Assembly (NCBI GenBank): GCA_016839515.1
Contig: JAEOUE010000197.1
Coordinates: 1-64,000, forward strand
DNA: 64,000 nt
Direction: 5' to 3'
Origin: Candidatus Hodarchaeum mangrovi
GTDB taxonomy: Archaea > Asgardarchaeota > Heimdallarchaeia > Hodarchaeales > Hodarchaeaceae
Below the pieces are notes generated by a model. That model ran no database searches and was not told the DNA's origin. It saw only the letters and a program-made list of their open reading frames with translations. A program made the translations under genes and the position numbers. Below are positions 1 to 64,000 of the stretch, piece after piece. The stretch's first letter is position 1. Each line of letters opens with the position of its first letter.

Positions 1-596
1 AAAACAAATTTATCCCAATTGAATAAATTTTCAATTCCTCCCCAATAGAATAATAAGGGAATTAGTGTAAATAGAAATACGGATGGGCTTAAGACGGCCC
101 ACGGTTGCTGAGAAAAGATTCCAAACGCAATTTTTATATTTTCAATCTCACCAAGAGCAACATTTATACCAATGAATGTTGACGCAAGAATACTAACTCC
201 TGTAATAAAATCCCCAATCTGTCGTAAATTGTTATTTGTTTCTTGAGTTGGTTCATATTTGCTCTTCCAAGAGGTTAAGAAGCCAATAAGATCTTGAAAT
301 AATCCAAAAGGGCATCCCCATGCGCAAAAAAGTCGTCCAAAAATTGATCCAATAATAAAAAATGAAGCTAATGGGATTAATGGTAGTAATCCTGTAGTTA
401 ACATTCTCTCTAACAAATAAAAAGCTCCTTCGGAGCTAGAAGTCAACATTTTTGGCATATCGACAGGTAATACTAACCATGTTGCTCCTATTCCAAAAAA
501 AGTAAGATTCATTAAAATAAACATGATAGTTTGAATAATTGTACGTAAAATCCGTAATTTCGTTAAATTTACCTTTGATTTCTTATGCCATGCCAT
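1..596 (-). CDS. Membrane-bound 4Fe-4S binding protein, NapH/MauN/polyferredoxin family (3' end runs off the window)
   Basis: Not in the ORF track. Manual translation from ATG at 596 gives MAWHKKSKVNLTKLRILRTIIQ...GRLFCAWGCPFGLFQD, with the CxxxCP motif and several TM helices. An AGGTGA RBS lies upstream. Confidence 0.8.
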   Translation of the reverse strand, partial: MAWHKKSKVNLTKLRILRTIIQTIMFILMNLTFFGIGATWLVLPVDMPKMLTSSSEGAFYLLERMLTTGLLPLIPLASFFIIGSIFGRLFCAWGCPFGLFQDLIGFLTSWKSKYEPTQETNNNLRQIGDFITGVSILASTFIGINVALGEIENIKIAFGIFSQQPWAVLSPSVFLFTLIPLLFYWGGIENLFNWDKFV

Positions 597-606
597 CTTT
601 ATTCAC

Positions 607-753
607 CTATGGTATAGGTATTCCTGCTGTTGCGCTCTCTGTGATTTCTACAATTAAATCTTTAATTAATTCGAACTGATTCGCTGATATTGCAAGTGTT
701 AAGAAAATAAATCCAAGACTTAAGGCAATAAAAGCTTTGGCATTACTCCTCAT
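607..753 (-). CDS. Small 48-aa single-TM protein upstream of the NapH-like gene
   Basis: Manual translation MRSNAKAFIALSLGFIFLTLAISANQFELIKDLIVEITESATAGIPIP*. The TAG stop overlaps the RBS of the downstream gene. Confidence 0.6.
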   Translation of the reverse strand: MRSNAKAFIALSLGFIFLTLAISANQFELIKDLIVEITESATAGIPIP

Positions 754-906
754 TGTATAAATTCCTTCTAATTATTTGAATATAGAAACAATAATGAAAT
801 CGATTATATTTTAGGCTTTTCAGCAAATCTTCTTATTTGTTGTCCTAGCTATTGTTATTTAGATAAGGGATATACAATATCCGTTGCTAGTTTTTTAGAA
901 ATAGTC

Positions 907-2148
907 TTAAAATCCCCAATCTCTACTTTTACTGAATCCATATGCAATTATTCGGGCGTTCCAAAATTTTTTTATCATTGAAGGTTTAGATAAAGCTTTA
1001 AATGATAATAGAAGTTTTTTCCAAATATTCATACGCGTTATATCCCAACCATCAATTAAGGATCCAAAATTCTCTAAGTCATTAGCAGTAAAATCTGAAT
1101 AAAGGATTTGATGAGCTTTTTGAATTATTGGGTCAGCATATGGCATCATTCGGCATTTATACTCATATTCTAACAATTTTTTCTTTGAAAAATTTTTAGA
1201 TTTACATGCTTCTATTGCAGTTTGTGCAGCTAGCCATCCTGAATGAATTCCTATTGCAATACCTCCATAAAAGATTGAATTTGTTAAGCCAGCTGCATCA
1301 CCAGCTACCATATAGTTATCAGTGCATAAATTTGGTATTGGTCCACTTGCAGGAATAATACCAGCAATCCTTTGGATAATATCTTCTTCTTTAACATCAT
1401 TAAAATGAAGATTCATGAATTTTTTAAGAATAGTGTTCGGATTTGAAGCAGGGTCAACAACAATTCCAATATTGGTTGAACTTTTTTTGGGAAAGACCCA
1501 TCCATAATGCATCTTTGGAAATCGATTGAAATCGAAATAAAAGTCTAGTGCATCGGTTAAAATTCCTTTAATATTAAATTCTACTCCTTGAACATATTCT
1601 GATGGTCCTTTGAGTCCTATCATTTTTACACTATGAGCTGAAGGTCCATCACACCCAATCACTAAATTTGCTCTATATGTTTGTGAAGTGGTTTTTACAA
1701 TTACAGAATTACCATCCCTTTTTACCTCATTTACTCGTGACTGTAGAGAAAGATCAACACCATTTTTTTGAGCTTCTTTAGCCATTAAATGATCAAATAA
1801 AGGCCGATTTATAGTTACTGTCTCTAATTGAGATGTAGCTACTCCCGATGTACCAAAAAAAAATCTTTGAGTGCTAAGAATCCGTTCAATCAAATAATTC
1901 TTACGATTTATTATAAAATCGTCGTAAGTTTCTTCTGAATTATATTTTGGCATATTTTCAACGGTTCGCATTTTATCAATAGATAATCCTTCACCGCATG
2001 CAAGGGGGTGACCAATTTTTGGATGTTCTTCAACTATAACAGCATTTAATCCTGCTTTAGCTACAGATATTCCAGTGGATAATCCTGTTGGTCCTCCACC
2101 AATTATTAGAACATCATATTGTTGCATTGCCGTCCAAGTACCTCTCAA
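907..2148 (-). CDS. Geranylgeranyl reductase-family FAD oxidoreductase (DGGR-like)
   Basis: YDVLIIGGGPTG FAD motif, CGEG, YGWVFPK and GDAAG motifs. The real start is probably the ATG of MQQYD. Confidence 0.85.
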   Translation of the reverse strand: MRGTWTAMQQYDVLIIGGGPTGLSTGISVAKAGLNAVIVEEHPKIGHPLACGEGLSIDKMRTVENMPKYNSEETYDDFIINRKNYLIERILSTQRFFFGTSGVATSQLETVTINRPLFDHLMAKEAQKNGVDLSLQSRVNEVKRDGNSVIVKTTSQTYRANLVIGCDGPSAHSVKMIGLKGPSEYVQGVEFNIKGILTDALDFYFDFNRFPKMHYGWVFPKKSSTNIGIVVDPASNPNTILKKFMNLHFNDVKEEDIIQRIAGIIPASGPIPNLCTDNYMVAGDAAGLTNSIFYGGIAIGIHSGWLAAQTAIEACKSKNFSKKKLLEYEYKCRMMPYADPIIQKAHQILYSDFTANDLENFGSLIDGWDITRMNIWKKLLLSFKALSKPSMIKKFWNARIIAYGFSKSRDWGF

Positions 2149-2242
2149 GGAATATATAGCATTCTGATCTCTTTAATTATATAATTTGTTAATTCATTTG
2201 AACCAAAAAGAAGTTTTATTTATTTACTACTAAATTGGTTAA

Positions 2243-2563
2243 ATGGGAAAATCAATGAATCATTCTCCAGTAAAAATTGGAACTTGCTTAAATAAAGCTC
2301 AAGGTAAGATAATTGTTCAATTAGAGGGGCCAAATTTACCTAAAATCGGTTCTTATGCTCAGATTAAGGAAAAAGGTCAATTTATCACAATTGGAGAGAT
2401 AACAGAGGCTATAGGATCAACTCAATCACCTTGGATTGTTATCTCGCCTTATAAAGATAGATTAAAAAAGGTGAATGAGATGGAGGAAATCTACAGCCAA
2501 GAGAATTATCGCTCAAAAATAAAGAATAAAAAAACCAAGTATCGGTATAAAAAGAGGGTTTGA
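2243..2563 (+). CDS. gar1: H/ACA RNP subunit Gar1
   Basis: PKIGS...IGEITEAIGSTQSPWIVI matches the Gar1/Naf1 beta-barrel pattern; basic tail; next to rps8e. Confidence 0.75.
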   Translation: MGKSMNHSPVKIGTCLNKAQGKIIVQLEGPNLPKIGSYAQIKEKGQFITIGEITEAIGSTQSPWIVISPYKDRLKKVNEMEEIYSQENYRSKIKNKKTKYRYKKRV

Positions 2564-2657
2564 TATATAAAACATTCGTTATATGCCTTTAAATGGTTAG
2601 TTTTGGCGTCTATAGCGATTTTTTCATTTTAAAAGAAATTATTAAGAGGTTAATCAT

Positions 2658-3035
2658 ATGGCAAGGTCACAGAGAAGATCTGTAAGGAAGGCAAGTGGTG
2701 GAAGATACCACATTAGTACTAAAAAGAAAAAAAGGGATTTAGCACGACCAGCAGCCCTGACAATGGTCGGAACAGTACGAAAGAAAGCAATAAGAACCCG
2801 TGGGGGGAATCAAAAAATACGTTTACTTAGCTCTACTTTTGCTAATGTTTCTTCTCTAGATGGAAAAGTGACAACAAAACTTGAGATTGAAGATGTTGAA
2901 GACAATCAAGCAAATAGAGACTTTGCACGAAGAAAAATTGTTACTAAAGGAGCAATCATTCGTACATCTAAAGGCAATGCCCGCGTAACTAGTCGACCAG
3001 GTCAAAATGGAACAGTTGAAGCTGTTTTATTCTAG
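2658..3035 (+). CDS. rps8e: 30S ribosomal protein eS8
   Basis: RKASGGRY, RTRGGNQK and VTSRPGQNG motifs. Confidence 0.97.
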   Translation: MARSQRRSVRKASGGRYHISTKKKKRDLARPAALTMVGTVRKKAIRTRGGNQKIRLLSSTFANVSSLDGKVTTKLEIEDVEDNQANRDFARRKIVTKGAIIRTSKGNARVTSRPGQNGTVEAVLF

Positions 3036-3106
3036 TAGAAATTAACTTCTTTTGATTCTAAAATTAATTCTTTTTACTTCTTTTGCAAAATAGGATAAAA
3101 TACTAA

Positions 3107-3955
3107 ATGGAAGAAAGTAAACCCCCTTTGACCCAAGAAAATTCTTCAGAATCGATTTTCAAGAAAAATGTTTCTAAACTTAAAATAGCTATAATACGAA
3201 CTTTTACTGGACATAGTAAAGGAACTTGGATATGGATTGGGGTCTTTTTCTTAATTTTAATTATTAGTGTCATAGTTTTAATTCTTCAGTCTCAAGATGA
3301 AACTTGGTTATTTGATAAAGTTATTAGATGGTTTGTTGGACCAATCCTAAGTTTAGAATTATTAGGACCATTTATTTTCATTATTTTCATGGGAATTCAA
3401 GGGATTATTGTTCCAATTCCTTCTGAATTGGTTTTATTATCAAGTGGTCTAATTTGGGGTATGATTGGAGGGAGTATAATTGGGATTATTGGTTCAATGA
3501 CCGCAGGTATAACCACGTATTATATTGCAATGTATGGTGGTAGACCTATTATTGAAAAATTCTTGGGTGAAGAAAATCTCCTTATTGTAGATAAATATCT
3601 TGATCGATATGGAATTTGGGCTATCGTTTTTGCTCGTGCTTTTCCTTTCATGGCCTTTGATCCTATATCCTATGCGTCTGGATTTTTGAAAATAAAATTG
3701 AGGGATTATCTATTAGCTACTTTCTTTGGTTCAATCATTCGGTGCACATTTTATGCTTGGTTAGGTTCAAATCTAGTAACCCAAACAGACATAAGCGAAT
3801 GGTTAAGGGATCCTGCAAAATATCAAAGTTTCATTAATCAATATTCTGCTAACTTCAATCTTGTACTATTTCTGCTAATTGTTGTTCTTGGACTAGCTTT
3901 TGTTGTATATCAATTCCTTTTATTCCCCTATTTAAAGAAAAAATCTCATGAATAA
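3107..3955 (+). CDS. TVP38/TMEM64 (DedA/VTT domain) membrane protein
   Basis: VPIPSELVLLSSG, ARAFPFMAFDPISYASG and YLLATFFGSIIR motifs. Confidence 0.9.
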   Translation: MEESKPPLTQENSSESIFKKNVSKLKIAIIRTFTGHSKGTWIWIGVFFLILIISVIVLILQSQDETWLFDKVIRWFVGPILSLELLGPFIFIIFMGIQGIIVPIPSELVLLSSGLIWGMIGGSIIGIIGSMTAGITTYYIAMYGGRPIIEKFLGEENLLIVDKYLDRYGIWAIVFARAFPFMAFDPISYASGFLKIKLRDYLLATFFGSIIRCTFYAWLGSNLVTQTDISEWLRDPAKYQSFINQYSANFNLVLFLLIVVLGLAFVVYQFLLFPYLKKKSHE

Positions 3956-4116
3956 AGAAAAAATGTAAAAAGAAAACTATTCCATCCTGAAAATTTTATT
4001 TCAAATAGACTCAATTGATTTAATATAGTAATATTTTTGATATAAGATGACTTTCAATATAACTAAAGAATTAATAAATTACATTCTTAGCTCAGTAAAA
4101 TCATGGAGTAAGATGA

Positions 4117-5784
4117 ATGAGTATTCATGAATCAATAAAAAAATCTTCGTCTTCGGAGGATTTGAATCATAAAATCCCTGAATGGTTAAGTGTAGATCAT
4201 TTTCCAGATGAGACAAGAGTTAATTTAACTCCTCGTGGACGTAGGTTTGTGTTTCAAAAAAGTCTAATCATGAAAAATCTTGAACATATTGTAAGTAGAG
4301 CACAGTGGTCTCGTTATCGTTCAAATCCAGAAATGTCGATTCCTGTATCCACACTTCGACTCCTTGTTGAGGATGAAAGAGAACTATTTATGACTTCATT
4401 TACTGTTACGAGTATAGGTAATAAGAAAATCCAATTACCTCTAAAATTACCTATACGAATTAGAAACAATTCTCTAGCGAAATTACTCGCGCTTTTAACC
4501 CTTTCGAAAAACGTCTTTCAAACAGGAACTTATCAAACAGATCAGAGGGAAAAAATTGAATATTTAATCGAAACATTTGACTCAATCTTTGATGTGAACT
4601 TGAGTCCTGATGAAGAAATTACTTATAATCAACGAGGGTATTATCTTAAGATACCACTTCAGATCTGCTCTGCTATTATTAAAGTTTTCACAGGCGAGTA
4701 TACTGCAAGTTTTCCACAGATTATTAGTTCGGTAGCAAAACTTGAAGATGAACAAGATATCTTAGATTTTGTTACAATGTGGTTGAAATTTTCTAGGGTA
4801 TATCGATTTGATAATAGTCAAGAAAACCTATTTATGTTTAGATATAATGATGAAACAAGGGAATTAGTGAAATTAATTGAAATGTTGGGTGTAAAATATG
4901 AAATGGGTTCGATAATAGATGGAGGTAACTTTGTCCCTGTTTACCGAATCCCTAATGTAGCAGATAATGAAATAATTCTTGGAACACCATCATTATTATC
5001 TCGGCTTAAAAGTAAAATAAGGAATCAAACCGCCCGAATTAATGAATTAGAAGCAATAAAGGATGATCTTGAGTCTAAACTAAGAGGAACCACTCGTGGT
5101 ATTGGAGAAAAAGTCACATGGTCTCGTGCAGTGGATGAAAGACTTGCAGAGGACCTTACTGAAAAGCTTGTTGAATTTGAGAGAATATTAATACAAACTC
5201 GGAATGAAAATGAAAAACTTAAGCGTCTTCTCAAAGACAGTGGTGCTATTTTAGAAGTTGAAGAGTCATTTTTTGTTGAAAATAGCAATGGGGAAAAAAT
5301 TGCTGAAGATATTAATCAATTAAGGGAAGAAGTAAATCAACTTAAAGAACGATTGGCAACATTAAATCAACCTACCCAAGGAAAAGAATTAAGCTATAAA
5401 GTAACAAAAGAAATAACAATGAAAGCAGATCATGCTCCTATAGGGATAGATATTGATTTACGTCTAATAATTAAAACTTTTCTTGCACATCCGGACAACT
5501 GGGTTTTATTTATTCTTGGGACTAATCAAAGTTTGACTAAAGAGCAAATTGGAAGAATATTAGGTTTTTCTGCTGATAGAAGGTTAGAATTGCAAAGATG
5601 CTTAAATGATTTCGTTAATCGTCATATTTTAAAAGTTACTGCATCGTCTCATGGTGAGGAAATCTATTCTTTGGATCGTTGGCATTGGTCTGATTTAATT
5701 GGTAGCTACACAACAACTTTATTGGGTGATAAGGATAATGTTCCCCTAGAAGTTCGCCAATTAGTACGAAGTGTTCTTAAATAA
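4117..5784 (+). CDS. Hypothetical protein: HTH + degenerate LAGLIDADG-like domain + coiled coil + C-terminal winged helix
   Basis: 555-aa ORF. Domain guesses come from pattern similarity only (see findings). Confidence 0.5.
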   Translation: MSIHESIKKSSSSEDLNHKIPEWLSVDHFPDETRVNLTPRGRRFVFQKSLIMKNLEHIVSRAQWSRYRSNPEMSIPVSTLRLLVEDERELFMTSFTVTSIGNKKIQLPLKLPIRIRNNSLAKLLALLTLSKNVFQTGTYQTDQREKIEYLIETFDSIFDVNLSPDEEITYNQRGYYLKIPLQICSAIIKVFTGEYTASFPQIISSVAKLEDEQDILDFVTMWLKFSRVYRFDNSQENLFMFRYNDETRELVKLIEMLGVKYEMGSIIDGGNFVPVYRIPNVADNEIILGTPSLLSRLKSKIRNQTARINELEAIKDDLESKLRGTTRGIGEKVTWSRAVDERLAEDLTEKLVEFERILIQTRNENEKLKRLLKDSGAILEVEESFFVENSNGEKIAEDINQLREEVNQLKERLATLNQPTQGKELSYKVTKEITMKADHAPIGIDIDLRLIIKTFLAHPDNWVLFILGTNQSLTKEQIGRILGFSADRRLELQRCLNDFVNRHILKVTASSHGEEIYSLDRWHWSDLIGSYTTTLLGDKDNVPLEVRQLVRSVLK

Positions 5785-5813
5785 AATAAAAATATTAAAA
5801 ATGGATTTATAAT

Positions 5814-6161
5814 TTATAAGTTATCAATAACTTTGAGTGCTTCTAATAAATCTTTAATTTCAGATGTTTTTTTAGATGACTGAACGATTTTTTCTCCCTC
5901 TTTTTTTCCCAAAAATTCTGATATTTGAATATTTGGACTTATTTGGGAATTATTTTCTTTTTTAGTTGATTCTAAAACTGAAATATCTGGGATTTGTTTA
6001 TCTGATGTAAGAGAATTCAATTGTTCTTTGATTTGATTCATTTCCTGTTCTAAACTTGATAATCGATCATTAAAGTCTTTGAATTTCGTTCCAATATCTT
6101 TTATAACTAGTTTTAATGCTTCCTTGACAAAATTTTTCATTTTCTCTTCAATTAAATCCAT
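5814..6161 (-). CDS. Hypothetical coiled-coil protein
   Basis: 115-aa ORF with heptad pattern (FNDRLSSLEQEMNQIKEQLNSL); GTGA-type RBS upstream. Confidence 0.6.
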   Translation of the reverse strand: MDLIEEKMKNFVKEALKLVIKDIGTKFKDFNDRLSSLEQEMNQIKEQLNSLTSDKQIPDISVLESTKKENNSQISPNIQISEFLGKKEGEKIVQSSKKTSEIKDLLEALKVIDNL

Positions 6162-6542
6162 ATAAAATCACTGTTTGTTCTTAAATTATAAATTTTGTCT
6201 AATTAGATATTTAAAATGTTCTATCTGTCTTTCTACAATATTTTTAATTGGATAATTTGCGTTATAAATTAAATTCAGCTTTTTTGTATTAAAAATGTTG
6301 GAAGATATAAATTATACAAAATCACTCATTGAAATAAAAAAAAGCCAAGACTTGAAAAAAGTTATATGAGACTGATCTCAATCTTCCTACCAAATGTAAT
6401 TCTTCTATTATTAATAGATAAAAATGAACAATTATTTTAATCAAGGCAAATGAATTCTCTTTCTAGTCTCAAAAACTAGAAATATTTCCTTCCTTTAAAT
6501 TAAAATTAATCAAATACAATATATAATGGGGAAATAAACCTA

Positions 6543-9095
6543 ATGAGTGAATTAAAATCCCAACATGATTACTTTCTATTAAGCACAGTTTATGATGCTG
6601 AATCAAATGGAGCTGGAATTAAATTATTTGATGTTTCTAGCCAAAAAGTAATTTATTTCTTAGATCCTTATGGGCATGAACCATATTGTTATAGTTTAGA
6701 ACCATTTTCAGATCTGAAAGCAATTGAAAAAGAATTTCCCCCTAATACAATCAAGAGAATAATTACTACTAATAAAAAGGATATCTTAAATAATACTATT
6801 ATCAATCCTACTCAGATTGTAACTGTTACCCCGAGCGAAGTACCTAAAGTTCGGGATATCTTAAAAACACATGGTTGGGAAACTTGGGAGTCAAGAATAA
6901 AATATCACCGAAATTGGTTATATGATACACAATTAGTTCCAGGGAGAAAGTATTGGTGGGATGAGGTTAATAGGAAATTTATTTCCCCTCAAAGTATAAG
7001 TGAGGGATTGGAGATACCTACTCCTGTTATAGAAAATTTAGCACAATATTCAGGATTAATCCAAGTATTTCAAGATGATTTTCTTCAAGAAATTCCTGAC
7101 CTTCCTATTGTAGCTTGTGATATAGAAACTGAGTATGAGGAAGGTCAGATTCCCCAATCTAGCGATCCTAAATTCCCAGTAATTTGCATTTGTATGTCTG
7201 ATAACAAAAATAATGAAATAGCTTTGATCCTTTCACGGAAAAACATAGAAAAAGGAGAAAGTTGGGTTGAGGTTTCACAAGATCTAAGGGTTGAGTCTTT
7301 TGATGATGAAAAATTACTTTTAAAACGAGCATTTGAGATATTAAAGAAATATTCTGTAATTTGTACTTTTAATGGTGATAATTTCGATTTTCCATATCTT
7401 CATGCAAGAGCAAGACATCTAAAGATTAGTAAATCGAGCCCCATTCTTTGGAACAGAAGAGCAAAAGAATGTAATTTTCGAAATGCTATTCATCTGGATT
7501 TATATCGTTTTTTTCATAATGTAGCAATAAAAACTTATGCGTTTGGAAATAGATATCAAGAAGAGACTTTAGATGCCGTTGCTTCAGCATTGCTAGGAGT
7601 TGGAAAAATTCCTCTGAATAAAGGAATAGCTGAATTAACAGAATGGGAGTTAATAAGATATTGTTTAAGAGACGCCCGAATAACAAGAGATCTCATCTTG
7701 TATGATAACAATACTCCATTAAATCTGATATTTATACTTGCTAGAATTTCAAGAATGCCAATTGATGATCTTGTACGTACAAGTGTTTCAAATTGGGTAC
7801 AAAGCCTATTTTACCATGAACACCGTCGAAGAGGTTATTTCATCCCCAATCAAAGTGATATTCATCTATTAAAAGGTGGTGGAACTAGTACAGAAGCAAT
7901 AATCAAGGGAAAGAAGTACAAAGGTGCTAAAGTAATAGATCCTGTTCCTGGTATTCATTTTAATGTTGCAGTATTGGACTTTGCTTCACTGTATCCCTCT
8001 ATTATTGGGACTAAAAACCTCAGCTATGAAACTTTACTATGCAATCATGTTGAATGTAAAGAAAATATAGTCCCACAAACTAGCTACTGGGTTTGTAATA
8101 AGAATCGTGGGATTATGGCTGACATAATTGGATTTATAAAAGATATTCGTGTGATGTGGCTTAAACCTGCTTCCAAGGAGGAATTGGGCCGAAAAAACTT
8201 TTTCCAAATACTCGAAAGGAGTCTGAAAGTTTTGATCAATGCCTCGTATGGTGTCCTAGGAAGTGATCGATTCCCGTTGTATTGTTTACCCGTTGCTGAC
8301 TCTACAACTGCTTTTGGTCGTGATGCAATAAACAAGACTATTGAAAAAGCTGAAAGTTTAAACATTACAGTTTTATATGGAGATACAGATTCAGTCTTTC
8401 TTCTTTCACCTCCTAAAAAGAAAATTAATGAGATTATACAATGGAGTAAAAAAGAATTAGAAGTAGGACTTGAAATGGAAAAAGTATACAAATATGTAGT
8501 CCTTTCTCAACGGAAAAAGAATTATTTCGGAGTTTATGAGGATGGAAGTGTTGAGGTTAAGGGATTAATGGGTAAAAAACGAAATACTCCTCCATTTTTA
8601 CAGGATGGATTTAATGAGGTATTGCATATATTATCTCAAGTAAATAATCTTGAAGAGTTTTCAAAGGCAAAAGAAAAAGTTAAAGGGTTAATAAAAACTA
8701 TTTATGTGAAATTGGATAAGAATCAATACTCTCCAGAGGATCTCTCAATAACTATGCAGCTTACTCAACCTTTAGGATCATACAAAGTAAATTCACAACA
8801 TGTAAAAGCAGCTCGTCAGCTAGAAAATCATTATCAATCTCGATTTATGTCAAAACACAATGGAAAAAAATATAATGAGGGATTTATCAAAGCAGGACAA
8901 TTAATTAGGTTTGTTAAAACAAAGGAAGGTGATCATGTAACTCCTGTTGAGTTAATGACGAAAGATATCAAACCTGATGTGAAAGCATACAAATCAATGA
9001 TTGAATCAACATTTGATCAGCTATTGGGAGCTCTAGATATAAATCTCGAAGAACTTGCTTCTGGTCAGATAAATCTGATGGAATTTTTTAACTAA
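6543..9095 (+). CDS. polB1: Family B DNA polymerase, PolB1 (TACK 'DNA polymerase I') type
   Basis: Exonuclease motifs DIET, FNGDNFDFPYL and YCLRDA; polymerase motifs DFASLYPS, KVLINASYG and YGDTDS. PolB1-type N-terminus (LLSTVYD, GHEPYCY, WESRIKY) and C-terminal PIP box QINLMEFF. Confidence 0.93.
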   Translation: MSELKSQHDYFLLSTVYDAESNGAGIKLFDVSSQKVIYFLDPYGHEPYCYSLEPFSDLKAIEKEFPPNTIKRIITTNKKDILNNTIINPTQIVTVTPSEVPKVRDILKTHGWETWESRIKYHRNWLYDTQLVPGRKYWWDEVNRKFISPQSISEGLEIPTPVIENLAQYSGLIQVFQDDFLQEIPDLPIVACDIETEYEEGQIPQSSDPKFPVICICMSDNKNNEIALILSRKNIEKGESWVEVSQDLRVESFDDEKLLLKRAFEILKKYSVICTFNGDNFDFPYLHARARHLKISKSSPILWNRRAKECNFRNAIHLDLYRFFHNVAIKTYAFGNRYQEETLDAVASALLGVGKIPLNKGIAELTEWELIRYCLRDARITRDLILYDNNTPLNLIFILARISRMPIDDLVRTSVSNWVQSLFYHEHRRRGYFIPNQSDIHLLKGGGTSTEAIIKGKKYKGAKVIDPVPGIHFNVAVLDFASLYPSIIGTKNLSYETLLCNHVECKENIVPQTSYWVCNKNRGIMADIIGFIKDIRVMWLKPASKEELGRKNFFQILERSLKVLINASYGVLGSDRFPLYCLPVADSTTAFGRDAINKTIEKAESLNITVLYGDTDSVFLLSPPKKKINEIIQWSKKELEVGLEMEKVYKYVVLSQRKKNYFGVYEDGSVEVKGLMGKKRNTPPFLQDGFNEVLHILSQVNNLEEFSKAKEKVKGLIKTIYVKLDKNQYSPEDLSITMQLTQPLGSYKVNSQHVKAARQLENHYQSRFMSKHNGKKYNEGFIKAGQLIRFVKTKEGDHVTPVELMTKDIKPDVKAYKSMIESTFDQLLGALDINLEELASGQINLMEFFN

Positions 9096-10465
9096 ACTTT
9101 CCACCCCAGTTTAAAAATACTGAAACCATCAGTTTGGGTTATATGTGGAAAGAGTCTTTGACCTAAAGGAAATTGAGGACTTGAAACACCAACTATGATT
9201 TTTTGAGGTTTTAGTTCAAAATTAGGGAAATTCTGTAGAAACCTATGGATTACATGCTCATTTTCAAGAGGGTGTAGTGAACATGTTGAGTAAACAATGA
9301 AACTATTAGAATCGTCTTTAAGAACAGTAGAAACATTTGAAAGGAGAGTATATTGAAGATCACTCAACCATTTTGTTTGGTGTCGGTCAACACGCCATTT
9401 TGAATCAGGTCGTGAGGAAAAAGTTCCAGATCCTGAACAAGGTGCGTCAATAAGGATTTTGTCGAATCTAAAACTGAAATTTGGATGGATTCTTAGATCA
9501 GATATAACAGGGTCTATGCTTTTTAGATCAAATAATTCAATTTTTTTCTTTAATTCTTTCATACGCCTTATGTTGTTATCAATAGCAATTATTCTACCTG
9601 AATCTTGTTGTAAAGAAGCAAGATGAGTTGTTTTCCCTCCTGGAGCTGCACATGCATCTAAAATTAGTTCATGGGGCCTTGGATCGATTATATGGGAAAC
9701 AAGAGCAGATCCTTTATTCTGAACGTAATAGAAATTTTTTTTAAAGGAATTAATACGGGGAATAGGAATTTTCCATGAGATGACCCTAATAACATCATCC
9801 AAATCAGGATCTTCTTTAAATTCAACCTCTTCAGAACTTAATCTTTCTAAAATTTCAGATTTATCATAATGTAATAAGTTTAATCTTAAATATAATGGGA
9901 GATTAAGATTTCCTGCCTTTATTATTTGTTTTGTGGTTTCTAATCCATAAAAATTGATATAGTCACGGACTAACCATGTTGGATGTGCAAATTCAACTCC
10001 TAGTCTTTCTTCTTTGTTTTGAATTAATTGTAAATAAGAATCCCTATCCCATTTTAAAAGATTGGAAATTAAATTTTCTAATAAATTAGTCAGTTGAGGA
10101 TGCTTTATTTTATCAATAATTTGTTTACATGATTGAATCCACTCTGAATCCTTCTTATAAGTATCTGAAATTAGAATATAGGTTATAACTTTTAATAAAT
10201 TTCGTATATACACTGGAATTTTAAAATTAATCCGTTTTTGAACGTACAAATGAATTAATCGATTAATAATATTTTGAAATCTGACTGTTTCAAAAACTAG
10301 CTGATGAACTTGGGAATAATTTTCCTGATTTCCATCCTCCCAGATAATAGAAAATATCTTCATTGCATTTCTTAATGAGACCTGATTTTTTTGATAGTAT
10401 AAGATGATCTTTGCCGCGTTTTCAATTAATAGCAATCTTATTCTTGAATCAATGCCCTGGCTCAA
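9092..10465 (-). CDS. RsmB/NOP2/Sun family RNA m5C methyltransferase
   Basis: LDACAAPGGKT, DAPCSGSG and YSTCSLHPLENE motifs. Confidence 0.93.
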   Translation of the reverse strand: MSQGIDSRIRLLLIENAAKIILYYQKNQVSLRNAMKIFSIIWEDGNQENYSQVHQLVFETVRFQNIINRLIHLYVQKRINFKIPVYIRNLLKVITYILISDTYKKDSEWIQSCKQIIDKIKHPQLTNLLENLISNLLKWDRDSYLQLIQNKEERLGVEFAHPTWLVRDYINFYGLETTKQIIKAGNLNLPLYLRLNLLHYDKSEILERLSSEEVEFKEDPDLDDVIRVISWKIPIPRINSFKKNFYYVQNKGSALVSHIIDPRPHELILDACAAPGGKTTHLASLQQDSGRIIAIDNNIRRMKELKKKIELFDLKSIDPVISDLRIHPNFSFRFDKILIDAPCSGSGTFSSRPDSKWRVDRHQTKWLSDLQYTLLSNVSTVLKDDSNSFIVYSTCSLHPLENEHVIHRFLQNFPNFELKPQKIIVGVSSPQFPLGQRLFPHITQTDGFSIFKLGWKV

Positions 10466-11589
10466 ATCCTAACACCTTTTTTCTCTTCAAAGACAAATTT
10501 TTGCTTCATGTTTCTAAAAACTATCCCATTAAACTTTATACCACTAAATTCATCACCTTCCTGAATATCTTCGATATAAAAAGTATCAATATAGGACAGA
10601 TCAAAAGATAACATGTCCATAATTTGTCCCAAATTTTCTTTTGGATCAATATTAATTAATTGATATTTTGTGAGATCTAAGTCTACCTTTTTAGGATTCC
10701 CTTCAATAAAGGATTTTATAGGAATTTTTTCTAATTTTTTCCTTTTAAAGTCCCAATACTCAATTTTTCCGTCTCCTGATGAAATTATTTGTAAAAAATT
10801 GTCATTAATAAGAATAAAATCACCAGTCTCAAAAGGAGGTAGATTAATAAGTACAACAGGTATTCTGGGATATTCTTTCCACTTTGATTTATCAAATCCC
10901 GAAAATTCTGTAGTGATACTTACTATTCCATTATAATTTTTAGCGAAGATTCTTCCAACATTGCTTGCAGAAGGTTTCGTTTGAAATAGAGCGTCTAAAC
11001 CATTTTTGACAAATAAAATTTTTGATAAAGGATTTTTACCATTGGATTGAGGGAAATTTGAACTCAAATTTTCAATTTCTGAGGCCCACTGTTTCAATGT
11101 GTTCTCAGACTCATCCTTTTGACTTCTTATTTGGATTTTAGAGGTATATACATCAGTGAATCTCTCACGACAATCAGGACAATCCCCCCAGTTTATATCA
11201 GCTTCAAAATTATCATTAAATTCTATTAAAGGACTAAATATGTCAGGGTTAGCGAAAAAATGAATTTTACCTATAATACTTATAGGAATATTGTCTTCAT
11301 TGAAGCTTAAATGGACATCTTCAAGAATTATATCTTTTGGACGATAATTAAATTTCCATTCTTTTACAATATATTTTGATAGAGCTGAATCTACTTTTTG
11401 GGAGCCAACATCTGCGAGGAAAAAACTTTTCCAATGTCCATTTATAAAAATTAACTCACAATGGATACAGGATACAATTTTAAGATTTATTTTTTCTCTT
11501 ATTAGTGTATTAGCCTCAATGTAACATTCTTTGCATTGGTGCTTAAAAAATTCTTCTTTTTTGCCACATATAATGCATTGAGAATCCAT
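10462..11589 (-). CDS. nmd3: NMD3 family large-subunit biogenesis protein
   Basis: N-terminal CxxC/CxxC/CxxC, later CPDC...YTSKIQIRS; typical NMD3-DUF424-aIF2beta gene order. Confidence 0.85.
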   Translation of the reverse strand: MDSQCIICGKKEEFFKHQCKECYIEANTLIREKINLKIVSCIHCELIFINGHWKSFFLADVGSQKVDSALSKYIVKEWKFNYRPKDIILEDVHLSFNEDNIPISIIGKIHFFANPDIFSPLIEFNDNFEADINWGDCPDCRERFTDVYTSKIQIRSQKDESENTLKQWASEIENLSSNFPQSNGKNPLSKILFVKNGLDALFQTKPSASNVGRIFAKNYNGIVSITTEFSGFDKSKWKEYPRIPVVLINLPPFETGDFILINDNFLQIISSGDGKIEYWDFKRKKLEKIPIKSFIEGNPKKVDLDLTKYQLINIDPKENLGQIMDMLSFDLSYIDTFYIEDIQEGDEFSGIKFNGIVFRNMKQKFVFEEKKGVRI

Positions 11590-11603
11590 TTAAATATCTT
11601 CCT

Positions 11604-11981
11604 TCACAAATATGGCATTGAAAAAATGAGAAGATGAGGCACTTTATCTCCATCTTTGGTTGAGAACCAAATCACTGCGTCTTCTGAGATCAGATTTTTC
11701 TCTAATCCTAGATTAATAACCGAACCAATTATATTAATATTGTTATAGCTTTTCATCAACTGGAGAGCTTCAAAAGCGCTAATTTCTGAGCCTTTATAAA
11801 ATTTTGAGGGGACTTGCATGGATGATTTTTCATTAAAAAGCGTTTTTCCTAAGATATTTTCGTCACAAATAGCTAAAATTTCATTCTTAGCTCTTCGATG
11901 AATTTTAAAAAAGACACGAGGACTATTATTTTTTTTTTCAGATTTATTATTTAACTGCGACACGGGCCCCACAGGCTTCAC
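11604..11981 (-). CDS. DUF424 family protein
   Basis: ILAICDENILGKT...FYKG motif. The true start is probably later than the ORF-track start. Confidence 0.85.
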   Translation of the reverse strand: MKPVGPVSQLNNKSEKKNNSPRVFFKIHRRAKNEILAICDENILGKTLFNEKSSMQVPSKFYKGSEISAFEALQLMKSYNNINIIGSVINLGLEKNLISEDAVIWFSTKDGDKVPHLLIFSMPYL

Positions 11982-12375
11982 ACACTTTTATAAGAATCCG
12001 CCCTTCCTTAACAAGTTTTGTATCAGGTTTGCTACATTCTTCACAAATAACGAATTCCTTCACATAAGTGGAAAGTTCCCTATTTATCATAGATCGAGAA
12101 AATTTACCTTGTAACATTAGACGTCCTCGTTCTTCAGTTGCAGATGTGGCGAAGTTTCCTGCAAGAGTCTTTGCTAAGTGATCCGCATCATTTTCACGGT
12201 TTATAACCTTTAATATTCGCCCCCAATCAGTGATCCAAGTTTTATTTCCTTCTTGAAAAACATCCGCTTGTGGTATTTCAAATCTGGATTTTTCGAATAT
12301 ATGTGCAGGTAGATTTTCTCTCGCACGTTTTAAAGAAGCTAAATAATCTTTTTCTGTTGTCATTTTAGTTATCAT
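11947..12375 (-). CDS. eif2b: Translation initiation factor 2 beta subunit
   Basis: RFEIP...GNKT and YVKEFVICEECSKPDT...CEACGA zinc ribbon. Confidence 0.95.
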   Translation of the reverse strand: MITKMTTEKDYLASLKRARENLPAHIFEKSRFEIPQADVFQEGNKTWITDWGRILKVINRENDADHLAKTLAGNFATSATEERGRLMLQGKFSRSMINRELSTYVKEFVICEECSKPDTKLVKEGRILIKVCEACGARVAVK

Positions 12376-12575
12376 CCTTATAATTAAGGCATTAGAAAAT
12401 TACTAATTAGTAATTTACTTAATTTAAGCATCATTTGCTTACCTAACACGTTGATTTACCTAAATTAAAATAAACTTAAATGACTTTGTTAAATGGAAAA
12501 TATGTTGGAAATAATTTTATCTCTGAATTGGTAGAAATTTAAAAATCAATAGATTTAGCATAATGGGTAGCTCAG

Positions 12576-13358
12576 ATGATTAGAAGGAAAAAAGAAATAA
12601 GACAAGTTTTTGAATTAATAAAGAATAGTGATCTTATTCTTGAGGTATTAGATTCTAGGATTCCAAATCTCACAAGAGTTTCTTCAATTGAGAAAGAAGC
12701 TAAAAAACAAAATATTCCATTAATCTTAGTTTTAAACAAATGTGATTTAATCCCCTATCAAATTAGCGAAAAAACCAAAAAGAAGTATAATCGTGAATTT
12801 CCGACATATTATATATCTTCAAGAGAGCGTCAAGGAACAAAAATATTTAGGAATGCAATCCCACGATATTTAAAAAAAAAGAAAGAAAATGTTTTATCCA
12901 TAGTTGGAGTACCAAATACAGGAAAAAGTAGTTTATTAAATATTCTTCGTGGAAAGCATGTTGCAGTTACAGGACAAAAACCAGGAGTAACTCGTAGTCC
13001 TCAGTTAATACGAATTTCACAACGGATCCTTATTTACGATACACCTGGAGTGATCCCTTTCGATTACCCTGAAGACGATCTACAAGTTTTTTTAGGAGCA
13101 TATTCAATCGATAATTTAGATGATCCTATTGGTACAGTAAATTTTTTTATAGATCGAATCCGAGAAAATTATAGCTCTGGGTTTGTCAATTATTACGGAA
13201 TTACTTCAATAAACTTATCTAATGAGGAAATTCTAAAGCAAATTGCAGCTTTAAGGGGCATGAAATCCAAGGGAGGGTTATTAAATCTTTTAGAAACTGC
13301 AAAATTGGTAATGAGGGAATTTACAGCTGGAAAAATCCAATATTGGGAGGAAGTTTGA
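12576..13358 (+). CDS. Circularly permuted GTPase, YlqF/RbgA (Lsg1/Nug1-like) family
   Basis: G4 NKCD precedes G1 GVPNTGKSS; PGVTR; DTPG. Confidence 0.92.
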   Translation: MIRRKKEIRQVFELIKNSDLILEVLDSRIPNLTRVSSIEKEAKKQNIPLILVLNKCDLIPYQISEKTKKKYNREFPTYYISSRERQGTKIFRNAIPRYLKKKKENVLSIVGVPNTGKSSLLNILRGKHVAVTGQKPGVTRSPQLIRISQRILIYDTPGVIPFDYPEDDLQVFLGAYSIDNLDDPIGTVNFFIDRIRENYSSGFVNYYGITSINLSNEEILKQIAALRGMKSKGGLLNLLETAKLVMREFTAGKIQYWEEV

Positions 13359-13537
13359 CAATTAATCATAGATTAATTTTTTTCATCACAATTTATTTTG
13401 CATAAATGAAAGTAAGATTCCAAATAATTTGATCAAACCTAATTAAATTATTTGATGAATCACTCCTTCCAATTAAATATAAATTAAATATCTAATTCAA
13501 TTTAATACTAGAAGCTTGATAATTAAAGGCGATTTCC

Positions 13538-15088
13538 GTGGATATAGACAAAGAAATGAAACTTTTTCTTGAAAAAATAATAGCCTATGCAAATAAAACT
13601 GGTATAGCACATTTGACTGGGAATATTTATGGAGGATTAGCAGGATTTTGGGATTATGGTCCTATAGGTGTGGAAATTAAAAACCGAATAAAGGAAGCTT
13701 GGTGGAACGATTTTGTAAGAAATCGAGAGGATATCGTGGGTTATGAAGGAGCTATTATAACTCATCCGAAGGTTTGGGAAGCTTCAGGACATGTTTCCAG
13801 CTTTAATGATCCCTTAGTATTTTGTCAGGGTAAATGTATGAAGAAACATCGTTTGGATCATCTTATTGAAGATCTATTAGATCTGAAAACTGAAAACTTA
13901 ACTGTTGATCAGATGTGGGTGATTGCTAAGGAAAAGAAGTTATATTGCCCTGAATGCAAGGGAACTTTAGGAGAGCCAGTTATTTTCAATCTAATGTTCA
14001 GTACACAGGTAGGTTCTACAGAAGACACTTCCTCAATCGCCTATTTAAGACCAGAAAACGCTCAGTTGATTTTTTCAGGATTTAAAAATGTTATTGATTC
14101 AACTAGGGTTAAAATGCCATTTGGAATAGCTCAATCAGGTATAGTTTTTAGAAATGAAATCTCACCTAGAAATTTCTTATTTAGAGTACGAGAATATGAA
14201 TTGATGGAATTTGAATATTTCACGAATCCAGATAAAATTAATGAGTGTCCTCAATTTGATGATATTAAAGGAAGAGAAATCAATATTCGTGATAAAATTG
14301 CTCAAGAAAAAGGGGATAAAGTTGAATTCAAGCGCTTAAACGCCCAAAAGGCATGGGAAAAAAAGATATTTAAAAATAAATGGCAAGCATATTGGCTCAC
14401 AATATTTTTTGAATGGTTTGTCAATAATTTAGCTATTACAGAAGAAAAATTACGTTTAAGACAACACATGGAGTCAGAACTTAGCCATTATGCGTTAGAT
14501 ACATGGGATATTGAATATAGATATCCTTTTGGGTGGAAAGAACTTTTAGGCTGTGCAAATCGAACTCAATATGATCTTCAACAACATAAGGAATATTCCA
14601 ATGTTAAAATAGAATTCATGGAAGATACTGAAGAAGGAATGCAAAGATATATTCCTTATGTAGTAGCTGAACCATCAGTTGGTTTAGGTAGAATATTACT
14701 TACTCTAATTGCAGATGGTTATCAGGAAGATATTGTTAAAGGTAGGAAACGAATAGTTTTGAAAATTCATCCAAGATTTGCTGCATATGATGTAGCAATC
14801 TTCCCATTACAAAAGAATGACAAAATTAATTTAATTGCACGAAAAATATATGAAAAACTAAAAGAAGAGCGATTCGTTGTATATTATGATGATAGCGGAT
14901 CGATAGGGAAACGTTATCGTCGTCAAGACGAAATAGGAACCCCTTATTGTGTTACGATTGATTTTGACACATTAGATGACAATCAAATCACTATTAGGAA
15001 CCGAGATTCAATGGAACAGAAACGAATACCGATTGCTAATCTTGTAAATGAGCTTAAGGATAATCGTGAGCATTATAATAGGCAATAA
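13538..15088 (+). CDS. glyS: Glycine--tRNA ligase (alpha2, archaeal/eukaryotic type)
   Basis: GFWDYGP, ASGHV, YLRPE, FRNEISPRN, EPSVGLGR and SGSIGKRYRRQDEIGTP motifs. Confidence 0.96.
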   Translation: MDIDKEMKLFLEKIIAYANKTGIAHLTGNIYGGLAGFWDYGPIGVEIKNRIKEAWWNDFVRNREDIVGYEGAIITHPKVWEASGHVSSFNDPLVFCQGKCMKKHRLDHLIEDLLDLKTENLTVDQMWVIAKEKKLYCPECKGTLGEPVIFNLMFSTQVGSTEDTSSIAYLRPENAQLIFSGFKNVIDSTRVKMPFGIAQSGIVFRNEISPRNFLFRVREYELMEFEYFTNPDKINECPQFDDIKGREINIRDKIAQEKGDKVEFKRLNAQKAWEKKIFKNKWQAYWLTIFFEWFVNNLAITEEKLRLRQHMESELSHYALDTWDIEYRYPFGWKELLGCANRTQYDLQQHKEYSNVKIEFMEDTEEGMQRYIPYVVAEPSVGLGRILLTLIADGYQEDIVKGRKRIVLKIHPRFAAYDVAIFPLQKNDKINLIARKIYEKLKEERFVVYYDDSGSIGKRYRRQDEIGTPYCVTIDFDTLDDNQITIRNRDSMEQKRIPIANLVNELKDNREHYNRQ

Positions 15089-15613
15089 TTTAATTAGTAT
15101 AAGTGATCTTAGAAAAAATGATAATCAAAAAAAGATTGGAATCATAATAATTAAATTTCAAACATGATAAAAACAATCATTATTTTATAATTATTTAATT
15201 CAAGAAAATAGAAGGGTTATACAGTGGAAAGAGATATTTTAAGGTTTTTCAGAAAGGATTATTTTATTGCAGATTACTTTGAAGAAGAATCTTTCCACCA
15301 AGGTTACCATAAATTCCAAAAAATTTCCCAGATATTAGAATTAGAAAAAATCTTTTTACCAAAAATTTCTGAGGATTCTTCAAAGGGATTTTTTCCAATC
15401 TATAAATGTATACCATGCTGATCGCAGTAAAAATAAAAAATTGTCAATTAAAGAACTTGAACAATAAATAAAGGTGGATTCTATAAGTTAATGAAGATGA
15501 TTCTTTAATAGGTAATAATTAAATAATCTAATGATCGAAATGAAGAATGTCTTAGATAGAAGTAAAAAAGCACTGGTTTATCAAATTAATACTTTTGAAA
15601 GGTGTATTAATTA

Positions 15614-16867
15614 ATGGTTACATGGAAAAGCGTATTTTCTCTAGGTGGTGTTGAGGATGAAATAATAGAACTTTTTGATGTTGCCTCAATTGTTGATTGG
15701 GATCCAGAATTTAAAGGAAGATATATTAAAGGCTTTTTTGAGACAATTTATACATGGATTATAGCCTTGAAAGAGGTAACACGCAATGAAGTTAATTATT
15801 TGCCATCAAATTTCCTAATGGTTGTTGGAAGAAAATGGGGTGACCAAAAACAAAAATCAATACCCCTTGGAGTTTTATTCGAATTCTCTGAAGGTGATCT
15901 GAACTTACGTGCAATTGGACCAAAAAGTTTGTCTGAAAAGGCGGGAGAAGACAGTAATCTTCTGTTAACTTATATTGATGAGTTATTTGATAAACCAAAC
16001 TTGTGGAGAAGTAAAATTATAATCTCCGCCAAAAGTAAAAGTGAATGGAAAATCTTAGCGGATAGCATCGAAGAAAGGCCATGGGATTTAATTGAACAGG
16101 GGAGAAAGCTTTCAGGAACAGATCCAAAAAGGGCTAGTGATAGTTTTAAGAAAGCGTTAAGTATTTTTGATGTTTTATCTGATAGCAATGGAAGATTCCA
16201 CGCCATTTTTGCATTAGCTGAATTATATTTACAATTGAAGAATTATGATGCTTCAAAAGAACAGCTAGATAAAGCTTGGGAATTAGCATCTCAATTAGGA
16301 GATCCTATGCTTGAGGAAAATGTACTAAGTACAGAAGGAGTTCTTTTGTATGAACAGAAATTTTTTGAACAGGCATCATCTAAATTTATTCAAGCTTTAG
16401 AAAGGGCTAGGAAAGCAAATAAACATAATTTTGTGGTGAATGCTTATTCAAATATTGGAGAATGTTATTATCGAATGAATATGATAGAACGAGCAATGGA
16501 AAATTTCGAGAAATCTCATTCTCTTTCTGAAGAAAGGAATGACAGAAAAAATTTAGCTCGGTCAAAAATAAACCTTGCAAAAACATTAAAAATATACTTC
16601 AAACAAGGGGACAGTTCTAGCCAATCGCAAGCAGAATGGTATTTGAAGGAAGCTATTGACCTCTCAGAAGAGGTTGGTGATAATTTAGGGGTAATGTGTG
16701 CTAGTGGAGAAATCGGGGAGATAGAGGAAATCGCACAGAATTATGAGGGTGCTCTCATGTATTATGAAGCTGCTGCTGAAAAAGCCCGACAAATAACTTC
16801 CCATCAATATCAGGAATATTATAGAAATAAGGCTCAACGAATGAAAAATATGCTATATGATGCATAA
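15614..16867 (+). CDS. TPR-repeat protein with an uncharacterised N-terminal domain
   Basis: About five 40-aa TPR-like repeats (AYSNIGECYYRMN, ALERARKAN) in the C-terminal half. Confidence 0.8.
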   Translation: MVTWKSVFSLGGVEDEIIELFDVASIVDWDPEFKGRYIKGFFETIYTWIIALKEVTRNEVNYLPSNFLMVVGRKWGDQKQKSIPLGVLFEFSEGDLNLRAIGPKSLSEKAGEDSNLLLTYIDELFDKPNLWRSKIIISAKSKSEWKILADSIEERPWDLIEQGRKLSGTDPKRASDSFKKALSIFDVLSDSNGRFHAIFALAELYLQLKNYDASKEQLDKAWELASQLGDPMLEENVLSTEGVLLYEQKFFEQASSKFIQALERARKANKHNFVVNAYSNIGECYYRMNMIERAMENFEKSHSLSEERNDRKNLARSKINLAKTLKIYFKQGDSSSQSQAEWYLKEAIDLSEEVGDNLGVMCASGEIGEIEEIAQNYEGALMYYEAAAEKARQITSHQYQEYYRNKAQRMKNMLYDA

Positions 16868-16893
16868 TAAAAACTTTGGATGATTAAGGAAAT

Positions 16894-17298
16894 TTATCCG
16901 AGAATTTCCCCTATTTTTCTTGCAGCTTCCTTTAAATCAAGGAACAATAATCCTAATTTGACAGTTCGATTTGCTGATGCAGTAAGGACAGCTTTTGTAC
17001 CAGCTTGTACTGAAATCAAATAACCACTGTCTCCTTCAACTAATATCCTACTCATTTCTCCTTTACCTGTTTCCATAACTGCTCTCTCTCCTAAACTCAA
17101 TATAGCGGCAGTCATTGCTGCAATACGAACATCATCTAATCCTTGTGGTAATATGGGAGGGAATGAAGAAATTGGTAATCCTTCTAAAGAAACTACACTG
17201 GCAAAATCGATAGCTGGGAGTTTACTAACAAAAGCTTCCAGTACCTCAATGATTTCTTTATGAATTTGGAGGTCTGTTTCAGAATCTGGGATATACAT
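16894..17298 (-). CDS. Roadblock/LC7 (MglB-like) protein
   Basis: ASVVSLEGLPI, RIAAMTAAILSLGER and KLGLLFLDLK motifs. Confidence 0.93.
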   Translation of the reverse strand: MYIPDSETDLQIHKEIIEVLEAFVSKLPAIDFASVVSLEGLPISSFPPILPQGLDDVRIAAMTAAILSLGERAVMETGKGEMSRILVEGDSGYLISVQAGTKAVLTASANRTVKLGLLFLDLKEAARKIGEILG

Positions 17299-17618
17299 CT
17301 TAATAACGCCTTTTAGTCAGATGGAAGTTCCTTTTTTACGTTTTAAAGGGTTTTATGAGTGATAATCTGAATCGAATCAATAAATTGAGATATGCAACTG
17401 CATTTTTCTCAATCTTCTATTTAACTATATCCATTTTCACCTAGAAGACCCTGTATAAATTATATACCTCTAGAATAATAATATAAAATAGCTGTGGAAT
17501 ATACTAATAATATTTGAAGATTAATAATACCATGGGCATTTATACTTTAGGAAAGCTATAAAAAAGAGTAAATATTTTTAGTTAAAATTTGGAAGCAACT
17601 TCAAATATGGGATTGTAA

Positions 17619-17879
17619 TTGAAAGAGATTAAGAAAGAAAGGAAATCCGAATTTACACAAGAACCAGTTCTATTTCAAATCGGAAAGAAAGGAATTACTG
17701 AAAACTTGATAGAAGAGCTAGAAGATCAATTGAAACAAAAAAAATCAGTGAAAGTAAGATTCTTAAAAAATTCGCCCTATAATAATCGTGAGGAAGCATT
17801 CGAAGTATTAAGACAAAGCTTACCTGCAATGGCAAAGATAATTGAAATAAAAGGTTGGACCGCTATAATCAATTCCTAG
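17619..17879 (+). CDS. YhbY/CRM RNA-binding protein
   Basis: QIGKKGITENLIEELEDQLK...VKVRFLK motif. Confidence 0.85.
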   Translation: MKEIKKERKSEFTQEPVLFQIGKKGITENLIEELEDQLKQKKSVKVRFLKNSPYNNREEAFEVLRQSLPAMAKIIEIKGWTAIINS

Positions 17880-17907
17880 GAAATTATCTGGATTTTTTTT
17901 AAATATT

Positions 17908-18498
17908 TTAATTTCCTTTTCTCTCAAAATAAATTTGTGTCATTAGAACTTCTCTTGCAAGAGATTGAAATGCTCTTTTTATACCAATACCTGTCGTAGC
18001 AACGGTTTCATAAATCGGAAAATTGTTCAATTCAAGTTTTTTTATGAGCTCAGTTTTTGAGACTGCATCTGGGACATCTCTTTTATTTAAAGCTATAATT
18101 AATGGTATATTTTTGCCAAGCTGATCATTTAAATGCATTTTTAGTTCTCTGAAGGATTCTATATTCTCATTGAGTTGTGAAGCACTCGAATCTACAACGA
18201 AAAGGACTCCATCAACTCCTTGAAGCACAATTTTACGCTGGTTTTTATGTCTCTCTTGTCCAGCTGTCGTATATACATCAAATACAACTCCTTTAGTTGC
18301 TTGCATTGGCACAAAATCAAAAAACAGCGTTCTTCCCATTGGATCTTCGATTTTTGTGAATTTTCCCTTCTCTAATCCATCAACCATTTTATATAACCAA
18401 GCAAGTGTGGTAGTTTTTCCACAGAGAGAAGGTCCATAGAAAACAATTTTAAATCTCTGTCGACCTTCAGCATCTTTTCGCATCCAAGTCTTCTCCAT
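17908..18498 (-). CDS. MglA-family small GTPase
   Basis: KIVFYGPSLCGKTT, GRTLFFDF, TTAGQ, VLQGVDGVLFVVDS and NKRD motifs. Confidence 0.92.
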   Translation of the reverse strand: MEKTWMRKDAEGRQRFKIVFYGPSLCGKTTTLAWLYKMVDGLEKGKFTKIEDPMGRTLFFDFVPMQATKGVVFDVYTTAGQERHKNQRKIVLQGVDGVLFVVDSSASQLNENIESFRELKMHLNDQLGKNIPLIIALNKRDVPDAVSKTELIKKLELNNFPIYETVATTGIGIKRAFQSLAREVLMTQIYFERKGN

Positions 18499-18528
18499 TA
18501 AGAAAAGGAGTAGATTAAAGAAGATTTT

Positions 18529-19023
18529 TCAGAATTTTTCTAATTCACGCAATGCTGCTTCTAATTCATCTTTTTCCAAGCTCGTACGAACCTCAGGAAC
18601 AGCAGAGGGTGTTCCTGTTATCTTTCGTGTTGGTCTTCCAGCCAAAAATTCATCTAAAATTGAACTTAGTTCCTCATTCGCCTTTCTCATTAGTAAGCGA
18701 ATCATACCAATATTTACGTCTGCATCCGAAATGATTGTTAAAATACCCCTACCACATGCGCTAGCAAAGATTTTGCCTGTATCAAATTCAGACGTAACAA
18801 TGTCTAATCCACCAATTGTTAGGTTTGATCCTTGTTCTGCTGAAGCCATAAATACTGCGGATGCGATGGCTCCGATCCCGTCTACATCAACTGAAACATA
18901 GCTGAATTTCGAAACATGAGCGATAGTGAGACCAGTTCGATCAACAAGAATAACTTTCTTAATACCTGGCTCGCTTTTTATGATCTTGCTTAGTACTGTG
19001 TCAAATCTCCTAGGATCAATCAA
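18529..19023 (-). CDS. Roadblock/LC7 (MglB-like) protein with C-terminal extension
   Basis: VILVDRTGLTI, GAIASAVF and VNIGMIRLLM motifs; directly upstream of the MglA-like gene. Confidence 0.9.
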   Translation of the reverse strand: MIDPRRFDTVLSKIIKSEPGIKKVILVDRTGLTIAHVSKFSYVSVDVDGIGAIASAVFMASAEQGSNLTIGGLDIVTSEFDTGKIFASACGRGILTIISDADVNIGMIRLLMRKANEELSSILDEFLAGRPTRKITGTPSAVPEVRTSLEKDELEAALRELEKF

Positions 19024-19196
19024 TAACTATAGCTCCTTGTAAATAACTTGCAAGTTAATTGTATAAACTCGCTTTTCATTTCCTTAAATTCATTTCAATA
19101 TTGAATATTAATAAATCTAGCTCATTAACATTTAAGGTTAGTTAATTTTGATTTAAGACCTGTTTAAATGGTATTATAAATTCGATCATAGATTTC

Positions 19197-20015
19197 TTAA
19201 GGGATTAAATAACTCAAAGTAATAAATAAGATGTTTCCAATAAGAATTTCTGTGATGAAGCCAAGTGTAAGGATTAGAATAAAGGGGTAGGATGGTTGAA
19301 CCCAGATAGTTTGTTTCTTTGTGTTTTTTATAGAAGTAATAATTAATTTTTTTCGTTTAAAATCATTTTCAGGATTATCTAAACCTAATCGAAATTTTAT
19401 TCTCCAACCAGTATCTTGATCATATTCTTCTAAAAAGTCAAAATGCCATGGCTTAGTTTCCATTTCAGTACTAATTTTAACCGTATTTCGTGGATATCCA
19501 ATAAATAAAACAGCTATTTTGTTTTTCAGAGATTCTTGTTTAAACTTATATAAATCAGACTGAATTAACAAATGAAAGCAATTATAGAAGAAAAGAATAA
19601 ATGGTACCGGTACAGTAAGCAAGATAGCATTTGACAATAAAGAAAAACTACGGGGTACTATTTTTATTAGTACTTCAACTCTATTATCACCTAGAATAAA
19701 AACAGGAACTGTCATTGGTGAACAAACAGCAATAGCTATTAATGCAAACATATCTGCACCTCCCCATAACCCTCCCAAAAGAAGAATTAGAGCGATTATA
19801 ATTGCAACGATTAAGTTTCCACTCCAGTTTATGAAATAATTAAAAAATGGTTCTTTATTAAGGATAAATGTAAGTATCTGTATTAAATGAAGAATAATCC
19901 CTCCAAAAATCATTATTAACCAAACCCAGTCCGCAACTTCGCGATATTTGATGTCAAAATAGGAAGCAATAAGGAGAAGGAATAATGAAAAGGATATAAG
20001 TATAATACCAATCAT
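19197..20015 (-). CDS. Prepilin/preflagellin peptidase (A24, PibD/FlaK-like)
   Basis: ASYFDIKYREVADWVW, GGAD aspartyl motif and C-terminal IWVQPSYPFI. Confidence 0.9.
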   Translation of the reverse strand: MIGIILISFSLFLLLIASYFDIKYREVADWVWLIMIFGGIILHLIQILTFILNKEPFFNYFINWSGNLIVAIIIALILLLGGLWGGADMFALIAIAVCSPMTVPVFILGDNRVEVLIKIVPRSFSLLSNAILLTVPVPFILFFYNCFHLLIQSDLYKFKQESLKNKIAVLFIGYPRNTVKISTEMETKPWHFDFLEEYDQDTGWRIKFRLGLDNPENDFKRKKLIITSIKNTKKQTIWVQPSYPFILILTLGFITEILIGNILFITLSYLIP

Positions 20016-20270
20016 CCGAGTTACCTTTTTAAAAAATTAAGAATAATTACCTTCCTTTACAATATTCTTTTTATTTCTTTAGCTAATGGATTTACTTTAA
20101 CATCCTTTTGTTCTCCTTATAATATTCGAGTAAAAAGAATTTAGAAGGACTAGAAAGAAGAGGACATAAGTTAAAGATTATTATTTAGTCACAATGGTTT
20201 TAAATGTGTAGGATGGGAGAGAGAATTAGAATAATTTTTACTAAAAAAGAATTTTTAGTACAGAACTTTA

Positions 20271-20376
20271 GCCACCGTGGCTTAGCTAGGTTATAGCGCC
20301 TCCTTGGTATTTGTTCCTAGCTTGGTAATGGCAAACAATCAGGAGGATGTCGCGAGTTCAAATCTCGCCGGTGGCT
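20271..20376 (+). tRNA. tRNA-Thr(GGU) with a 31-nt intron at 37/38 (20310-20340)
   Basis: Acceptor stem GCCACCG/CGGTGGC; anticodon stem CCTCC/GGAGG with loop TT-GGT-A|A; T arm GCGAG-TTCAAAT-CTCGC; U73 discriminator; CCA not encoded. Confidence 0.93.
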
Positions 20377-20543
20377 TCACTTTATACAATCATCAAAGGT
20401 TATAAATTATCATAAAAAAAGGATAATGTCTTAATATCTTAAAATAGAAGTAAAATCCTTAATTCAATAAAGATTATAATGAAATCATTCTTTTACTAAA
20501 TAATATTTTGAGGAGTCCTCTTTAATATTCTTGAAGTGATTGG

Positions 20544-21167
20544 ATGGATTATATCGATCTTTTAGACCTATGGCGAAAGGAGAGGAAAAGCCATTCGCTT
20601 CAAAAAATCCCCTCTGATTTTTATATTTCCATAGATAGTGAATTAGCTAAGATTTATAGAACTTCCTCTGAGGTACAATGGAGAGAATTAAATGATCTAA
20701 TTATTGAGCGATTCGAATTTTTACGTCAGGATCTTACCAAACTTAGACTTCAAAAAATATTAAATTCGATTATTAATGAATTACCAATAGAGACAGCTTA
20801 TTTAACTTGGGGAGAACAAAAATTAGTGGAGAATTTACAGAAATCGATTAATACATTAAGCATCGAGAAACCAAATTTTTATACTCAGGATATTTCTCTT
20901 AACATGAGTTTACAGGAAGATCCAGACCAAGATACAGATCAAATCGACAAAAATGGCGAGATTAATAATAATACTGTCACATACATAACAGTGAGAATTC
21001 TCGCTGATACTGACCAATTTATTGGTACAGATAATAGGCGGTATGGACCCTTAAAAAAGCATAATGTGGCATACCTACCATTAGAGAATGCAAAAGCATT
21101 AATTGCTAAATCTGTAGCTCGTATTATTGAAAATAACACAAGAACAACTTCAAGTGAAATACAATGA
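20544..21167 (+). CDS. GINS complex subunit, Gins15/Sld5-Psf1 type (A domain then B domain)
   Basis: ERKSHSLQKIPSDFY, LRLQKI, and B domain FIGTDNRRYGPLKKHNVAYLPLENAKALI; conserved position before rps27e. Confidence 0.85.
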   Translation: MDYIDLLDLWRKERKSHSLQKIPSDFYISIDSELAKIYRTSSEVQWRELNDLIIERFEFLRQDLTKLRLQKILNSIINELPIETAYLTWGEQKLVENLQKSINTLSIEKPNFYTQDISLNMSLQEDPDQDTDQIDKNGEINNNTVTYITVRILADTDQFIGTDNRRYGPLKKHNVAYLPLENAKALIAKSVARIIENNTRTTSSEIQ

Positions 21168-21352
21168 AGAAAAATTACGTCCCTCAACCTCGTAGTCGAT
21201 TCTTTAAAATTCAATGTGAATGTGGAAATGTTCAAGAGATTTTTTCTCATGCAACAACTTCAGTAGATTGCCGTGTATGCGGAAAGAAATTAACACAACC
21301 TCGTAGTGGAAAAGTTGAAATATTTGCAGAAATAATTGAGGTATTAGAGTAG
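21164..21352 (+). CDS. rps27e: 30S ribosomal protein eS27
   Basis: PRSRFFKIQCECGNVQEIFSHATTSVDCRVCG. Confidence 0.96.
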   Translation: MKKNYVPQPRSRFFKIQCECGNVQEIFSHATTSVDCRVCGKKLTQPRSGKVEIFAEIIEVLE

Positions 21353-21367
21353 AATAGGCGATATCGA

Positions 21368-22153
21368 ATGGAAGTTAATTTTCCTGCTGTCGATGAGCTT
21401 GTAATCGGAACATGTACTAAATTAACTCCTCATGGAGCTTATTTTGAAATATTTGATTATGAAAAATTAGGTTCAGAGGCAGGTTTTGTCCATATTTCTG
21501 AATTAAGTCGAACTTGGGTAAGAAATATTCGAAGTCACATACGAGAAGGACAAAAAGCAGTAGTTAAGATACTTCGGGTTGATGAAGCAAGGGGAGAGAT
21601 TGATATGTCAATACGAAGAGTCTCAGAACCCCAAAAACGAGCTAAACTGAATGAGTTCAAGCAAGAAAACCGTGCAAGAGGAATCGTCGCTGTAGCCTGT
21701 GAAAAATCCAACATTAAAACTGAAGAGATTGAAAAGCTAATAATGACCGAGTATGGTTCTATTTATGATGGTTTAATCAATGCCCGAGAAGGCAGTGTTG
21801 ACATTTTAACCAAAATAGGGATTCCAAAGGAAGCTGCAGAAGAGATTTACCAACTTGCAGTGAAAGAATTGGAACCACCCAAAGTTGAATTATTTGGGTA
21901 CATAGATATCACCTGTTACGAAGCTGATGGAGCGCTTCATATAAGAAATTTCTTCAAATCTTATGAAAAAAATTTCTCGAAAAAATTTAAAGGATCAAAT
22001 TTCTTAATTCAAATTATTTCTCCACCTGAATATCGCTGTGTAATTGAAAGTAATGATTGGAAATCAGCTGAAACAATTTGGAAAGACCTCCAAGATGGGG
22101 CTACGGAATTCTTTAAACAATATGATGCTGAAGTTTCCTTTAAACGAAAATAA
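21368..22153 (+). CDS. eif2a: Translation initiation factor 2 alpha subunit
   Basis: S1 domain HISELSRTWVRNIR...IDMSIRRV and C-terminal SPPEYR. Confidence 0.95.
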   Translation: MEVNFPAVDELVIGTCTKLTPHGAYFEIFDYEKLGSEAGFVHISELSRTWVRNIRSHIREGQKAVVKILRVDEARGEIDMSIRRVSEPQKRAKLNEFKQENRARGIVAVACEKSNIKTEEIEKLIMTEYGSIYDGLINAREGSVDILTKIGIPKEAAEEIYQLAVKELEPPKVELFGYIDITCYEADGALHIRNFFKSYEKNFSKKFKGSNFLIQIISPPEYRCVIESNDWKSAETIWKDLQDGATEFFKQYDAEVSFKRK

Positions 22154-22179
22154 TCTAACTCGAAACTAATGGGGTAAGA

Positions 22180-22356
22180 ATGCGACTCTTAAGAAAATGT
22201 GATTGCACATATACTATTAATCAATCAATAAAAATGTGTGAAAAATGCAAAACATATTTCAGAAGTGCATATCCCCCTAAATTTTCACTTCATGACAAAT
22301 ATGCTACTTATCGAAGGAAAATGAAAGAGATTGCTCGTGAAGGAGAAGAATTATGA
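22180..22356 (+). CDS. nop10: H/ACA RNP subunit Nop10
   Basis: Not in the ORF track. Manual translation MRLLRKCDCTYT...CEKC...SAYPPKFSLHDKYATYRRKMK...EEL*; canonical position after aIF2alpha; ATGA overlap with the next gene. Confidence 0.92.
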   Translation: MRLLRKCDCTYTINQSIKMCEKCKTYFRSAYPPKFSLHDKYATYRRKMKEIAREGEEL

Positions 22357-22853
22357 CCGAACAGACTCCAATACTGATTCAACAATTTCAGTTAAAAGAT
22401 TTGGATCAAGTTATTGAGATTAATAGAGAATGCTTACCAGAAAATTATCCAGAAAGATTCTTTCGAACAATTTATTCAGAATTACCGTCAGCATTCATAG
22501 TAGCTAAAATTGGGGAACAAGTAATTGGGTACACAATGGCACGCGTTGAAACTGGTTTAAGTCATTATTCGATTTTTCATAGGGGAAAAAAGGGGCATAC
22601 TGTTAGTATAGCAGTTAAACCTGAATATCGTCGAAAAGGAATAGCAAAAATGCTTTTAAAGCGGTCAATTGAAGCTATGGTAGAACATGGTGTTAATGAA
22701 TTATTTTTAGAAGTAAGAGTGTCAAATGATGCCGCAGTTAATCTTTATAAAAATTTTGGGTATGAAATTTTAAAAGAAATAAGAAATTATTATAGGGATT
22801 ATGAATCTGCATATCTAATGGCCAAAAAAGTACCAAAAGATAAATTGATTTGA
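22353..22853 (+). CDS. N-terminal acetyltransferase, Ard1/RimI (GNAT) family
   Basis: INRECLPENYP, KGHTVSIAVKPEYRRKGIA, LEVRVSN and NYYRDYESAY motifs. Confidence 0.92.
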   Translation: MTEQTPILIQQFQLKDLDQVIEINRECLPENYPERFFRTIYSELPSAFIVAKIGEQVIGYTMARVETGLSHYSIFHRGKKGHTVSIAVKPEYRRKGIAKMLLKRSIEAMVEHGVNELFLEVRVSNDAAVNLYKNFGYEILKEIRNYYRDYESAYLMAKKVPKDKLI

Positions 22854-23162
22854 AATCTGAATAAAGAAATTAATTTATCTCTTCAAAAGAAATCAGATTT
22901 AGTGAAAAGATTAAAGCTCACTACTTATTATTCTAATTATCGATAGTTCTCTAAAATGATATTCTAGAACTTATGGGTTTTTTTTAAGTTTGCTGAATTC
23001 TAAAATCATTATTTTAGTAATAAATCTCTTAGGTTCAATTAGAAGGGACCTAAATATAAAGCTTTAAAAAGAACGAAACGTTACCAAAGGTAAAATAAAC
23101 TTATCAGTAATAAAAACTTTTTAAATTATGCTGATAATTTCTGTTGTTCAATTTAATAAAAT

Positions 23163-24164
23163 ATGGTGATCATAAGAATGAAGGATTATCTGTTAAAGGC
23201 TAGTAATGCCTTAACTCAGTTAAATAATACTGTTTCTATTAATGCCCGAAGTATGGCTGACGTAGTTTTAAAGATTTATACTGAGTTCGAAGAATATAGG
23301 TATATTGCTGAAACTATTCCTGATTTTATAATTCGTCCAGATAATACAAAATCAAATCTTAAAGCAAGTGGTGAGATCCGAGTAGCACAGTTATTAACCT
23401 CTATTCTGTGTGATCGAATAACAGAATTGTCTTTAAAGTTATGTGAATCTCTTGAATTCAGAGAGGAAGAAGTTGATGTCAAATTAGAAATCAGGGAGAT
23501 AAAAGATCAAGTATTCCGATTAGGTGAAGTGATCCATGTCCAACAAAAACTAGCTGATGGTGCTCCTGTATCAACAGAGGCGATTCAAGATTTAAGTAAA
23601 CGTTACGAAGCTAGAATAATTCAGCTAGAACAAGAACTCCTTAAAAAAGAGGGACGCGCGTTAACAATTACTGCATTAGATGCCGTTAAAAAGCCTAAAA
23701 TATTTGGTAAAGAGAAATTCAAATCTTCACTAGGAGATCTTATTTTAAGTTTTGGAAAAAATCTTCGTGCTAGCTCTGGGGGGTATATATCTCTTGCAAA
23801 TCTTTATACTGCCCTTAAAGAGCAAGTTCCAGACATTAATTTTTCAACAAAGGATCTAGAAGAAGTTTGTAAGATTCTAGCTAAACAAGACCTAATTTCG
23901 GGTCTTACAAAAAGATCTGGGGTTAAAATAGTAGAATTTATACCTGTTAATTTAGGAGAAGATGCAAAGAAAATATTTTCTTTAGCATCAAAAAAAGGGT
24001 TTGTAACATATGAGGAGGTTATCCTGGGAACAAAATGGGATCAACCACGTGTTGATCGTGTCCTTGAAAGCCTTGTAAATCAGAAAATAGCTCGAAAAGT
24101 ATCTAGTCTTGATTCTGGGGATCAGTATTTCTTCCCTGGATTGTATGGAGAAGATAATTGGTAG
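23163..24164 (+). CDS. ESCRT-II Vps22/Vps36 (EAP30)-like tandem winged-helix protein with N-terminal helical/coiled-coil region
   Basis: GGYISLANLY...STKDLEEVCKIL and GFVTYEEV...KWDQPRVDRVLESLV...YFFPGL resemble the SNF8/Vps22 C-terminal winged-helix domains. Confidence 0.8.
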   Translation: MVIIRMKDYLLKASNALTQLNNTVSINARSMADVVLKIYTEFEEYRYIAETIPDFIIRPDNTKSNLKASGEIRVAQLLTSILCDRITELSLKLCESLEFREEEVDVKLEIREIKDQVFRLGEVIHVQQKLADGAPVSTEAIQDLSKRYEARIIQLEQELLKKEGRALTITALDAVKKPKIFGKEKFKSSLGDLILSFGKNLRASSGGYISLANLYTALKEQVPDINFSTKDLEEVCKILAKQDLISGLTKRSGVKIVEFIPVNLGEDAKKIFSLASKKGFVTYEEVILGTKWDQPRVDRVLESLVNQKIARKVSSLDSGDQYFFPGLYGEDNW

Positions 24165-24174
24165 GTAATGAAAA

Positions 24175-25059
24175 ATGACTGAAGTTGATACAGAAAGATT
24201 TGGTGGATTATTTCGTAAAATCGGGGATGCAGTTCATATTGGTACAAAAACGTTCAAAGGAAAGACAATTCTTGGCTCTCAATTTGGATCTGATGCTTTA
24301 ATATGGAGGATAAAATCTGATGATGTAGAAAATTTTCGTAAAATAGACGGATTCATCGTAAAAGATCCAGAAAATGCTATCCTCCTTCAATCAGGGACTC
24401 TCGTAGGCGTTGCTGGAAGCGGAATATATGAACTTGATAAAGATGCAAAAAAACCTGGTAGTGAAATTATCTGGGTTACAAAACGAGAATTTGTTATTAA
24501 ATGGGGTAGTCCTGGAGTTTATACAACTGATAATATTATGGTTGGATGTTTTGGCATCTCTCGTATGAGAGTAGTAAATCCTCGGAATTTTATTATGAAT
24601 ATTGTATCACATAAACAATATTATACTAGTGAAGAATTAAGAAACTGGGTTAAACAGACAATTACCTCTGCAGTTAAACATGTTATGTCACGTTATACCG
24701 TTCCTGAATTATTAAAGGAAAGAAGGACTTTAGCTATTCAAACGAAATCCGAACTAGCTCCTGAGACATCTAGATGGGGTTTAGAACTTGTAGGATTAGA
24801 TATTGGGGGTTTTAAAGTACCAGATGAGTACCAAGCCCTACTTTCATATGAGATTGAAAAACAGGTTTTAGAAACCCAAAAAGAATTGGATGAAGCACGT
24901 AAATCCATGAATGAAGTTTCTGAACTGATAAAGAAGTATGAACATATGATAGAACAAGCTGATGAAATGTTCTTATCAGGAAAATTATCAGAAGAACGAT
25001 ACAAAGAACTAACAGATAAATATTCAAAAAAATTAGCTAAACTAAAGGCTCAATTTTAA
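24175..25059 (+). CDS. SPFH/band-7 domain protein (YdjI-like) with C-terminal coiled coil and SHOCT-like motif
   Basis: LIWR...IVKDPENAILLQSG...GIYEL, IKWG, RWGLELVGLDIGG; C-terminal FLSGKLSEERYKEL. Confidence 0.8.
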   Translation: MTEVDTERFGGLFRKIGDAVHIGTKTFKGKTILGSQFGSDALIWRIKSDDVENFRKIDGFIVKDPENAILLQSGTLVGVAGSGIYELDKDAKKPGSEIIWVTKREFVIKWGSPGVYTTDNIMVGCFGISRMRVVNPRNFIMNIVSHKQYYTSEELRNWVKQTITSAVKHVMSRYTVPELLKERRTLAIQTKSELAPETSRWGLELVGLDIGGFKVPDEYQALLSYEIEKQVLETQKELDEARKSMNEVSELIKKYEHMIEQADEMFLSGKLSEERYKELTDKYSKKLAKLKAQF

Positions 25060-25069
25060 TAACCAGCCT

Positions 25070-26836
25070 TTACATTTTCCGAGTTTGGAGGGAACCTCCA
25101 CAATCTGGACATGTAGTTACCCCTACAGCTTTGATTTCCTCATAACAATTAGCACAGATATTATTTCTGCATGATATGCACTGAAATCCAATTGCTGAAT
25201 GATTAGCTAGATTACATATGCTACAATCGAACTTAAAACCAAGCTTTTCAAGAATGATAGAAGTAGATGGAATGTCAATATACCCATTTATCTCTCCATA
25301 AATAATTAAATCCTCAATTTCTCTTATTATATTAGATTCTGAATCTTTAATCTCTCTAAAAATCTCTTGAAGGGGAACTTTCCTTGTTTTTTTATCTTCT
25401 ATTAAAAATTTTAAATTGAAATTCAAACTAGGGGGCGAGTCAATTTTTGAAAATTCATCTAAATACCATCCATTTTTCAGTGGTCCTTTTTTGCAAAAAT
25501 AACACTGCTCAGCACTAACAAGGTTGAAAGAATGTGTATATGTTATTCTACAGTCAGGACAATTCCTAGGAAGGTCTATAATAAATGCAGCGATATTCCC
25601 GCAAAATGGACATTCATGTTTACTATTTAAGGGTCTGCAATCAGAACATACAATCCTTCGGCAATTTTGACACTCATAATAAAGATTTGGATCTGAATAA
25701 GAAGAAGTATCAATTTGACAAAATACTTCAAACTTCTTCACACCTCGAATGAGAAATGGAGAGGAACTTTCACCAGCAATAATACGAAAACCAAGGACTA
25801 AGGATAAATTTATGATTACATTTAATAATAAATCAGTATCTAAATTAAGATTTCGTGCAATTGATTCTACATCTATTCCTCTATCTAGCCAGATTTCTAA
25901 TCGCGGAGAAATATAGACATTCTCTCTAATAATCCCATCTAAACTTTTATTTATTTTATTTAAAAATGAAATAAACTCTAAATATTCAATATTAAAGCGT
26001 TGTAACCAGAATTCAATCGGAATATGACGATAAATATAGATATCAAAGAGTATTTGCGAAACCATATGGCTTATTGAGTATATATGTTGTTGATCAGAAG
26101 AAAAAAGGAAAGGTATTCCTTTACAATTTTCTTTTAACATTTTTTGGCATTTTTCAATATCAATTCTAAATAACCTGCTAAGAGTCTTTAGAGATATTTC
26201 TGGTTCAAGAATAAAGGTAGTATTGAGAAAACGTTCGAAAAACTTGATATCCTTCTCAATTTGGTTTGGAGTCGAAAAATCTAAAAAAGTTAGATTATAT
26301 ATACGATTATTTAATGGATCTATATATCCGTAAAAGGTTCCTTGTTGTGCCATTAAATCTAAAATGGCTTCTAAGTGTTCTTCGGACCAATTGATTTGTT
26401 TTAAAAGAAATTTGAGGTCTATACTTCCTGTTTTTCCTAGTATATTCTGCAGAAAAATCATAGCTCCATTTGGTGTAAAAAAATATCTTCGAATCCGGTC
26501 AAAGAATCCATCATATTTCTGAAGTGATTGAAACATCACAATCTCTAGGATCTCTCCAGGTAAATTGGTTGCATCAATCAAATCACAAATGTCTACATTT
26601 CCTTTTTGGGTTAAATTATGTTCAATTAATTCATTAATGTAAGAAAGCGGAATGTAAAAATCATCATCTGGTGTTAAAATTCCATTCAACACTTTTTCAC
26701 TAATGCTTTTTCTTATAAAGAGAGCGATTTTTTGAAGGTCTTCTGAGCTATCAAAAGATTGAAGAGACACAGGTTCTGTCAGTTTCTGAGCGAAATCTAG
26801 CCATTTATCCTCTTTTTTTCGAAACATATTATTCAT
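25070..26836 (-). CDS. Winged-helix/PCI-repeat protein (UFL1/DDRGK1-like) with RING-like Zn fingers; candidate E3 ligase
   Basis: PCI-type motifs GTFYGYIDP and IIYGEINGYID; UFL1-like N-terminal segment; internal and C-terminal four-pair Cys clusters (CSIC-CISC-CANC-CPDC). Confidence 0.6.
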   Translation of the reverse strand: MNNMFRKKEDKWLDFAQKLTEPVSLQSFDSSEDLQKIALFIRKSISEKVLNGILTPDDDFYIPLSYINELIEHNLTQKGNVDICDLIDATNLPGEILEIVMFQSLQKYDGFFDRIRRYFFTPNGAMIFLQNILGKTGSIDLKFLLKQINWSEEHLEAILDLMAQQGTFYGYIDPLNNRIYNLTFLDFSTPNQIEKDIKFFERFLNTTFILEPEISLKTLSRLFRIDIEKCQKMLKENCKGIPFLFSSDQQHIYSISHMVSQILFDIYIYRHIPIEFWLQRFNIEYLEFISFLNKINKSLDGIIRENVYISPRLEIWLDRGIDVESIARNLNLDTDLLLNVIINLSLVLGFRIIAGESSSPFLIRGVKKFEVFCQIDTSSYSDPNLYYECQNCRRIVCSDCRPLNSKHECPFCGNIAAFIIDLPRNCPDCRITYTHSFNLVSAEQCYFCKKGPLKNGWYLDEFSKIDSPPSLNFNLKFLIEDKKTRKVPLQEIFREIKDSESNIIREIEDLIIYGEINGYIDIPSTSIILEKLGFKFDCSICNLANHSAIGFQCISCRNNICANCYEEIKAVGVTTCPDCGGSLQTRKM

Positions 26837-27001
26837 CCAATAAGCTCGAGAACATCTTCAAGCAAATCGTCATCTATAATCATTTATATTTTGTTAATTA
26901 AATTCTAAATTATTCTGGATCAATTTTTTTGAATGAAGTTTTTATTTGAAATCTTTTATAAAACTGTAATACATTTTCAAGAATATCTTAGGTTTTGAAA
27001 T

Positions 27002-27322
27002 ATGAGTCATTCAGAATTTAGATGTATAAATTGTGGATATATTCCACATGAGTCTCCTGTATCAGGGAATTGGTATTGTCCCAAATGTGGAAAGCGATCA
27101 ACGATAAAAATTGAACAGCCTCTCCACGTTCGAAGTTATTTACGGCATAAAAGTGTTCATCAACGAAGTAAAGATGAAATATATAATGATATTTATAAAA
27201 AACTTACTCTAGAAGAAAAACAAGAATTGGGTTATAAAGAACCTTATATAAATCCAGTTCTATCTTCAGTAGAACCCAAAAAGAGGGAAACCATTCGTCT
27301 TTTCTTACCCTCTGATAATTAA
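27002..27322 (+). CDS. Small Zn-ribbon protein
   Basis: CINCG...CPKCG. Confidence 0.65.
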   Translation: MSHSEFRCINCGYIPHESPVSGNWYCPKCGKRSTIKIEQPLHVRSYLRHKSVHQRSKDEIYNDIYKKLTLEEKQELGYKEPYINPVLSSVEPKKRETIRLFLPSDN

Positions 27323-28560
27323 TTATTTTTTTTCTCAAATATAACTTTAATTCTTTTGTCTTTTTCACCATATAAGGGTGAAAAAGTTATTCGATCCCCA
27401 TTCGAGAGAATATCCTTTATTATATCTCCCTCATTCAGATGTTTATTTCCTCTAAATGCTAAGAATTCATCTTCATATTTATTATTTACTTCCTGAACAA
27501 TTTCTATGAATCTATTATCTGGATTTACATGGATCATTGATATTTGATCTGAATTTATTCCCCTATTTCCACAAACAAAACAATCGGGATCTGCTAATAG
27601 TTTAAAAGTGGAAAAAGTGCCTGTAAGTCCTGAATAAATAGTTAAAGAAGGAATCTGGAACCTCTCCGATTTTCGTAATCTTCTCAAGATTTTTTGATCT
27701 TTTCTTTTAAGAGAAGACCTTTTTTCAAAAAAAAGTGTGTTAATTATCAATTGAGATTGAATACCACTAATTACTGAATTGACAGTTATTATACTTGGAA
27801 TATGAGTAAGTATGAGTTGTTTTAATTCTTTGATATCATAACTAGGAAATTTGTGATTTTTTGTGCAATTATTTGCAATTTTCTGAAGAAATTTCATATC
27901 TTTATTAGAATTTTCTCTGGGCTCTCGATTATATCTTGTATAAAAGGAATAAAGAGCCTTCCAAGCACAATGTTCACGAATTCTCGGAGTTCCAACCAAT
28001 GTACATGGAGCTGTCCAAATATTTGTTTCATCTGGTGGGGGAGGATTGTCACATGCTAAACAAGATGAAAAATTCTTCTGAATATATTGAACTTGTCCAA
28101 TGTATCCATCAGTAGCAGAATCAATATATGGTTTAGATAATTCAATTGCTAATGAATTAATATATTGACGAGCTAAAAAATTATCGACGCATCCAGCAAT
28201 AATGTCAACTTCTTCAAAAATTTCAGTAGGGATGTCTTGGATTTTAATTGAAAATGCTTCAACATTTACTTGTTTATTGAACATCGTACTAATTCTATCT
28301 TTCGCAACTTCTGCTTTACTCTTTCCAATATCTGTTTCTCGAAAGAGCATTTGACGATTTAGATTTGAATATTCAATTGTATCAACATCAACCAAAATTA
28401 ATTTTCCAACGCCTAGGAGTGACAGATTTTTTATAACCTCACTTCCAGTGCCACCTATGCCCACAACAAGAACTGAACTATTCTGGATTAATTTTTGATC
28501 CCATAAAACTAATCGTTCTTGTCTATCATACCGCAAGTTATATTGATCTTCTTGTGACAT
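27319..28560 (-). CDS. Ubiquitin-like activating enzyme E1 (ThiF family, UBA2/UBA3-like)
   Basis: RYDRQ, GIGGTG, DVDTIEYSNLNRQ, catalytic-Cys segment PCTLVGTPRIREHC, Zn pairs CLAC/CFVC and a probable C-terminal ubiquitin-fold domain. Confidence 0.92.
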   Translation of the reverse strand: MSQEDQYNLRYDRQERLVLWDQKLIQNSSVLVVGIGGTGSEVIKNLSLLGVGKLILVDVDTIEYSNLNRQMLFRETDIGKSKAEVAKDRISTMFNKQVNVEAFSIKIQDIPTEIFEEVDIIAGCVDNFLARQYINSLAIELSKPYIDSATDGYIGQVQYIQKNFSSCLACDNPPPPDETNIWTAPCTLVGTPRIREHCAWKALYSFYTRYNREPRENSNKDMKFLQKIANNCTKNHKFPSYDIKELKQLILTHIPSIITVNSVISGIQSQLIINTLFFEKRSSLKRKDQKILRRLRKSERFQIPSLTIYSGLTGTFSTFKLLADPDCFVCGNRGINSDQISMIHVNPDNRFIEIVQEVNNKYEDEFLAFRGNKHLNEGDIIKDILSNGDRITFSPLYGEKDKRIKVIFEKKNN

Positions 28561-28593
28561 TGAAATAATCCTTTTAAATAAAAAGAAAAGGTA

Positions 28594-28923
28594 TTATCCA
28601 CCCTTAATCTGATCAGGGACAATCATAAGCATTGCATTTTCTTCAATGTTGTAACTTGATAAGCTATTTGATGGATTCATGCGTCTACCTTTGTATAATA
28701 GAGCAATTGGCACTACTTCAGGAATATTGAACGCATCACGAGCTGCTCCAATAGCTTGAAAAACGCTCCCATTCATATTGATATATTTTTCACGAACGTT
28801 TTGATCTGGAGGGAGCTGAGGATCTTTAAAACGTACTTTCACCATTTTTTCTATACTTGAATCGGAGGGACTTTTTCTGACTGAATTATCCCATATAACA
28901 TCTTTTTTAGACAATATTATCAC
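28594..28923 (-). CDS. Ubiquitin-like protein with exposed C-terminal GG and UFM1-like features (alternative start ATG 28845, 83 aa)
   Basis: LLYKGRRMNPSNSLSSYNIEENAMLMIVPDQIKGG* is a beta-grasp pattern; directly upstream of E1. Confidence 0.85.
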   Translation of the reverse strand: MIILSKKDVIWDNSVRKSPSDSSIEKMVKVRFKDPQLPPDQNVREKYINMNGSVFQAIGAARDAFNIPEVVPIALLYKGRRMNPSNSLSSYNIEENAMLMIVPDQIKGG

Positions 28924-28934
28924 CTTTTATTAAA

Positions 28935-29735
28935 TTAGACATATAGTAAACGTTCAATTTCGGATAGAGTTGTTAAAAGATCAATTCTACCTTTTGCATA
29001 ATCCTCTAAAGGACCTTTAATGAGCGGATATGTGTTTAGTAGTTCACTTTCGAGCCCTATCGGATAGTTCTTTTTTCTTTTGATAATTAAATTAATGATT
29101 TCCCCATCTTGTGCATAGAATTTTACAATAATATCTTTTGTACTAACCGTTGAATCATAGTTTGTAAGGATTTTTTTGATAAGTGGGTCTTTTTCATATT
29201 CAACTGTTGAAAATTCAGGTTTTTTTATGCTTACATCAACCTCCCCTAAGGCTTTTGGAATTTTATCCTCCGCAAGCTTGTAGATTTCTTCTAATACGTT
29301 GAGAATGCTTGAAGAATTAGGAGTCCAAGATTTCATCGACGGTAAATCGTTGAGTTCACAATCTAGAATTTCTCGAAGTTGACTGGGTCCATCGATATAT
29401 GGACGAGCAGGCAGATCATCTAAAACTACGAGCAATGGAAATGCATAGGCCCCTACTTGCATTTTGATTCTGATTTTTCCAATCTCATCCCCAATATATT
29501 CACCAGGAAAGTTTTCTAATACTTTTTGCCCTTCTTGGTAAATCAAATAGTAAGATTCAGCTTTTAATTCATCATCGACAATCGATTCATTTTCAGCTGT
29601 GAAAGAGGACCGTTTTATGTAATTTGTAAGATCACAATAATCACACTTCACAGGAAATTGAAAAATGGGTTTTTGAGAGAGAGGAGCACCACAACCATTA
29701 CACTGCGCAATATTACTCTGAATTTCGAAATCCAT
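28935..29735 (-). CDS. Zn-ribbon + UEV-like (inactive E2 fold) protein, Vps23/TSG101- or BRCC45-like
   Basis: CNGCGAPL...CDYC ribbon; LPSMKSWTPNSSSILNVLEEI resembles the end of a UEV domain; C-terminal KGRIDLLTTL resembles a steadiness box. Confidence 0.55.
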   Translation of the reverse strand: MDFEIQSNIAQCNGCGAPLSQKPIFQFPVKCDYCDLTNYIKRSSFTAENESIVDDELKAESYYLIYQEGQKVLENFPGEYIGDEIGKIRIKMQVGAYAFPLLVVLDDLPARPYIDGPSQLREILDCELNDLPSMKSWTPNSSSILNVLEEIYKLAEDKIPKALGEVDVSIKKPEFSTVEYEKDPLIKKILTNYDSTVSTKDIIVKFYAQDGEIINLIIKRKKNYPIGLESELLNTYPLIKGPLEDYAKGRIDLLTTLSEIERLLYV

Positions 29736-29983
29736 ACATTCTCACCAAAGATAATTTTATGTGTTTTTTACGGAAGCTAATTTTAAATCTTAATTAATTA
29801 TGACTAAGATATTGTTTTATTTAACTTACAGATTATAGATAGGGTTGAAGGATTTATTAATTAATTCATCTCGGATGAATACGATTCTTTGTATGATGAC
29901 TTAGAATACAGACCTTAAAAAGATAGCTCATTCTGGTGCAATTCAACCATAAATAAGGCAACCTTTTAAATATTGAGGACTGA

Positions 29984-30583
29984 ATGAGTGTTTTAAGAGA
30001 TCCATTATATCGAACTCTAAGTTATTACCGAAGTGAGATAGCTATGCAAGACCTGCATTCAAGAAGGTTAAGAGAAGAATTTAAGAGAATGTTAAAGATA
30101 TTTCCACCAAAATCCAGTCATATTAAATGGAAAATAATCGATAATGACCTTCATCATTATCGTGCGACTATTTTTGGTAAAACTGGGACACCATTTGAAG
30201 GTGGAAAATGGGATATTACAGTAGATTTACCACCCGAGTATCCGTTCAAACCTCCCATTGTTAACTTTATAACACCTATCTGGCATCCGAATATTGCTGT
30301 TGGAAAAACAAAATGGACTTGGGGATCTAATGTATGTTTAAGCTTGGTGAATTGGAATAATTTGGGGAAACCAGGCGGCTGGAAAGAAACGATTACTTTA
30401 CCCAGTGTATTTGAACATATTGAAATGATGTTGGATATATATGAAAGTGTTGATAATGCTGACTTTCCTGAGTATCTTGTTGATCCAGAGGATCCATTTA
30501 ATCCAGAAGCAGGAAAAGAGATGAAAGAAAACTTTCGGGCTTACTGGGAAAAAGCTTCCGATTGGACAAAGAAGCATAGCTGA
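29984..30583 (+). CDS. Ubiquitin-conjugating enzyme E2
   Basis: RRLREE, GTPFEGG, PEYPFKPP, HPNI, catalytic VCLSL and DPFNPEA motifs. Confidence 0.95.
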   Translation: MSVLRDPLYRTLSYYRSEIAMQDLHSRRLREEFKRMLKIFPPKSSHIKWKIIDNDLHHYRATIFGKTGTPFEGGKWDITVDLPPEYPFKPPIVNFITPIWHPNIAVGKTKWTWGSNVCLSLVNWNNLGKPGGWKETITLPSVFEHIEMMLDIYESVDNADFPEYLVDPEDPFNPEAGKEMKENFRAYWEKASDWTKKHS

Positions 30584-30599
30584 ACTAGAGGAAATTCGA

Positions 30600-31178
30600 A
30601 TGCCTTTAGAATCTAGCAACGAAAAAAATAATCAAAAAAATCATCTAAATGAGGTTAAGAAACCTTCATCAAAGAACAAAGACAAGAAAAAGATTGTTAA
30701 ATTAGATATTAAAGTAAAATCGGTTTCGATCTACTGGAAACACATTCAGAAGATGACCGATTTTTCCGTACGATCTATACCTAACGAAGCTATCGGTCTT
30801 CTCGGAGGGAGAGAAATTAGGAAAGGTGAACTTTTGGTAGAAAAAGTAATTCATATATCCACTGGCGACGAAGTCTCAGTATCTTTTTCAGATGATGATT
30901 TCAAGTCTTTTGAGGATCTTCTTAATGAAAATAATCATTGCATTGGATGGTGGCATTCTCATCCAGGATATGGATTGTTTCTTTCTCCAACTGATTTAAC
31001 AACTCATATTTATTCCTTTCAAGTTCATAATCCACTATCTGTGGCACTAGTTTTAGATCCAACAAGAATTAATAATCAATGTGCTGATTTTACATGTTAT
31101 CAAGTAAAAGGAGAAAATGGGATTTCACCCTTTATTTATAACGAAATAGCTAGCTATATCATAAAATCAAAAGACTAA
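30600..31178 (+). CDS. JAMM/MPN+ isopeptidase (Rpn11/CSN5-like)
   Basis: EAIGLLGG, GWWHSHPGYGLFLSPTD and ALVLDP motifs. Confidence 0.95.
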   Translation: MPLESSNEKNNQKNHLNEVKKPSSKNKDKKKIVKLDIKVKSVSIYWKHIQKMTDFSVRSIPNEAIGLLGGREIRKGELLVEKVIHISTGDEVSVSFSDDDFKSFEDLLNENNHCIGWWHSHPGYGLFLSPTDLTTHIYSFQVHNPLSVALVLDPTRINNQCADFTCYQVKGENGISPFIYNEIASYIIKSKD

Positions 31179-31237
31179 TTTAGGTTAAATATAAGTTGTT
31201 TCGAGATATTAATTGTTTTTCAAAGGAATAATAAAAA

Positions 31238-32050
31238 ATGGTGTCCACATCATTATCTTTTAGTTTTTATAAGCGTATTAGTGGTCAAATAGCTCATTTT
31301 TTCCTTCAAAGCGGTTCAGCAACTGATTATACAATAATTGACTATTTTTTTGTTTTTTTAGGTCCAGCTGCAGTACTTTTCTTTACGTTCTACCTTTGGT
31401 GGTCAGGAAAAAGGAAGAATCGCAAGATTATGAGGATAACACAGGAGTCTTTAATCCAAGTATTCTCAAAAGAGTTCGAAGATCTCATTATGGAGCAGAT
31501 GAGTTCAAATGGGGGCCTTTTATTTCCTAAATACAAAAAATCTACTGTAATTCCCTTTAAGGACTTTCGTGTTGTATTTGCTCTCGAAGAACGTCATTTA
31601 ATGCTATCTGTTATTATTTCTTGGTTTTCAGGAGCTAAAGATTATATTGCATTAGAAGCTAATCCTAAACGTGGAAAAACATCAACCAAAATTCAAATAA
31701 TTCCTAAGAAAGAAGAAGGACAAATTAAGAAACACCAAGATTTGCTATTTACTCTCGATGAAATAGAATTAGGGGTGAGACAGCTTGATGAGACATATAT
31801 TTGGAAAGCATCATCAAGCCGATCAGGATTGTATTTTCTTTCAGATAAAACTCTCCTGAAAAATATACATAAATTGCGAAACAATCTTGTTCGAATTTCT
31901 ATAGATTCCTCAGATGATCCTTCTATTCGAATATACGTCAAGATAAATAAGGATTTAGACCTTGAACAGTTATACATAACATTTATGGCTTTGTGTGAGA
32001 GGGTTGACCAAGTATTTGATAAAACTGTAATGAAAAAAACTCGAAATTAG
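31238..32050 (+). CDS. Single-pass membrane protein, CCDC47/DUF1682 (PAT complex subunit)-like
   Basis: TM helix followed by WWSGKRKNRKI...FSKEF and LEERHLMLSVIISWFSGAKDYIALE, resembling the recalled CCDC47 segments GKNKNSRL...ESNF and LKRQDLLNV...DQV. Confidence 0.6.
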   Translation: MVSTSLSFSFYKRISGQIAHFFLQSGSATDYTIIDYFFVFLGPAAVLFFTFYLWWSGKRKNRKIMRITQESLIQVFSKEFEDLIMEQMSSNGGLLFPKYKKSTVIPFKDFRVVFALEERHLMLSVIISWFSGAKDYIALEANPKRGKTSTKIQIIPKKEEGQIKKHQDLLFTLDEIELGVRQLDETYIWKASSSRSGLYFLSDKTLLKNIHKLRNNLVRISIDSSDDPSIRIYVKINKDLDLEQLYITFMALCERVDQVFDKTVMKKTRN

Positions 32051-32073
32051 ATCAGACGAGAAAATTTTAAATT

Positions 32074-32637
32074 CTATAGGGTTTCTAATTTTTCAGTTAC
32101 ACGTTGTCGAAGCCACTCAAGTCCTTCTTCAACATTGAATCCAGTTTTCGCTGAAGTTGGTACAATTGCATAAGAATGTGTGGTAACTTTGTGGAGATTG
32201 AGAGCTCGAGCTACTTCTCCTGCAGAACCAGCATTTTCTAAATCTTGTTTATTAGCTAAAACCAATATAGGAATATTTTGAACGCGATCATTGTTAAGAA
32301 CATACTTCCATAATTCCTTTCTTGCTTCTTCATATCGTGCTTTATCAGCTGAATCAATCACATACACTATTCCCATGGAACCTGCCATGTAACTTTCCCA
32401 CAATGATTCACGGAATGCTTCTTGCCCTCCAATGTCCCACGAAATAAACCTTACATTTCCCGAGCTGAATTCATCAACATTCATTCCGAGAGTTCTAAAT
32501 GTGCTACTGTCAAATTCACCCGATGTAATTCTTTTAACAATCGTTGTTTTACCTGCGTGATCTAGCCCTAACCATGCAATTTTGACTGTTAGACGTTCTT
32601 TGGCAAATTTTGCTCTAAGTTTGGTTAAAAAGCTCAT
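32074..32637 (-). CDS. Arf-family small GTPase with N-terminal amphipathic helix
   Basis: GLDHAGKTT, TLGMN, WDIGGQ, NKQD and TSAK motifs. Confidence 0.93.
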   Translation of the reverse strand: MSFLTKLRAKFAKERLTVKIAWLGLDHAGKTTIVKRITSGEFDSSTFRTLGMNVDEFSSGNVRFISWDIGGQEAFRESLWESYMAGSMGIVYVIDSADKARYEEARKELWKYVLNNDRVQNIPILVLANKQDLENAGSAGEVARALNLHKVTTHSYAIVPTSAKTGFNVEEGLEWLRQRVTEKLETL

Positions 32638-32647
32638 TTTTGGGCAC

Positions 32648-33199
32648 CTATTTGTTCTTCCGTGTTATTATAATGCGAAATCTTTCACTCATCCACTGCC
32701 ATGGTTCATCAACTCCTTCTCCTGTAAGTGCTGAACAAGGATATACTGCAAATGTCCTTGGTCGCATACTAATTTCTCTTTCTAACCCTAATGATTCAAT
32801 TATCTTCTCTAAAGGCATTGCTTCAGCTAAATCTTGTTTATTAGCTAGGAAAAGAAAAGCTGAGTCCTCTGGGGCCCATTTAATTACTTGTTGCAACCAT
32901 TTCCCTGCTTCTTCAACTTTTGATTTATCTGCTGAATCAAAAACAAACACAATTCCTACTGACTTGGTTACGAAAGGTTCCCATAAACTAGTTGGATATG
33001 TAACCTGACCCCCCAGATCAGCAGCCATGACCTCAATATCTCCAATTTTTAGTGTTTCAATATTCATACCCATCGTAGGAACAGTTTCTAGGTTATCTTG
33101 TCCTTTCAATCTTCTTACTAATGTTGTTTTCCCTGCATTAGCTAATCCAACGAAGGTCATCTGATTTTCTATTTCACGACCGAATATTTTTGTTGGCAT
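32648..33199 (-). CDS. Arf-family small GTPase
   Basis: GLANAGKTT, PTMGMN, DLGGQ, NKQD and CSALTGEG motifs. Confidence 0.93.
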   Translation of the reverse strand: MPTKIFGREIENQMTFVGLANAGKTTLVRRLKGQDNLETVPTMGMNIETLKIGDIEVMAADLGGQVTYPTSLWEPFVTKSVGIVFVFDSADKSKVEEAGKWLQQVIKWAPEDSAFLFLANKQDLAEAMPLEKIIESLGLEREISMRPRTFAVYPCSALTGEGVDEPWQWMSERFRIIITRKNK

Positions 33200-33432
33200 A
33201 CAAAATCTCCTTTTTTAATCAAAATAATAAATTAATCGATGAATTATTAAAGTAATTAGGTGCTTTACATTGTAAATTTTAAGCGAAATAGGTCGTTTTC
33301 TTGATTTTTTCTTCAATGATTAATGAATTAATCATTAAATAAAGTAAGAGTTTTGACTTAGTTTGTAATTAAGAAATTAAGTCCATCATTAAAAACTGTT
33401 TGTTTTAAAACTAGAAATTCTATCCTTATTTT

Positions 33433-35319
33433 TTATACCTCTCTGGTAAAAATCGGTTGTTTTGAAACCAATTTTGGGAAGACTCTTGCAATAATCGGTT
33501 TATCCTTCACTTGTTCTTTAATTTGCACTTCTAATGCCTTTAATGAAAGTGTTTCTTGTTTTTTCTTTTGACGAGATCTAACATTAACAGTTTTATCTTC
33601 AAATTCCTTTTTTCCAATAACAATTACATAAGGGGTCCAAAGCTTTTCCGCTGCTCTAATTTTTTTATTTAAAGAAAGATCTCTATCATCTATTTCAATA
33701 CGAATCCCTCGACTTTCAAGATACTCTGAGATCTCTAATGCATAAGAAGTAAGATCATCAGTCACAGGAATGATTCTAACTTGAATAGGTGCTAGCCACA
33801 AAGGAAATTGTGGTTTTTGGCCTTTTTCTATTCGTTTAATTTGTTCTTCAAGAATAGCATAAATAACTCGTTCTGTTGAACCAGATAATGAACAATGGAG
33901 TAGTAGAGGATAACTATCCTGCCCCTGATCATTTATATATTTGATATTGAACCTTTCAGCATTTTCAACATCGATCTGAACTGTTGATAATGCTGCTGCC
34001 TTTTTTTGTGCATCTACAACATTAAATTCAAACTTTAGAATAAAATAAGCATACCTAATGTTAAATAGCTCAAGTAATACTGGTTTATTCAGGCTTTGAA
34101 CCATTGCTTTAATCCAATCATGGTTTTCTTCATAGAAATCGTAAGTCATACGAAAGGCAGTCTCAAAAGTAATGTCAATGTCTTTCATATACTTAAAAGC
34201 CATTTTAAATTGTGTCTCGAATTCAGCTTTTGCCATGTCAATGTCTAAAGCGACCGTATGAAGATCAGGCATCGTGAAGGCCCGAAGACGGCGAATTCCC
34301 GCTAATTCTCCACGTTGTTCTCGTCTGAAAGATTGTGCAAGTTCAAAAATTTTAACAGGAAGCTGACGATAACTTATCAGAGCATCTGACAAAGTTAAGA
34401 ATTGACCAAAACAAGCAGCAAAACGTAGGAAGTAATCTTTATCACCAGATTTAACTACATATTGACGTGCAGGGAATCTTTCTAAATATTTTTTAAGAGA
34501 AGGATGTTCATAAGAGTACATTAAAGGTGTTTCAACAATCATAGCTCCATATTGAGCTGCTATCTTCAAAACTTGGTCTTCTATCAATCTTTTTACAACA
34601 AATCCTCTTGGAAGAATTCGAAAGTTTCCCGAATCACTTCCTGATTCATAATCGATTAATTCAAGTTTCTTCATCAGGTCCACATGTTTTGGAGGAGTAC
34701 TTATTGACCTATCTTTAGCAGTTTCATATTTCACAAAAACATCAAGTTCTTTATGTTGGTTATAATTAAAATCTCTGAAATTTACTTTTTCCCCAAATTC
34801 AGTAAGTATAAAAAATTCTGATTTTGTTTGATCTTCAGCTTCCAAAGCTTTGGTAACTTCAATTGAAGATTTAATATCTATATCGCCCAAAATCTCTTTT
34901 GAACGTTCTGCAAGGGCGTGTCCTTTGCAATTTATTGAAAAACTTTTATAGTAACCAAATGGAGCACGAATAATGTTCAGTTTTCGGTTTTTTATTTTTA
35001 TATTTGTAGTTAGTTCCCTTAACATCTCCAAAGCTTCTGATGACCTGGCTGGATTAGTTTTAGTTAGATGCACCCAAGGATAAATAATAACATTAGTTTC
35101 TTTTATATCGTTTAACGCATGTATGATCTCATCTGAACCTTGTAGAATTACTTTATCTCTATTTTTAGTGTCTTCGACTTCAACTGATATAAAGACAATT
35201 AAAACAGAACTCTCTGTACTGTATTCGCCTAAAACTTCATCTAATGGTTCAGGATCTTTGATAGCTTTTTCATTTATTTTCCAAGCAAAACCATGTGAAT
35301 GGATAAGTAAAAGTTGCAT
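33433..35319 (-). CDS. thrS: Threonine--tRNA ligase (archaeal type with N-terminal editing domain)
   Basis: MQLLLIHS, YPWVHL, APFGYYK, LRFAACFGQF, RLRAFTMPDLH and PLWLAPIQVR motifs. Confidence 0.97.
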   Translation of the reverse strand: MQLLLIHSHGFAWKINEKAIKDPEPLDEVLGEYSTESSVLIVFISVEVEDTKNRDKVILQGSDEIIHALNDIKETNVIIYPWVHLTKTNPARSSEALEMLRELTTNIKIKNRKLNIIRAPFGYYKSFSINCKGHALAERSKEILGDIDIKSSIEVTKALEAEDQTKSEFFILTEFGEKVNFRDFNYNQHKELDVFVKYETAKDRSISTPPKHVDLMKKLELIDYESGSDSGNFRILPRGFVVKRLIEDQVLKIAAQYGAMIVETPLMYSYEHPSLKKYLERFPARQYVVKSGDKDYFLRFAACFGQFLTLSDALISYRQLPVKIFELAQSFRREQRGELAGIRRLRAFTMPDLHTVALDIDMAKAEFETQFKMAFKYMKDIDITFETAFRMTYDFYEENHDWIKAMVQSLNKPVLLELFNIRYAYFILKFEFNVVDAQKKAAALSTVQIDVENAERFNIKYINDQGQDSYPLLLHCSLSGSTERVIYAILEEQIKRIEKGQKPQFPLWLAPIQVRIIPVTDDLTSYALEISEYLESRGIRIEIDDRDLSLNKKIRAAEKLWTPYVIVIGKKEFEDKTVNVRSRQKKKQETLSLKALEVQIKEQVKDKPIIARVFPKLVSKQPIFTREV

Positions 35320-35419
35320 AAGATCAACCCTAAATGGATTTATGAGGTATTTATAGTCATTTTATACTTATTTGTCAAATATTCAAAAGCTCTTGTCTCG
35401 TAAGATTACTAAGTTTCCC

Positions 35420-36019
35420 TCACAGAAAATTTTCAACAAAAAAGTTAACAGAAGAATCTGGGATTCCCAGTTCAAGAAATGTTGCCCATGCCCGAGTCTT
35501 ATCATATTGTTCAGAAAGTGTTCGTTCTGTCATAAATTCATAATATTCATGTGGAAAAACAACCCATTCAGTGGATTCCTCTACAAAATAGTCTGGTTTT
35601 ATCTTGGACCAAGGTTTATATAAAAGAGTGGCAATTCTTATTTCTTTTGGACTTTTAAGCTTTAAATATTCCAATGCAATTTCAAGACTTTCACCTGTAT
35701 CTGCTAAATCATCAACCAATAAGATTTTTTTATTATAAATATCAACACCAACATCTTGTGCTATTACAGGGCGAGTATGTGTTTCTGCTATTGCAGTATA
35801 AAATCTAATCTGCATTGTTGCTAGAATTGAAGTGCCTGTTTTTTTCTGGAGAGGAACCTCTGCTTCGAACATATCACTTAGTAATCTAGCTGGTATCCAT
35901 CCCCCTCTACTAATACCAATGATTATTTCTGGGTTGTATCCATCTTTTTTTATCAAATGAAAACACGTTCTTGCTAGTCTATCTATATCTTGCCACTTTA
36001 ATACTTTAAATTTCATCAT
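35420..36019 (-). CDS. Purine phosphoribosyltransferase (type I PRTase)
   Basis: GISRGGWIPA, LLVDDLADTGES and WVVFPHE motifs. Confidence 0.9.
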   Translation of the reverse strand: MMKFKVLKWQDIDRLARTCFHLIKKDGYNPEIIIGISRGGWIPARLLSDMFEAEVPLQKKTGTSILATMQIRFYTAIAETHTRPVIAQDVGVDIYNKKILLVDDLADTGESLEIALEYLKLKSPKEIRIATLLYKPWSKIKPDYFVEESTEWVVFPHEYYEFMTERTLSEQYDKTRAWATFLELGIPDSSVNFFVENFL

Positions 36020-36149
36020 GAGTTAAACCAGTGGTATATCTTAATTAATTTTGAAATACGTTTACTTATTTAATTGAATTTAAAATTGTGTTACATGATA
36101 AATTTCCACCTGAAAGTCCTGGAGTGGGTTAATTATAGCTTTATATATT

Positions 36150-36695
36150 TTGAAAAAAATACAAACATATTCAGTGCTAATTTTTGAAGGAGAATTGAAG
36201 TCCAAGATTGAGTTATATTCATTGGGACAAAAACTCAAGGAATTAAGCGACAATAACTCTCTTGTTGCAATCCAAATGCTGGATTCTTTAAATATTTGGA
36301 GCTTGGCGCACATTGAGTCAGCAGTTTGGCATTCGATAAATGCGCTTAAAAATAATCATCTAATTTCTAATACATTGGCAATTGAGTTATTATTATACCT
36401 CGCTGGTGAGAGGCAAATAAGTAAAGCTATTGAGGAGTATGGACTGAAGGAACGTACAAGAAAAGTACTAGGAATTATAATAGGTTCAAATCATCATAAT
36501 ATCCATTTAGCTTTTAATGAATTATTATCTTTATATAGTCTAGAATTAAATAAAAAAATCCTTAATCCCACAGCAGAAAAATATGAATACTTTTCAAAGA
36601 AATTCATCCAAGAAGGTTATATTAAGGATAATTTATCTTATCAGGGAATTGAAACTGTGTTATTGCAAAGAATAGCACTGTTAGCACTGGGATAA
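36150..36695 (+). CDS. cgi121: KEOPS complex subunit Cgi121
   Basis: IELLLYLAGERQISKAIEEYG motif. Confidence 0.9.
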   Translation: MKKIQTYSVLIFEGELKSKIELYSLGQKLKELSDNNSLVAIQMLDSLNIWSLAHIESAVWHSINALKNNHLISNTLAIELLLYLAGERQISKAIEEYGLKERTRKVLGIIIGSNHHNIHLAFNELLSLYSLELNKKILNPTAEKYEYFSKKFIQEGYIKDNLSYQGIETVLLQRIALLALG

Positions 36696-36707
36696 AGCCT
36701 TTTTATA

Positions 36708-37247
36708 CTAGATTCTTCTCAGATAATCTGAAGTCTTGATTTCTGTTTTTGGCTTCATCACACTTATTCCAGATAAATCTCGAATGATTTCTATTCGGAT
36801 TTCATAATCGGGGTCGGTAAGTTTAACAGTTCCCCATGTTATTTTATCAGCAACAGCTGAAATAACTTCCTTTGATCTAAGATTAGTTTGTCGCTTACGT
36901 AATACGATTGCCCAAGTATTTTCTCTTGTAACTTTCTTTTGGACTAATTCATAAGCATGATTAGTGATCTGTAAGATATCAGTCTTAAATAAATGTTCTA
37001 ACGGAGTTATTCTTAAACAGGCAATGAGTGGACCATTTTCTTCAATATATTCACGGATTTTTAAAACTACCTGAAATGGATGGATTTCCTCATCTTGAAG
37101 CGTGAGTAGCGATAAACCTGGTACACGTGATTTTAGAGGTTTTGTTTTATAATCTAAGACATCAGTAATCACATAATAGAGTTCCGAGAGCGCATCACGT
37201 TCTTGGTTTCTTTGTGAGCTAATTAAAAAGCTCATATTCGACACCAC
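36708..37247 (-). CDS. Stand-alone THUMP domain protein (Tan1-like)
   Basis: TWAIVLRKR...VKLTDPDYEIRIEII...GISV. Confidence 0.85.
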   Translation of the reverse strand: MVSNMSFLISSQRNQERDALSELYYVITDVLDYKTKPLKSRVPGLSLLTLQDEEIHPFQVVLKIREYIEENGPLIACLRITPLEHLFKTDILQITNHAYELVQKKVTRENTWAIVLRKRQTNLRSKEVISAVADKITWGTVKLTDPDYEIRIEIIRDLSGISVMKPKTEIKTSDYLRRI

Positions 37248-37253
37248 CCTAGG

Positions 37254-37424
37254 TTATTCACGAATTAACCAAGCAGAAGATATAAGATCTGTGGATCCAC
37301 ATTTTGGGCATGAAGGTTTGGTAATATAGATACCATCTTCCTCTAATGTTATAAATTCAGCTTTCTGGAATCTATTTTCACAATTTTTATTCTGACAAAT
37401 ATAAACATCAGGTTTTTCTACCAT
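37254..37424 (-). CDS. Small 56-aa Zn-ribbon protein
   Basis: Not in the ORF track. Manual translation MVEKPDVYICQNKNCENRF...SCPKCGSTDLISSAWLIRE*; GGTGG RBS upstream; fits the gap between the flanking same-strand genes. Confidence 0.75.
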   Translation of the reverse strand: MVEKPDVYICQNKNCENRFQKAEFITLEEDGIYITKPSCPKCGSTDLISSAWLIRE

Positions 37425-37441
37425 TTTTCCACCAACAATAT

Positions 37442-38143
37442 TTAGATTTGTTTATGACCAAATTCGAGAATATCTGTGATGTTAGCAACTCCTTTAGGTA
37501 AATTAAATATTTGATTATCCCAATCAGCAAGAATAAGACGCCTCCAAGAGGCGAATTGAAGCTGGGAAAGTACTTTATCTTCTGATTGCCGTAGATTTTG
37601 AGCTATATCTTTGAGATTGCCTGTTGAATGTTTAACTGCAAGAAGAACATCATAGTATTGTTTTATTGCATTTAAGACTATCATTCCTAGAGCACGTTCA
37701 ATATTTTCTCCAGATTTCGCAGAAGTTCCAATTACTGTAATTTTATCGGAATTTTTACCTAAAACAGCATTAGCTACTTCATCGGGAGTCTTAGCACCAA
37801 TTATATCTTGTTTGTTTGCACATAAAATTATAGGAACACTTGGAAGGATTTGATTTACCTCTAGTAATAATTTACTTGCCTCTTCAAAGGAGGCCACATT
37901 TACTGAATCGACTACAAATAAAACTCCATCTGCCCCCTTACTCAAGATCTTTCGAATTACTTCAAAACGCTGTAGTCCTGGTGTCCCAAATAAAAAGACT
38001 TTTACACCATAAATTTCGGTTTTACAGTGATCTAATGCAACAGTTGTACCACCATAATCAATAGAAATAGCTGATCCACCGCAAATCTGGTGTACTGTTG
38101 TTGATTTTCCACTGTTATAAGGACCTAATAGAACTATCTTCAT
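37442..38143 (-). CDS. Small GTPase (MglA/Rup-like) with C-terminal HTH-like extension
   Basis: GPYNSGKST, TTVALDH, FGTPGLQRF, NKQD and TSAK motifs. Confidence 0.85.
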   Translation of the reverse strand: MKIVLLGPYNSGKSTTVHQICGGSAISIDYGGTTVALDHCKTEIYGVKVFLFGTPGLQRFEVIRKILSKGADGVLFVVDSVNVASFEEASKLLLEVNQILPSVPIILCANKQDIIGAKTPDEVANAVLGKNSDKITVIGTSAKSGENIERALGMIVLNAIKQYYDVLLAVKHSTGNLKDIAQNLRQSEDKVLSQLQFASWRRLILADWDNQIFNLPKGVANITDILEFGHKQI

Positions 38144-38665
38144 TTTTCAGGGCCACGCAAATTTGACTGCATACGGAGATTTTTATATTCTAAGATCGTT
38201 ACTCTCTATAGCTAAGCAAGATTATTCATAGGGATTAAAGTAAATTAAATATACCTTTCCGATCAAAGACAAAAAGGAGGTCTTTGCTAAGCTTTGCCTA
38301 TTGACTAGTATTTCAATTACTTATAAAGATTCGCTTTCTTTCTTTATTTGCTTCCTTAATTCTTATTGTACCAAGTTTTAAAGGATTTAAGTTTCAAGTT
38401 TAGGATTTTGTATTTTAAAAATTCTGTTTAAAAATATTTTAAGGAATAAAACGTTATATTTTGGCAATACTTTTTGGAATCTGTTTTAATAAGATGGAAA
38501 AATCTTCCTTTAGGGGAATTAAACTTATTTTTAATAAAATTCTACAAAAAGATTTTAGTAAAAATAAAGTATTCGAGAAAACACAAAAGGTACATTCTAA
38601 AGTCGTCCATTATAGGCTCTTTTAATCTGAATGAGAAAATTTTCTTTTAAGAGGACAAGTATAAG

Positions 38666-39088
38666 ATGAAAGTTCTTTATCGAAATCTATGGGCTTCTAG
38701 AGATGCACGCACACTGATTCTGTCCAGTTTAATACTTACAATGTGTGTATTATTTGAATTTTCATTTCTTTTTTTTCCAGATATTCTTGAAAATACGATT
38801 TTCCAATTTATAATGGTGGAAATAATCCTTTTCGAAGGAAATTTTCAGCCATTGCTTGTTCTTCTTCATTTAGCTATTTGGGGAATAATGTTCTTCTCTA
38901 CTCTTCTGGTCTATACAAGTGTTAAAGAATATAGTGGGCGAAGAACAGGACTTTTAGAAATTGGGGCTATTCTAATAGCATTTTTAGTAACTTCGATTCT
39001 GATCTATGATCTATGGTTTACATTATTCCTGCTTTGTCTAAATGGTTTAATTCTTTTGTATTTATACATATTAATGCAGAATGAGTAG
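38666..39088 (+). CDS. Hypothetical membrane protein (about 4 TM)
   Basis: Hydrophobic 140-aa ORF with a GAGG upstream. Confidence 0.65.
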   Translation: MKVLYRNLWASRDARTLILSSLILTMCVLFEFSFLFFPDILENTIFQFIMVEIILFEGNFQPLLVLLHLAIWGIMFFSTLLVYTSVKEYSGRRTGLLEIGAILIAFLVTSILIYDLWFTLFLLCLNGLILLYLYILMQNE

Positions 39089-39255
39089 TATTTGCCAAAT
39101 TCTCAATAATTCAAGGGCAAAATTAAGAAATCTTTTATCTTTAAATCATGAATAATGTAGATTCATCTTTTTCAGGTTTTGTGGTTAACAATCTTAATTT
39201 AAAAATTAGATATACGGACTAAATTAAGTATAAATTTCTTTAAATTTAAGAATTT

Positions 39256-39327
39256 CCCTCAAAACACTCAGTCTGGGACGGTGTCATCAAAATCAGATTA
39301 GTAAGAATCATCATTGTGTTTTAAGGG
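39256..39327 (-). ncRNA. Box C/D guide sRNA, predicted to direct 23S rRNA Gm2251 (E. coli numbering)
   Basis: Minus strand: C box ATGATGA (39314-39308), 11-nt guide, D' CTGA (39296-39293), C' TGATGA (39289-39284), guide CACCGTCCCAGA, D CTGA (39271-39268). Closed by a 12-bp terminal stem CCCTTAAAACAC/GTGTTTTGAGGG. Confidence 0.9.
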
Positions 39328-39699
39328 TTCTTCTTGTGTGAGAAGGAGTTCTCGAAGGTTTGAATATATTATTTGGCTTTTAGGATTCTTTAAATATTCT
39401 TTACATTTTTTTAATGTTCCAGAAACATAATCTGAGAATGCATAAAGGTAACGATTATTATAATTGTGGATATAACAAAGTCCTACACGAACATGAGGTA
39501 TACAATTATGAGATGATCGAAAGATTCCAGTTTGAAGGTCAAAATCATAATACGATAGATAAAGTCCTACTCTAGCTGCGCCATAAACTCCATAAAGTTT
39601 CCGAATTTCTGAGGAAACTGCTTTCCATGCGTCCCGTTCATTCATAAGGCTGGAACTAATGAATCTGATAACAATGTAACGGGTACGTTCTTTTATCAC
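39298..39699 (-). CDS. rnp2: RNase P protein Pop5/Rpp14
   Basis: KERTRYIV, IRKLYGVYGAA and VSGTLKK motifs; in the rpl15e-rpp30-pop5 order. Confidence 0.88.
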   Translation of the reverse strand: MIKERTRYIVIRFISSSLMNERDAWKAVSSEIRKLYGVYGAARVGLYLSYYDFDLQTGIFRSSHNCIPHVRVGLCYIHNYNNRYLYAFSDYVSGTLKKCKEYLKNPKSQIIYSNLRELLLTQEEPLKHNDDSY

Positions 39700-39702
39700 G
39701 AT

Positions 39703-40446
39703 TTATTCTTCCTCGTTTTGATCAATATTAAAACGAAAAACACCTGGCATGATGTAATTTGAATCAATTTTTTTTAGATTGTGCTCTAAAAGCGTGTTTG
39801 GTATAGTACTTATGCCATCTAAAGCTTTCTGAGAGTCTAGACAAAGAATATGCCCCAAAGCGGCTAATTCAAGTGGATTTCGTTGATCAGTTGGTTTAGA
39901 ACCTGATGAATTAAATATAATAGGTATACCTTTTTTAACAGCTCTACTGAGCGCAAATCTTGTTTCGCGTATTATAGGGATATAAGTTCTTTCAGATGAG
40001 GCATATAAAGTTGATAGTGGTACTTCTAAAAATTTATTGAATTTTTGCATTAAATTTCCAACAGAAAGTGAAAAAAGTTTATTAAATTGAAGAACTGGAA
40101 ATTTTAATATATCAATACGATTGTCTTGAGCTGCCCAAGCTGCAATATCTGGAGTTGTACATTCAATACCAATAATAGGATATTTCCTTCTATTTTGCCT
40201 TAATAAATGGACAATATCCTCTTTATTTTCTTTTCTTGTGTCTAGATCAAGTCTTGGATAAATTAAAAAGTTCTTAGTTTGGTAATTTTTTTTGATTTGA
40301 TCAAATAGAGAAGTGGGTAAATTACTTAACCAAATCACTGAAAAATTAAATGCTCTAACCAATTTCACACAAGTAAGTAGTTCAGTTTCTGATGTATATT
40401 GGTTTGGATTTAAAGTGTCAACGAATACGCGAACCATTTTATACAC
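39703..40446 (-). CDS. rnp3: RNase P protein Rpp30
   Basis: AAQDNRIDIL, IIFNSSG...QRNPLELAAL and C-terminal IMPGV; gene context. Confidence 0.88.
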   Translation of the reverse strand: MYKMVRVFVDTLNPNQYTSETELLTCVKLVRAFNFSVIWLSNLPTSLFDQIKKNYQTKNFLIYPRLDLDTRKENKEDIVHLLRQNRRKYPIIGIECTTPDIAAWAAQDNRIDILKFPVLQFNKLFSLSVGNLMQKFNKFLEVPLSTLYASSERTYIPIIRETRFALSRAVKKGIPIIFNSSGSKPTDQRNPLELAALGHILCLDSQKALDGISTIPNTLLEHNLKKIDSNYIMPGVFRFNIDQNEEE

Positions 40447-40561
40447 TTTAATTAATGATCTTTCAGGGATCTTTTAAAAAAATTGACAACTATTTTTAAT
40501 TATATTTTTTAATTAAATGCTTTTACCTAAGTAATAGCTCGATAAAGAGTTATTTCTATAA

Positions 40562-41125
40562 TCAACGATCATAAGATGGTCTTAAATGTTCTGATCCTTT
40601 TCCTCTTCGCCTTAAACCTCGAGATTTTTTACCTGCAGAGGTTTTCCCTCGAAACACTCGCCCTTTATGACTCGAATTACATATCCAATTGATTTTAGAA
40701 TCTGAAATTATTTCTGGAGCATTCGGATCTACCATTATTACTTCAAACCATCGTGAAAGACCATCTTCATGTACTGGATAGCTGTTTAAAACTCTTAGAT
40801 TTCTAAAACGACGTGCAGCTCTTTCTTCAGCAATCCATTGTCTTGATTTTTTTGGAGTAAGGCGCTTAACACCCATTCGCTTTGAACGTCTTCCCATTAC
40901 AGGACGTGGTTTTCTTCTTCCACCTCTTGGAACTCGAGTACGAACCAAGATGAAACCTTTTTTCCGACGATATCCTAATGCACGAGCACGATCAACTCGT
41001 GTTGGGTGGTCAATTCTAACCAGACTTGGTTCCCTACGCCATTCGATTAGTCTTGCTATTCGTAATTGTTTAAAATCTTCTTTTTGTTCTTTCCAAAATT
41101 TTGACACATATTTATAAGCATTCAT
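40562..41125 (-). CDS. rpl15e: 50S ribosomal protein eL15
   Basis: [32 protein letters not shown] and [13 protein letters not shown] motifs. Start set at ATG 41125, after a GGAGG RBS. Confidence 0.97.
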
Positions 41126-41426
41126 TGAAAATCCTCCTTTAGGTTCTGCGAAAATGAGATTTGTGTTCTCTCCGCAACATTCCAAAGTGGAGATACTTTA
41201 AACTGGCGTTGTTTTGTAGTGTTTTAAACGCTTACTAAGTTTAATTAAAATTTATTATTTAATGATGGATAATGAATATATTTTGAATAAATACGAACAG
41301 ATTTCTTTCAAGCTTTAAAAAGATTAAATAACGTAGAAATATAAATGATTTAAGTTCTTTCTCGAAATCAGATAATTACAATATAAATAACTGTTAAAAA
41401 GATCTGCTCTTATAGGAGATATTAAA

Positions 41427-42374
41427 ATGAAGATATTAATAGCAGATGAAATCGCTAACTCTGCAGTAAAACTTCTTAAAGCTGATTATGACGTAGTAGT
41501 CCATCATTATTCTCCAAATGAATTAATAGATGAAATTTCTAAATTTCATGCACTAATTGTACGAAGCGCAACTAAAGTACCTCGGTTAGTAATTGAAAAA
41601 GGAACTAACCTAAAAGCTATAGGAAGAGCTGGTGTAGGAATAGACAATATCGATGTTGTAGCTGCTACAGAAAGGAAAATTGCTGTAGTTAATTCACCTC
41701 ACGCCTCAACGATTTCTGTTGCTGAAATGTCCCTTGGTTTTATGCTTGCATTAAGTCGTAAATTAGTTGATGCTAATTATCAAACAAAGCTTGGAAGATG
41801 GCCAAAAAATGCTTTAATGGGCACAGAATTATATGCAAAAACATTAGGATTTATAGGCTGTGGTAGGATTGGAGCTGAAGTTGCAAAACGGGCACAATCT
41901 TTTGGGATGAGATGTATTGCCTATGATCCTTATCTCCCTAAAGAAATAGCTAAATCAATTAATGTTGAACTTTTTGATGACCTCAATTATGTTCTTGCAA
42001 CTTCTGACTTTGTTTCAATCCATGCTCTATTGACTGATGAAACATACGGAATGATTGGTGAAAAAGAATTATCTATTATGAAATCCTCCTCTTTTATCAT
42101 AAATTGCGCTCGTGGAGGTATAATTGACGAAAAAGCTTTATATGAAGCTTTAATTGAGCGAAGAATAAAAGGAGTAGCTTTGGACGTATTTGAAATTGAA
42201 CCTGCCAAAGAAAATAAATTATTTGAGTTAGAAAATGTTTATGTATCTCCTCACATTGCTGCTTCAACCATAGAGGCTCAAGAAAGAGCTGGTGAAATTA
42301 TTGCTGAACAGATAAGATTTGTTCTACAAGGAAATCGTCCTGTATTTTGTGTTAATAATGAAATATTTGATTAA
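41427..42374 (+). CDS. serA: D-2-hydroxyacid dehydrogenase, short D-3-phosphoglycerate dehydrogenase type (no ACT domain)
   Basis: VRSATKV, GRAGVGIDNID, GCGRIG, INCARGGIIDE and SPHIAAST motifs. Confidence 0.8.
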   Translation: MKILIADEIANSAVKLLKADYDVVVHHYSPNELIDEISKFHALIVRSATKVPRLVIEKGTNLKAIGRAGVGIDNIDVVAATERKIAVVNSPHASTISVAEMSLGFMLALSRKLVDANYQTKLGRWPKNALMGTELYAKTLGFIGCGRIGAEVAKRAQSFGMRCIAYDPYLPKEIAKSINVELFDDLNYVLATSDFVSIHALLTDETYGMIGEKELSIMKSSSFIINCARGGIIDEKALYEALIERRIKGVALDVFEIEPAKENKLFELENVYVSPHIAASTIEAQERAGEIIAEQIRFVLQGNRPVFCVNNEIFD

Positions 42375-42395
42375 ATAATAATTGGAAGGATTTAA

Positions 42396-42896
42396 ATGGG
42401 AAGATCTCCTAAAAAAAAGGATTTCATAGAGAAAACGAATGAAAAAGATGACCTGGAGTTTGAAACTCTATCATTTGAACAAAAAATTCCTCTTGAAAAA
42501 CTCAAGGAGCATTTTCCTGCTCTTTATCAAGAAATCAATAAAGAAGTAATGAAAATAAAGATTGATGAACAAAGTGTTGAAACTAATGGCTTCAAAACTC
42601 AAAATGATTCAACATTTGATCCTTTTACTAATTACGAACCAGATATATTTGATTATTTGGCCAGAGCAAAAACAGAAGCTGAAGGAAACGAGTTAGTTGA
42701 CTTTCTAGAAAACCAAAAGAAAATTACTTCTCAAATTGCTACCGAAATAAGGGAAAAAATAAAAAAAGATGGAATTAGAAGCTTTGGACCTTTGAGAGGA
42801 CCTAATTATTATTTTCAGAAAGCAGGGGAAATATCTACCAAACATGTAATTAAAAAAAGATACTCTTTATCTAGAGACTTAGAAGAATTTGATTGA
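42396..42896 (+). CDS. DUF2095 family protein
   Basis: HFPALYQE, YEPDIFDYLARA and GIRSFGPLRGPNYY motifs. Confidence 0.8.
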   Translation: MGRSPKKKDFIEKTNEKDDLEFETLSFEQKIPLEKLKEHFPALYQEINKEVMKIKIDEQSVETNGFKTQNDSTFDPFTNYEPDIFDYLARAKTEAEGNELVDFLENQKKITSQIATEIREKIKKDGIRSFGPLRGPNYYFQKAGEISTKHVIKKRYSLSRDLEEFD

Positions 42897-42906
42897 ATTT
42901 TTTTTG

Positions 42907-44106
42907 TTATACTGCTGCAACAATACGAATTACATCTCCAAATTTAATCACAGATTTATCAGATAATTTTCTGTTTGTTTTAGCATCGACTCCGTAAATG
43001 AAGTTTTTGAACAAGTCTTGATGAATAATACCAGCAAGTTCCTTAACAGTCGTACCCTCTTTTACTAAAAAAACTTCCGGAAGGATACGGCCATCTTGAT
43101 CACTATAATGCGTGCTATCTGCCACAGGATAGACTGGGATTAATTTTAAAACATCAAAAACAGCCCTGTTAAGAGTCTCAAAAACACCTGTTGTTTTATA
43201 AGGAAGTAATATTTCTTTCTCAATCTTTAATATAATCTGCTGTTCTTTAGTAGATAATTCATCAATAATTTCTAATTTTCCACTTTCAGAGATGTAATTT
43301 ATCTTTCTTTGCGTATTTAAATTCTTTAAAACTAGATCAGTTAGAGCAGTAGTTGGAATAACAAAATTTCCAAACATATTTTGCAGATTTTCAAGATGAG
43401 ACTTGGAAGTTGGTTTATCTATTTTATTTGCTGCAATAAGTATTGGTTTTCCAATTTTTTGAACAGAATTACAAAGTTTAAGAATTTCTTCATCGGTCCA
43501 ATTCTGAACGTTCTTTAAGTCTAAATTTGATTCATTAACTGCGTGTAAAATGTCCGATTTGGTAATTTTTAACCCCGTGAATTTTTCAGTGATAAAATCT
43601 ATTATATTCTTTTGTTCAGTTTGAGCCTTTCTAATAGCCCGATTCCAATCTTTTTTGAGTATTCCGTTCATCCATTGGGTGATTTCATCTTCCAAAAAAG
43701 AAATATCAATCATTGGATCGTGACTTCCTGGTTCTACATTTTCTCCTTCTTCATTAAGAGAACCTGAAGCATCTACTACATGAATTAGGATATCAGCTTG
43801 AGCAAGATCTGCAAGAAACTGATTACCCATCCCCCTTCCTTTATAAGCACCTGGAACTAATCCTGCTACGTCAATAAGTTTTATTGGAATTTTTCGAATT
43901 CTGTCTATACATTCAGAATTTCTAGGTTGACAAGTAACATTTAATTCATTACATACACAGGGTGTTGTGACAAAACCAACTCCTTGGTTTGGATCAATCG
44001 TCGTAAAGGGGTAATCTCCTGTTTTTGCTGATGTCCCACATAATGCATTTAAAAAAGTCGTTTTTCCACTAGACGGTTTTCCTACTATCCCTATTAAGAC
44101 ACCCAT
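42907..44106 (-). CDS. ychF: Archaeal YchF/Obg-family translation-associated GTPase with TGS domain
   Basis: GKPSSGKTT, YPFTTIDPN, DVAGLVPGA, NKID and IHQDL (TGS) motifs. Confidence 0.9.
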   Translation of the reverse strand: MGVLIGIVGKPSSGKTTFLNALCGTSAKTGDYPFTTIDPNQGVGFVTTPCVCNELNVTCQPRNSECIDRIRKIPIKLIDVAGLVPGAYKGRGMGNQFLADLAQADILIHVVDASGSLNEEGENVEPGSHDPMIDISFLEDEITQWMNGILKKDWNRAIRKAQTEQKNIIDFITEKFTGLKITKSDILHAVNESNLDLKNVQNWTDEEILKLCNSVQKIGKPILIAANKIDKPTSKSHLENLQNMFGNFVIPTTALTDLVLKNLNTQRKINYISESGKLEIIDELSTKEQQIILKIEKEILLPYKTTGVFETLNRAVFDVLKLIPVYPVADSTHYSDQDGRILPEVFLVKEGTTVKELAGIIHQDLFKNFIYGVDAKTNRKLSDKSVIKFGDVIRIVAAV

Positions 44107-44257
44107 TAGAATTAGTTCTCCTTTTACTTTTTTTTTTCTAAATTATTTTGAAGCTAATATTTTACTTTTTAAATACCCTTTATTCGATACAATTTAACTC
44201 AATGTAAAAAATAAAAAAATTATACTGAATTCACTTTACATTGATAGATACGTATAA

Positions 44258-46033
44258 TTGTACGTTAAGGTTTATATTTATTCTCTCATAACGGAAATTG
44301 TGAAAAGTTCTCAAGAAATACCATCTGAAATAGCTCTCATCTTAAATCGATTAACCGATAAGTGGAAAAAAACATTATTGAATAAGAATCGAGAATATTT
44401 CAAGAATGAAATAAAAAATGATTTACTTTCGTGGTATAAATTCCTAAATTACCTAATTTTTAATCATGATTCTTTACCACAAGAGATATGGGCAGCATTA
44501 ATCAAAACTGCGTGGTTGTTTGCTGATATTGAATTTTTCAAAGAATATGGGCAAAAAATTAATACAGAATTAACTGATTCAATATCCTTAATTTATTATG
44601 GGATTGCACAAACTGAATTTTTCAATTTCCAAGATGGGTTTACGTTAATTGAGCAAAATATTGACGTTTTAAATGAAAAAAATGATTGGTTAGGGCTACT
44701 CGAAGTTTCGACGGCTTATGCATTAATTCTCAATAATTCAGAAAAGATTGATCAATTAATTTCATTCAAAAACCAAATAGATGAAATTTTTCTTCAAAAA
44801 TTTCATGGAAATAAAATTTATCAACATTTAACAATCCCAATCACCCAATTTATGCATAAAAAGGATAAAAAAATAATAATCGATGAAGAATTGGATTACT
44901 TGACCATTGCTATTGAAGGAAAGGACAATTTAATTATTGGATTGACATATATATACTATGCAAATCTCCATGAGGATACCAATTATATAGATAATATGAA
45001 AAAAGCAATATATCACTTTAATAAAATTAATGCAAAGCAGCGATTACTAATTGCTTATACAAACTTGGCAAGTCATTACTCGACGAAGCAGTCTCTAGAA
45101 ATGTTACAAGAATATACTAACAAAGCTATAAATTTAGCAGATGAGATTTCACCTGAAGAAAAGAGGTCTCAGCATCTCTATCCGTATTTAATGAAAGGTT
45201 ACATTGAATTAAGAATGGGTCATTTACATAGTTCAGAAGCTTTATTCAAAACAGTTATCATCATTGCTGAAAAATGTTCAAGTAAAATATACCTGGTAAA
45301 ATCATATCATGGATTAGCTCAAGTTTATTTTCTATTAAACCAAAATAAATTAGCAATTGATCAGGCAGAGACTGCTTTTTCTTATTGTACAAATTTTAAA
45401 GACGGTCATTTCTATAAATATTATTTAATTGAGCATATCGATCTTTTAATTGAACTAAATCATTTGGACAATATCAATAACTACCTGAATGAAATTAATC
45501 TTTATATCTCTGATTTAGATTCTTGTATCCAGATTTACTTTAATTTTGTAAAATCGAAATTTGAACTGAAGAAACGAAATATTGGAACAGCTAAAGAAAT
45601 AATTTCTACTTTAATACCTGAATTAAATAAGTGTAAAAAATTACATTCAACAATATTATTAGAATATGGTGAAATATTATTACATGAATTTCGACTCTCT
45701 GAAGATCATGATTTATTATTAGAGGCACAAAAAGTTATTGAAAGGGGTTTAGAGAGAATTGAAGATATACCAAGTCGTATTAAGGGAGAATATTTGTCTG
45801 CTATCCTATTTACTGCTCAAAAAAGATATGATGAAGCAGAAGATTTATTAGAATCACTTATTTCTAATACAAAGGAATCTGTGCCAAGGTTTTTAATTCT
45901 TGCAGAGAAATTATTGGATAATATTCGTGATACCCGTTCTGCAGGAACACCGGTTTCCCCAATGAGTAATCTCAAAGAGGTAATTCAATATCTTCAAGAT
46001 GCTAAATCTGTAACTGAATCACAACCTAGATAG
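44258..46033 (+). CDS. Large TPR/alpha-solenoid protein
   Basis: Repeated TPR-like helices (AYTNLASHY, SYHGLAQVY). Start uncertain. Confidence 0.7.
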   Translation: MYVKVYIYSLITEIVKSSQEIPSEIALILNRLTDKWKKTLLNKNREYFKNEIKNDLLSWYKFLNYLIFNHDSLPQEIWAALIKTAWLFADIEFFKEYGQKINTELTDSISLIYYGIAQTEFFNFQDGFTLIEQNIDVLNEKNDWLGLLEVSTAYALILNNSEKIDQLISFKNQIDEIFLQKFHGNKIYQHLTIPITQFMHKKDKKIIIDEELDYLTIAIEGKDNLIIGLTYIYYANLHEDTNYIDNMKKAIYHFNKINAKQRLLIAYTNLASHYSTKQSLEMLQEYTNKAINLADEISPEEKRSQHLYPYLMKGYIELRMGHLHSSEALFKTVIIIAEKCSSKIYLVKSYHGLAQVYFLLNQNKLAIDQAETAFSYCTNFKDGHFYKYYLIEHIDLLIELNHLDNINNYLNEINLYISDLDSCIQIYFNFVKSKFELKKRNIGTAKEIISTLIPELNKCKKLHSTILLEYGEILLHEFRLSEDHDLLLEAQKVIERGLERIEDIPSRIKGEYLSAILFTAQKRYDEAEDLLESLISNTKESVPRFLILAEKLLDNIRDTRSAGTPVSPMSNLKEVIQYLQDAKSVTESQPR

Positions 46034-46047
46034 CAAGAAAAGATTTT

Positions 46048-47529
46048 TTATTTTTGATAATTTGATTTAAAAAACTCTATAGGGTTACCTTTAAGGATCT
46101 TTTTCCATGATTGAAGAGTGCCACCATTATTAGCTACTGAAGATAATATTGGTGTCAATTCTGGACCTCCTAAAGATAAAATTGCTTGGATTGTAGCCCA
46201 TTCGATTGGAAATGTTTTAAATTGATGTTTAGATTTTAACTTTAATTTTAGATACTCAAGACCCTCTTGAATTGAAGAATAATTAACTGGATGTGAACTA
46301 AGTTTTGTCCCTAATTTAGGAATTAATGGATTAACTGATAATTTGAATCTAATAGAAGGAAAAAGATCCACGAGTTCTTGTGTAAAATCTGCTATTTGTT
46401 GTCCCTCTATTACTGGGTCTTCCGATAATCCTATAATATAATAAAATTTTAGTTCTCTTATTCCATTGCGTTCAGCATTCGTTATAAAATCTTTGATCTG
46501 CTGATTCGACAGATTTTTTCCTATTTTTTTTCGTAATATTTCAGAACCTGTTTCAGGAGCAACAGAAAGATTTTTTTGGCCTGAATAATTTAATTTTTCT
46601 AAAAGTTTTATTCCTGAATCCATTCTAATACTTGGTAAAGTAAATTTTAACTTTTTAGAAGAAAAAAAATCAATTAATTGGTCAATTTTGCTATATTCCG
46701 CTGTACTTGATCCAATAAGAGAAAAAAAATTAGTTTGTGTTTCTATACTTCCTTTATTAATAATTAATTCAAGATTTGCTAAAGAACGTTCTCTCATTGG
46801 ACGAAAAGCTTTTCCAATTAAACAGAAATGACATCCATGCGGACAACCCCTTGTTATTTGCAAAAAAAACCCATTTAAACTACCTTTCTTCTTCTCTTTT
46901 ACTAAAGGTCTAACTTGAGCTGTAGGAAAGGGTACTTTATCAAGATCAGGTGTAATTACTGGAAACCATTTCTCAAATTTAATATCAGGGTAATAAAAAC
47001 CAGATATAGAGGAAATTGAATCCCTTAAACTTTTAAATTTGCTGTTAACAATTGTTTGAAGAAATTCAAGGACAACACTTTCAATTTCCCCTATAAAGAA
47101 AAGATCAAAAATTTTAAGCAGTGGTCCTGGATTTATGGTAACCGTGGGTCCTCCTGCAATAAGAATAGGATAAGATGAAGATCTATCATGTAACAGAATT
47201 GGTATTTTAGACTGTTGAAGCATTCGTATTGCATTAATATAATCCAATTCAAACTGAAACGTGAAAGCAAGGATATCAAATTGATGAAGGTTTTTTTTCG
47301 TTTCTAAGGAAGTGGGCAATCTTGGATCCTTAGCTGAGTAAAATATTCTTTCTGTACTAATATTTGGGTGTTGATTAAGTAAAGAATAAAGTAGCTTAAT
47401 CGTTAGTCCTGACATTCCAACTTGATACGAATTTGGATATACTAGCCCTATTCGCCATTGTATTGATGATTTGGGTTTTTGAATTACATTTATTTCTTTA
47501 ATTTTACTTGTCATTTCTGCTCTTACCAA
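46048..47529 (-). CDS. Radical SAM protein with a B12-binding-like N-terminal domain
   Basis: YPNSYQVGMSGL, IAGGP, RGCPHGCHFC, LPSIRMD and APETGSE motifs. Confidence 0.9.
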   Translation of the reverse strand: MVRAEMTSKIKEINVIQKPKSSIQWRIGLVYPNSYQVGMSGLTIKLLYSLLNQHPNISTERIFYSAKDPRLPTSLETKKNLHQFDILAFTFQFELDYINAIRMLQQSKIPILLHDRSSSYPILIAGGPTVTINPGPLLKIFDLFFIGEIESVVLEFLQTIVNSKFKSLRDSISSISGFYYPDIKFEKWFPVITPDLDKVPFPTAQVRPLVKEKKKGSLNGFFLQITRGCPHGCHFCLIGKAFRPMRERSLANLELIINKGSIETQTNFFSLIGSSTAEYSKIDQLIDFFSSKKLKFTLPSIRMDSGIKLLEKLNYSGQKNLSVAPETGSEILRKKIGKNLSNQQIKDFITNAERNGIRELKFYYIIGLSEDPVIEGQQIADFTQELVDLFPSIRFKLSVNPLIPKLGTKLSSHPVNYSSIQEGLEYLKLKLKSKHQFKTFPIEWATIQAILSLGGPELTPILSSVANNGGTLQSWKKILKGNPIEFFKSNYQK

Positions 47530-48793
47530 GTTTTTTTATCATTAAACCCTTTTTCGTATCAAAATAATAAATGGTATTTGCTGGAACATCAGTAGTAACG
47601 AGTGTATGAGCTCCAATCTGAGAATTTTCTCCTAAAATAACACCAGGCATTAGGGAGGCATTGATTCCAGTACTAACCCCGTCACCCATGATAATACCTA
47701 GTTTTCTATGACCAGTTTGAAGTCTTTCCCCTTTTATATTCATTTTAATTTCGTTTTTTTCAAGCTTTAAATTTGCCACCTTAGTTCCAGCACCAAAATT
47801 GCAATTTCGACCAATAACCGAATCTCCAATATAGGTGAGATGTCCAATAGTTGTATTATCAAGAATAATACTATTTTTTATTTCTACAGCGTTACCAATT
47901 TTTACATGCTTTCCAATGTAAGAATACGGTCTAATATAACAATTAGGGCCAATAAAGGCACCTTCGTCAATGCATACAGGCCCTTGAATGTAGACACCAG
48001 GTTTTAAATCGACATGATTCTTGATTTCAACTGGACCTTCGATATTTACTCCATTCAATTTAGGTTCGAGAGTTCTTTGAACTAATTCTTTCATAGAAGC
48101 TTCATTAGCTTCTAAAATATGCCAGGGGTATCCAATATCAGTCCAATGCTCTTTGATAAGGAACACTGAAAACTCAAATCCTTTTAAAATGGCCATATTA
48201 ACTATATCAGGTAATTCAATTTCCCCTCTTGGAGAAACTGCAATTCTGGGATATAAATCGAAAATAGCTCTAGGAAGGGTCATAATTCCTGCATTGATCA
48301 TGTTACTAATAGGTTTTGGACTTTTTTCATGTATTTTAACTAATAAATCGTTCTTAAACTCAAGACACCCATAAATTTCTGGATTGGGGACTTTAGCCGC
48401 AGCAAATGTTCCAAGTTTAGGCGCATTTTTTACTGATACTTCAAGGAAGGAAGAAATATCTTTTGAAAGTGCAAAAATATCCCCATAAAACATAAAAAAC
48501 ATTTCTGAATTTATTAAATTTTTACATATTTGTACTGCATGTCCTGTACCAAGTTGTTCTTTCTGATTAACCCATTCGATTTTAAATGGGAAATCGTACT
48601 TTTCCACTCTTCTTTGAATTTGATCTGCCTCAAACCCAATGACTAATATTACCTTATCAACATGGTTTTTGAGATTGTCAAGAATGTGAAATAGAATTGG
48701 TTTCCCACCAATGGGTATCAATGGTTTAGGAAATTTATTTGTGATTGGATTTAATCTCGTCCCTTTCCCCGCTGTAAGGATTAATGCTTCCAA
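47504..48793 (-). CDS. glmU: Bifunctional sugar-1-phosphate nucleotidyltransferase/acetyltransferase (archaeal GlmU-like)
   Basis: LTAGKGTRL, PKPL, QLGTGHA and WTDIGYPW motifs plus hexapeptide repeats (HLTYIGDSVIG). Confidence 0.88.
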   Translation of the reverse strand: MEALILTAGKGTRLNPITNKFPKPLIPIGGKPILFHILDNLKNHVDKVILVIGFEADQIQRRVEKYDFPFKIEWVNQKEQLGTGHAVQICKNLINSEMFFMFYGDIFALSKDISSFLEVSVKNAPKLGTFAAAKVPNPEIYGCLEFKNDLLVKIHEKSPKPISNMINAGIMTLPRAIFDLYPRIAVSPRGEIELPDIVNMAILKGFEFSVFLIKEHWTDIGYPWHILEANEASMKELVQRTLEPKLNGVNIEGPVEIKNHVDLKPGVYIQGPVCIDEGAFIGPNCYIRPYSYIGKHVKIGNAVEIKNSIILDNTTIGHLTYIGDSVIGRNCNFGAGTKVANLKLEKNEIKMNIKGERLQTGHRKLGIIMGDGVSTGINASLMPGVILGENSQIGAHTLVTTDVPANTIYYFDTKKGLMIKKLGKSRNDK

Positions 48794-49402
48794 TTTTTCA
48801 GCCTCAGAACTATTTTACTAATAATCTGAAAGTAGAATTAGTATTGTATTAGTAAAGTTGATCAAATTTTGTAATTCTTTTCTACTACTTCTTTGCTAGA
48901 TTTTAGATATAAAGAAATCGTTCATTCAGTTTAATTGTTAAGAATTAAATAATGAAGATTTAGGAGGTATTTTTAGATTGGAAAACAAATTTCTTAGAAT
49001 AGAACAAAACATTCTATTTTTTTGATTGAAAATATTTTGGAAAATCATTCCACAATATTAGTTAAAATATTATTTAGAGGAGAAAGAAAAAGATTTAGTA
49101 GGATTTAGAGTTTTTTTACAATTTTAAGGATTTCAGTGTCTCTTTTCTAATTTAAAAGTAGATATGTAGAGAAACAATGAAGAAGATCTATTGTTTTAAA
49201 ATGAATTTAGCTGGTTAAAAGAATATAAATTGTAATTATCAGTTTCGTTTTAGAAAGTTTTTTATGTGAACATGATTCAATATTACATGCATATATCACG
49301 GTGTTATAGTCTTTTCAGATATTTTATGCTAAATAAACTTTGATTCAAATTACTGGTCATCCAGTCTTTCGACATATAACAAACCAATAGGAGTGCTTTG
49401 GA

Positions 49403-49930
49403 TTGAACAACACCGAATATCGTACCTCTACTTCTGTATCATCCGAAATAAATCGGTTGGTACGCGATATAGATAAACATCGTGCCATTGCTTCCGATTT
49501 TTATGAGGAATTACTAGGGCACGCTTCCTTCTTTAAATCATCCAAAGAAGGTTCAAATGACTCCGATGAAAGAAAACGTCGTTTTAAACGCATGGGAGTG
49601 ATTTTAGAAGAATTAAAAGAAGAATATTGGGAAATCTGTGATTTAATACTTGAATTAAATGGTGTTGAATTGTTTGAGAGCAAATCAACGGAAGAAGGGC
49701 TACGAATCTCACGAGAATTAATTGAATTTCTTACACAACTTGAACCAACTGTAAGAAATGCTCATAAAACATTACGATCTAATGAACTGGGAACAGTTGG
49801 TTCTGATCTATTATCTAGTATCAAAAATCAGAAATTCTTCACATTAAATGAGGTTCTGCAAAATATATTTACTGAAATAAATGCCTTAAGCGAACAATTC
49901 AAAGATTTACGACAAAAGAGAATAATGTAA
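49403..49930 (+). CDS. Hypothetical all-helical protein
   Basis: 175-aa ORF with TTG start and AGGAG RBS. Confidence 0.65.
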   Translation: MNNTEYRTSTSVSSEINRLVRDIDKHRAIASDFYEELLGHASFFKSSKEGSNDSDERKRRFKRMGVILEELKEEYWEICDLILELNGVELFESKSTEEGLRISRELIEFLTQLEPTVRNAHKTLRSNELGTVGSDLLSSIKNQKFFTLNEVLQNIFTEINALSEQFKDLRQKRIM

Positions 49931-49952
49931 AAGGGGAAATCCCCTTTTTTTT
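49929..49952. terminator. Probable bidirectional hairpin/U-tract terminator between convergent genes
   Basis: AAAAGGGG-AAAT-CCCCTTTTTTTT lies between the stops at 49930 and 49955. Confidence 0.65.
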
Positions 49953-49954
49953 AT

Positions 49955-50551
49955 TTATTCTATAACCAGTTCTCCACATTTAGGACAAGAGAAAGCTCCA
50001 GGAGGTATTTTTTCACCACATTTATTACAAATCCATATCTTCTTTGTACTATCCGTTGACCAAATTTTCCGTGTTGGGACTGATTTTGGTACTGGCTTTT
50101 TAACTTTTGTTGCAGAACCTGTTGCATAAGCTGTTATTGTTGCAACAATAGCACATGAAATTGTTCCAAATATAAACTCTGATATTGCACCTAATTCAAT
50201 TGTTGGAACATTTACAATTAAAAGAAATGCTGCTCCTAGTATAGTACCAAAGAATCCAGCGAATCCTCCCCAAAACCCTGATTTAGCCCTTATACCAGCA
50301 ATCAAGCCTGAAATGGCCCAAGCAACGAGAACAGCCCAAAATGAATATAATGTAGTAGCATTTAAGTTCATGCCATAAAACATTTGTTGAATTACGGCAT
50401 TAAAGTCTAAGGCTGTAAGGGAAGCGGCATGACTTGGATCAAATATTAACTGAGTAAGTTCTAATGCTGATAATCCTATGCTCAACACCAATATTGTGTT
50501 TATTATTGGATTTGTAGTTTTATTTGACGAATTTTGTGACATTAATGACAT
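49955..50551 (-). CDS. Membrane protein (about 4 TM) with C-terminal Zn ribbon
   Basis: Gly-rich TM helices; WICNKCG...CPKCG. Confidence 0.75.
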   Translation of the reverse strand: MSLMSQNSSNKTTNPIINTILVLSIGLSALELTQLIFDPSHAASLTALDFNAVIQQMFYGMNLNATTLYSFWAVLVAWAISGLIAGIRAKSGFWGGFAGFFGTILGAAFLLIVNVPTIELGAISEFIFGTISCAIVATITAYATGSATKVKKPVPKSVPTRKIWSTDSTKKIWICNKCGEKIPPGAFSCPKCGELVIE

Positions 50552-50780
50552 CCTTCTATTAAATTAATGAATTTAGAGGGGAAATTAAAAAGCAAGTTTA
50601 CAGATTAAAGCTTTCTATGACAATTATTAAATTATATTGAATTAAGGTTAATATTTAGATAGAAGTAAATTTACTGTGATTAGACTAGAATAGTCCAAAA
50701 TTAGAGTTTAAAACCCAATGTCTACAAATAAAACAGTTAAGATCTTTTGATTTGATTTATCAAAGAGTTGTCATACAAAA

Positions 50781-52805
50781 ATGAATAAAATGTCAAATTT
50801 AGATGTATATGCGATTTCAAAGGAACTCCAAGCTCTTGTTGGATATAGAGTAGATAATATTTATCGTGATTCATCGGATAGTTTTTATTTGTTTAAATTT
50901 AAAGGAACTGGGAGTTTTAAAAATCCAATATTATTGATAGAACCAGGAGTCCGTTTTCATTTAACAGAATACAAACATGAAGTACCTCAGCGTCCAACGG
51001 AGAAGATTATGGCAGTAAGAAAACATTTAAAGGGTTCAGAATTAGTTAAAATTTGTCAAGTTGAATTTGATAGAATTATAGAGATGACATTGGTAGGAAA
51101 GCAGAAGTATCGAGTTTATGTTGAGCTTTTTGGGACAAAACCAAATTTTGTTATTGTGGGAGAGGAGAATAAGGTAATTTCAGCTTTGTGGTATAGAAAA
51201 ATGCGTCATCGCGATCTTTTACCAGGTAAGGAGTTTGAATTACCTCCAAGTAGTGGAAAGTCAATATTTCAACTTAGTCTTGAGGAATTAAAATCAAACC
51301 TAGCTTCCAGTGAATATCAAAACGAGGAAATTGTTAGAGTATTAGTACGTAAATTTGGGGGAGGAGGGGGCCTTATGGAAGAAATTTTATACAGAGCTGG
51401 GATTTTAAAATCAATTCACTGCTCTGAAATAACAGAAAAAGAAATTATGACTTTTTTATCTATTTTCAAAGAAATAGAAATAGAATTAATCAACTTAAAT
51501 CCTTCTGTAATTCTTGATAAAGACAATAAACCAGTTTTATATCAACCAATAACTCTAAGATCAATAGATGGTTTTTTAAGAAAGTTTGATACTTTTTCTG
51601 CTGCTATGGACTATTATTACTCTTCTACTCTTCCTCAGATTTCCACAAGTATAATATCAATTGATCGAAAGCGGAAAAAGATACTAGCAATAAAGGAGAA
51701 ACAGGAAAAAGCAATTAAAGAGTTTACAGCGAAGGAAATGAGATACAAATTGCTTGGAGACCGAATTTACGAGAATTTTCATTTAATTGATGATTTATTA
51801 AGTACAATAATGCAGGCACGTAAAAAGAATATATCCTGGGAGGAGATTATGAAAAAATTTGAAAGTGCAGGAACTCACAGCTTTCCTTCTTTGAAAATTC
51901 TCAAAGAAATAGTTCCCGAAAAAGGAAAAATTATTCTAATATTGGATTCAGAAGAAGTTGAAATCGATTTTCGAAAATCTGCTTCAAATATAGCTAATGA
52001 TTTCTATGAAAATGCCAAAAAAGTATCAAGGAAAATTGTACCAGCCCAAGAAGCTCTTGAAAAAACAATTGAGAGACTAAATAACCTATCAGAGGAACTT
52101 ACTATTCAAAAAGAAGCTGCATCGTTGAATTTAAAGAGACGAAAAAGAAAATGGTATGAAAAATTTCATTGGACTTATTCAAAAAATAATTTTCTAATTA
52201 TTGGAGGAAAAGATATTTCAGGAAATGAAGAGTTAGCTAAACGGCGATTAAATGAGACTGACCTATTTTTTCATGCTGAGCTTCAAGGTGCTCCTTATAC
52301 TATATTGAAACGAGAATCCAATGATTTGGATCCTTCAGAAGAAGACATTAAAACTGCTGCTCAATTAGCTGCTTGTTTTTCAAGTGGTTGGAAAGTTGGA
52401 TATGGTGCAGTAGATGTCTATTATGTAACTGGTTCAAATGTGAGTTTTTCAGCACCAAGTGGTGAATATATACCAAAGGGGGGAATAATGATTAAAGGAA
52501 CTAGGAATTATATCAGGGGAGTTGAATTAATTCTAGCAATCGGTATAGAATTTGATGAATATTCCGCTAGAATAATTTATGGAAATGAAGAAAAAATAAA
52601 ACTAGTAAGCCAAAATTACATTTTGATCAAACCTGGTTCCGAACCAAAAGGAAAATTAGCAAAAAAAATCCAAAAAGTCTTTATTGAGAATGCTAACTCA
52701 TCTGAAGAGCAAGCAAAAATACGTGCGATAGATTTGAACGAATTTGTTCACGCCATACCACATAATTCAGTGATCTATAATGTTTTCTTTTCTAAATCAG
52801 TCTAA
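50781..52805 (+). CDS. rqcH: Ribosome quality-control factor Rqc2/NEMF (NFACT, RqcH) homolog
   Basis: MSNLDV, RKHL, FDRI, KWYEKFHW, IGGKD, HAELQGAP and APSGEYIPKG motifs. Confidence 0.92.
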   Translation: MNKMSNLDVYAISKELQALVGYRVDNIYRDSSDSFYLFKFKGTGSFKNPILLIEPGVRFHLTEYKHEVPQRPTEKIMAVRKHLKGSELVKICQVEFDRIIEMTLVGKQKYRVYVELFGTKPNFVIVGEENKVISALWYRKMRHRDLLPGKEFELPPSSGKSIFQLSLEELKSNLASSEYQNEEIVRVLVRKFGGGGGLMEEILYRAGILKSIHCSEITEKEIMTFLSIFKEIEIELINLNPSVILDKDNKPVLYQPITLRSIDGFLRKFDTFSAAMDYYYSSTLPQISTSIISIDRKRKKILAIKEKQEKAIKEFTAKEMRYKLLGDRIYENFHLIDDLLSTIMQARKKNISWEEIMKKFESAGTHSFPSLKILKEIVPEKGKIILILDSEEVEIDFRKSASNIANDFYENAKKVSRKIVPAQEALEKTIERLNNLSEELTIQKEAASLNLKRRKRKWYEKFHWTYSKNNFLIIGGKDISGNEELAKRRLNETDLFFHAELQGAPYTILKRESNDLDPSEEDIKTAAQLAACFSSGWKVGYGAVDVYYVTGSNVSFSAPSGEYIPKGGIMIKGTRNYIRGVELILAIGIEFDEYSARIIYGNEEKIKLVSQNYILIKPGSEPKGKLAKKIQKVFIENANSSEEQAKIRAIDLNEFVHAIPHNSVIYNVFFSKSV

Positions 52806-53429
52806 ATCTTCATTAGAGGTGTCATCCTCAAGATTTGCTTTTATACAATCCGAACATAATGTATAACCATTAGTTACATTTAGAAATTCGGAATAATTAC
52901 CACAATCATCACAAAAGCCTTTAAGTTTTGGGTATTCTAATTCATTTGTTGTATTTTCTATTAAAAGTTGTTCTAGTCTAATTCTCATAAGACCAGGTGC
53001 AAATTTTAAAATATCATTAGTTGACACTATTCCAAGTGGTTTGGATAAATCATTGTTTTCAACAACAAGAATTCGTTCAATATTTCGTTTAGCCATATAT
53101 AACATACAATTCTCCAATGTTTCATCAGATGAAACATAAGCAATTGGATGGGTCATCACATCTTCAACTAAAATTATGCCAGGATCAAGAGCACAGCCAA
53201 CAACTCGATTTATAATATCACCTTTGGTAATAATTCCTAGGATCTGTTCATTTTTTATGACTACTGATCCTACATTATGTTCTTTCATTAGTTTAGCAGC
53301 TTCTGCAACGGGTTGATTTCTTGGCATTGAAATAATCCTAGATTCTTTTTTTAGTAAATGCTTAATTATTACCTCATTTTCTCTTTGAATCACAGTATAA
53401 AGACACTCCTTGATTTCATGATAACTCAT
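52797..53429 (-). CDS. CBS-pair protein with C-terminal Zn-binding motif
   Basis: AAKLMKEHNVGSVV, GIITKGDI and VEDVMT; GFCDDCG...LCSDC. Confidence 0.88.
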   Translation of the reverse strand: MSYHEIKECLYTVIQRENEVIIKHLLKKESRIISMPRNQPVAEAAKLMKEHNVGSVVIKNEQILGIITKGDIINRVVGCALDPGIILVEDVMTHPIAYVSSDETLENCMLYMAKRNIERILVVENNDLSKPLGIVSTNDILKFAPGLMRIRLEQLLIENTTNELEYPKLKGFCDDCGNYSEFLNVTNGYTLCSDCIKANLEDDTSNEDLD

Positions 53430-53825
53430 CGTAAAAATATAATAGTTTTAATCCCAAAAAAAGGTTTGCATCTATTGTCAACATCTGGACTAATTTTGGT
53501 TATTTGATATAATACTATTGTAATACTTAAAATATTTGAATTATTAATGTTCACAATATAAAGAAAGACATAAAGAAGGTAAAAAGTTGAAAATTTAATC
53601 AAAGAAGGGTCAAAACTATGTGAAGTACCATTTAAATACTGTATTTTAAAATAAGATATTATTTTTATTCAAAAAATAAACGAAAATGTATTAAATTTAT
53701 CATTTTTAATAATATGGTAAAAAAAATATCTTCATGAATGAAATGACCCATTAGATTATTAAAAACTATTCTCATTTGCTATTATAACTTGATTGATATG
53801 ATATTTAATTTTAAGATTTCATCAG

Positions 53826-56800
53826 TTAGAAAAGAGTTGTAGGACGTAATCCAATCTCAAATACCTGACGCTTATTTATTTCTAGTAATTTTATCCAAGA
53901 GTCTAAATATTGCGAAATACTTGAAGCATAATTTTCTTCTAGTTGCGTTATAATTTGTGTGTATCGCAATACCCAGCCTTCAGAAAGAGTTAACCCGATC
54001 TTTTCTTGTCCACAGGATGAACATTTACCTGATAGAGGGATACGTCGGAAGTTTCGGTTACATCTTAGACATCTAAAAGGTTGAGAGAAGAATTTTTCTA
54101 AAGAAGAGTTATATTTTTCTAAAAAATCGTTTTCTAATATTTTTTCAACAAACTCACTCTCTTGAGTACCCTGAATTTTTTTAAGGATTGAAAGACTTGA
54201 TTGAATCTTTGAAATAAGTTTACTCTGTTTAAGCGGATTACTAATATTAAATCCTGAGATGTTGTCAATCTTATGAATTTTTGGATAAGAGTAATTTAAA
54301 TTAGAAATTTTGTAGACCAGAAGATCTTTTTTGGTAGGATTACTTTTTAATTCTCTGAAAAATAGTAGATTCATAGGAATGGATTCACTCATTGCATAGA
54401 ATGACAAATCTTCCCAAGAATCTGGCATATTCAAAACCATAGGGACATCCATTGTTCCCCCTCTAGTAGTGGGAATAAATTCTTCAGAAAAATTAATTAA
54501 AACATCAAGTAGAAGAGTAAACGAGTCTATGTCTCCATTACAGTTACGTCCCTTTAATTTATGCCAAACTGGATGTGCATAAAGAACATCAGTTGTGGTA
54601 GAACCAATAATTCGTCCGATCACTCCAACCTTAGAAAAAGGGGAAATTCCGACAATCAAAGAACCCATTAGATCTTGGAAGGATTTTAATCTGAAATAGG
54701 CTGGCAAATCGTAAAATTCAGTTAATTCATCATCAATAAATTTAGTTAGTTTTAAAAGAAATTTTTCAGATGACTTACTAATAATAACATCATATGGAAA
54801 GAGTTCTATTAATTGATTTTCATTTTCTAGCTGCTTTCCTTCAATATCATGGTCATAACCAAGACGGATAAGATCTTCAATCGATGTTCCTACTTCCAGA
54901 GGTTTGAAACATAATAAGGGGGCATTTGTAGTATCAAACCGACTAGTTCCATCTTTATAGACATATATATCATGTCTTGCTCTCAAAACACCTTTGTTGA
55001 GATTCTCTGGAATTTTATTTTTAGTATTAAGATAAGAAACCGCTTTAAATTTTTCTAAATTTGAAATATCACTTTTATTTACCTTTAGCAGTTCCTCAAA
55101 GGCTACAGAATGTGGTTTAGAAGGAACACCATAATTTCCACATACAGGACAATTTTTTGTTTCAAAAGTATGGTTATTTCTGCACAAAAGTTTTTGAGTT
55201 GTTTCTTGATTACAGTCTGGGCAGTAAACATAATAAACTGTTTTTTGACAGGACGAACAGTATCGGTTCGAAAGGTTAAGAATTACTGCCTTTTCTTTTA
55301 TTACTTTTAATAAATTTCTTTGAGACCCTCCTAAGGATCCGATGGGAAAAAGAACGTGAGATGGAGGATTTATATGACGAGGTTCAGCTTTTTCTACTCG
55401 AACTATCTGAGTACCAAGTCTACGTTTTGATTTTGATCTTATTGGTACTCCGATTAATTTAGATACAATTTCCTCAGTCTCATCCTCAATGGAGAGATTA
55501 TTTATTATTTGATCTAAATCAAGATTTTCATCTTTTAAACGAGTTAAAATGTGCTGAAAATTATCAAATTCAATCCTTTCATTACTAACAGAAAAAGGAA
55601 CACCTAAAAAACTTAGAATCCTTTTCATTTCATCATTATTGGGAATTTTTGGTTCTTCATTCTTAATAATATGGTCTAATAAAAGAATTAAATCACTAAT
55701 AGCTATATTATTCCAATTAAAAGAAAATTTAGGGTGCAAAGGCACTTTTGTTAATTTAGATATCAAATAAACTTTTTCAGGATTCAATTTAAAGACTGAT
55801 GGATTATCAAGACAACTTTTTAAAATATTGAAGTCAACAGATAAAGCTCGTGCTAAATTTTGAATCGAACCAAATTTCCTTATTGAGGCATTAATCACCT
55901 CCATTGCCCACCATTCCTCGGTCCAGGAAGATATATCAAAAGCTTCCTGATCAGGAATATCATCAGGACAAAGTAATAATTCTCCTAATTCCCAGATTTG
56001 TATGATTCTATTTTCATATTCTTTAAATGTTTCAATATTGTCAATCCGTACTAAAGAGCCATCTTCAATTGTTACTAAAGGACCTGTTAAACTAGAAACA
56101 GGAAGTGTTATTAAATTTCGTTCTATTAAGTCAATTTTTATTGACGTTCCTGGCGAAATGATTTTTAAAAGCATCATTGTCGCTGGATTTACACCAACTG
56201 AACCAAATCCAGTATTACGTGTGCGTCCATACCTTAATTGAAACCCCCCTGGACCAGATGATTTTGATAACAATGGTTGAGTACCTCGAATTTCTCGATC
56301 ACCAAAAACTAGTTTATTCTTTTTTACAAAATGAAAACTTCTATCTAACCAGTTCCATTCTGGAATTTCAGCTAAAATTTTATATCGAGTAATCAGGTTT
56401 ATATTATCCATAAAACGTTCTAATGCTACACACATTCCCATTCTTAATTGGTTTGATAGAGGTGGAAGATTTCTATATTTAACAACCTCAATTCTTTCAT
56501 AGGATTCACCTGAGATTTCAATACCAATATTTTGGAGTATTAATTTCGCTAAATCCTTTTTCAAATCAGGAATTCGATCACTTAGCTCATAATAAAGCTC
56601 TAATTCCTCAATATATCTTCCTATCATTTCAGGTGTAGCGTTAAATCGATTTAGATGCAAGATTCTGCGTAGGTAATCCGCAATTAGAACAACTAATCCT
56701 ATTACTTCCCCAGGGACATAACGAATAGTATTGGAAAAAAAAATTGTCAAATGTGAAGTCTTTTCTGAAATAGCTATTTTTGGAATAGCCTCTTCGGGAA

Positions 56801-57146
56801 CAGAAATCAATCCTTGACTTAAGATAACACATGCGCTTTGGAGTGCAATTAGAATTAGCTCCTCTCGAGGCAATTTTAAATAATAACCGTTTACTATCTG
56901 TTTGGCTATTTCTGCTGCAAGTAAAAGTGAGTTCTCATGGAAAACGATGTTTGATGGCAAATTTTCTTCTAAACCAGCAATATTTATGATTGAGGAAATT
57001 CTTAACTTTACAGAATATGTTATTATCGATTCTACGTTACATCTTGGGTCATATTTCCGATTTCGTGCTTGTTGTGCTAAAGAAAATTGATTGTTCAATG
57101 ATTTTTTTATCTGTGTAACATAATTGGTGAATTCTGGAAAAATCAT
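53826..57146 (-). CDS. polC: DNA polymerase D large subunit DP2 homolog, probably catalytically inactive
   Basis: GGFQLRYGRTRNTG, YKDGTSRFD, RGGTMDVP and FRCLRCNRNFRRIPLSGKC are present, but the catalytic motif reads RNCNGDID. Confidence 0.9.
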   Translation of the reverse strand: MIFPEFTNYVTQIKKSLNNQFSLAQQARNRKYDPRCNVESIITYSVKLRISSIINIAGLEENLPSNIVFHENSLLLAAEIAKQIVNGYYLKLPREELILIALQSACVILSQGLISVPEEAIPKIAISEKTSHLTIFFSNTIRYVPGEVIGLVVLIADYLRRILHLNRFNATPEMIGRYIEELELYYELSDRIPDLKKDLAKLILQNIGIEISGESYERIEVVKYRNLPPLSNQLRMGMCVALERFMDNINLITRYKILAEIPEWNWLDRSFHFVKKNKLVFGDREIRGTQPLLSKSSGPGGFQLRYGRTRNTGFGSVGVNPATMMLLKIISPGTSIKIDLIERNLITLPVSSLTGPLVTIEDGSLVRIDNIETFKEYENRIIQIWELGELLLCPDDIPDQEAFDISSWTEEWWAMEVINASIRKFGSIQNLARALSVDFNILKSCLDNPSVFKLNPEKVYLISKLTKVPLHPKFSFNWNNIAISDLILLLDHIIKNEEPKIPNNDEMKRILSFLGVPFSVSNERIEFDNFQHILTRLKDENLDLDQIINNLSIEDETEEIVSKLIGVPIRSKSKRRLGTQIVRVEKAEPRHINPPSHVLFPIGSLGGSQRNLLKVIKEKAVILNLSNRYCSSCQKTVYYVYCPDCNQETTQKLLCRNNHTFETKNCPVCGNYGVPSKPHSVAFEELLKVNKSDISNLEKFKAVSYLNTKNKIPENLNKGVLRARHDIYVYKDGTSRFDTTNAPLLCFKPLEVGTSIEDLIRLGYDHDIEGKQLENENQLIELFPYDVIISKSSEKFLLKLTKFIDDELTEFYDLPAYFRLKSFQDLMGSLIVGISPFSKVGVIGRIIGSTTTDVLYAHPVWHKLKGRNCNGDIDSFTLLLDVLINFSEEFIPTTRGGTMDVPMVLNMPDSWEDLSFYAMSESIPMNLLFFRELKSNPTKKDLLVYKISNLNYSYPKIHKIDNISGFNISNPLKQSKLISKIQSSLSILKKIQGTQESEFVEKILENDFLEKYNSSLEKFFSQPFRCLRCNRNFRRIPLSGKCSSCGQEKIGLTLSEGWVLRYTQIITQLEENYASSISQYLDSWIKLLEINKRQVFEIGLRPTTLF

Positions 57147-57850
57147 GAAAGAATCCTAATCCCATTAGGTAAAGTTACGTTAAGTATACCAATATTATTT
57201 ATTGAAGTAAGTTTATCGAAATAGAACACTCCAGTTTGGTTTAAATATGGATTGGGTATCAATGGTATAGTTCCATTTAAAATAAAGATACTATAGGGAT
57301 TTGTTGGCTGAAAAGATTCTCTTCGTTTACTAAAAATAAAGATCTGATTATCAAATACTTCAACACGAGCATGGAATACTAAATTAAATATCTCTTCTAT
57401 AGTTAGGGAAGTCGTCAAGCTTGTTAATTTTAATTTAAAGTTTGCTGAAACTTCACTAGAATAAATATTTCCATTGGTCACATTTGTATATGGTGGTTGT
57501 TTTGCATTCATTTGAAAAGTTTCTTCAATAAATGAGAATTCCGCTAGTATACCTCTGGTTATTGCCAAATATTCTAAATTTTTCAAAAAATCTTTAATAG
57601 ACAGTTTAGCATTTTCTTGAGACATTCCTGAGTTATTTTGCGTGTATTTGGATAAAATATATTCTAAAAAGTTTTGAATTTCCCTTTTAGAGTCGAAATA
57701 TGGTTCTGAGAGAGATTCTCTATTAAATTCAAGTTGATTTACTTGTATGTTCATTAAAGCTGCAGCCATTGAAACAATATAAATCGCTATAAGCATTGTT
57801 GCTAAAATAAACATTTGCCCCTGTCTTGATTTATTAAATAACTTCTGCAT
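57143..57850 (-). CDS. Pilin-like protein with class III signal peptide
   Basis: KSRQG|QMFILATMLIAIYIV. Confidence 0.75.
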   Translation of the reverse strand: MQKLFNKSRQGQMFILATMLIAIYIVSMAAALMNIQVNQLEFNRESLSEPYFDSKREIQNFLEYILSKYTQNNSGMSQENAKLSIKDFLKNLEYLAITRGILAEFSFIEETFQMNAKQPPYTNVTNGNIYSSEVSANFKLKLTSLTTSLTIEEIFNLVFHARVEVFDNQIFIFSKRRESFQPTNPYSIFILNGTIPLIPNPYLNQTGVFYFDKLTSINNIGILNVTLPNGIRILS

Positions 57851-58372
57851 CTATATTTTCTCCCATAAATAAAGTTTAACTAAATAGCCATTCTGAAATT
57901 GACCATATTCTGCAGATGTGTATGATCCAAGATGATAATTAATAATTACTCCCTCTCCTCCAGTTTGAAGTGCTGCAATATCTGCAGCTGAGCCTAAAAT
58001 CGTGTTATATGAATCAGAAGGCACTCCATTGACTAAATCATGAGCAATAAGTATAAAACCATAATTATCACTCAAAATAGAAGTAATATAGGCATCTAGA
58101 AGACTAAGAAAATAGGTTGCTTCATCTGAATAAATAGGATTGAATTTAAGATAAATAGAAGGTCTAAGATAGCCTGCTTCGTCAGCTGTGCTTAAAATGT
58201 CATAGCCAGTTCGATCTAGAAATTTATATGATTGAGGAGGATTTAAGCTTTGGTCCGCAGCATTAATAAGCAATAGAGCGAGAACTAACATTAAAGAAAC
58301 AGCTACCAATGTTTCAGCAATTTGTAACTGACCACGCTGTCTCCTTTTTTTTAAATATTTCATTTTACTCAC
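57851..58372 (-). CDS. Pilin-like protein with class III signal peptide
   Basis: KKRRQRG|QLQIAETLVAVSLML. Confidence 0.8.
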   Translation of the reverse strand: MSKMKYLKKRRQRGQLQIAETLVAVSLMLVLALLLINAADQSLNPPQSYKFLDRTGYDILSTADEAGYLRPSIYLKFNPIYSDEATYFLSLLDAYITSILSDNYGFILIAHDLVNGVPSDSYNTILGSAADIAALQTGGEGVIINYHLGSYTSAEYGQFQNGYLVKLYLWEKI

Positions 58373-59537
58373 TCCAAAGAGTTATTTGACATCGCATTAA
58401 TAAACCACGGACAATCACAGGATAAGTTTTACTCAATAAAGCTTTGATTCTAATATTATCACTTATATGACCCAAAGTATTATAATACTGTCCTTGTTCC
58501 TCTGTTTTATCCAAAATAGCTGGATAAGTTCCAATACCAACTCTATAATAATCCGTATATTGTGAAATACTAAGAAGTATGACAAGGCCAGTTTCTGGTA
58601 GTAATATTGTTTCATTTCCATCCCAAGATATAGACCCTAAATCTAGAAAATGTGATGAATATGAATGTAATGTATCTTTGTAGATTATCGAAATGAAATG
58701 ATTAACAGGTGTATCTGTTGTAGGTAAAGTATCGCTTACAAGCAAAGCTGAAGAATTAATGCCACCTCCCCAAATAGTCGTACTTGAAGAAGATCCGATA
58801 AAAGCTTGAGGAAAAACAGAGTCTATGCTTCCCCAATTTACACCCCAAAGAACACCTGTCTCGGCTACTACCAAGATGACATGTTGTCCATCTGGATCAT
58901 TAAAATGCGGAATCTCATACGTATAAGAACTCCCTCCAGTAGAATTCGTGAGTAGATCCTCTCCGTATAGCAATTGTGCATCTTTTAAGTTAACAACTAT
59001 TACTTTAGAATTAGCTTTAGGGATTGGAGTATTGTAAGGATTTGTAACAACAAATTCTACTCTATTATGGGTTTGATTTACACTGATTAGAGTAAGAGAT
59101 ATCTTTAGGCTTTGTTGAAGGGAGATTTGAAATTCTCTCTTTCCAGATAATTTTATAACATCTTTCAAAGTTTCATAATCATAATTATTCATTCCAGAGA
59201 TAGTAGAAATTCCCGTTCCACTAATAAGACGAGCAATTTTGGCAGCATCCAGAGCAAAATATCCATAATAATGACTAGTGGCTAAACCGAAATTATTAGG
59301 TAAATTTTTTAGATATCCCCAATCATCTGTTCCTGATTCCTGTAATATCATACGGCTAAAATTGTCGAGATCATCATATGAGATTGTCCCTACATCAGTA
59401 CGATTAATATTAGATTGAATGTTAATTATAATAAGGAGTAATTGTGAAAGCATTAACAAGAAAAGGAAAAGACTGATGACAAAGTCCACAGCTCTCATTT
59501 GTCCTTTTCGTTTTTTGTTTAAAAGTTGAAATATCAT
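58365..59537 (-). CDS. Large minor pilin-like protein with class III signal peptide
   Basis: KKRKG|QMRAVDFVISLFLFL; later SGTDDWG...FGLA. Confidence 0.8.
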   Translation of the reverse strand: MIFQLLNKKRKGQMRAVDFVISLFLFLLMLSQLLLIIINIQSNINRTDVGTISYDDLDNFSRMILQESGTDDWGYLKNLPNNFGLATSHYYGYFALDAAKIARLISGTGISTISGMNNYDYETLKDVIKLSGKREFQISLQQSLKISLTLISVNQTHNRVEFVVTNPYNTPIPKANSKVIVVNLKDAQLLYGEDLLTNSTGGSSYTYEIPHFNDPDGQHVILVVAETGVLWGVNWGSIDSVFPQAFIGSSSSTTIWGGGINSSALLVSDTLPTTDTPVNHFISIIYKDTLHSYSSHFLDLGSISWDGNETILLPETGLVILLSISQYTDYYRVGIGTYPAILDKTEEQGQYYNTLGHISDNIRIKALLSKTYPVIVRGLLMRCQITLWSE

Positions 59538-59579
59538 TTATGCTTCCCATCATATTGTGATAATTTGTTAATTAACATC

Positions 59580-60026
59580 CTAAGAAATATCATCGGTTGA
59601 TCCAACATTAGAAACTTCTAGCTGAATTACAATTTCCTCCAATTTATCCTTTAATTCAAGTAAGGTGGTTTCTAATTCAGTTAGCTGTAATCCTTTCTCT
59701 AAAAGAGTTGTTGCTTGAGCAATTAACTCATCTGCTTTTTCAGCTTTCTCTGATCTTATATTTGAAGTGATCTCTGATAGTGTATTCACTTTTAAAGTTA
59801 ATTCAGAGATATTTTTTTCCATAATTCCTAATCTTCCTTCAATTGGTGCAAAATCGACTTCTACAGGGCCAACTGCAACATTAGGAGCTGAAGAAGAGAT
59901 TGGTTTTGGTAATGAACCCCCTGAACCCATGCCTTGGACAAGTAGAAATTCCATATTAGTAAGTTTGTCTTCCAAACTAGATATTTTTTCTAATATTTCT
60001 GTTAATACCTTTTCATCTTTACCCAT
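59580..60026 (-). CDS. Cytoplasmic coiled-coil accessory protein of the pilus operon
   Basis: Heptad repeats; embedded in the operon. Confidence 0.65.
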   Translation of the reverse strand: MGKDEKVLTEILEKISSLEDKLTNMEFLLVQGMGSGGSLPKPISSSAPNVAVGPVEVDFAPIEGRLGIMEKNISELTLKVNTLSEITSNIRSEKAEKADELIAQATTLLEKGLQLTELETTLLELKDKLEEIVIQLEVSNVGSTDDIS

Positions 60027-60042
60027 TATATCACCATTTATC

Positions 60043-60999
60043 CTAGAAAAGCAGAACAGTTATTTTAAAGAAAGCATAGGAGATAATCAATAGAATACAT
60101 GAATGTCTCAAGCCTATTTTAGCATCTCCTTCACCCATTTTTCCTGAAATTAATCCAGCAAATATTGCTTCAATAATCATAAGGTGGAAAAAGAGTAATT
60201 GAAGTCCTGCAACATTCGATGGGAGTTTTGCAGTTGCTACTTGTCCAGCTGAAACAGCATCAACTATTTGAACTGCAAGGGTTTGGAAGAAGGAATAAAG
60301 TAAGATAATCATTACAATCGCAAATACAATGAAAGAGGCATATATTATCCAAGTATAAGGTTTCATTGCTGAAAGTCTTTCCCGTTTTAAACCTAAAATC
60401 TCAGAAACATGGTTATGTGCAGATTCAAATACATCTTCAATGGCTCCACCTGATCGTTCAGCCTCTAAAATCAACAGCGAGGTTCGCTTCATTAAAGGAG
60501 TGTCTGCAGTTTCAGTTAAACTTCGAAGAGCTTTGCTAAAAGGTATTCCCCAACTTATTTTAGCGGCCATTTTTTTTAATTCTGGTGTAAGAGCTCCATA
60601 TTGATGCTTTGAGGATTCCATTATTGCTCTAGGTAATGGTAAACCTGTTTTTTGAGCATCAGAAATCTCTCTAAGAAGAGAAGGAATGTGGTCATCAATA
60701 TTATCCCGCCATTTTTGATTCGAATGATAAGCTAGAGCAGGTATTAAAAGGAGAGCTAGAGCTAGTAATACTGTAATATCTAAAACATCAAAAAACTTGA
60801 AGATAGGATCTAAAGAGACCTCACGTATAGTGAATAAGTAAGGATCATTTTCAATAGGAGGATAAACAGGTTCTGTTCTTTCAACAATATGCTGAATAAC
60901 TGGACTATAGAAAAATAATGAAATCACTAATGTAACAAGAAACAAAAATATTGAGAGTATCCAAATCCTTTGTTCACCTTTTGTAGTAAGTTTTCCCAT
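60043..60999 (-). CDS. Type IV pilus/T2SS F-family (TadC/PilC-like) membrane platform protein
   Basis: IPSLLREIS...TGLPL, ERSGG and GLISGKMGEG motifs. Confidence 0.9.
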   Translation of the reverse strand: MGKLTTKGEQRIWILSIFLFLVTLVISLFFYSPVIQHIVERTEPVYPPIENDPYLFTIREVSLDPIFKFFDVLDITVLLALALLLIPALAYHSNQKWRDNIDDHIPSLLREISDAQKTGLPLPRAIMESSKHQYGALTPELKKMAAKISWGIPFSKALRSLTETADTPLMKRTSLLILEAERSGGAIEDVFESAHNHVSEILGLKRERLSAMKPYTWIIYASFIVFAIVMIILLYSFFQTLAVQIVDAVSAGQVATAKLPSNVAGLQLLFFHLMIIEAIFAGLISGKMGEGDAKIGLRHSCILLIISYAFFKITVLLF

Positions 61000-61015
61000 T
61001 CTTTCTTGCCTCCAT

Positions 61016-61939
61016 TTAAATTTCTCGTGATATTGTTGAAATTAGTAAAAGCATCACTGTTAATAGGATTGGCATCAAAAAATAGGTAAGTAGAACCATA
61101 ATTATTCCACCTACAGTTGCATCCTTAGTGATAACAGCTAAAATAGCAATAATAACAACAAAGAAAAGAGGTGAAACTACTCCGATGATCATAAAAATTT
61201 CTGATAAAACCCCTAATTGTTCAATAAACTCTTTTGTTTCTTCTTCTTTAAGTTTCATTAGCGCTTTACTCTCAGCTGTTAAGAAAAAAGTTAAATCACC
61301 ACCGCTAGTCACTGTTGCAGACATACCATCAAGAAATTTGGAGAATCTTTCTGAAGGAGACCGTTCGCTCGCAGTTCTAAGTGCTTTTAAAATATCATAA
61401 CCAAAAATTTCAATATCACGTGTTATACGTTTACTCTCCTTGGAAATTTCAGGAGCGACTGATTCTTCACCTGCAAGTGAGTAGAATAATCTATCTGGGG
61501 GAACTCCAGAACTTGACATAGCAGACAGATAAGAAGCGGTTGATGGTAAACCAGCTTCAATAAGAATTTTACGATCAGCAGCCTTCATTTGAGGCCAATA
61601 TATGAATGGAATATAGGTTATTATGGCAAAAAATATTCCTAGTATTATGCCTATAATAATACTCAATAATAATTGTCCATTGGCGTTGATTTGAGGAGTT
61701 AATGATTGAACAAGTATTAATACTAATCCTGTACTAAAAAATAAGACTAATAATCCAACAATAATTGAACTGAGTATTGCACTTCCAAGATATGCACGAA
61801 CAGAAATGTCTATTCCTGCTTTTTTTAAACTTCGACCTAATCGCTTAAACTTTCCCCCTTCAATCCATGGTTCTAGATACCTCCCAAAACGGAGATAACC
61901 AACTCGCCTTATAAACTTACTCAAAGTAAAACGCTCCAC
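61016..61939 (-). CDS. Type IV pilus/T2SS F-family (TadB/TadC-like) membrane platform protein
   Basis: LPSTASYLSAMSSSG, FGYDILKAL...SPSERF and SGGDL motifs. Confidence 0.9.
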   Translation of the reverse strand: MERFTLSKFIRRVGYLRFGRYLEPWIEGGKFKRLGRSLKKAGIDISVRAYLGSAILSSIIVGLLVLFFSTGLVLILVQSLTPQINANGQLLLSIIIGIILGIFFAIITYIPFIYWPQMKAADRKILIEAGLPSTASYLSAMSSSGVPPDRLFYSLAGEESVAPEISKESKRITRDIEIFGYDILKALRTASERSPSERFSKFLDGMSATVTSGGDLTFFLTAESKALMKLKEEETKEFIEQLGVLSEIFMIIGVVSPLFFVVIIAILAVITKDATVGGIIMVLLTYFLMPILLTVMLLLISTISREI

Positions 61940-61947
61940 AACGATTT

Positions 61948-63456
61948 TTAGACAGCTTTTAGTTCTCTTTTTGCTCGATCTACAGTTTCTAAAGGATTTT
62001 GATAATAATTGTTAATAACTTCAGCAACTTGTGTGTAATGGGCCAATTTTTTCTTTACTTGCCATCTTAAAATGGTTTTTCGCCTCTCAATTTCTTCATA
62101 AACTTGGGAATCTGTCAATCCTTGGCCTTCTTGTATTCCTTCAAGAATATAAGACCTTCCATAATTGATAAAGGCGTCTTCGCGTGCATTCCAACCAAAA
62201 ACTTTATTTGTTATTAACTCTGTGGTTACCGGATCAATTCCCACGATTTCTGTCGCCTCAATAACCCTTCTTACTTGCTTATCCCCACGTCGAACCTTTC
62301 GAAGGACAATAAGCAGATTTAGAGTTTGAATTAATGTTCGAGGAATATTCATGGGTTCATTTTCAAGTCGACGTATAGTTCCTGTAACACTATCTCCGTG
62401 TATTGTACCCATTCCTGTATGTCCTGTTGCCATGGCTTGGAAAAGGTTATAAGCTTCCGAACCACGAACTTCACCAACAAATAAATAATCAGGCCTTTGT
62501 CGCAATGCAGCACGAAGTAGATCATACATTGATACTTCCCCACGTCTAGATCCATCTATTTCTCGTCCACCATATCCTTCTCGAGCCACGGCTGGAATCC
62601 AATTTTCATGTGGTAAATGAAGTTCTGCAGTATCTTCAATAGATACTATTTTCATTCCTGGTCGAATAAACATTGCTAAACTATTAAGAAGTGAAGTTTT
62701 ACCTGCAGCTGTACCTCCAGCGATAACTACTGAATTTCTATTCTCTAAAGCATACCAAAGAAACGCTGCAAGATCTTCATCAATTGTATTGAATGTTATC
62801 ATATCAGTTATGGTTAGTGGATCAGAACGAAATTTTCTGATTGTAAAAGTACTACCCCTTTGAGTAACTTCTCTACCATATGTTAACTGCAGACGACTCC
62901 CATCAGCAAGAGCTGCATCTAATAAAGGTCGTGCAACACTAATATGACGTCCTGAACGCTGAGCAAGCTTAATAATAAAGGCATCCAGATCATCTTCGTT
63001 ATCAAATTTTATATTAGTTTGAATACTTTCAAATTTTCGGTGCCAGATATAAACAGGAATTCCAACCCCATCACACGAAATGTCTTCAACATTATGGTCC
63101 TTTAGCATTGCATCTATAGGTCCAAATCCCACAAAATCTCGTGTTATATGATAATTGATTTTGTCAAATGTTTTCTCATCTAATTTTAAACCGTAATTTT
63201 TAGCAATACCGATGACTTTCTGTCTTAAGTAATCTCGAGCAACCTCAGGGTTTTTAAGAACATTAAAGTCGACATCTAATTCTTCTTCTAATGTACTCTT
63301 GATCATATCCAAAATTTCTTTCTCTTTAGCACTAAGAGGAACTTCAACGACGGTATATTTAGTTTGTTTTGATTCTGGGTCAGTTGCAACTAGTGCGTAA
63401 CTAAATGGGGGGATTAAAGGATATGTTTCACGAATTAAACTACTCGATTCGGACAT
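61948..63456 (-). CDS. Type IV pilus assembly ATPase (VirB11/TadA/PilB-FlaI-like)
   Basis: EDISCDG, FTIRKF, GGTAAGKTS, SIEDTAEL, LRQRPDYLFVGEVRG and TGH motifs. Confidence 0.95.
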   Translation of the reverse strand: MSESSSLIRETYPLIPPFSYALVATDPESKQTKYTVVEVPLSAKEKEILDMIKSTLEEELDVDFNVLKNPEVARDYLRQKVIGIAKNYGLKLDEKTFDKINYHITRDFVGFGPIDAMLKDHNVEDISCDGVGIPVYIWHRKFESIQTNIKFDNEDDLDAFIIKLAQRSGRHISVARPLLDAALADGSRLQLTYGREVTQRGSTFTIRKFRSDPLTITDMITFNTIDEDLAAFLWYALENRNSVVIAGGTAAGKTSLLNSLAMFIRPGMKIVSIEDTAELHLPHENWIPAVAREGYGGREIDGSRRGEVSMYDLLRAALRQRPDYLFVGEVRGSEAYNLFQAMATGHTGMGTIHGDSVTGTIRRLENEPMNIPRTLIQTLNLLIVLRKVRRGDKQVRRVIEATEIVGIDPVTTELITNKVFGWNAREDAFINYGRSYILEGIQEGQGLTDSQVYEEIERRKTILRWQVKKKLAHYTQVAEVINNYYQNPLETVDRAKRELKAV

Positions 63457-63600
63457 TTATTCCTAACCTTCTATTTATTAATTAATTAATGGAGTTAAAA
63501 ATTTCTCATTAGGTTAACAATTTTATTTAGATTTTAATTTAATTATTTATGTATTTGATTTTTTAGATGTGATTATTAGGATTATGTAATATCTCAAATA

Positions 63601-64000
63601 TTAAGTTATCTGGATATTAAGATCCAGCCCAATCTTTCCTATAGATAAAATAAGTATCTCATTGACGCTTTGAAAAGCTGTATTTGCCACAATAAGGTTG
63701 AATTTACTGTTGATCATGAACGATTGTATACGATTTACTTCATATTTCGTGGTAAAGCCATGAAGTTGGATTTCATTATTAGATACATTAGTTATTTCAA
63801 TAGAATAACGAAGTCCTTGACCAAGTAGCGATGGGAGATTTATATATTGGTTTATTGTAATATTTCCAGAGTCACAAAGTTGCAATGATTGCTGGATTTG
63901 ACTTTGCAGAAATTCGAGAATTTCTCGCATTTCTAGATTAGCTAAATTATCCCGAAATTCTTCACTTAAAGTAAGAAACATTGAATTAGTCAAAATCACT
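63601..64000 (-). CDS. Probable pilin-like/secreted protein (5' end outside the window)
   Basis: Open frame to the window edge; INLPSLLG...YSIEI resembles archaeal pilin-like accessory proteins; upstream of the pilus ATPase. Confidence 0.5.
   Translation of the reverse strand, partial: VILTNSMFLTLSEEFRDNLANLEMREILEFLQSQIQQSLQLCDSGNITINQYINLPSLLGQGLRYSIEITNVSNNEIQLHGFTTKYEVNRIQSFMINSKFNLIVANTAFQSVNEILILSIGKIGLDLNIQIT

Follow-up and report, generated by a model that had tools for sequence, protein, structure and literature searches.

The DP2 gene near the right end of the window (the whole 64,000-nucleotide stretch of DNA analyzed here) encodes the one PolD large-subunit ortholog of a Hodarchaeales ("Heimdall B3"-type) archaeon. 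The reading that we favor, and regard as probable, is that DP2 is a non-catalytic PolD subunit that is probably still the partner of DP1 and is cotranscribed with an archaeal type IV pilus operon, which it joined in a single gene-order event. The protein matches the Pfam domains PolC_DP2_N, central, and cat, with E values from 2e-38 to 2e-79, and among solved structures, it matches 6hms_B best (E 4e-160). Its score with TIGR00354 is barely above the cut-off (710 against 702 bits), and that with NF003103 is below it (790 against 1269 bits). The source genome contains one DP2 match, as does each genome of the genus that was searched, contig-split genes aside, which identifies DP2 as the PolD ortholog rather than an additional, recruited copy. 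The genes and motifs concerned are the following.

53430-53825, no strand assigned: AT-rich spacer of 396 nt with T-runs, between DP2 and a co-oriented CBS-domain gene
53826-57146, minus strand: DP2 homolog, 1106 aa (Pfam PolC_DP2_N, central, and cat domains)
53826-53846, minus strand: DP2 C-terminus RPTTLF plus stop, lacking a PIP-box-like Qxx[LIM]xx[FYW] (motif scan)
54522-54545, minus strand: former catalytic loop NCNGDIDS, canonical NCDGDEDA (alignment to solved DP2)
54633-54644, minus strand: s-motif SPFS, canonical PHT, with the steric-gate His changed to Phe (alignment)
57143-57146, minus strand: ATGA, overlap of the third pilin stop and the DP2 start (read in the sequence)
57143-57850, minus strand: prepilin-like protein, 235 aa, third of three (N-terminal pattern)
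57851-58372, minus strand: prepilin-like protein, 173 aa (N-terminal pattern)
58365-59537, minus strand: prepilin-like protein, 390 aa (N-terminal pattern)
59580-60026, minus strand: small coiled-coil-type protein of the pilus operon, 148 aa (conserved in the genus)
60043-60999, minus strand: platform protein of the C-terminal-half type, TadC/FlaJ-C-like (Pfam T2SSF, E 9e-18)
61016-61939, minus strand: platform protein of the N-terminal-half type, TadB/FlaJ-N-like (Pfam T2SSF, E 6e-16)
61948-63456, minus strand: ATPase of the secretion superfamily, 502 aa (Pfam T2SSE)
63601-64000 (in full 63601-64053), minus strand: 3' part of the gene for a 150-aa protein with a hydrophobic N-terminus (ORF)

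The ATPase is FlaI/GspE-like, has 2oap as its best solved match (425 bits), scores 428 bits with the FlaI model, which is less than the cut-off of 550, and is 90 to 92% identical across the genus. The platform protein at 61016-61939 aligns to the N-terminal half of ArlJ/FlaJ, and that at 60043-60999 aligns to ArlJ/FlaJ and UpsF in the C-terminal half of both models. The coiled-coil protein, which has no family match in Pfam or in further family-model searches, is 59 to 71% identical across the genus and has a 24% identical ortholog in the DP2-less pilus operon of another family, f5. The three prepilin-like proteins have no above-threshold match to any pilin family model in Pfam or among the other family models, the 235-aa protein giving a weak DUF7261 match (E 0.039). 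In 16 of 16 relatives examined, their N-termini consist of [KR]-R-[GA]-Q followed by a hydrophobic helix of about 20 residues, a pattern that fits class III signal peptides. The N-terminus of the 235-aa protein reads ...RQGQ and then MFILATMLIAIY, with the pattern RRGQMFILATMLIA kept in 16 relatives; HRGQLQIAETLVSV... in the 173-aa protein and RRRGQIRAVDFVVSLFLFLLML in the 390-aa protein are also kept in 16 relatives. The operon starts past the window end, where a gene for a 314-aa pilin (64069-65013) lies upstream of that for the 150-aa protein, and upstream of this pilin, also outside the window, is a divergent Rad51/RadA gene (Pfam Rad51 plus HHH_5). The latter is one of five strong Rad51-family loci in the genome, and the gene order up to it is kept in 12 of the 13 genus loci that reach that far. 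Downstream of DP2, the T-run-containing spacer, in a kilobase with a GC fraction of 0.27, is likely the end of the transcription unit.

The preliminary description had treated the eight minus-strand genes from the ATPase to DP2 as tightly packed and DP2 as coupled to the pilus operon, and both statements are borne out. The spacings in this direction are 8, 16, 16, 42, -8, 0, and -4 nt, and the TGA of the last pilin does overlap the DP2 ATG. The same ATGA overlap occurs in a metagenome relative, L183 (DP2 88% identical), and is therefore no assembly quirk, and in 17 other relatives, the junction consists of TGA, 6 to 10 nt (commonly GAGGAA), and ATG. These short spacers, which hold a GAGG-like ribosome-binding site, and the ATGA overlap of the window both argue for joint transcription and translation of DP2 and the pilin genes. 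In this genus, DP2 became the final cistron of a ten-gene archaeal type IV pilus operon that begins with a pilin and the small protein, continues with the ATPase, the two platform halves, and the coiled-coil protein, and ends with the three prepilins and DP2. The tight, SD-bearing junction persists though DP2 has diverged to 42 to 55% identity within the genus, and both this and the Rad51/RadA paralog flanking the operon on its other side would fit a DNA-related role for the whole cluster.

The link extends beyond this genome: the same gene order was seen at every genus locus for which upstream sequence was available (18 of 18) and in both of two metagenome relatives. Pilus genes are absent upstream of DP2 in two of two sister-family genomes of Hodarchaeales, so that the expectation of a consistent linkage between inactive DP2 and the pilus holds throughout the genus and fails in the sister family (0/2). 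DP2 of the D-G-D type is without pilus adjacency, as had been anticipated, at the four canonical Heimdallarchaeial loci for which 7 kb or more of upstream sequence was available (0/4) and at the loci of other archaea (0/64). The orthologous pilus operon of family f5 (L138 and G034), with its coiled-coil gene, stops after the third pilin and lacks DP2. The flanking NFACT, CBS, Zn-ribbon, and RadA genes show synteny equal to that of the DP2-pilin pair, and the adjacency kept within one genus therefore represents one evolutionary event. The link has a single origin and looks like a genus-specific gene-order accident rather than a DNA-uptake machine.

N870 of DP2 occupies the position of the catalytic D956 of Pyrococcus abyssi DP2, and D872 that of D958. 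The solved Pyrococcus and Thermococcus DP2 proteins share the loop RNCDGDEDA, and D956 and D958 are described as critical and essential for polymerization in P. abyssi (PMC4996933). Both columns are Asp in 59/59 canonical DP2 proteins aligned, and D-G-D is found in all 64 non-Hodarchaeales DP2 loci. The DP2 of the window does lack a catalytic aspartate, which bears out this part of the preliminary description. Most species of the genus have the loop NGD[IV]D, with the exceptions SGNID (one species) and NG[VA]xD (five species), in which the second aspartate is also gone. The loops of the two sister-family genomes, RTANGDIDS and RNVFLGAVHV, are more decayed than those of the genus, and the active-site losses in all 23 genomes of the order with a DP2 match form a decay series. 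The N-G-D-x-D species, of which this is one, might retain some residual or altered catalysis with Asn as the first metal ligand. The steric-gate position is occupied by Phe in 12 of the 16 genus sequences, by Thr in three, and by Ile in one; the canonical residue, H931, is reported to be the steric gate and to be needed for efficient dNTP binding as well (PMC7708050). Neighboring basic residues are also lost. A PIP-like Qxx[LIM]xx[FYW] lies within the last 22 residues of 54/59 canonical DP2 proteins versus 0/16 genus sequences, and this C-terminal peptide of canonical DP2 is described as PCNA/primase-binding (PMC7101311). Judging from these combined losses, DP2 is very probably not a DNA polymerase and very probably is no longer brought to the clamp in the usual manner.

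DP2 is still under clear purifying selection. The dN/dS values of five close pairs range from 0.09 to 0.25, and the DP2 of the window and that of L183 give 0.13, with 0.07 to 0.22 in each 200-codon block. The length and double-psi-barrel motifs are kept, with the KDGTxRF-type motifs invariant, and 18 of 18 sequences have all the Zn-finger cysteines (C630, C633, C642, C645, C1026, C1029, C1042, and C1045). Evolution is fast, the median within-genus identity being 0.50, compared with 0.73 for a genus of the same class that has canonical DP2. Of the 225 columns in which the 59 canonical DP2 proteins are conserved to 95% or more, 139 are retained and 63 lost in the genus, with 23 mixed, and 8 of the 22 conserved columns in residues 1001 to 1100 are changed. 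Replacements at canonical-invariant sites that are fixed genus-wide (16/16 each) include G236M, L385W, H518F, H1007D, D1011K, and R1084W. An in-frame TGA interrupts DP2 in one genome of the genus (G015); either a sequencing error or dispensability of the gene could explain it.

The source genome has one DP1 gene, and a DP1 match was also present in 19 of the other 21 genomes of the genus. The DxH, GD, H, and GHxH motifs are kept in 19/19 sequences; the fifth, GNHD, reads GEHD in 18 of them and GERD in the remaining one, leaving four of five nuclease motifs intact. GERD occurs in the species whose DP2 loop, SGNID, is the most decayed of its clade. DP1 is 43 to 48% identical within the genus, a pace similarly accelerated to that of DP2. 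DP1 lies near DP2, within the fetched flanks, at 0/10 genus-type loci versus 28/64 canonical loci, and the notion that DP2 normally sits beside replication genes is correct only in part. The source genome also has four PolB loci, including a long frame of 1461 aa, and chromosome replication would presumably be carried out by these B-family polymerases. DP2 would most likely serve as a non-catalytic, DNA-binding partner of DP1. Its C-terminal Zn finger, which binds DP1 in canonical PolD, is intact, and it is from these cysteines that DP1 binding is proposed. The operon position would supply the expression of DP2, and we do not read it as a shared pilus function. Without its PIP-like tail, DP2 is less likely to act at the replication fork, and "DP1 partner" hence tells little of the task of the pair.

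A new cytoplasmic function apart from both DP1 and the pilus, such as that of a DNA/RNA-binding regulator or a repair factor, with the operon position incidental, has a small chance of being correct. The genus-invariant replacements suggest new constraints rather than mere relaxation, and purifying selection acts along the entire DP2; however, single-copy DP1 is retained and accelerated alike, the C-terminal Zn finger of DP2 is intact, and the co-occurrence of SGNID and GERD in one species hints at a linked fate. The preliminary description had instead proposed that the dead polymerase had been co-opted to act in the cytoplasm as a receptor or clamp for DNA during uptake or transfer by the pilus. 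In such a scheme, the DP1 nuclease and the RadA paralog might contribute. The translational-coupling-type junctions throughout the genus and in the metagenome relatives, the divergently adjoining Rad51/RadA paralog, and the retention of the DNA-binding scaffold and Zn fingers are consistent with this proposal, as is the loss of catalysis and of the PCNA/primase tail, by which DP2 was seemingly released from fork duty. The presence of information-processing genes in such operons also has a precedent in the TFIIB and RPB8 genes reported in T4P-like operons of clade 4D (PMC4858521). We nevertheless consider it improbable, because DP2 is the sole genome copy and its active site has been lost order-wide, including in the sister family, where there is no pilus link; the link arose once, amid equally syntenic unrelated genes; and the f5 pilus operon, coiled-coil gene included, does without DP2. 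The conserved ATPase and the divergent DP2 (90 to 92% against 46 to 55% identity across the genus) are also unlike tightly coevolving partners. ComEC, ComEA, DprA, and Ced-like (CedA/B) genes, some of which the preliminary description had suggested looking for beyond position 64000, are absent from the 16.5 kb of the window examined (from position 47500) and from the 11 kb past its end, as judged by general Pfam domains. It is more doubtful still that the N-G-D-x-D DP2 is a working polymerase with altered metal use and that PolD still replicates or repairs DNA here. Two of three acidic residues are left in this species, the barrel motifs are invariant, and DP2 is under purifying selection, but the residue replaced is one of the two critical aspartates (PMC4996933), the steric-gate His with its part in dNTP binding (PMC7708050) is lost in 16/16 sequences, the PIP-like tail is gone, and the rate is accelerated. 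In addition, six genus species have lost the second aspartate with no signs of gene decay, and selection there is therefore not for catalysis. Least credible is a functionless relic heading for loss and carried by the pilus operon, for despite the progressive loop decay across the order, the in-frame TGA, and the 63 lost columns, the frame is full length in all other genus genomes without a contig-end cut, the dN/dS values are low, and many residues are newly fixed genus-wide.

DP2 resembles canonical PolD (Pyrococcus abyssi, PDB 6hms and 5ijl) in its three domains, length, Zn fingers, and barrel motifs, and differs from it in lacking the catalytic Asp, the steric-gate His, and the PIP-like peptide, in its much faster evolution, and in the distance of its gene from DP1. 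It is intein-free, whereas sister families carry an intein at the C|DGD site. The Com pili of bacteria and the Ced/Ups DNA exchange systems of Sulfolobales are defined by DNA-conduit and -processing proteins. The pilus described here is like them in adjoining DNA-metabolism genes (DP2 and the RadA paralog) but unlike them in having no gene for a conduit or processing protein near its operon, on the basis of general Pfam domains. With its ATPase, platform, and several class III proteins in one operon, it is similar to the archaeal T4F systems covered by Makarova, Koonin, and Albers (2016, PMC4858521), the comparison group having an afGspE/FlaI-like ATPase and a FlaJ/TadC-type platform (PMC4858521; PLoS Genet 2026, PMC13705601). 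Simple, core-only T4F loci are reported in a few Heimdallarchaea (PMC13705601). In contrast to those systems, the platform here is split in two genes and the pilins have no curated family match; a last-cistron DP2 is not mentioned in the consulted portions of PMC4858521 and PMC13705601.

Hodarchaeales have been proposed as the archaeal sister order of eukaryotes, in which PolD-derived modules include the inactivated C-terminal half of Pol epsilon, DP2-like C-terminal domains, and inactive DP1-derived B-subunits (PMC7544198 and PMC12680538). DP2 is comparable to these PolB accessory modules, as described there, in that a polymerase-derived part is kept in a non-catalytic state after B-family takeover. 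It is unlike them in being a whole, separate DP2, with a DP1 that looks nuclease competent and no PolB fusion, and a two-hybrid assay detected no interaction of the Hodarchaeal epsilon-like PolB C-terminus with DP1 (PMC12680538). The loss of the DP2 active site in this order ("Heimdall B3/LC3") is already known from Kazlauskas, Krupovic, Guglielmini, Forterre, and Venclovas (2020, NAR, PMC7544198), whose account of the Heimdall_B3/LC3 group without active DP2 agrees with ours in the lineage, the inactive DP2, the B3-type DP1 with motifs, and the several PolB. That account, in the portions available, relates to few MAGs and no gene context, compared with 23 genomes and the pilus-operon context here, and its wording that DP1 "contains all five motifs" omits the change from GNHD to GEHD. 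What is new here is that the steric-gate His and the PIP-like tail are lost as well, that the active-site losses form a decay series, that DP2 is under purifying selection, and that its gene sits in a pilus operon in one genus.

The window carries the sole gene for the large subunit of PolD (DP2) in its genome, and this gene is full-length and under purifying selection. The Pfam models PF03833, PF24844, and PF24846, which represent the N-terminal, central, and catalytic parts of DP2, all matched far over their cut-offs, with the catalytic model covered at positions 3 to 215 of 299 only. TIGR00354 scored narrowly above its cut-off (710.1 versus 702.15), and NF003103 scored below its cut-off (789.8 versus 1269). 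A single DP2 match was found in the host genome, which is 91% complete in 348 contigs, and all 20 other genomes of the genus with a match have one DP2 each, with genes split across two contigs counted once. One genus genome, consisting of a single 1.4-Mb contig with 71% completeness, had no DP2 match. The order was sampled with 24 genomes from three genera, and the window DP2 was assigned to the Heimdall_B3/LC3 (Hodarchaeales) lineage. The gene is single copy everywhere among the genomes searched, which rules out that it is an extra paralog.

In the five closest pairs of DP2 genes, the dN/dS ratios were 0.25, 0.09, 0.14, 0.11, and 0.10. Between the window DP2 and that of the metagenome relative L183 (88% identical), the ratio was 0.13, and every 200-codon block fell within the range from 0.07 to 0.22. 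The zinc-finger cysteines C630, C633, C642, C645, C655, C666, C669, C1026, C1029, C1042, and C1045 show no variation among 18 sequences, and this set includes the C-terminal finger that contacts the small subunit of PolD (DP1). In addition, at many DP2 positions all 16 genus sequences share a new, fixed residue. DP2 evolves fast in the genus, with a median pairwise identity of 0.50 over residues 284 to 869, which is the level found between three canonical (active-site-intact) families, whereas the median in a canonical genus of the same class is 0.73. A phylogeny of 46 sequences over the same residues (FastTree, midpoint root), from which G022 was left out for having a best segment of fewer than 450 residues, placed the genus and the sister-family sequence on very long branches away from families f3 to f5 of the class. 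These branches are attributed to accelerated rates or to long-branch attraction, and orthology was not judged from the tree. In G015, a genus member whose genome is one contig with an estimated completeness of 70%, the DP2 gene (L035:3267-6578) carries a TGA, in frame, in place of the codon for Gly237, a residue that is invariant elsewhere; either sequencing error or a true nonsense mutation accounts for it.

The loss of a catalytic aspartate, as read in the preliminary description, was confirmed. In an ungapped alignment of the window loop RNCNGDIDS with RNCDGDEDA of Pyrococcus/Thermococcus DP2, N870 aligns with D956 and D872 with D958, the two residues that Sauguet et al. 2016 (PMC4996933) describe as critical to polymerase activity. 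D872 is retained in the window DP2, and this second Asp is gone in six species of the genus. Most genus loops read NCNGD[IV]DS, with TCNGDIDS, NCSGNIDS (one species), and SCNG[VA]xDS (five species) also present, and the two sister-family genomes have RTANGDIDS and RNVFLGAVHV. The loop is CDGDED in f3 to f5, where only G032 has Ala for Cys with the three Asp residues intact, and the 64 DP2 loci from other archaea all have D-G-D. The canonical Heimdallarchaeial DP2 genes of f3 to f5 (L142 to L144 and L028 to L032) lie in frames of 1340 to 1750 amino acids with the match broken exactly between C and DGD, a break that fits an intein at the active site, as is usual in these families. The inactive Hodarchaeales DP2 genes have no intein.

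The divergence extends beyond the loop. Among 225 columns that are at least 95% conserved in 59 canonical DP2 sequences, genus DP2 retains 139, has lost 63, and is mixed at 23, and the lost columns include the PHT His, R866, D870, and E873. The PHT motif is replaced by SPFS in the window DP2, and at the steric-gate position all 16 genus sequences have F, T, or I, versus His in 59 of 59 canonical ones; according to Zatopek et al. 2020 (PMC7708050), this His is the steric gate and also promotes dNTP incorporation. A PIP-box-like Qxx[LIM]xx[FYW] motif lies within the final 22 residues in 54 of 59 canonical sequences versus 0 of 16 genus sequences, and the C-terminal peptide of the Pyrococcus abyssi protein is described as binding PCNA and primase (PMC7101311). 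Genus DP2 thus lacks residues needed for polymerization and for clamp and primase recruitment, and the window protein has probably lost DNA polymerization.

Kazlauskas et al. 2020 (PMC7544198) reported a "Heimdall_B3/LC3-like" group without an active DP2, for which an alignment with the active site marked is provided as their Figure S16, so a dead DP2 as such is already known. These authors state that AB125 and other Heimdallarchaea encode active DP2 and DP1, that DP1 of B3 may have kept its activity, and that an inactive DP2 could be afforded through an acquired PolB with a C-terminal Zn domain. The genes described here belong to the same B3/LC3 lineage, with the active site degenerate in the genus and the sister family, and other Heimdallarchaeia (f3 to f5) keep it intact. 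Among the papers listed by full-text literature searches, no other one dealt with an inactive Hodarchaeal DP2, and no word beginning with "inactiv" occurs in PMC12680538. The new part is the genomic context of this DP2 type, a type IV pilus operon, which comprises the following open reading frames (ORFs) in the window.

61948-63456, minus strand, secretion superfamily ATPase (Pfam T2SSE)
61016-61939, minus strand, platform protein, N-terminal half of FlaJ/UpsF (T2SSF)
60043-60999, minus strand, platform protein, C-terminal half of FlaJ/UpsF (T2SSF)
59580-60026, minus strand, coiled-coil protein of 148 aa
58365-59537, minus strand, putative prepilin of 390 aa
57851-58372, minus strand, putative prepilin of 173 aa
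57143-57850, minus strand, putative prepilin of 235 aa, the last before DP2
53826-57146, minus strand, DP2 of 1106 aa with the three DP2 Pfam domains

All eight ORFs are co-oriented, with spacings from the ATPase to DP2 of 8, 16, 16, 42, -8, 0, and -4 nt, and the operon starts outside the window; further upstream of the ATPase lie the genes of a 150-aa protein and a 314-aa pilin. The archaeal type IV pilus core, namely a secretion-superfamily ATPase and a polytopic platform protein, is present. The nearest NCBIfam model of the ATPase is FlaI (428 bits), and its closest solved relative is 2oap (425 bits); the FlaI match and the FlaJ/UpsF matches of the platform proteins are all under the equivalog cut-offs. 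The two T2SSF proteins match separate halves of FlaJ/UpsF, indicating that the platform is split over two genes. Such a split platform is also seen in family f5 (L138). None of the three putative pilins matched a curated pilin family in Pfam or NCBIfam. In each of the three prepilin families, [KR]-R-[GA]-Q with a hydrophobic helix after it is strictly kept among 16 relatives, and by this motif alone they are predicted to be class III signal-peptide filament proteins. Archaeal prepilins of the EppA type typically have Gln at position +1. The dN/dS ratios in the five closest pairs were 0.013 to 0.045 for the ATPase and 0.10 to 0.27 for the pilins. Within the genus the pilus ATPase is 90 to 92% identical, an unusually strong constraint, with most neighboring proteins at 40 to 75%.

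DP2 is the terminal cistron of this operon throughout one genus. In all 18 genus loci that have sequence upstream of DP2, contig ends having cut some, the order is (ATPase), platform, platform, coiled-coil protein, three prepilins, DP2, and a CBS-pair protein, with an NFACT-family gene on the opposite strand, and L184, a metagenome relative with a 50% identical DP2 and the loop RDCNGDIDS, has the same arrangement. The linkage proposed in the preliminary description therefore extends beyond one genome, to 18 of 18 genus loci and to L183 and L184. In 17 relatives, the pilin-DP2 junction consists of TGA, 6 to 10 nt (commonly GAGGAA), and ATG, and in the window and L183 this spacer is gone, leaving the ATGA overlap that corresponds to the final spacing of -4 nt. 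The overlap, likewise as first described, is read directly in the sequence, and its occurrence in L183 rules out an assembly artifact. The junctions make a good case, at the sequence level, for joint transcription and translational coupling, and DP2 is probably co-transcribed with the pilins, although it may also have an internal promoter. In some relatives, a TATA-like string, TTTAATGA, was found by eye about 30 to 37 nt upstream of the DP2 ATG, where it tracks codons of the conserved pilin C terminus. The same position is not conserved in the genus, reading, by eye, TTTACCTA in the window and TTTTCCGA or TTCCCAAA in other relatives. At 80% likeness, no contigs of four metatranscriptome runs were placed on positions 56400 to 58000 of the window. 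Just downstream of DP2, the CBS-pair gene (52797-53429, minus strand) is convergent with the NFACT gene (50781-52805, plus strand; NFACT_N and NFACT-R_1, a family associated with ribosome quality control), and both are syntenic across the genus.

Outside the genus, the linkage was not found. The expectation that an inactive DP2 is consistently linked to a pilus held for 18 of 18 genus loci and failed for the sister family (0 of 2), where the gene upstream of DP2 is a divergent Zn-ribbon or aldolase-like gene. As for active DP2, pilus homologs were found in none of 4 canonical Heimdallarchaeial loci that extend 7 kb or more upstream, and ATPase or platform homologs in the flanks of none of 64 other archaeal loci, consistent with the proposal that active genes do not share the adjacency. 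Each of the five further genomes searched in the class has a pilus ATPase ortholog (56 to 66% identical), and the pilus operon of G034, of family f5, runs through two platform proteins, a coiled-coil protein, and three prepilins and then ends without DP2. Within the genus, the flanking synteny is equally strong, covering the NFACT, CBS, and Zn-ribbon genes as well as RadA (12 of 13 loci). Because the flanks are as syntenic as the cluster itself, the DP2-pilus adjacency is best counted as one rearrangement in the genus ancestor, and the operon position probably reflects a gene-order event without shared function.

DP2 probably still pairs with DP1. One DP1 match was found in the host genome (L002:694-2280, contig C295), on another contig than DP2 and adjoining an Orc1/Cdc6-like gene, and DP1 turned up, with 43 to 48% identity, in 19 of the 21 other genomes in the genus. 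The genus DP1 query found no DP1 in either sister-family genome. The phosphodiesterase motifs DxH, GD, H, and GHxH are retained in 19 of 19 genus sequences (L146 to L164), and the GNHD nuclease motif of canonical DP1 has become GEHD in 18 and GERD in 1, the latter in the species whose DP2 loop reads SGNID. PolB is encoded at four loci of the host genome, on contigs C41, C34, and C47 and in the window (7776-8837, in an ORF of 861 aa). One PolB lies in a 1461-aa frame and is possibly of the epsilon-like B10 type, the group whose C-terminal domain binds Zn. Another PolB frame, of 1288 aa, was matched as two separate pieces, possibly owing to an intein or insertion.

The preliminary description had proposed the dead DP2 as a DNA receptor or clamp of a competence or DNA-transfer pilus. 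The loss of fork-recruitment features is compatible with this idea, as is the sole DNA-metabolism neighbor of the cluster, a full-length Rad51/RadA paralog (HHH_5 and Rad51) divergent from the pilus operon and located just past the window end (host contig C138, 65419-66462; L176:2020-3063). The Rad51 family has five strong loci in the host genome (239 to 311 bits), an unusually large set. In Pfam searches, domains of ComEC, ComEA, DprA, and HerA/VirB4-type ATPases were found neither in the 14 ORFs of 47504-64000 nor in the 10 ORFs of the 11 kb past the window end, so the search for ComEC, DprA, or Ced-like genes suggested in the preliminary description gave none, by Pfam domain, in that stretch. 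Among the loci compared, the association is confined to one genus and does not recur in independent lineages. The receptor role is considered improbable, because it depends on a single evolutionary event and lacks support from elsewhere. Also very improbable is a broader version, by which PolD of the order, with catalysis and the clamp/primase tail gone, has left the replisome and persists as a DNA-binding DP2 with a nuclease DP1, and by which this module, expressed in one genus from the pilus operon beside a RadA paralog, receives or processes DNA that the pilus takes up or exchanges; if true, an archaeal DNA-exchange system would contain a part derived from a polymerase. Were DP2 and the pilus to work together, the apparatus for DNA exchange would be of a new kind, which the present evidence does not favor.

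The pilus-operon position is mainly of practical importance, as it predicts that DP2 expression tracks that of the pilus genes in the genus. The Hodarchaeales, some of which are now cultured, are candidate closest archaeal relatives of eukaryotes, and eukaryotes retain non-catalytic PolD remnants only, in the form of DP2-like C-terminal domains and inactive DP1-like B-subunits. The losses of the steric gate and the PIP-like tail, which this analysis adds to the known active-site decay, together with the kept DP1 nuclease motifs, narrow the possible roles of the remnant. A DP2 that is dead across the order yet conserved at full length would be a living intermediate of the hand-over from PolD to B-family polymerases.
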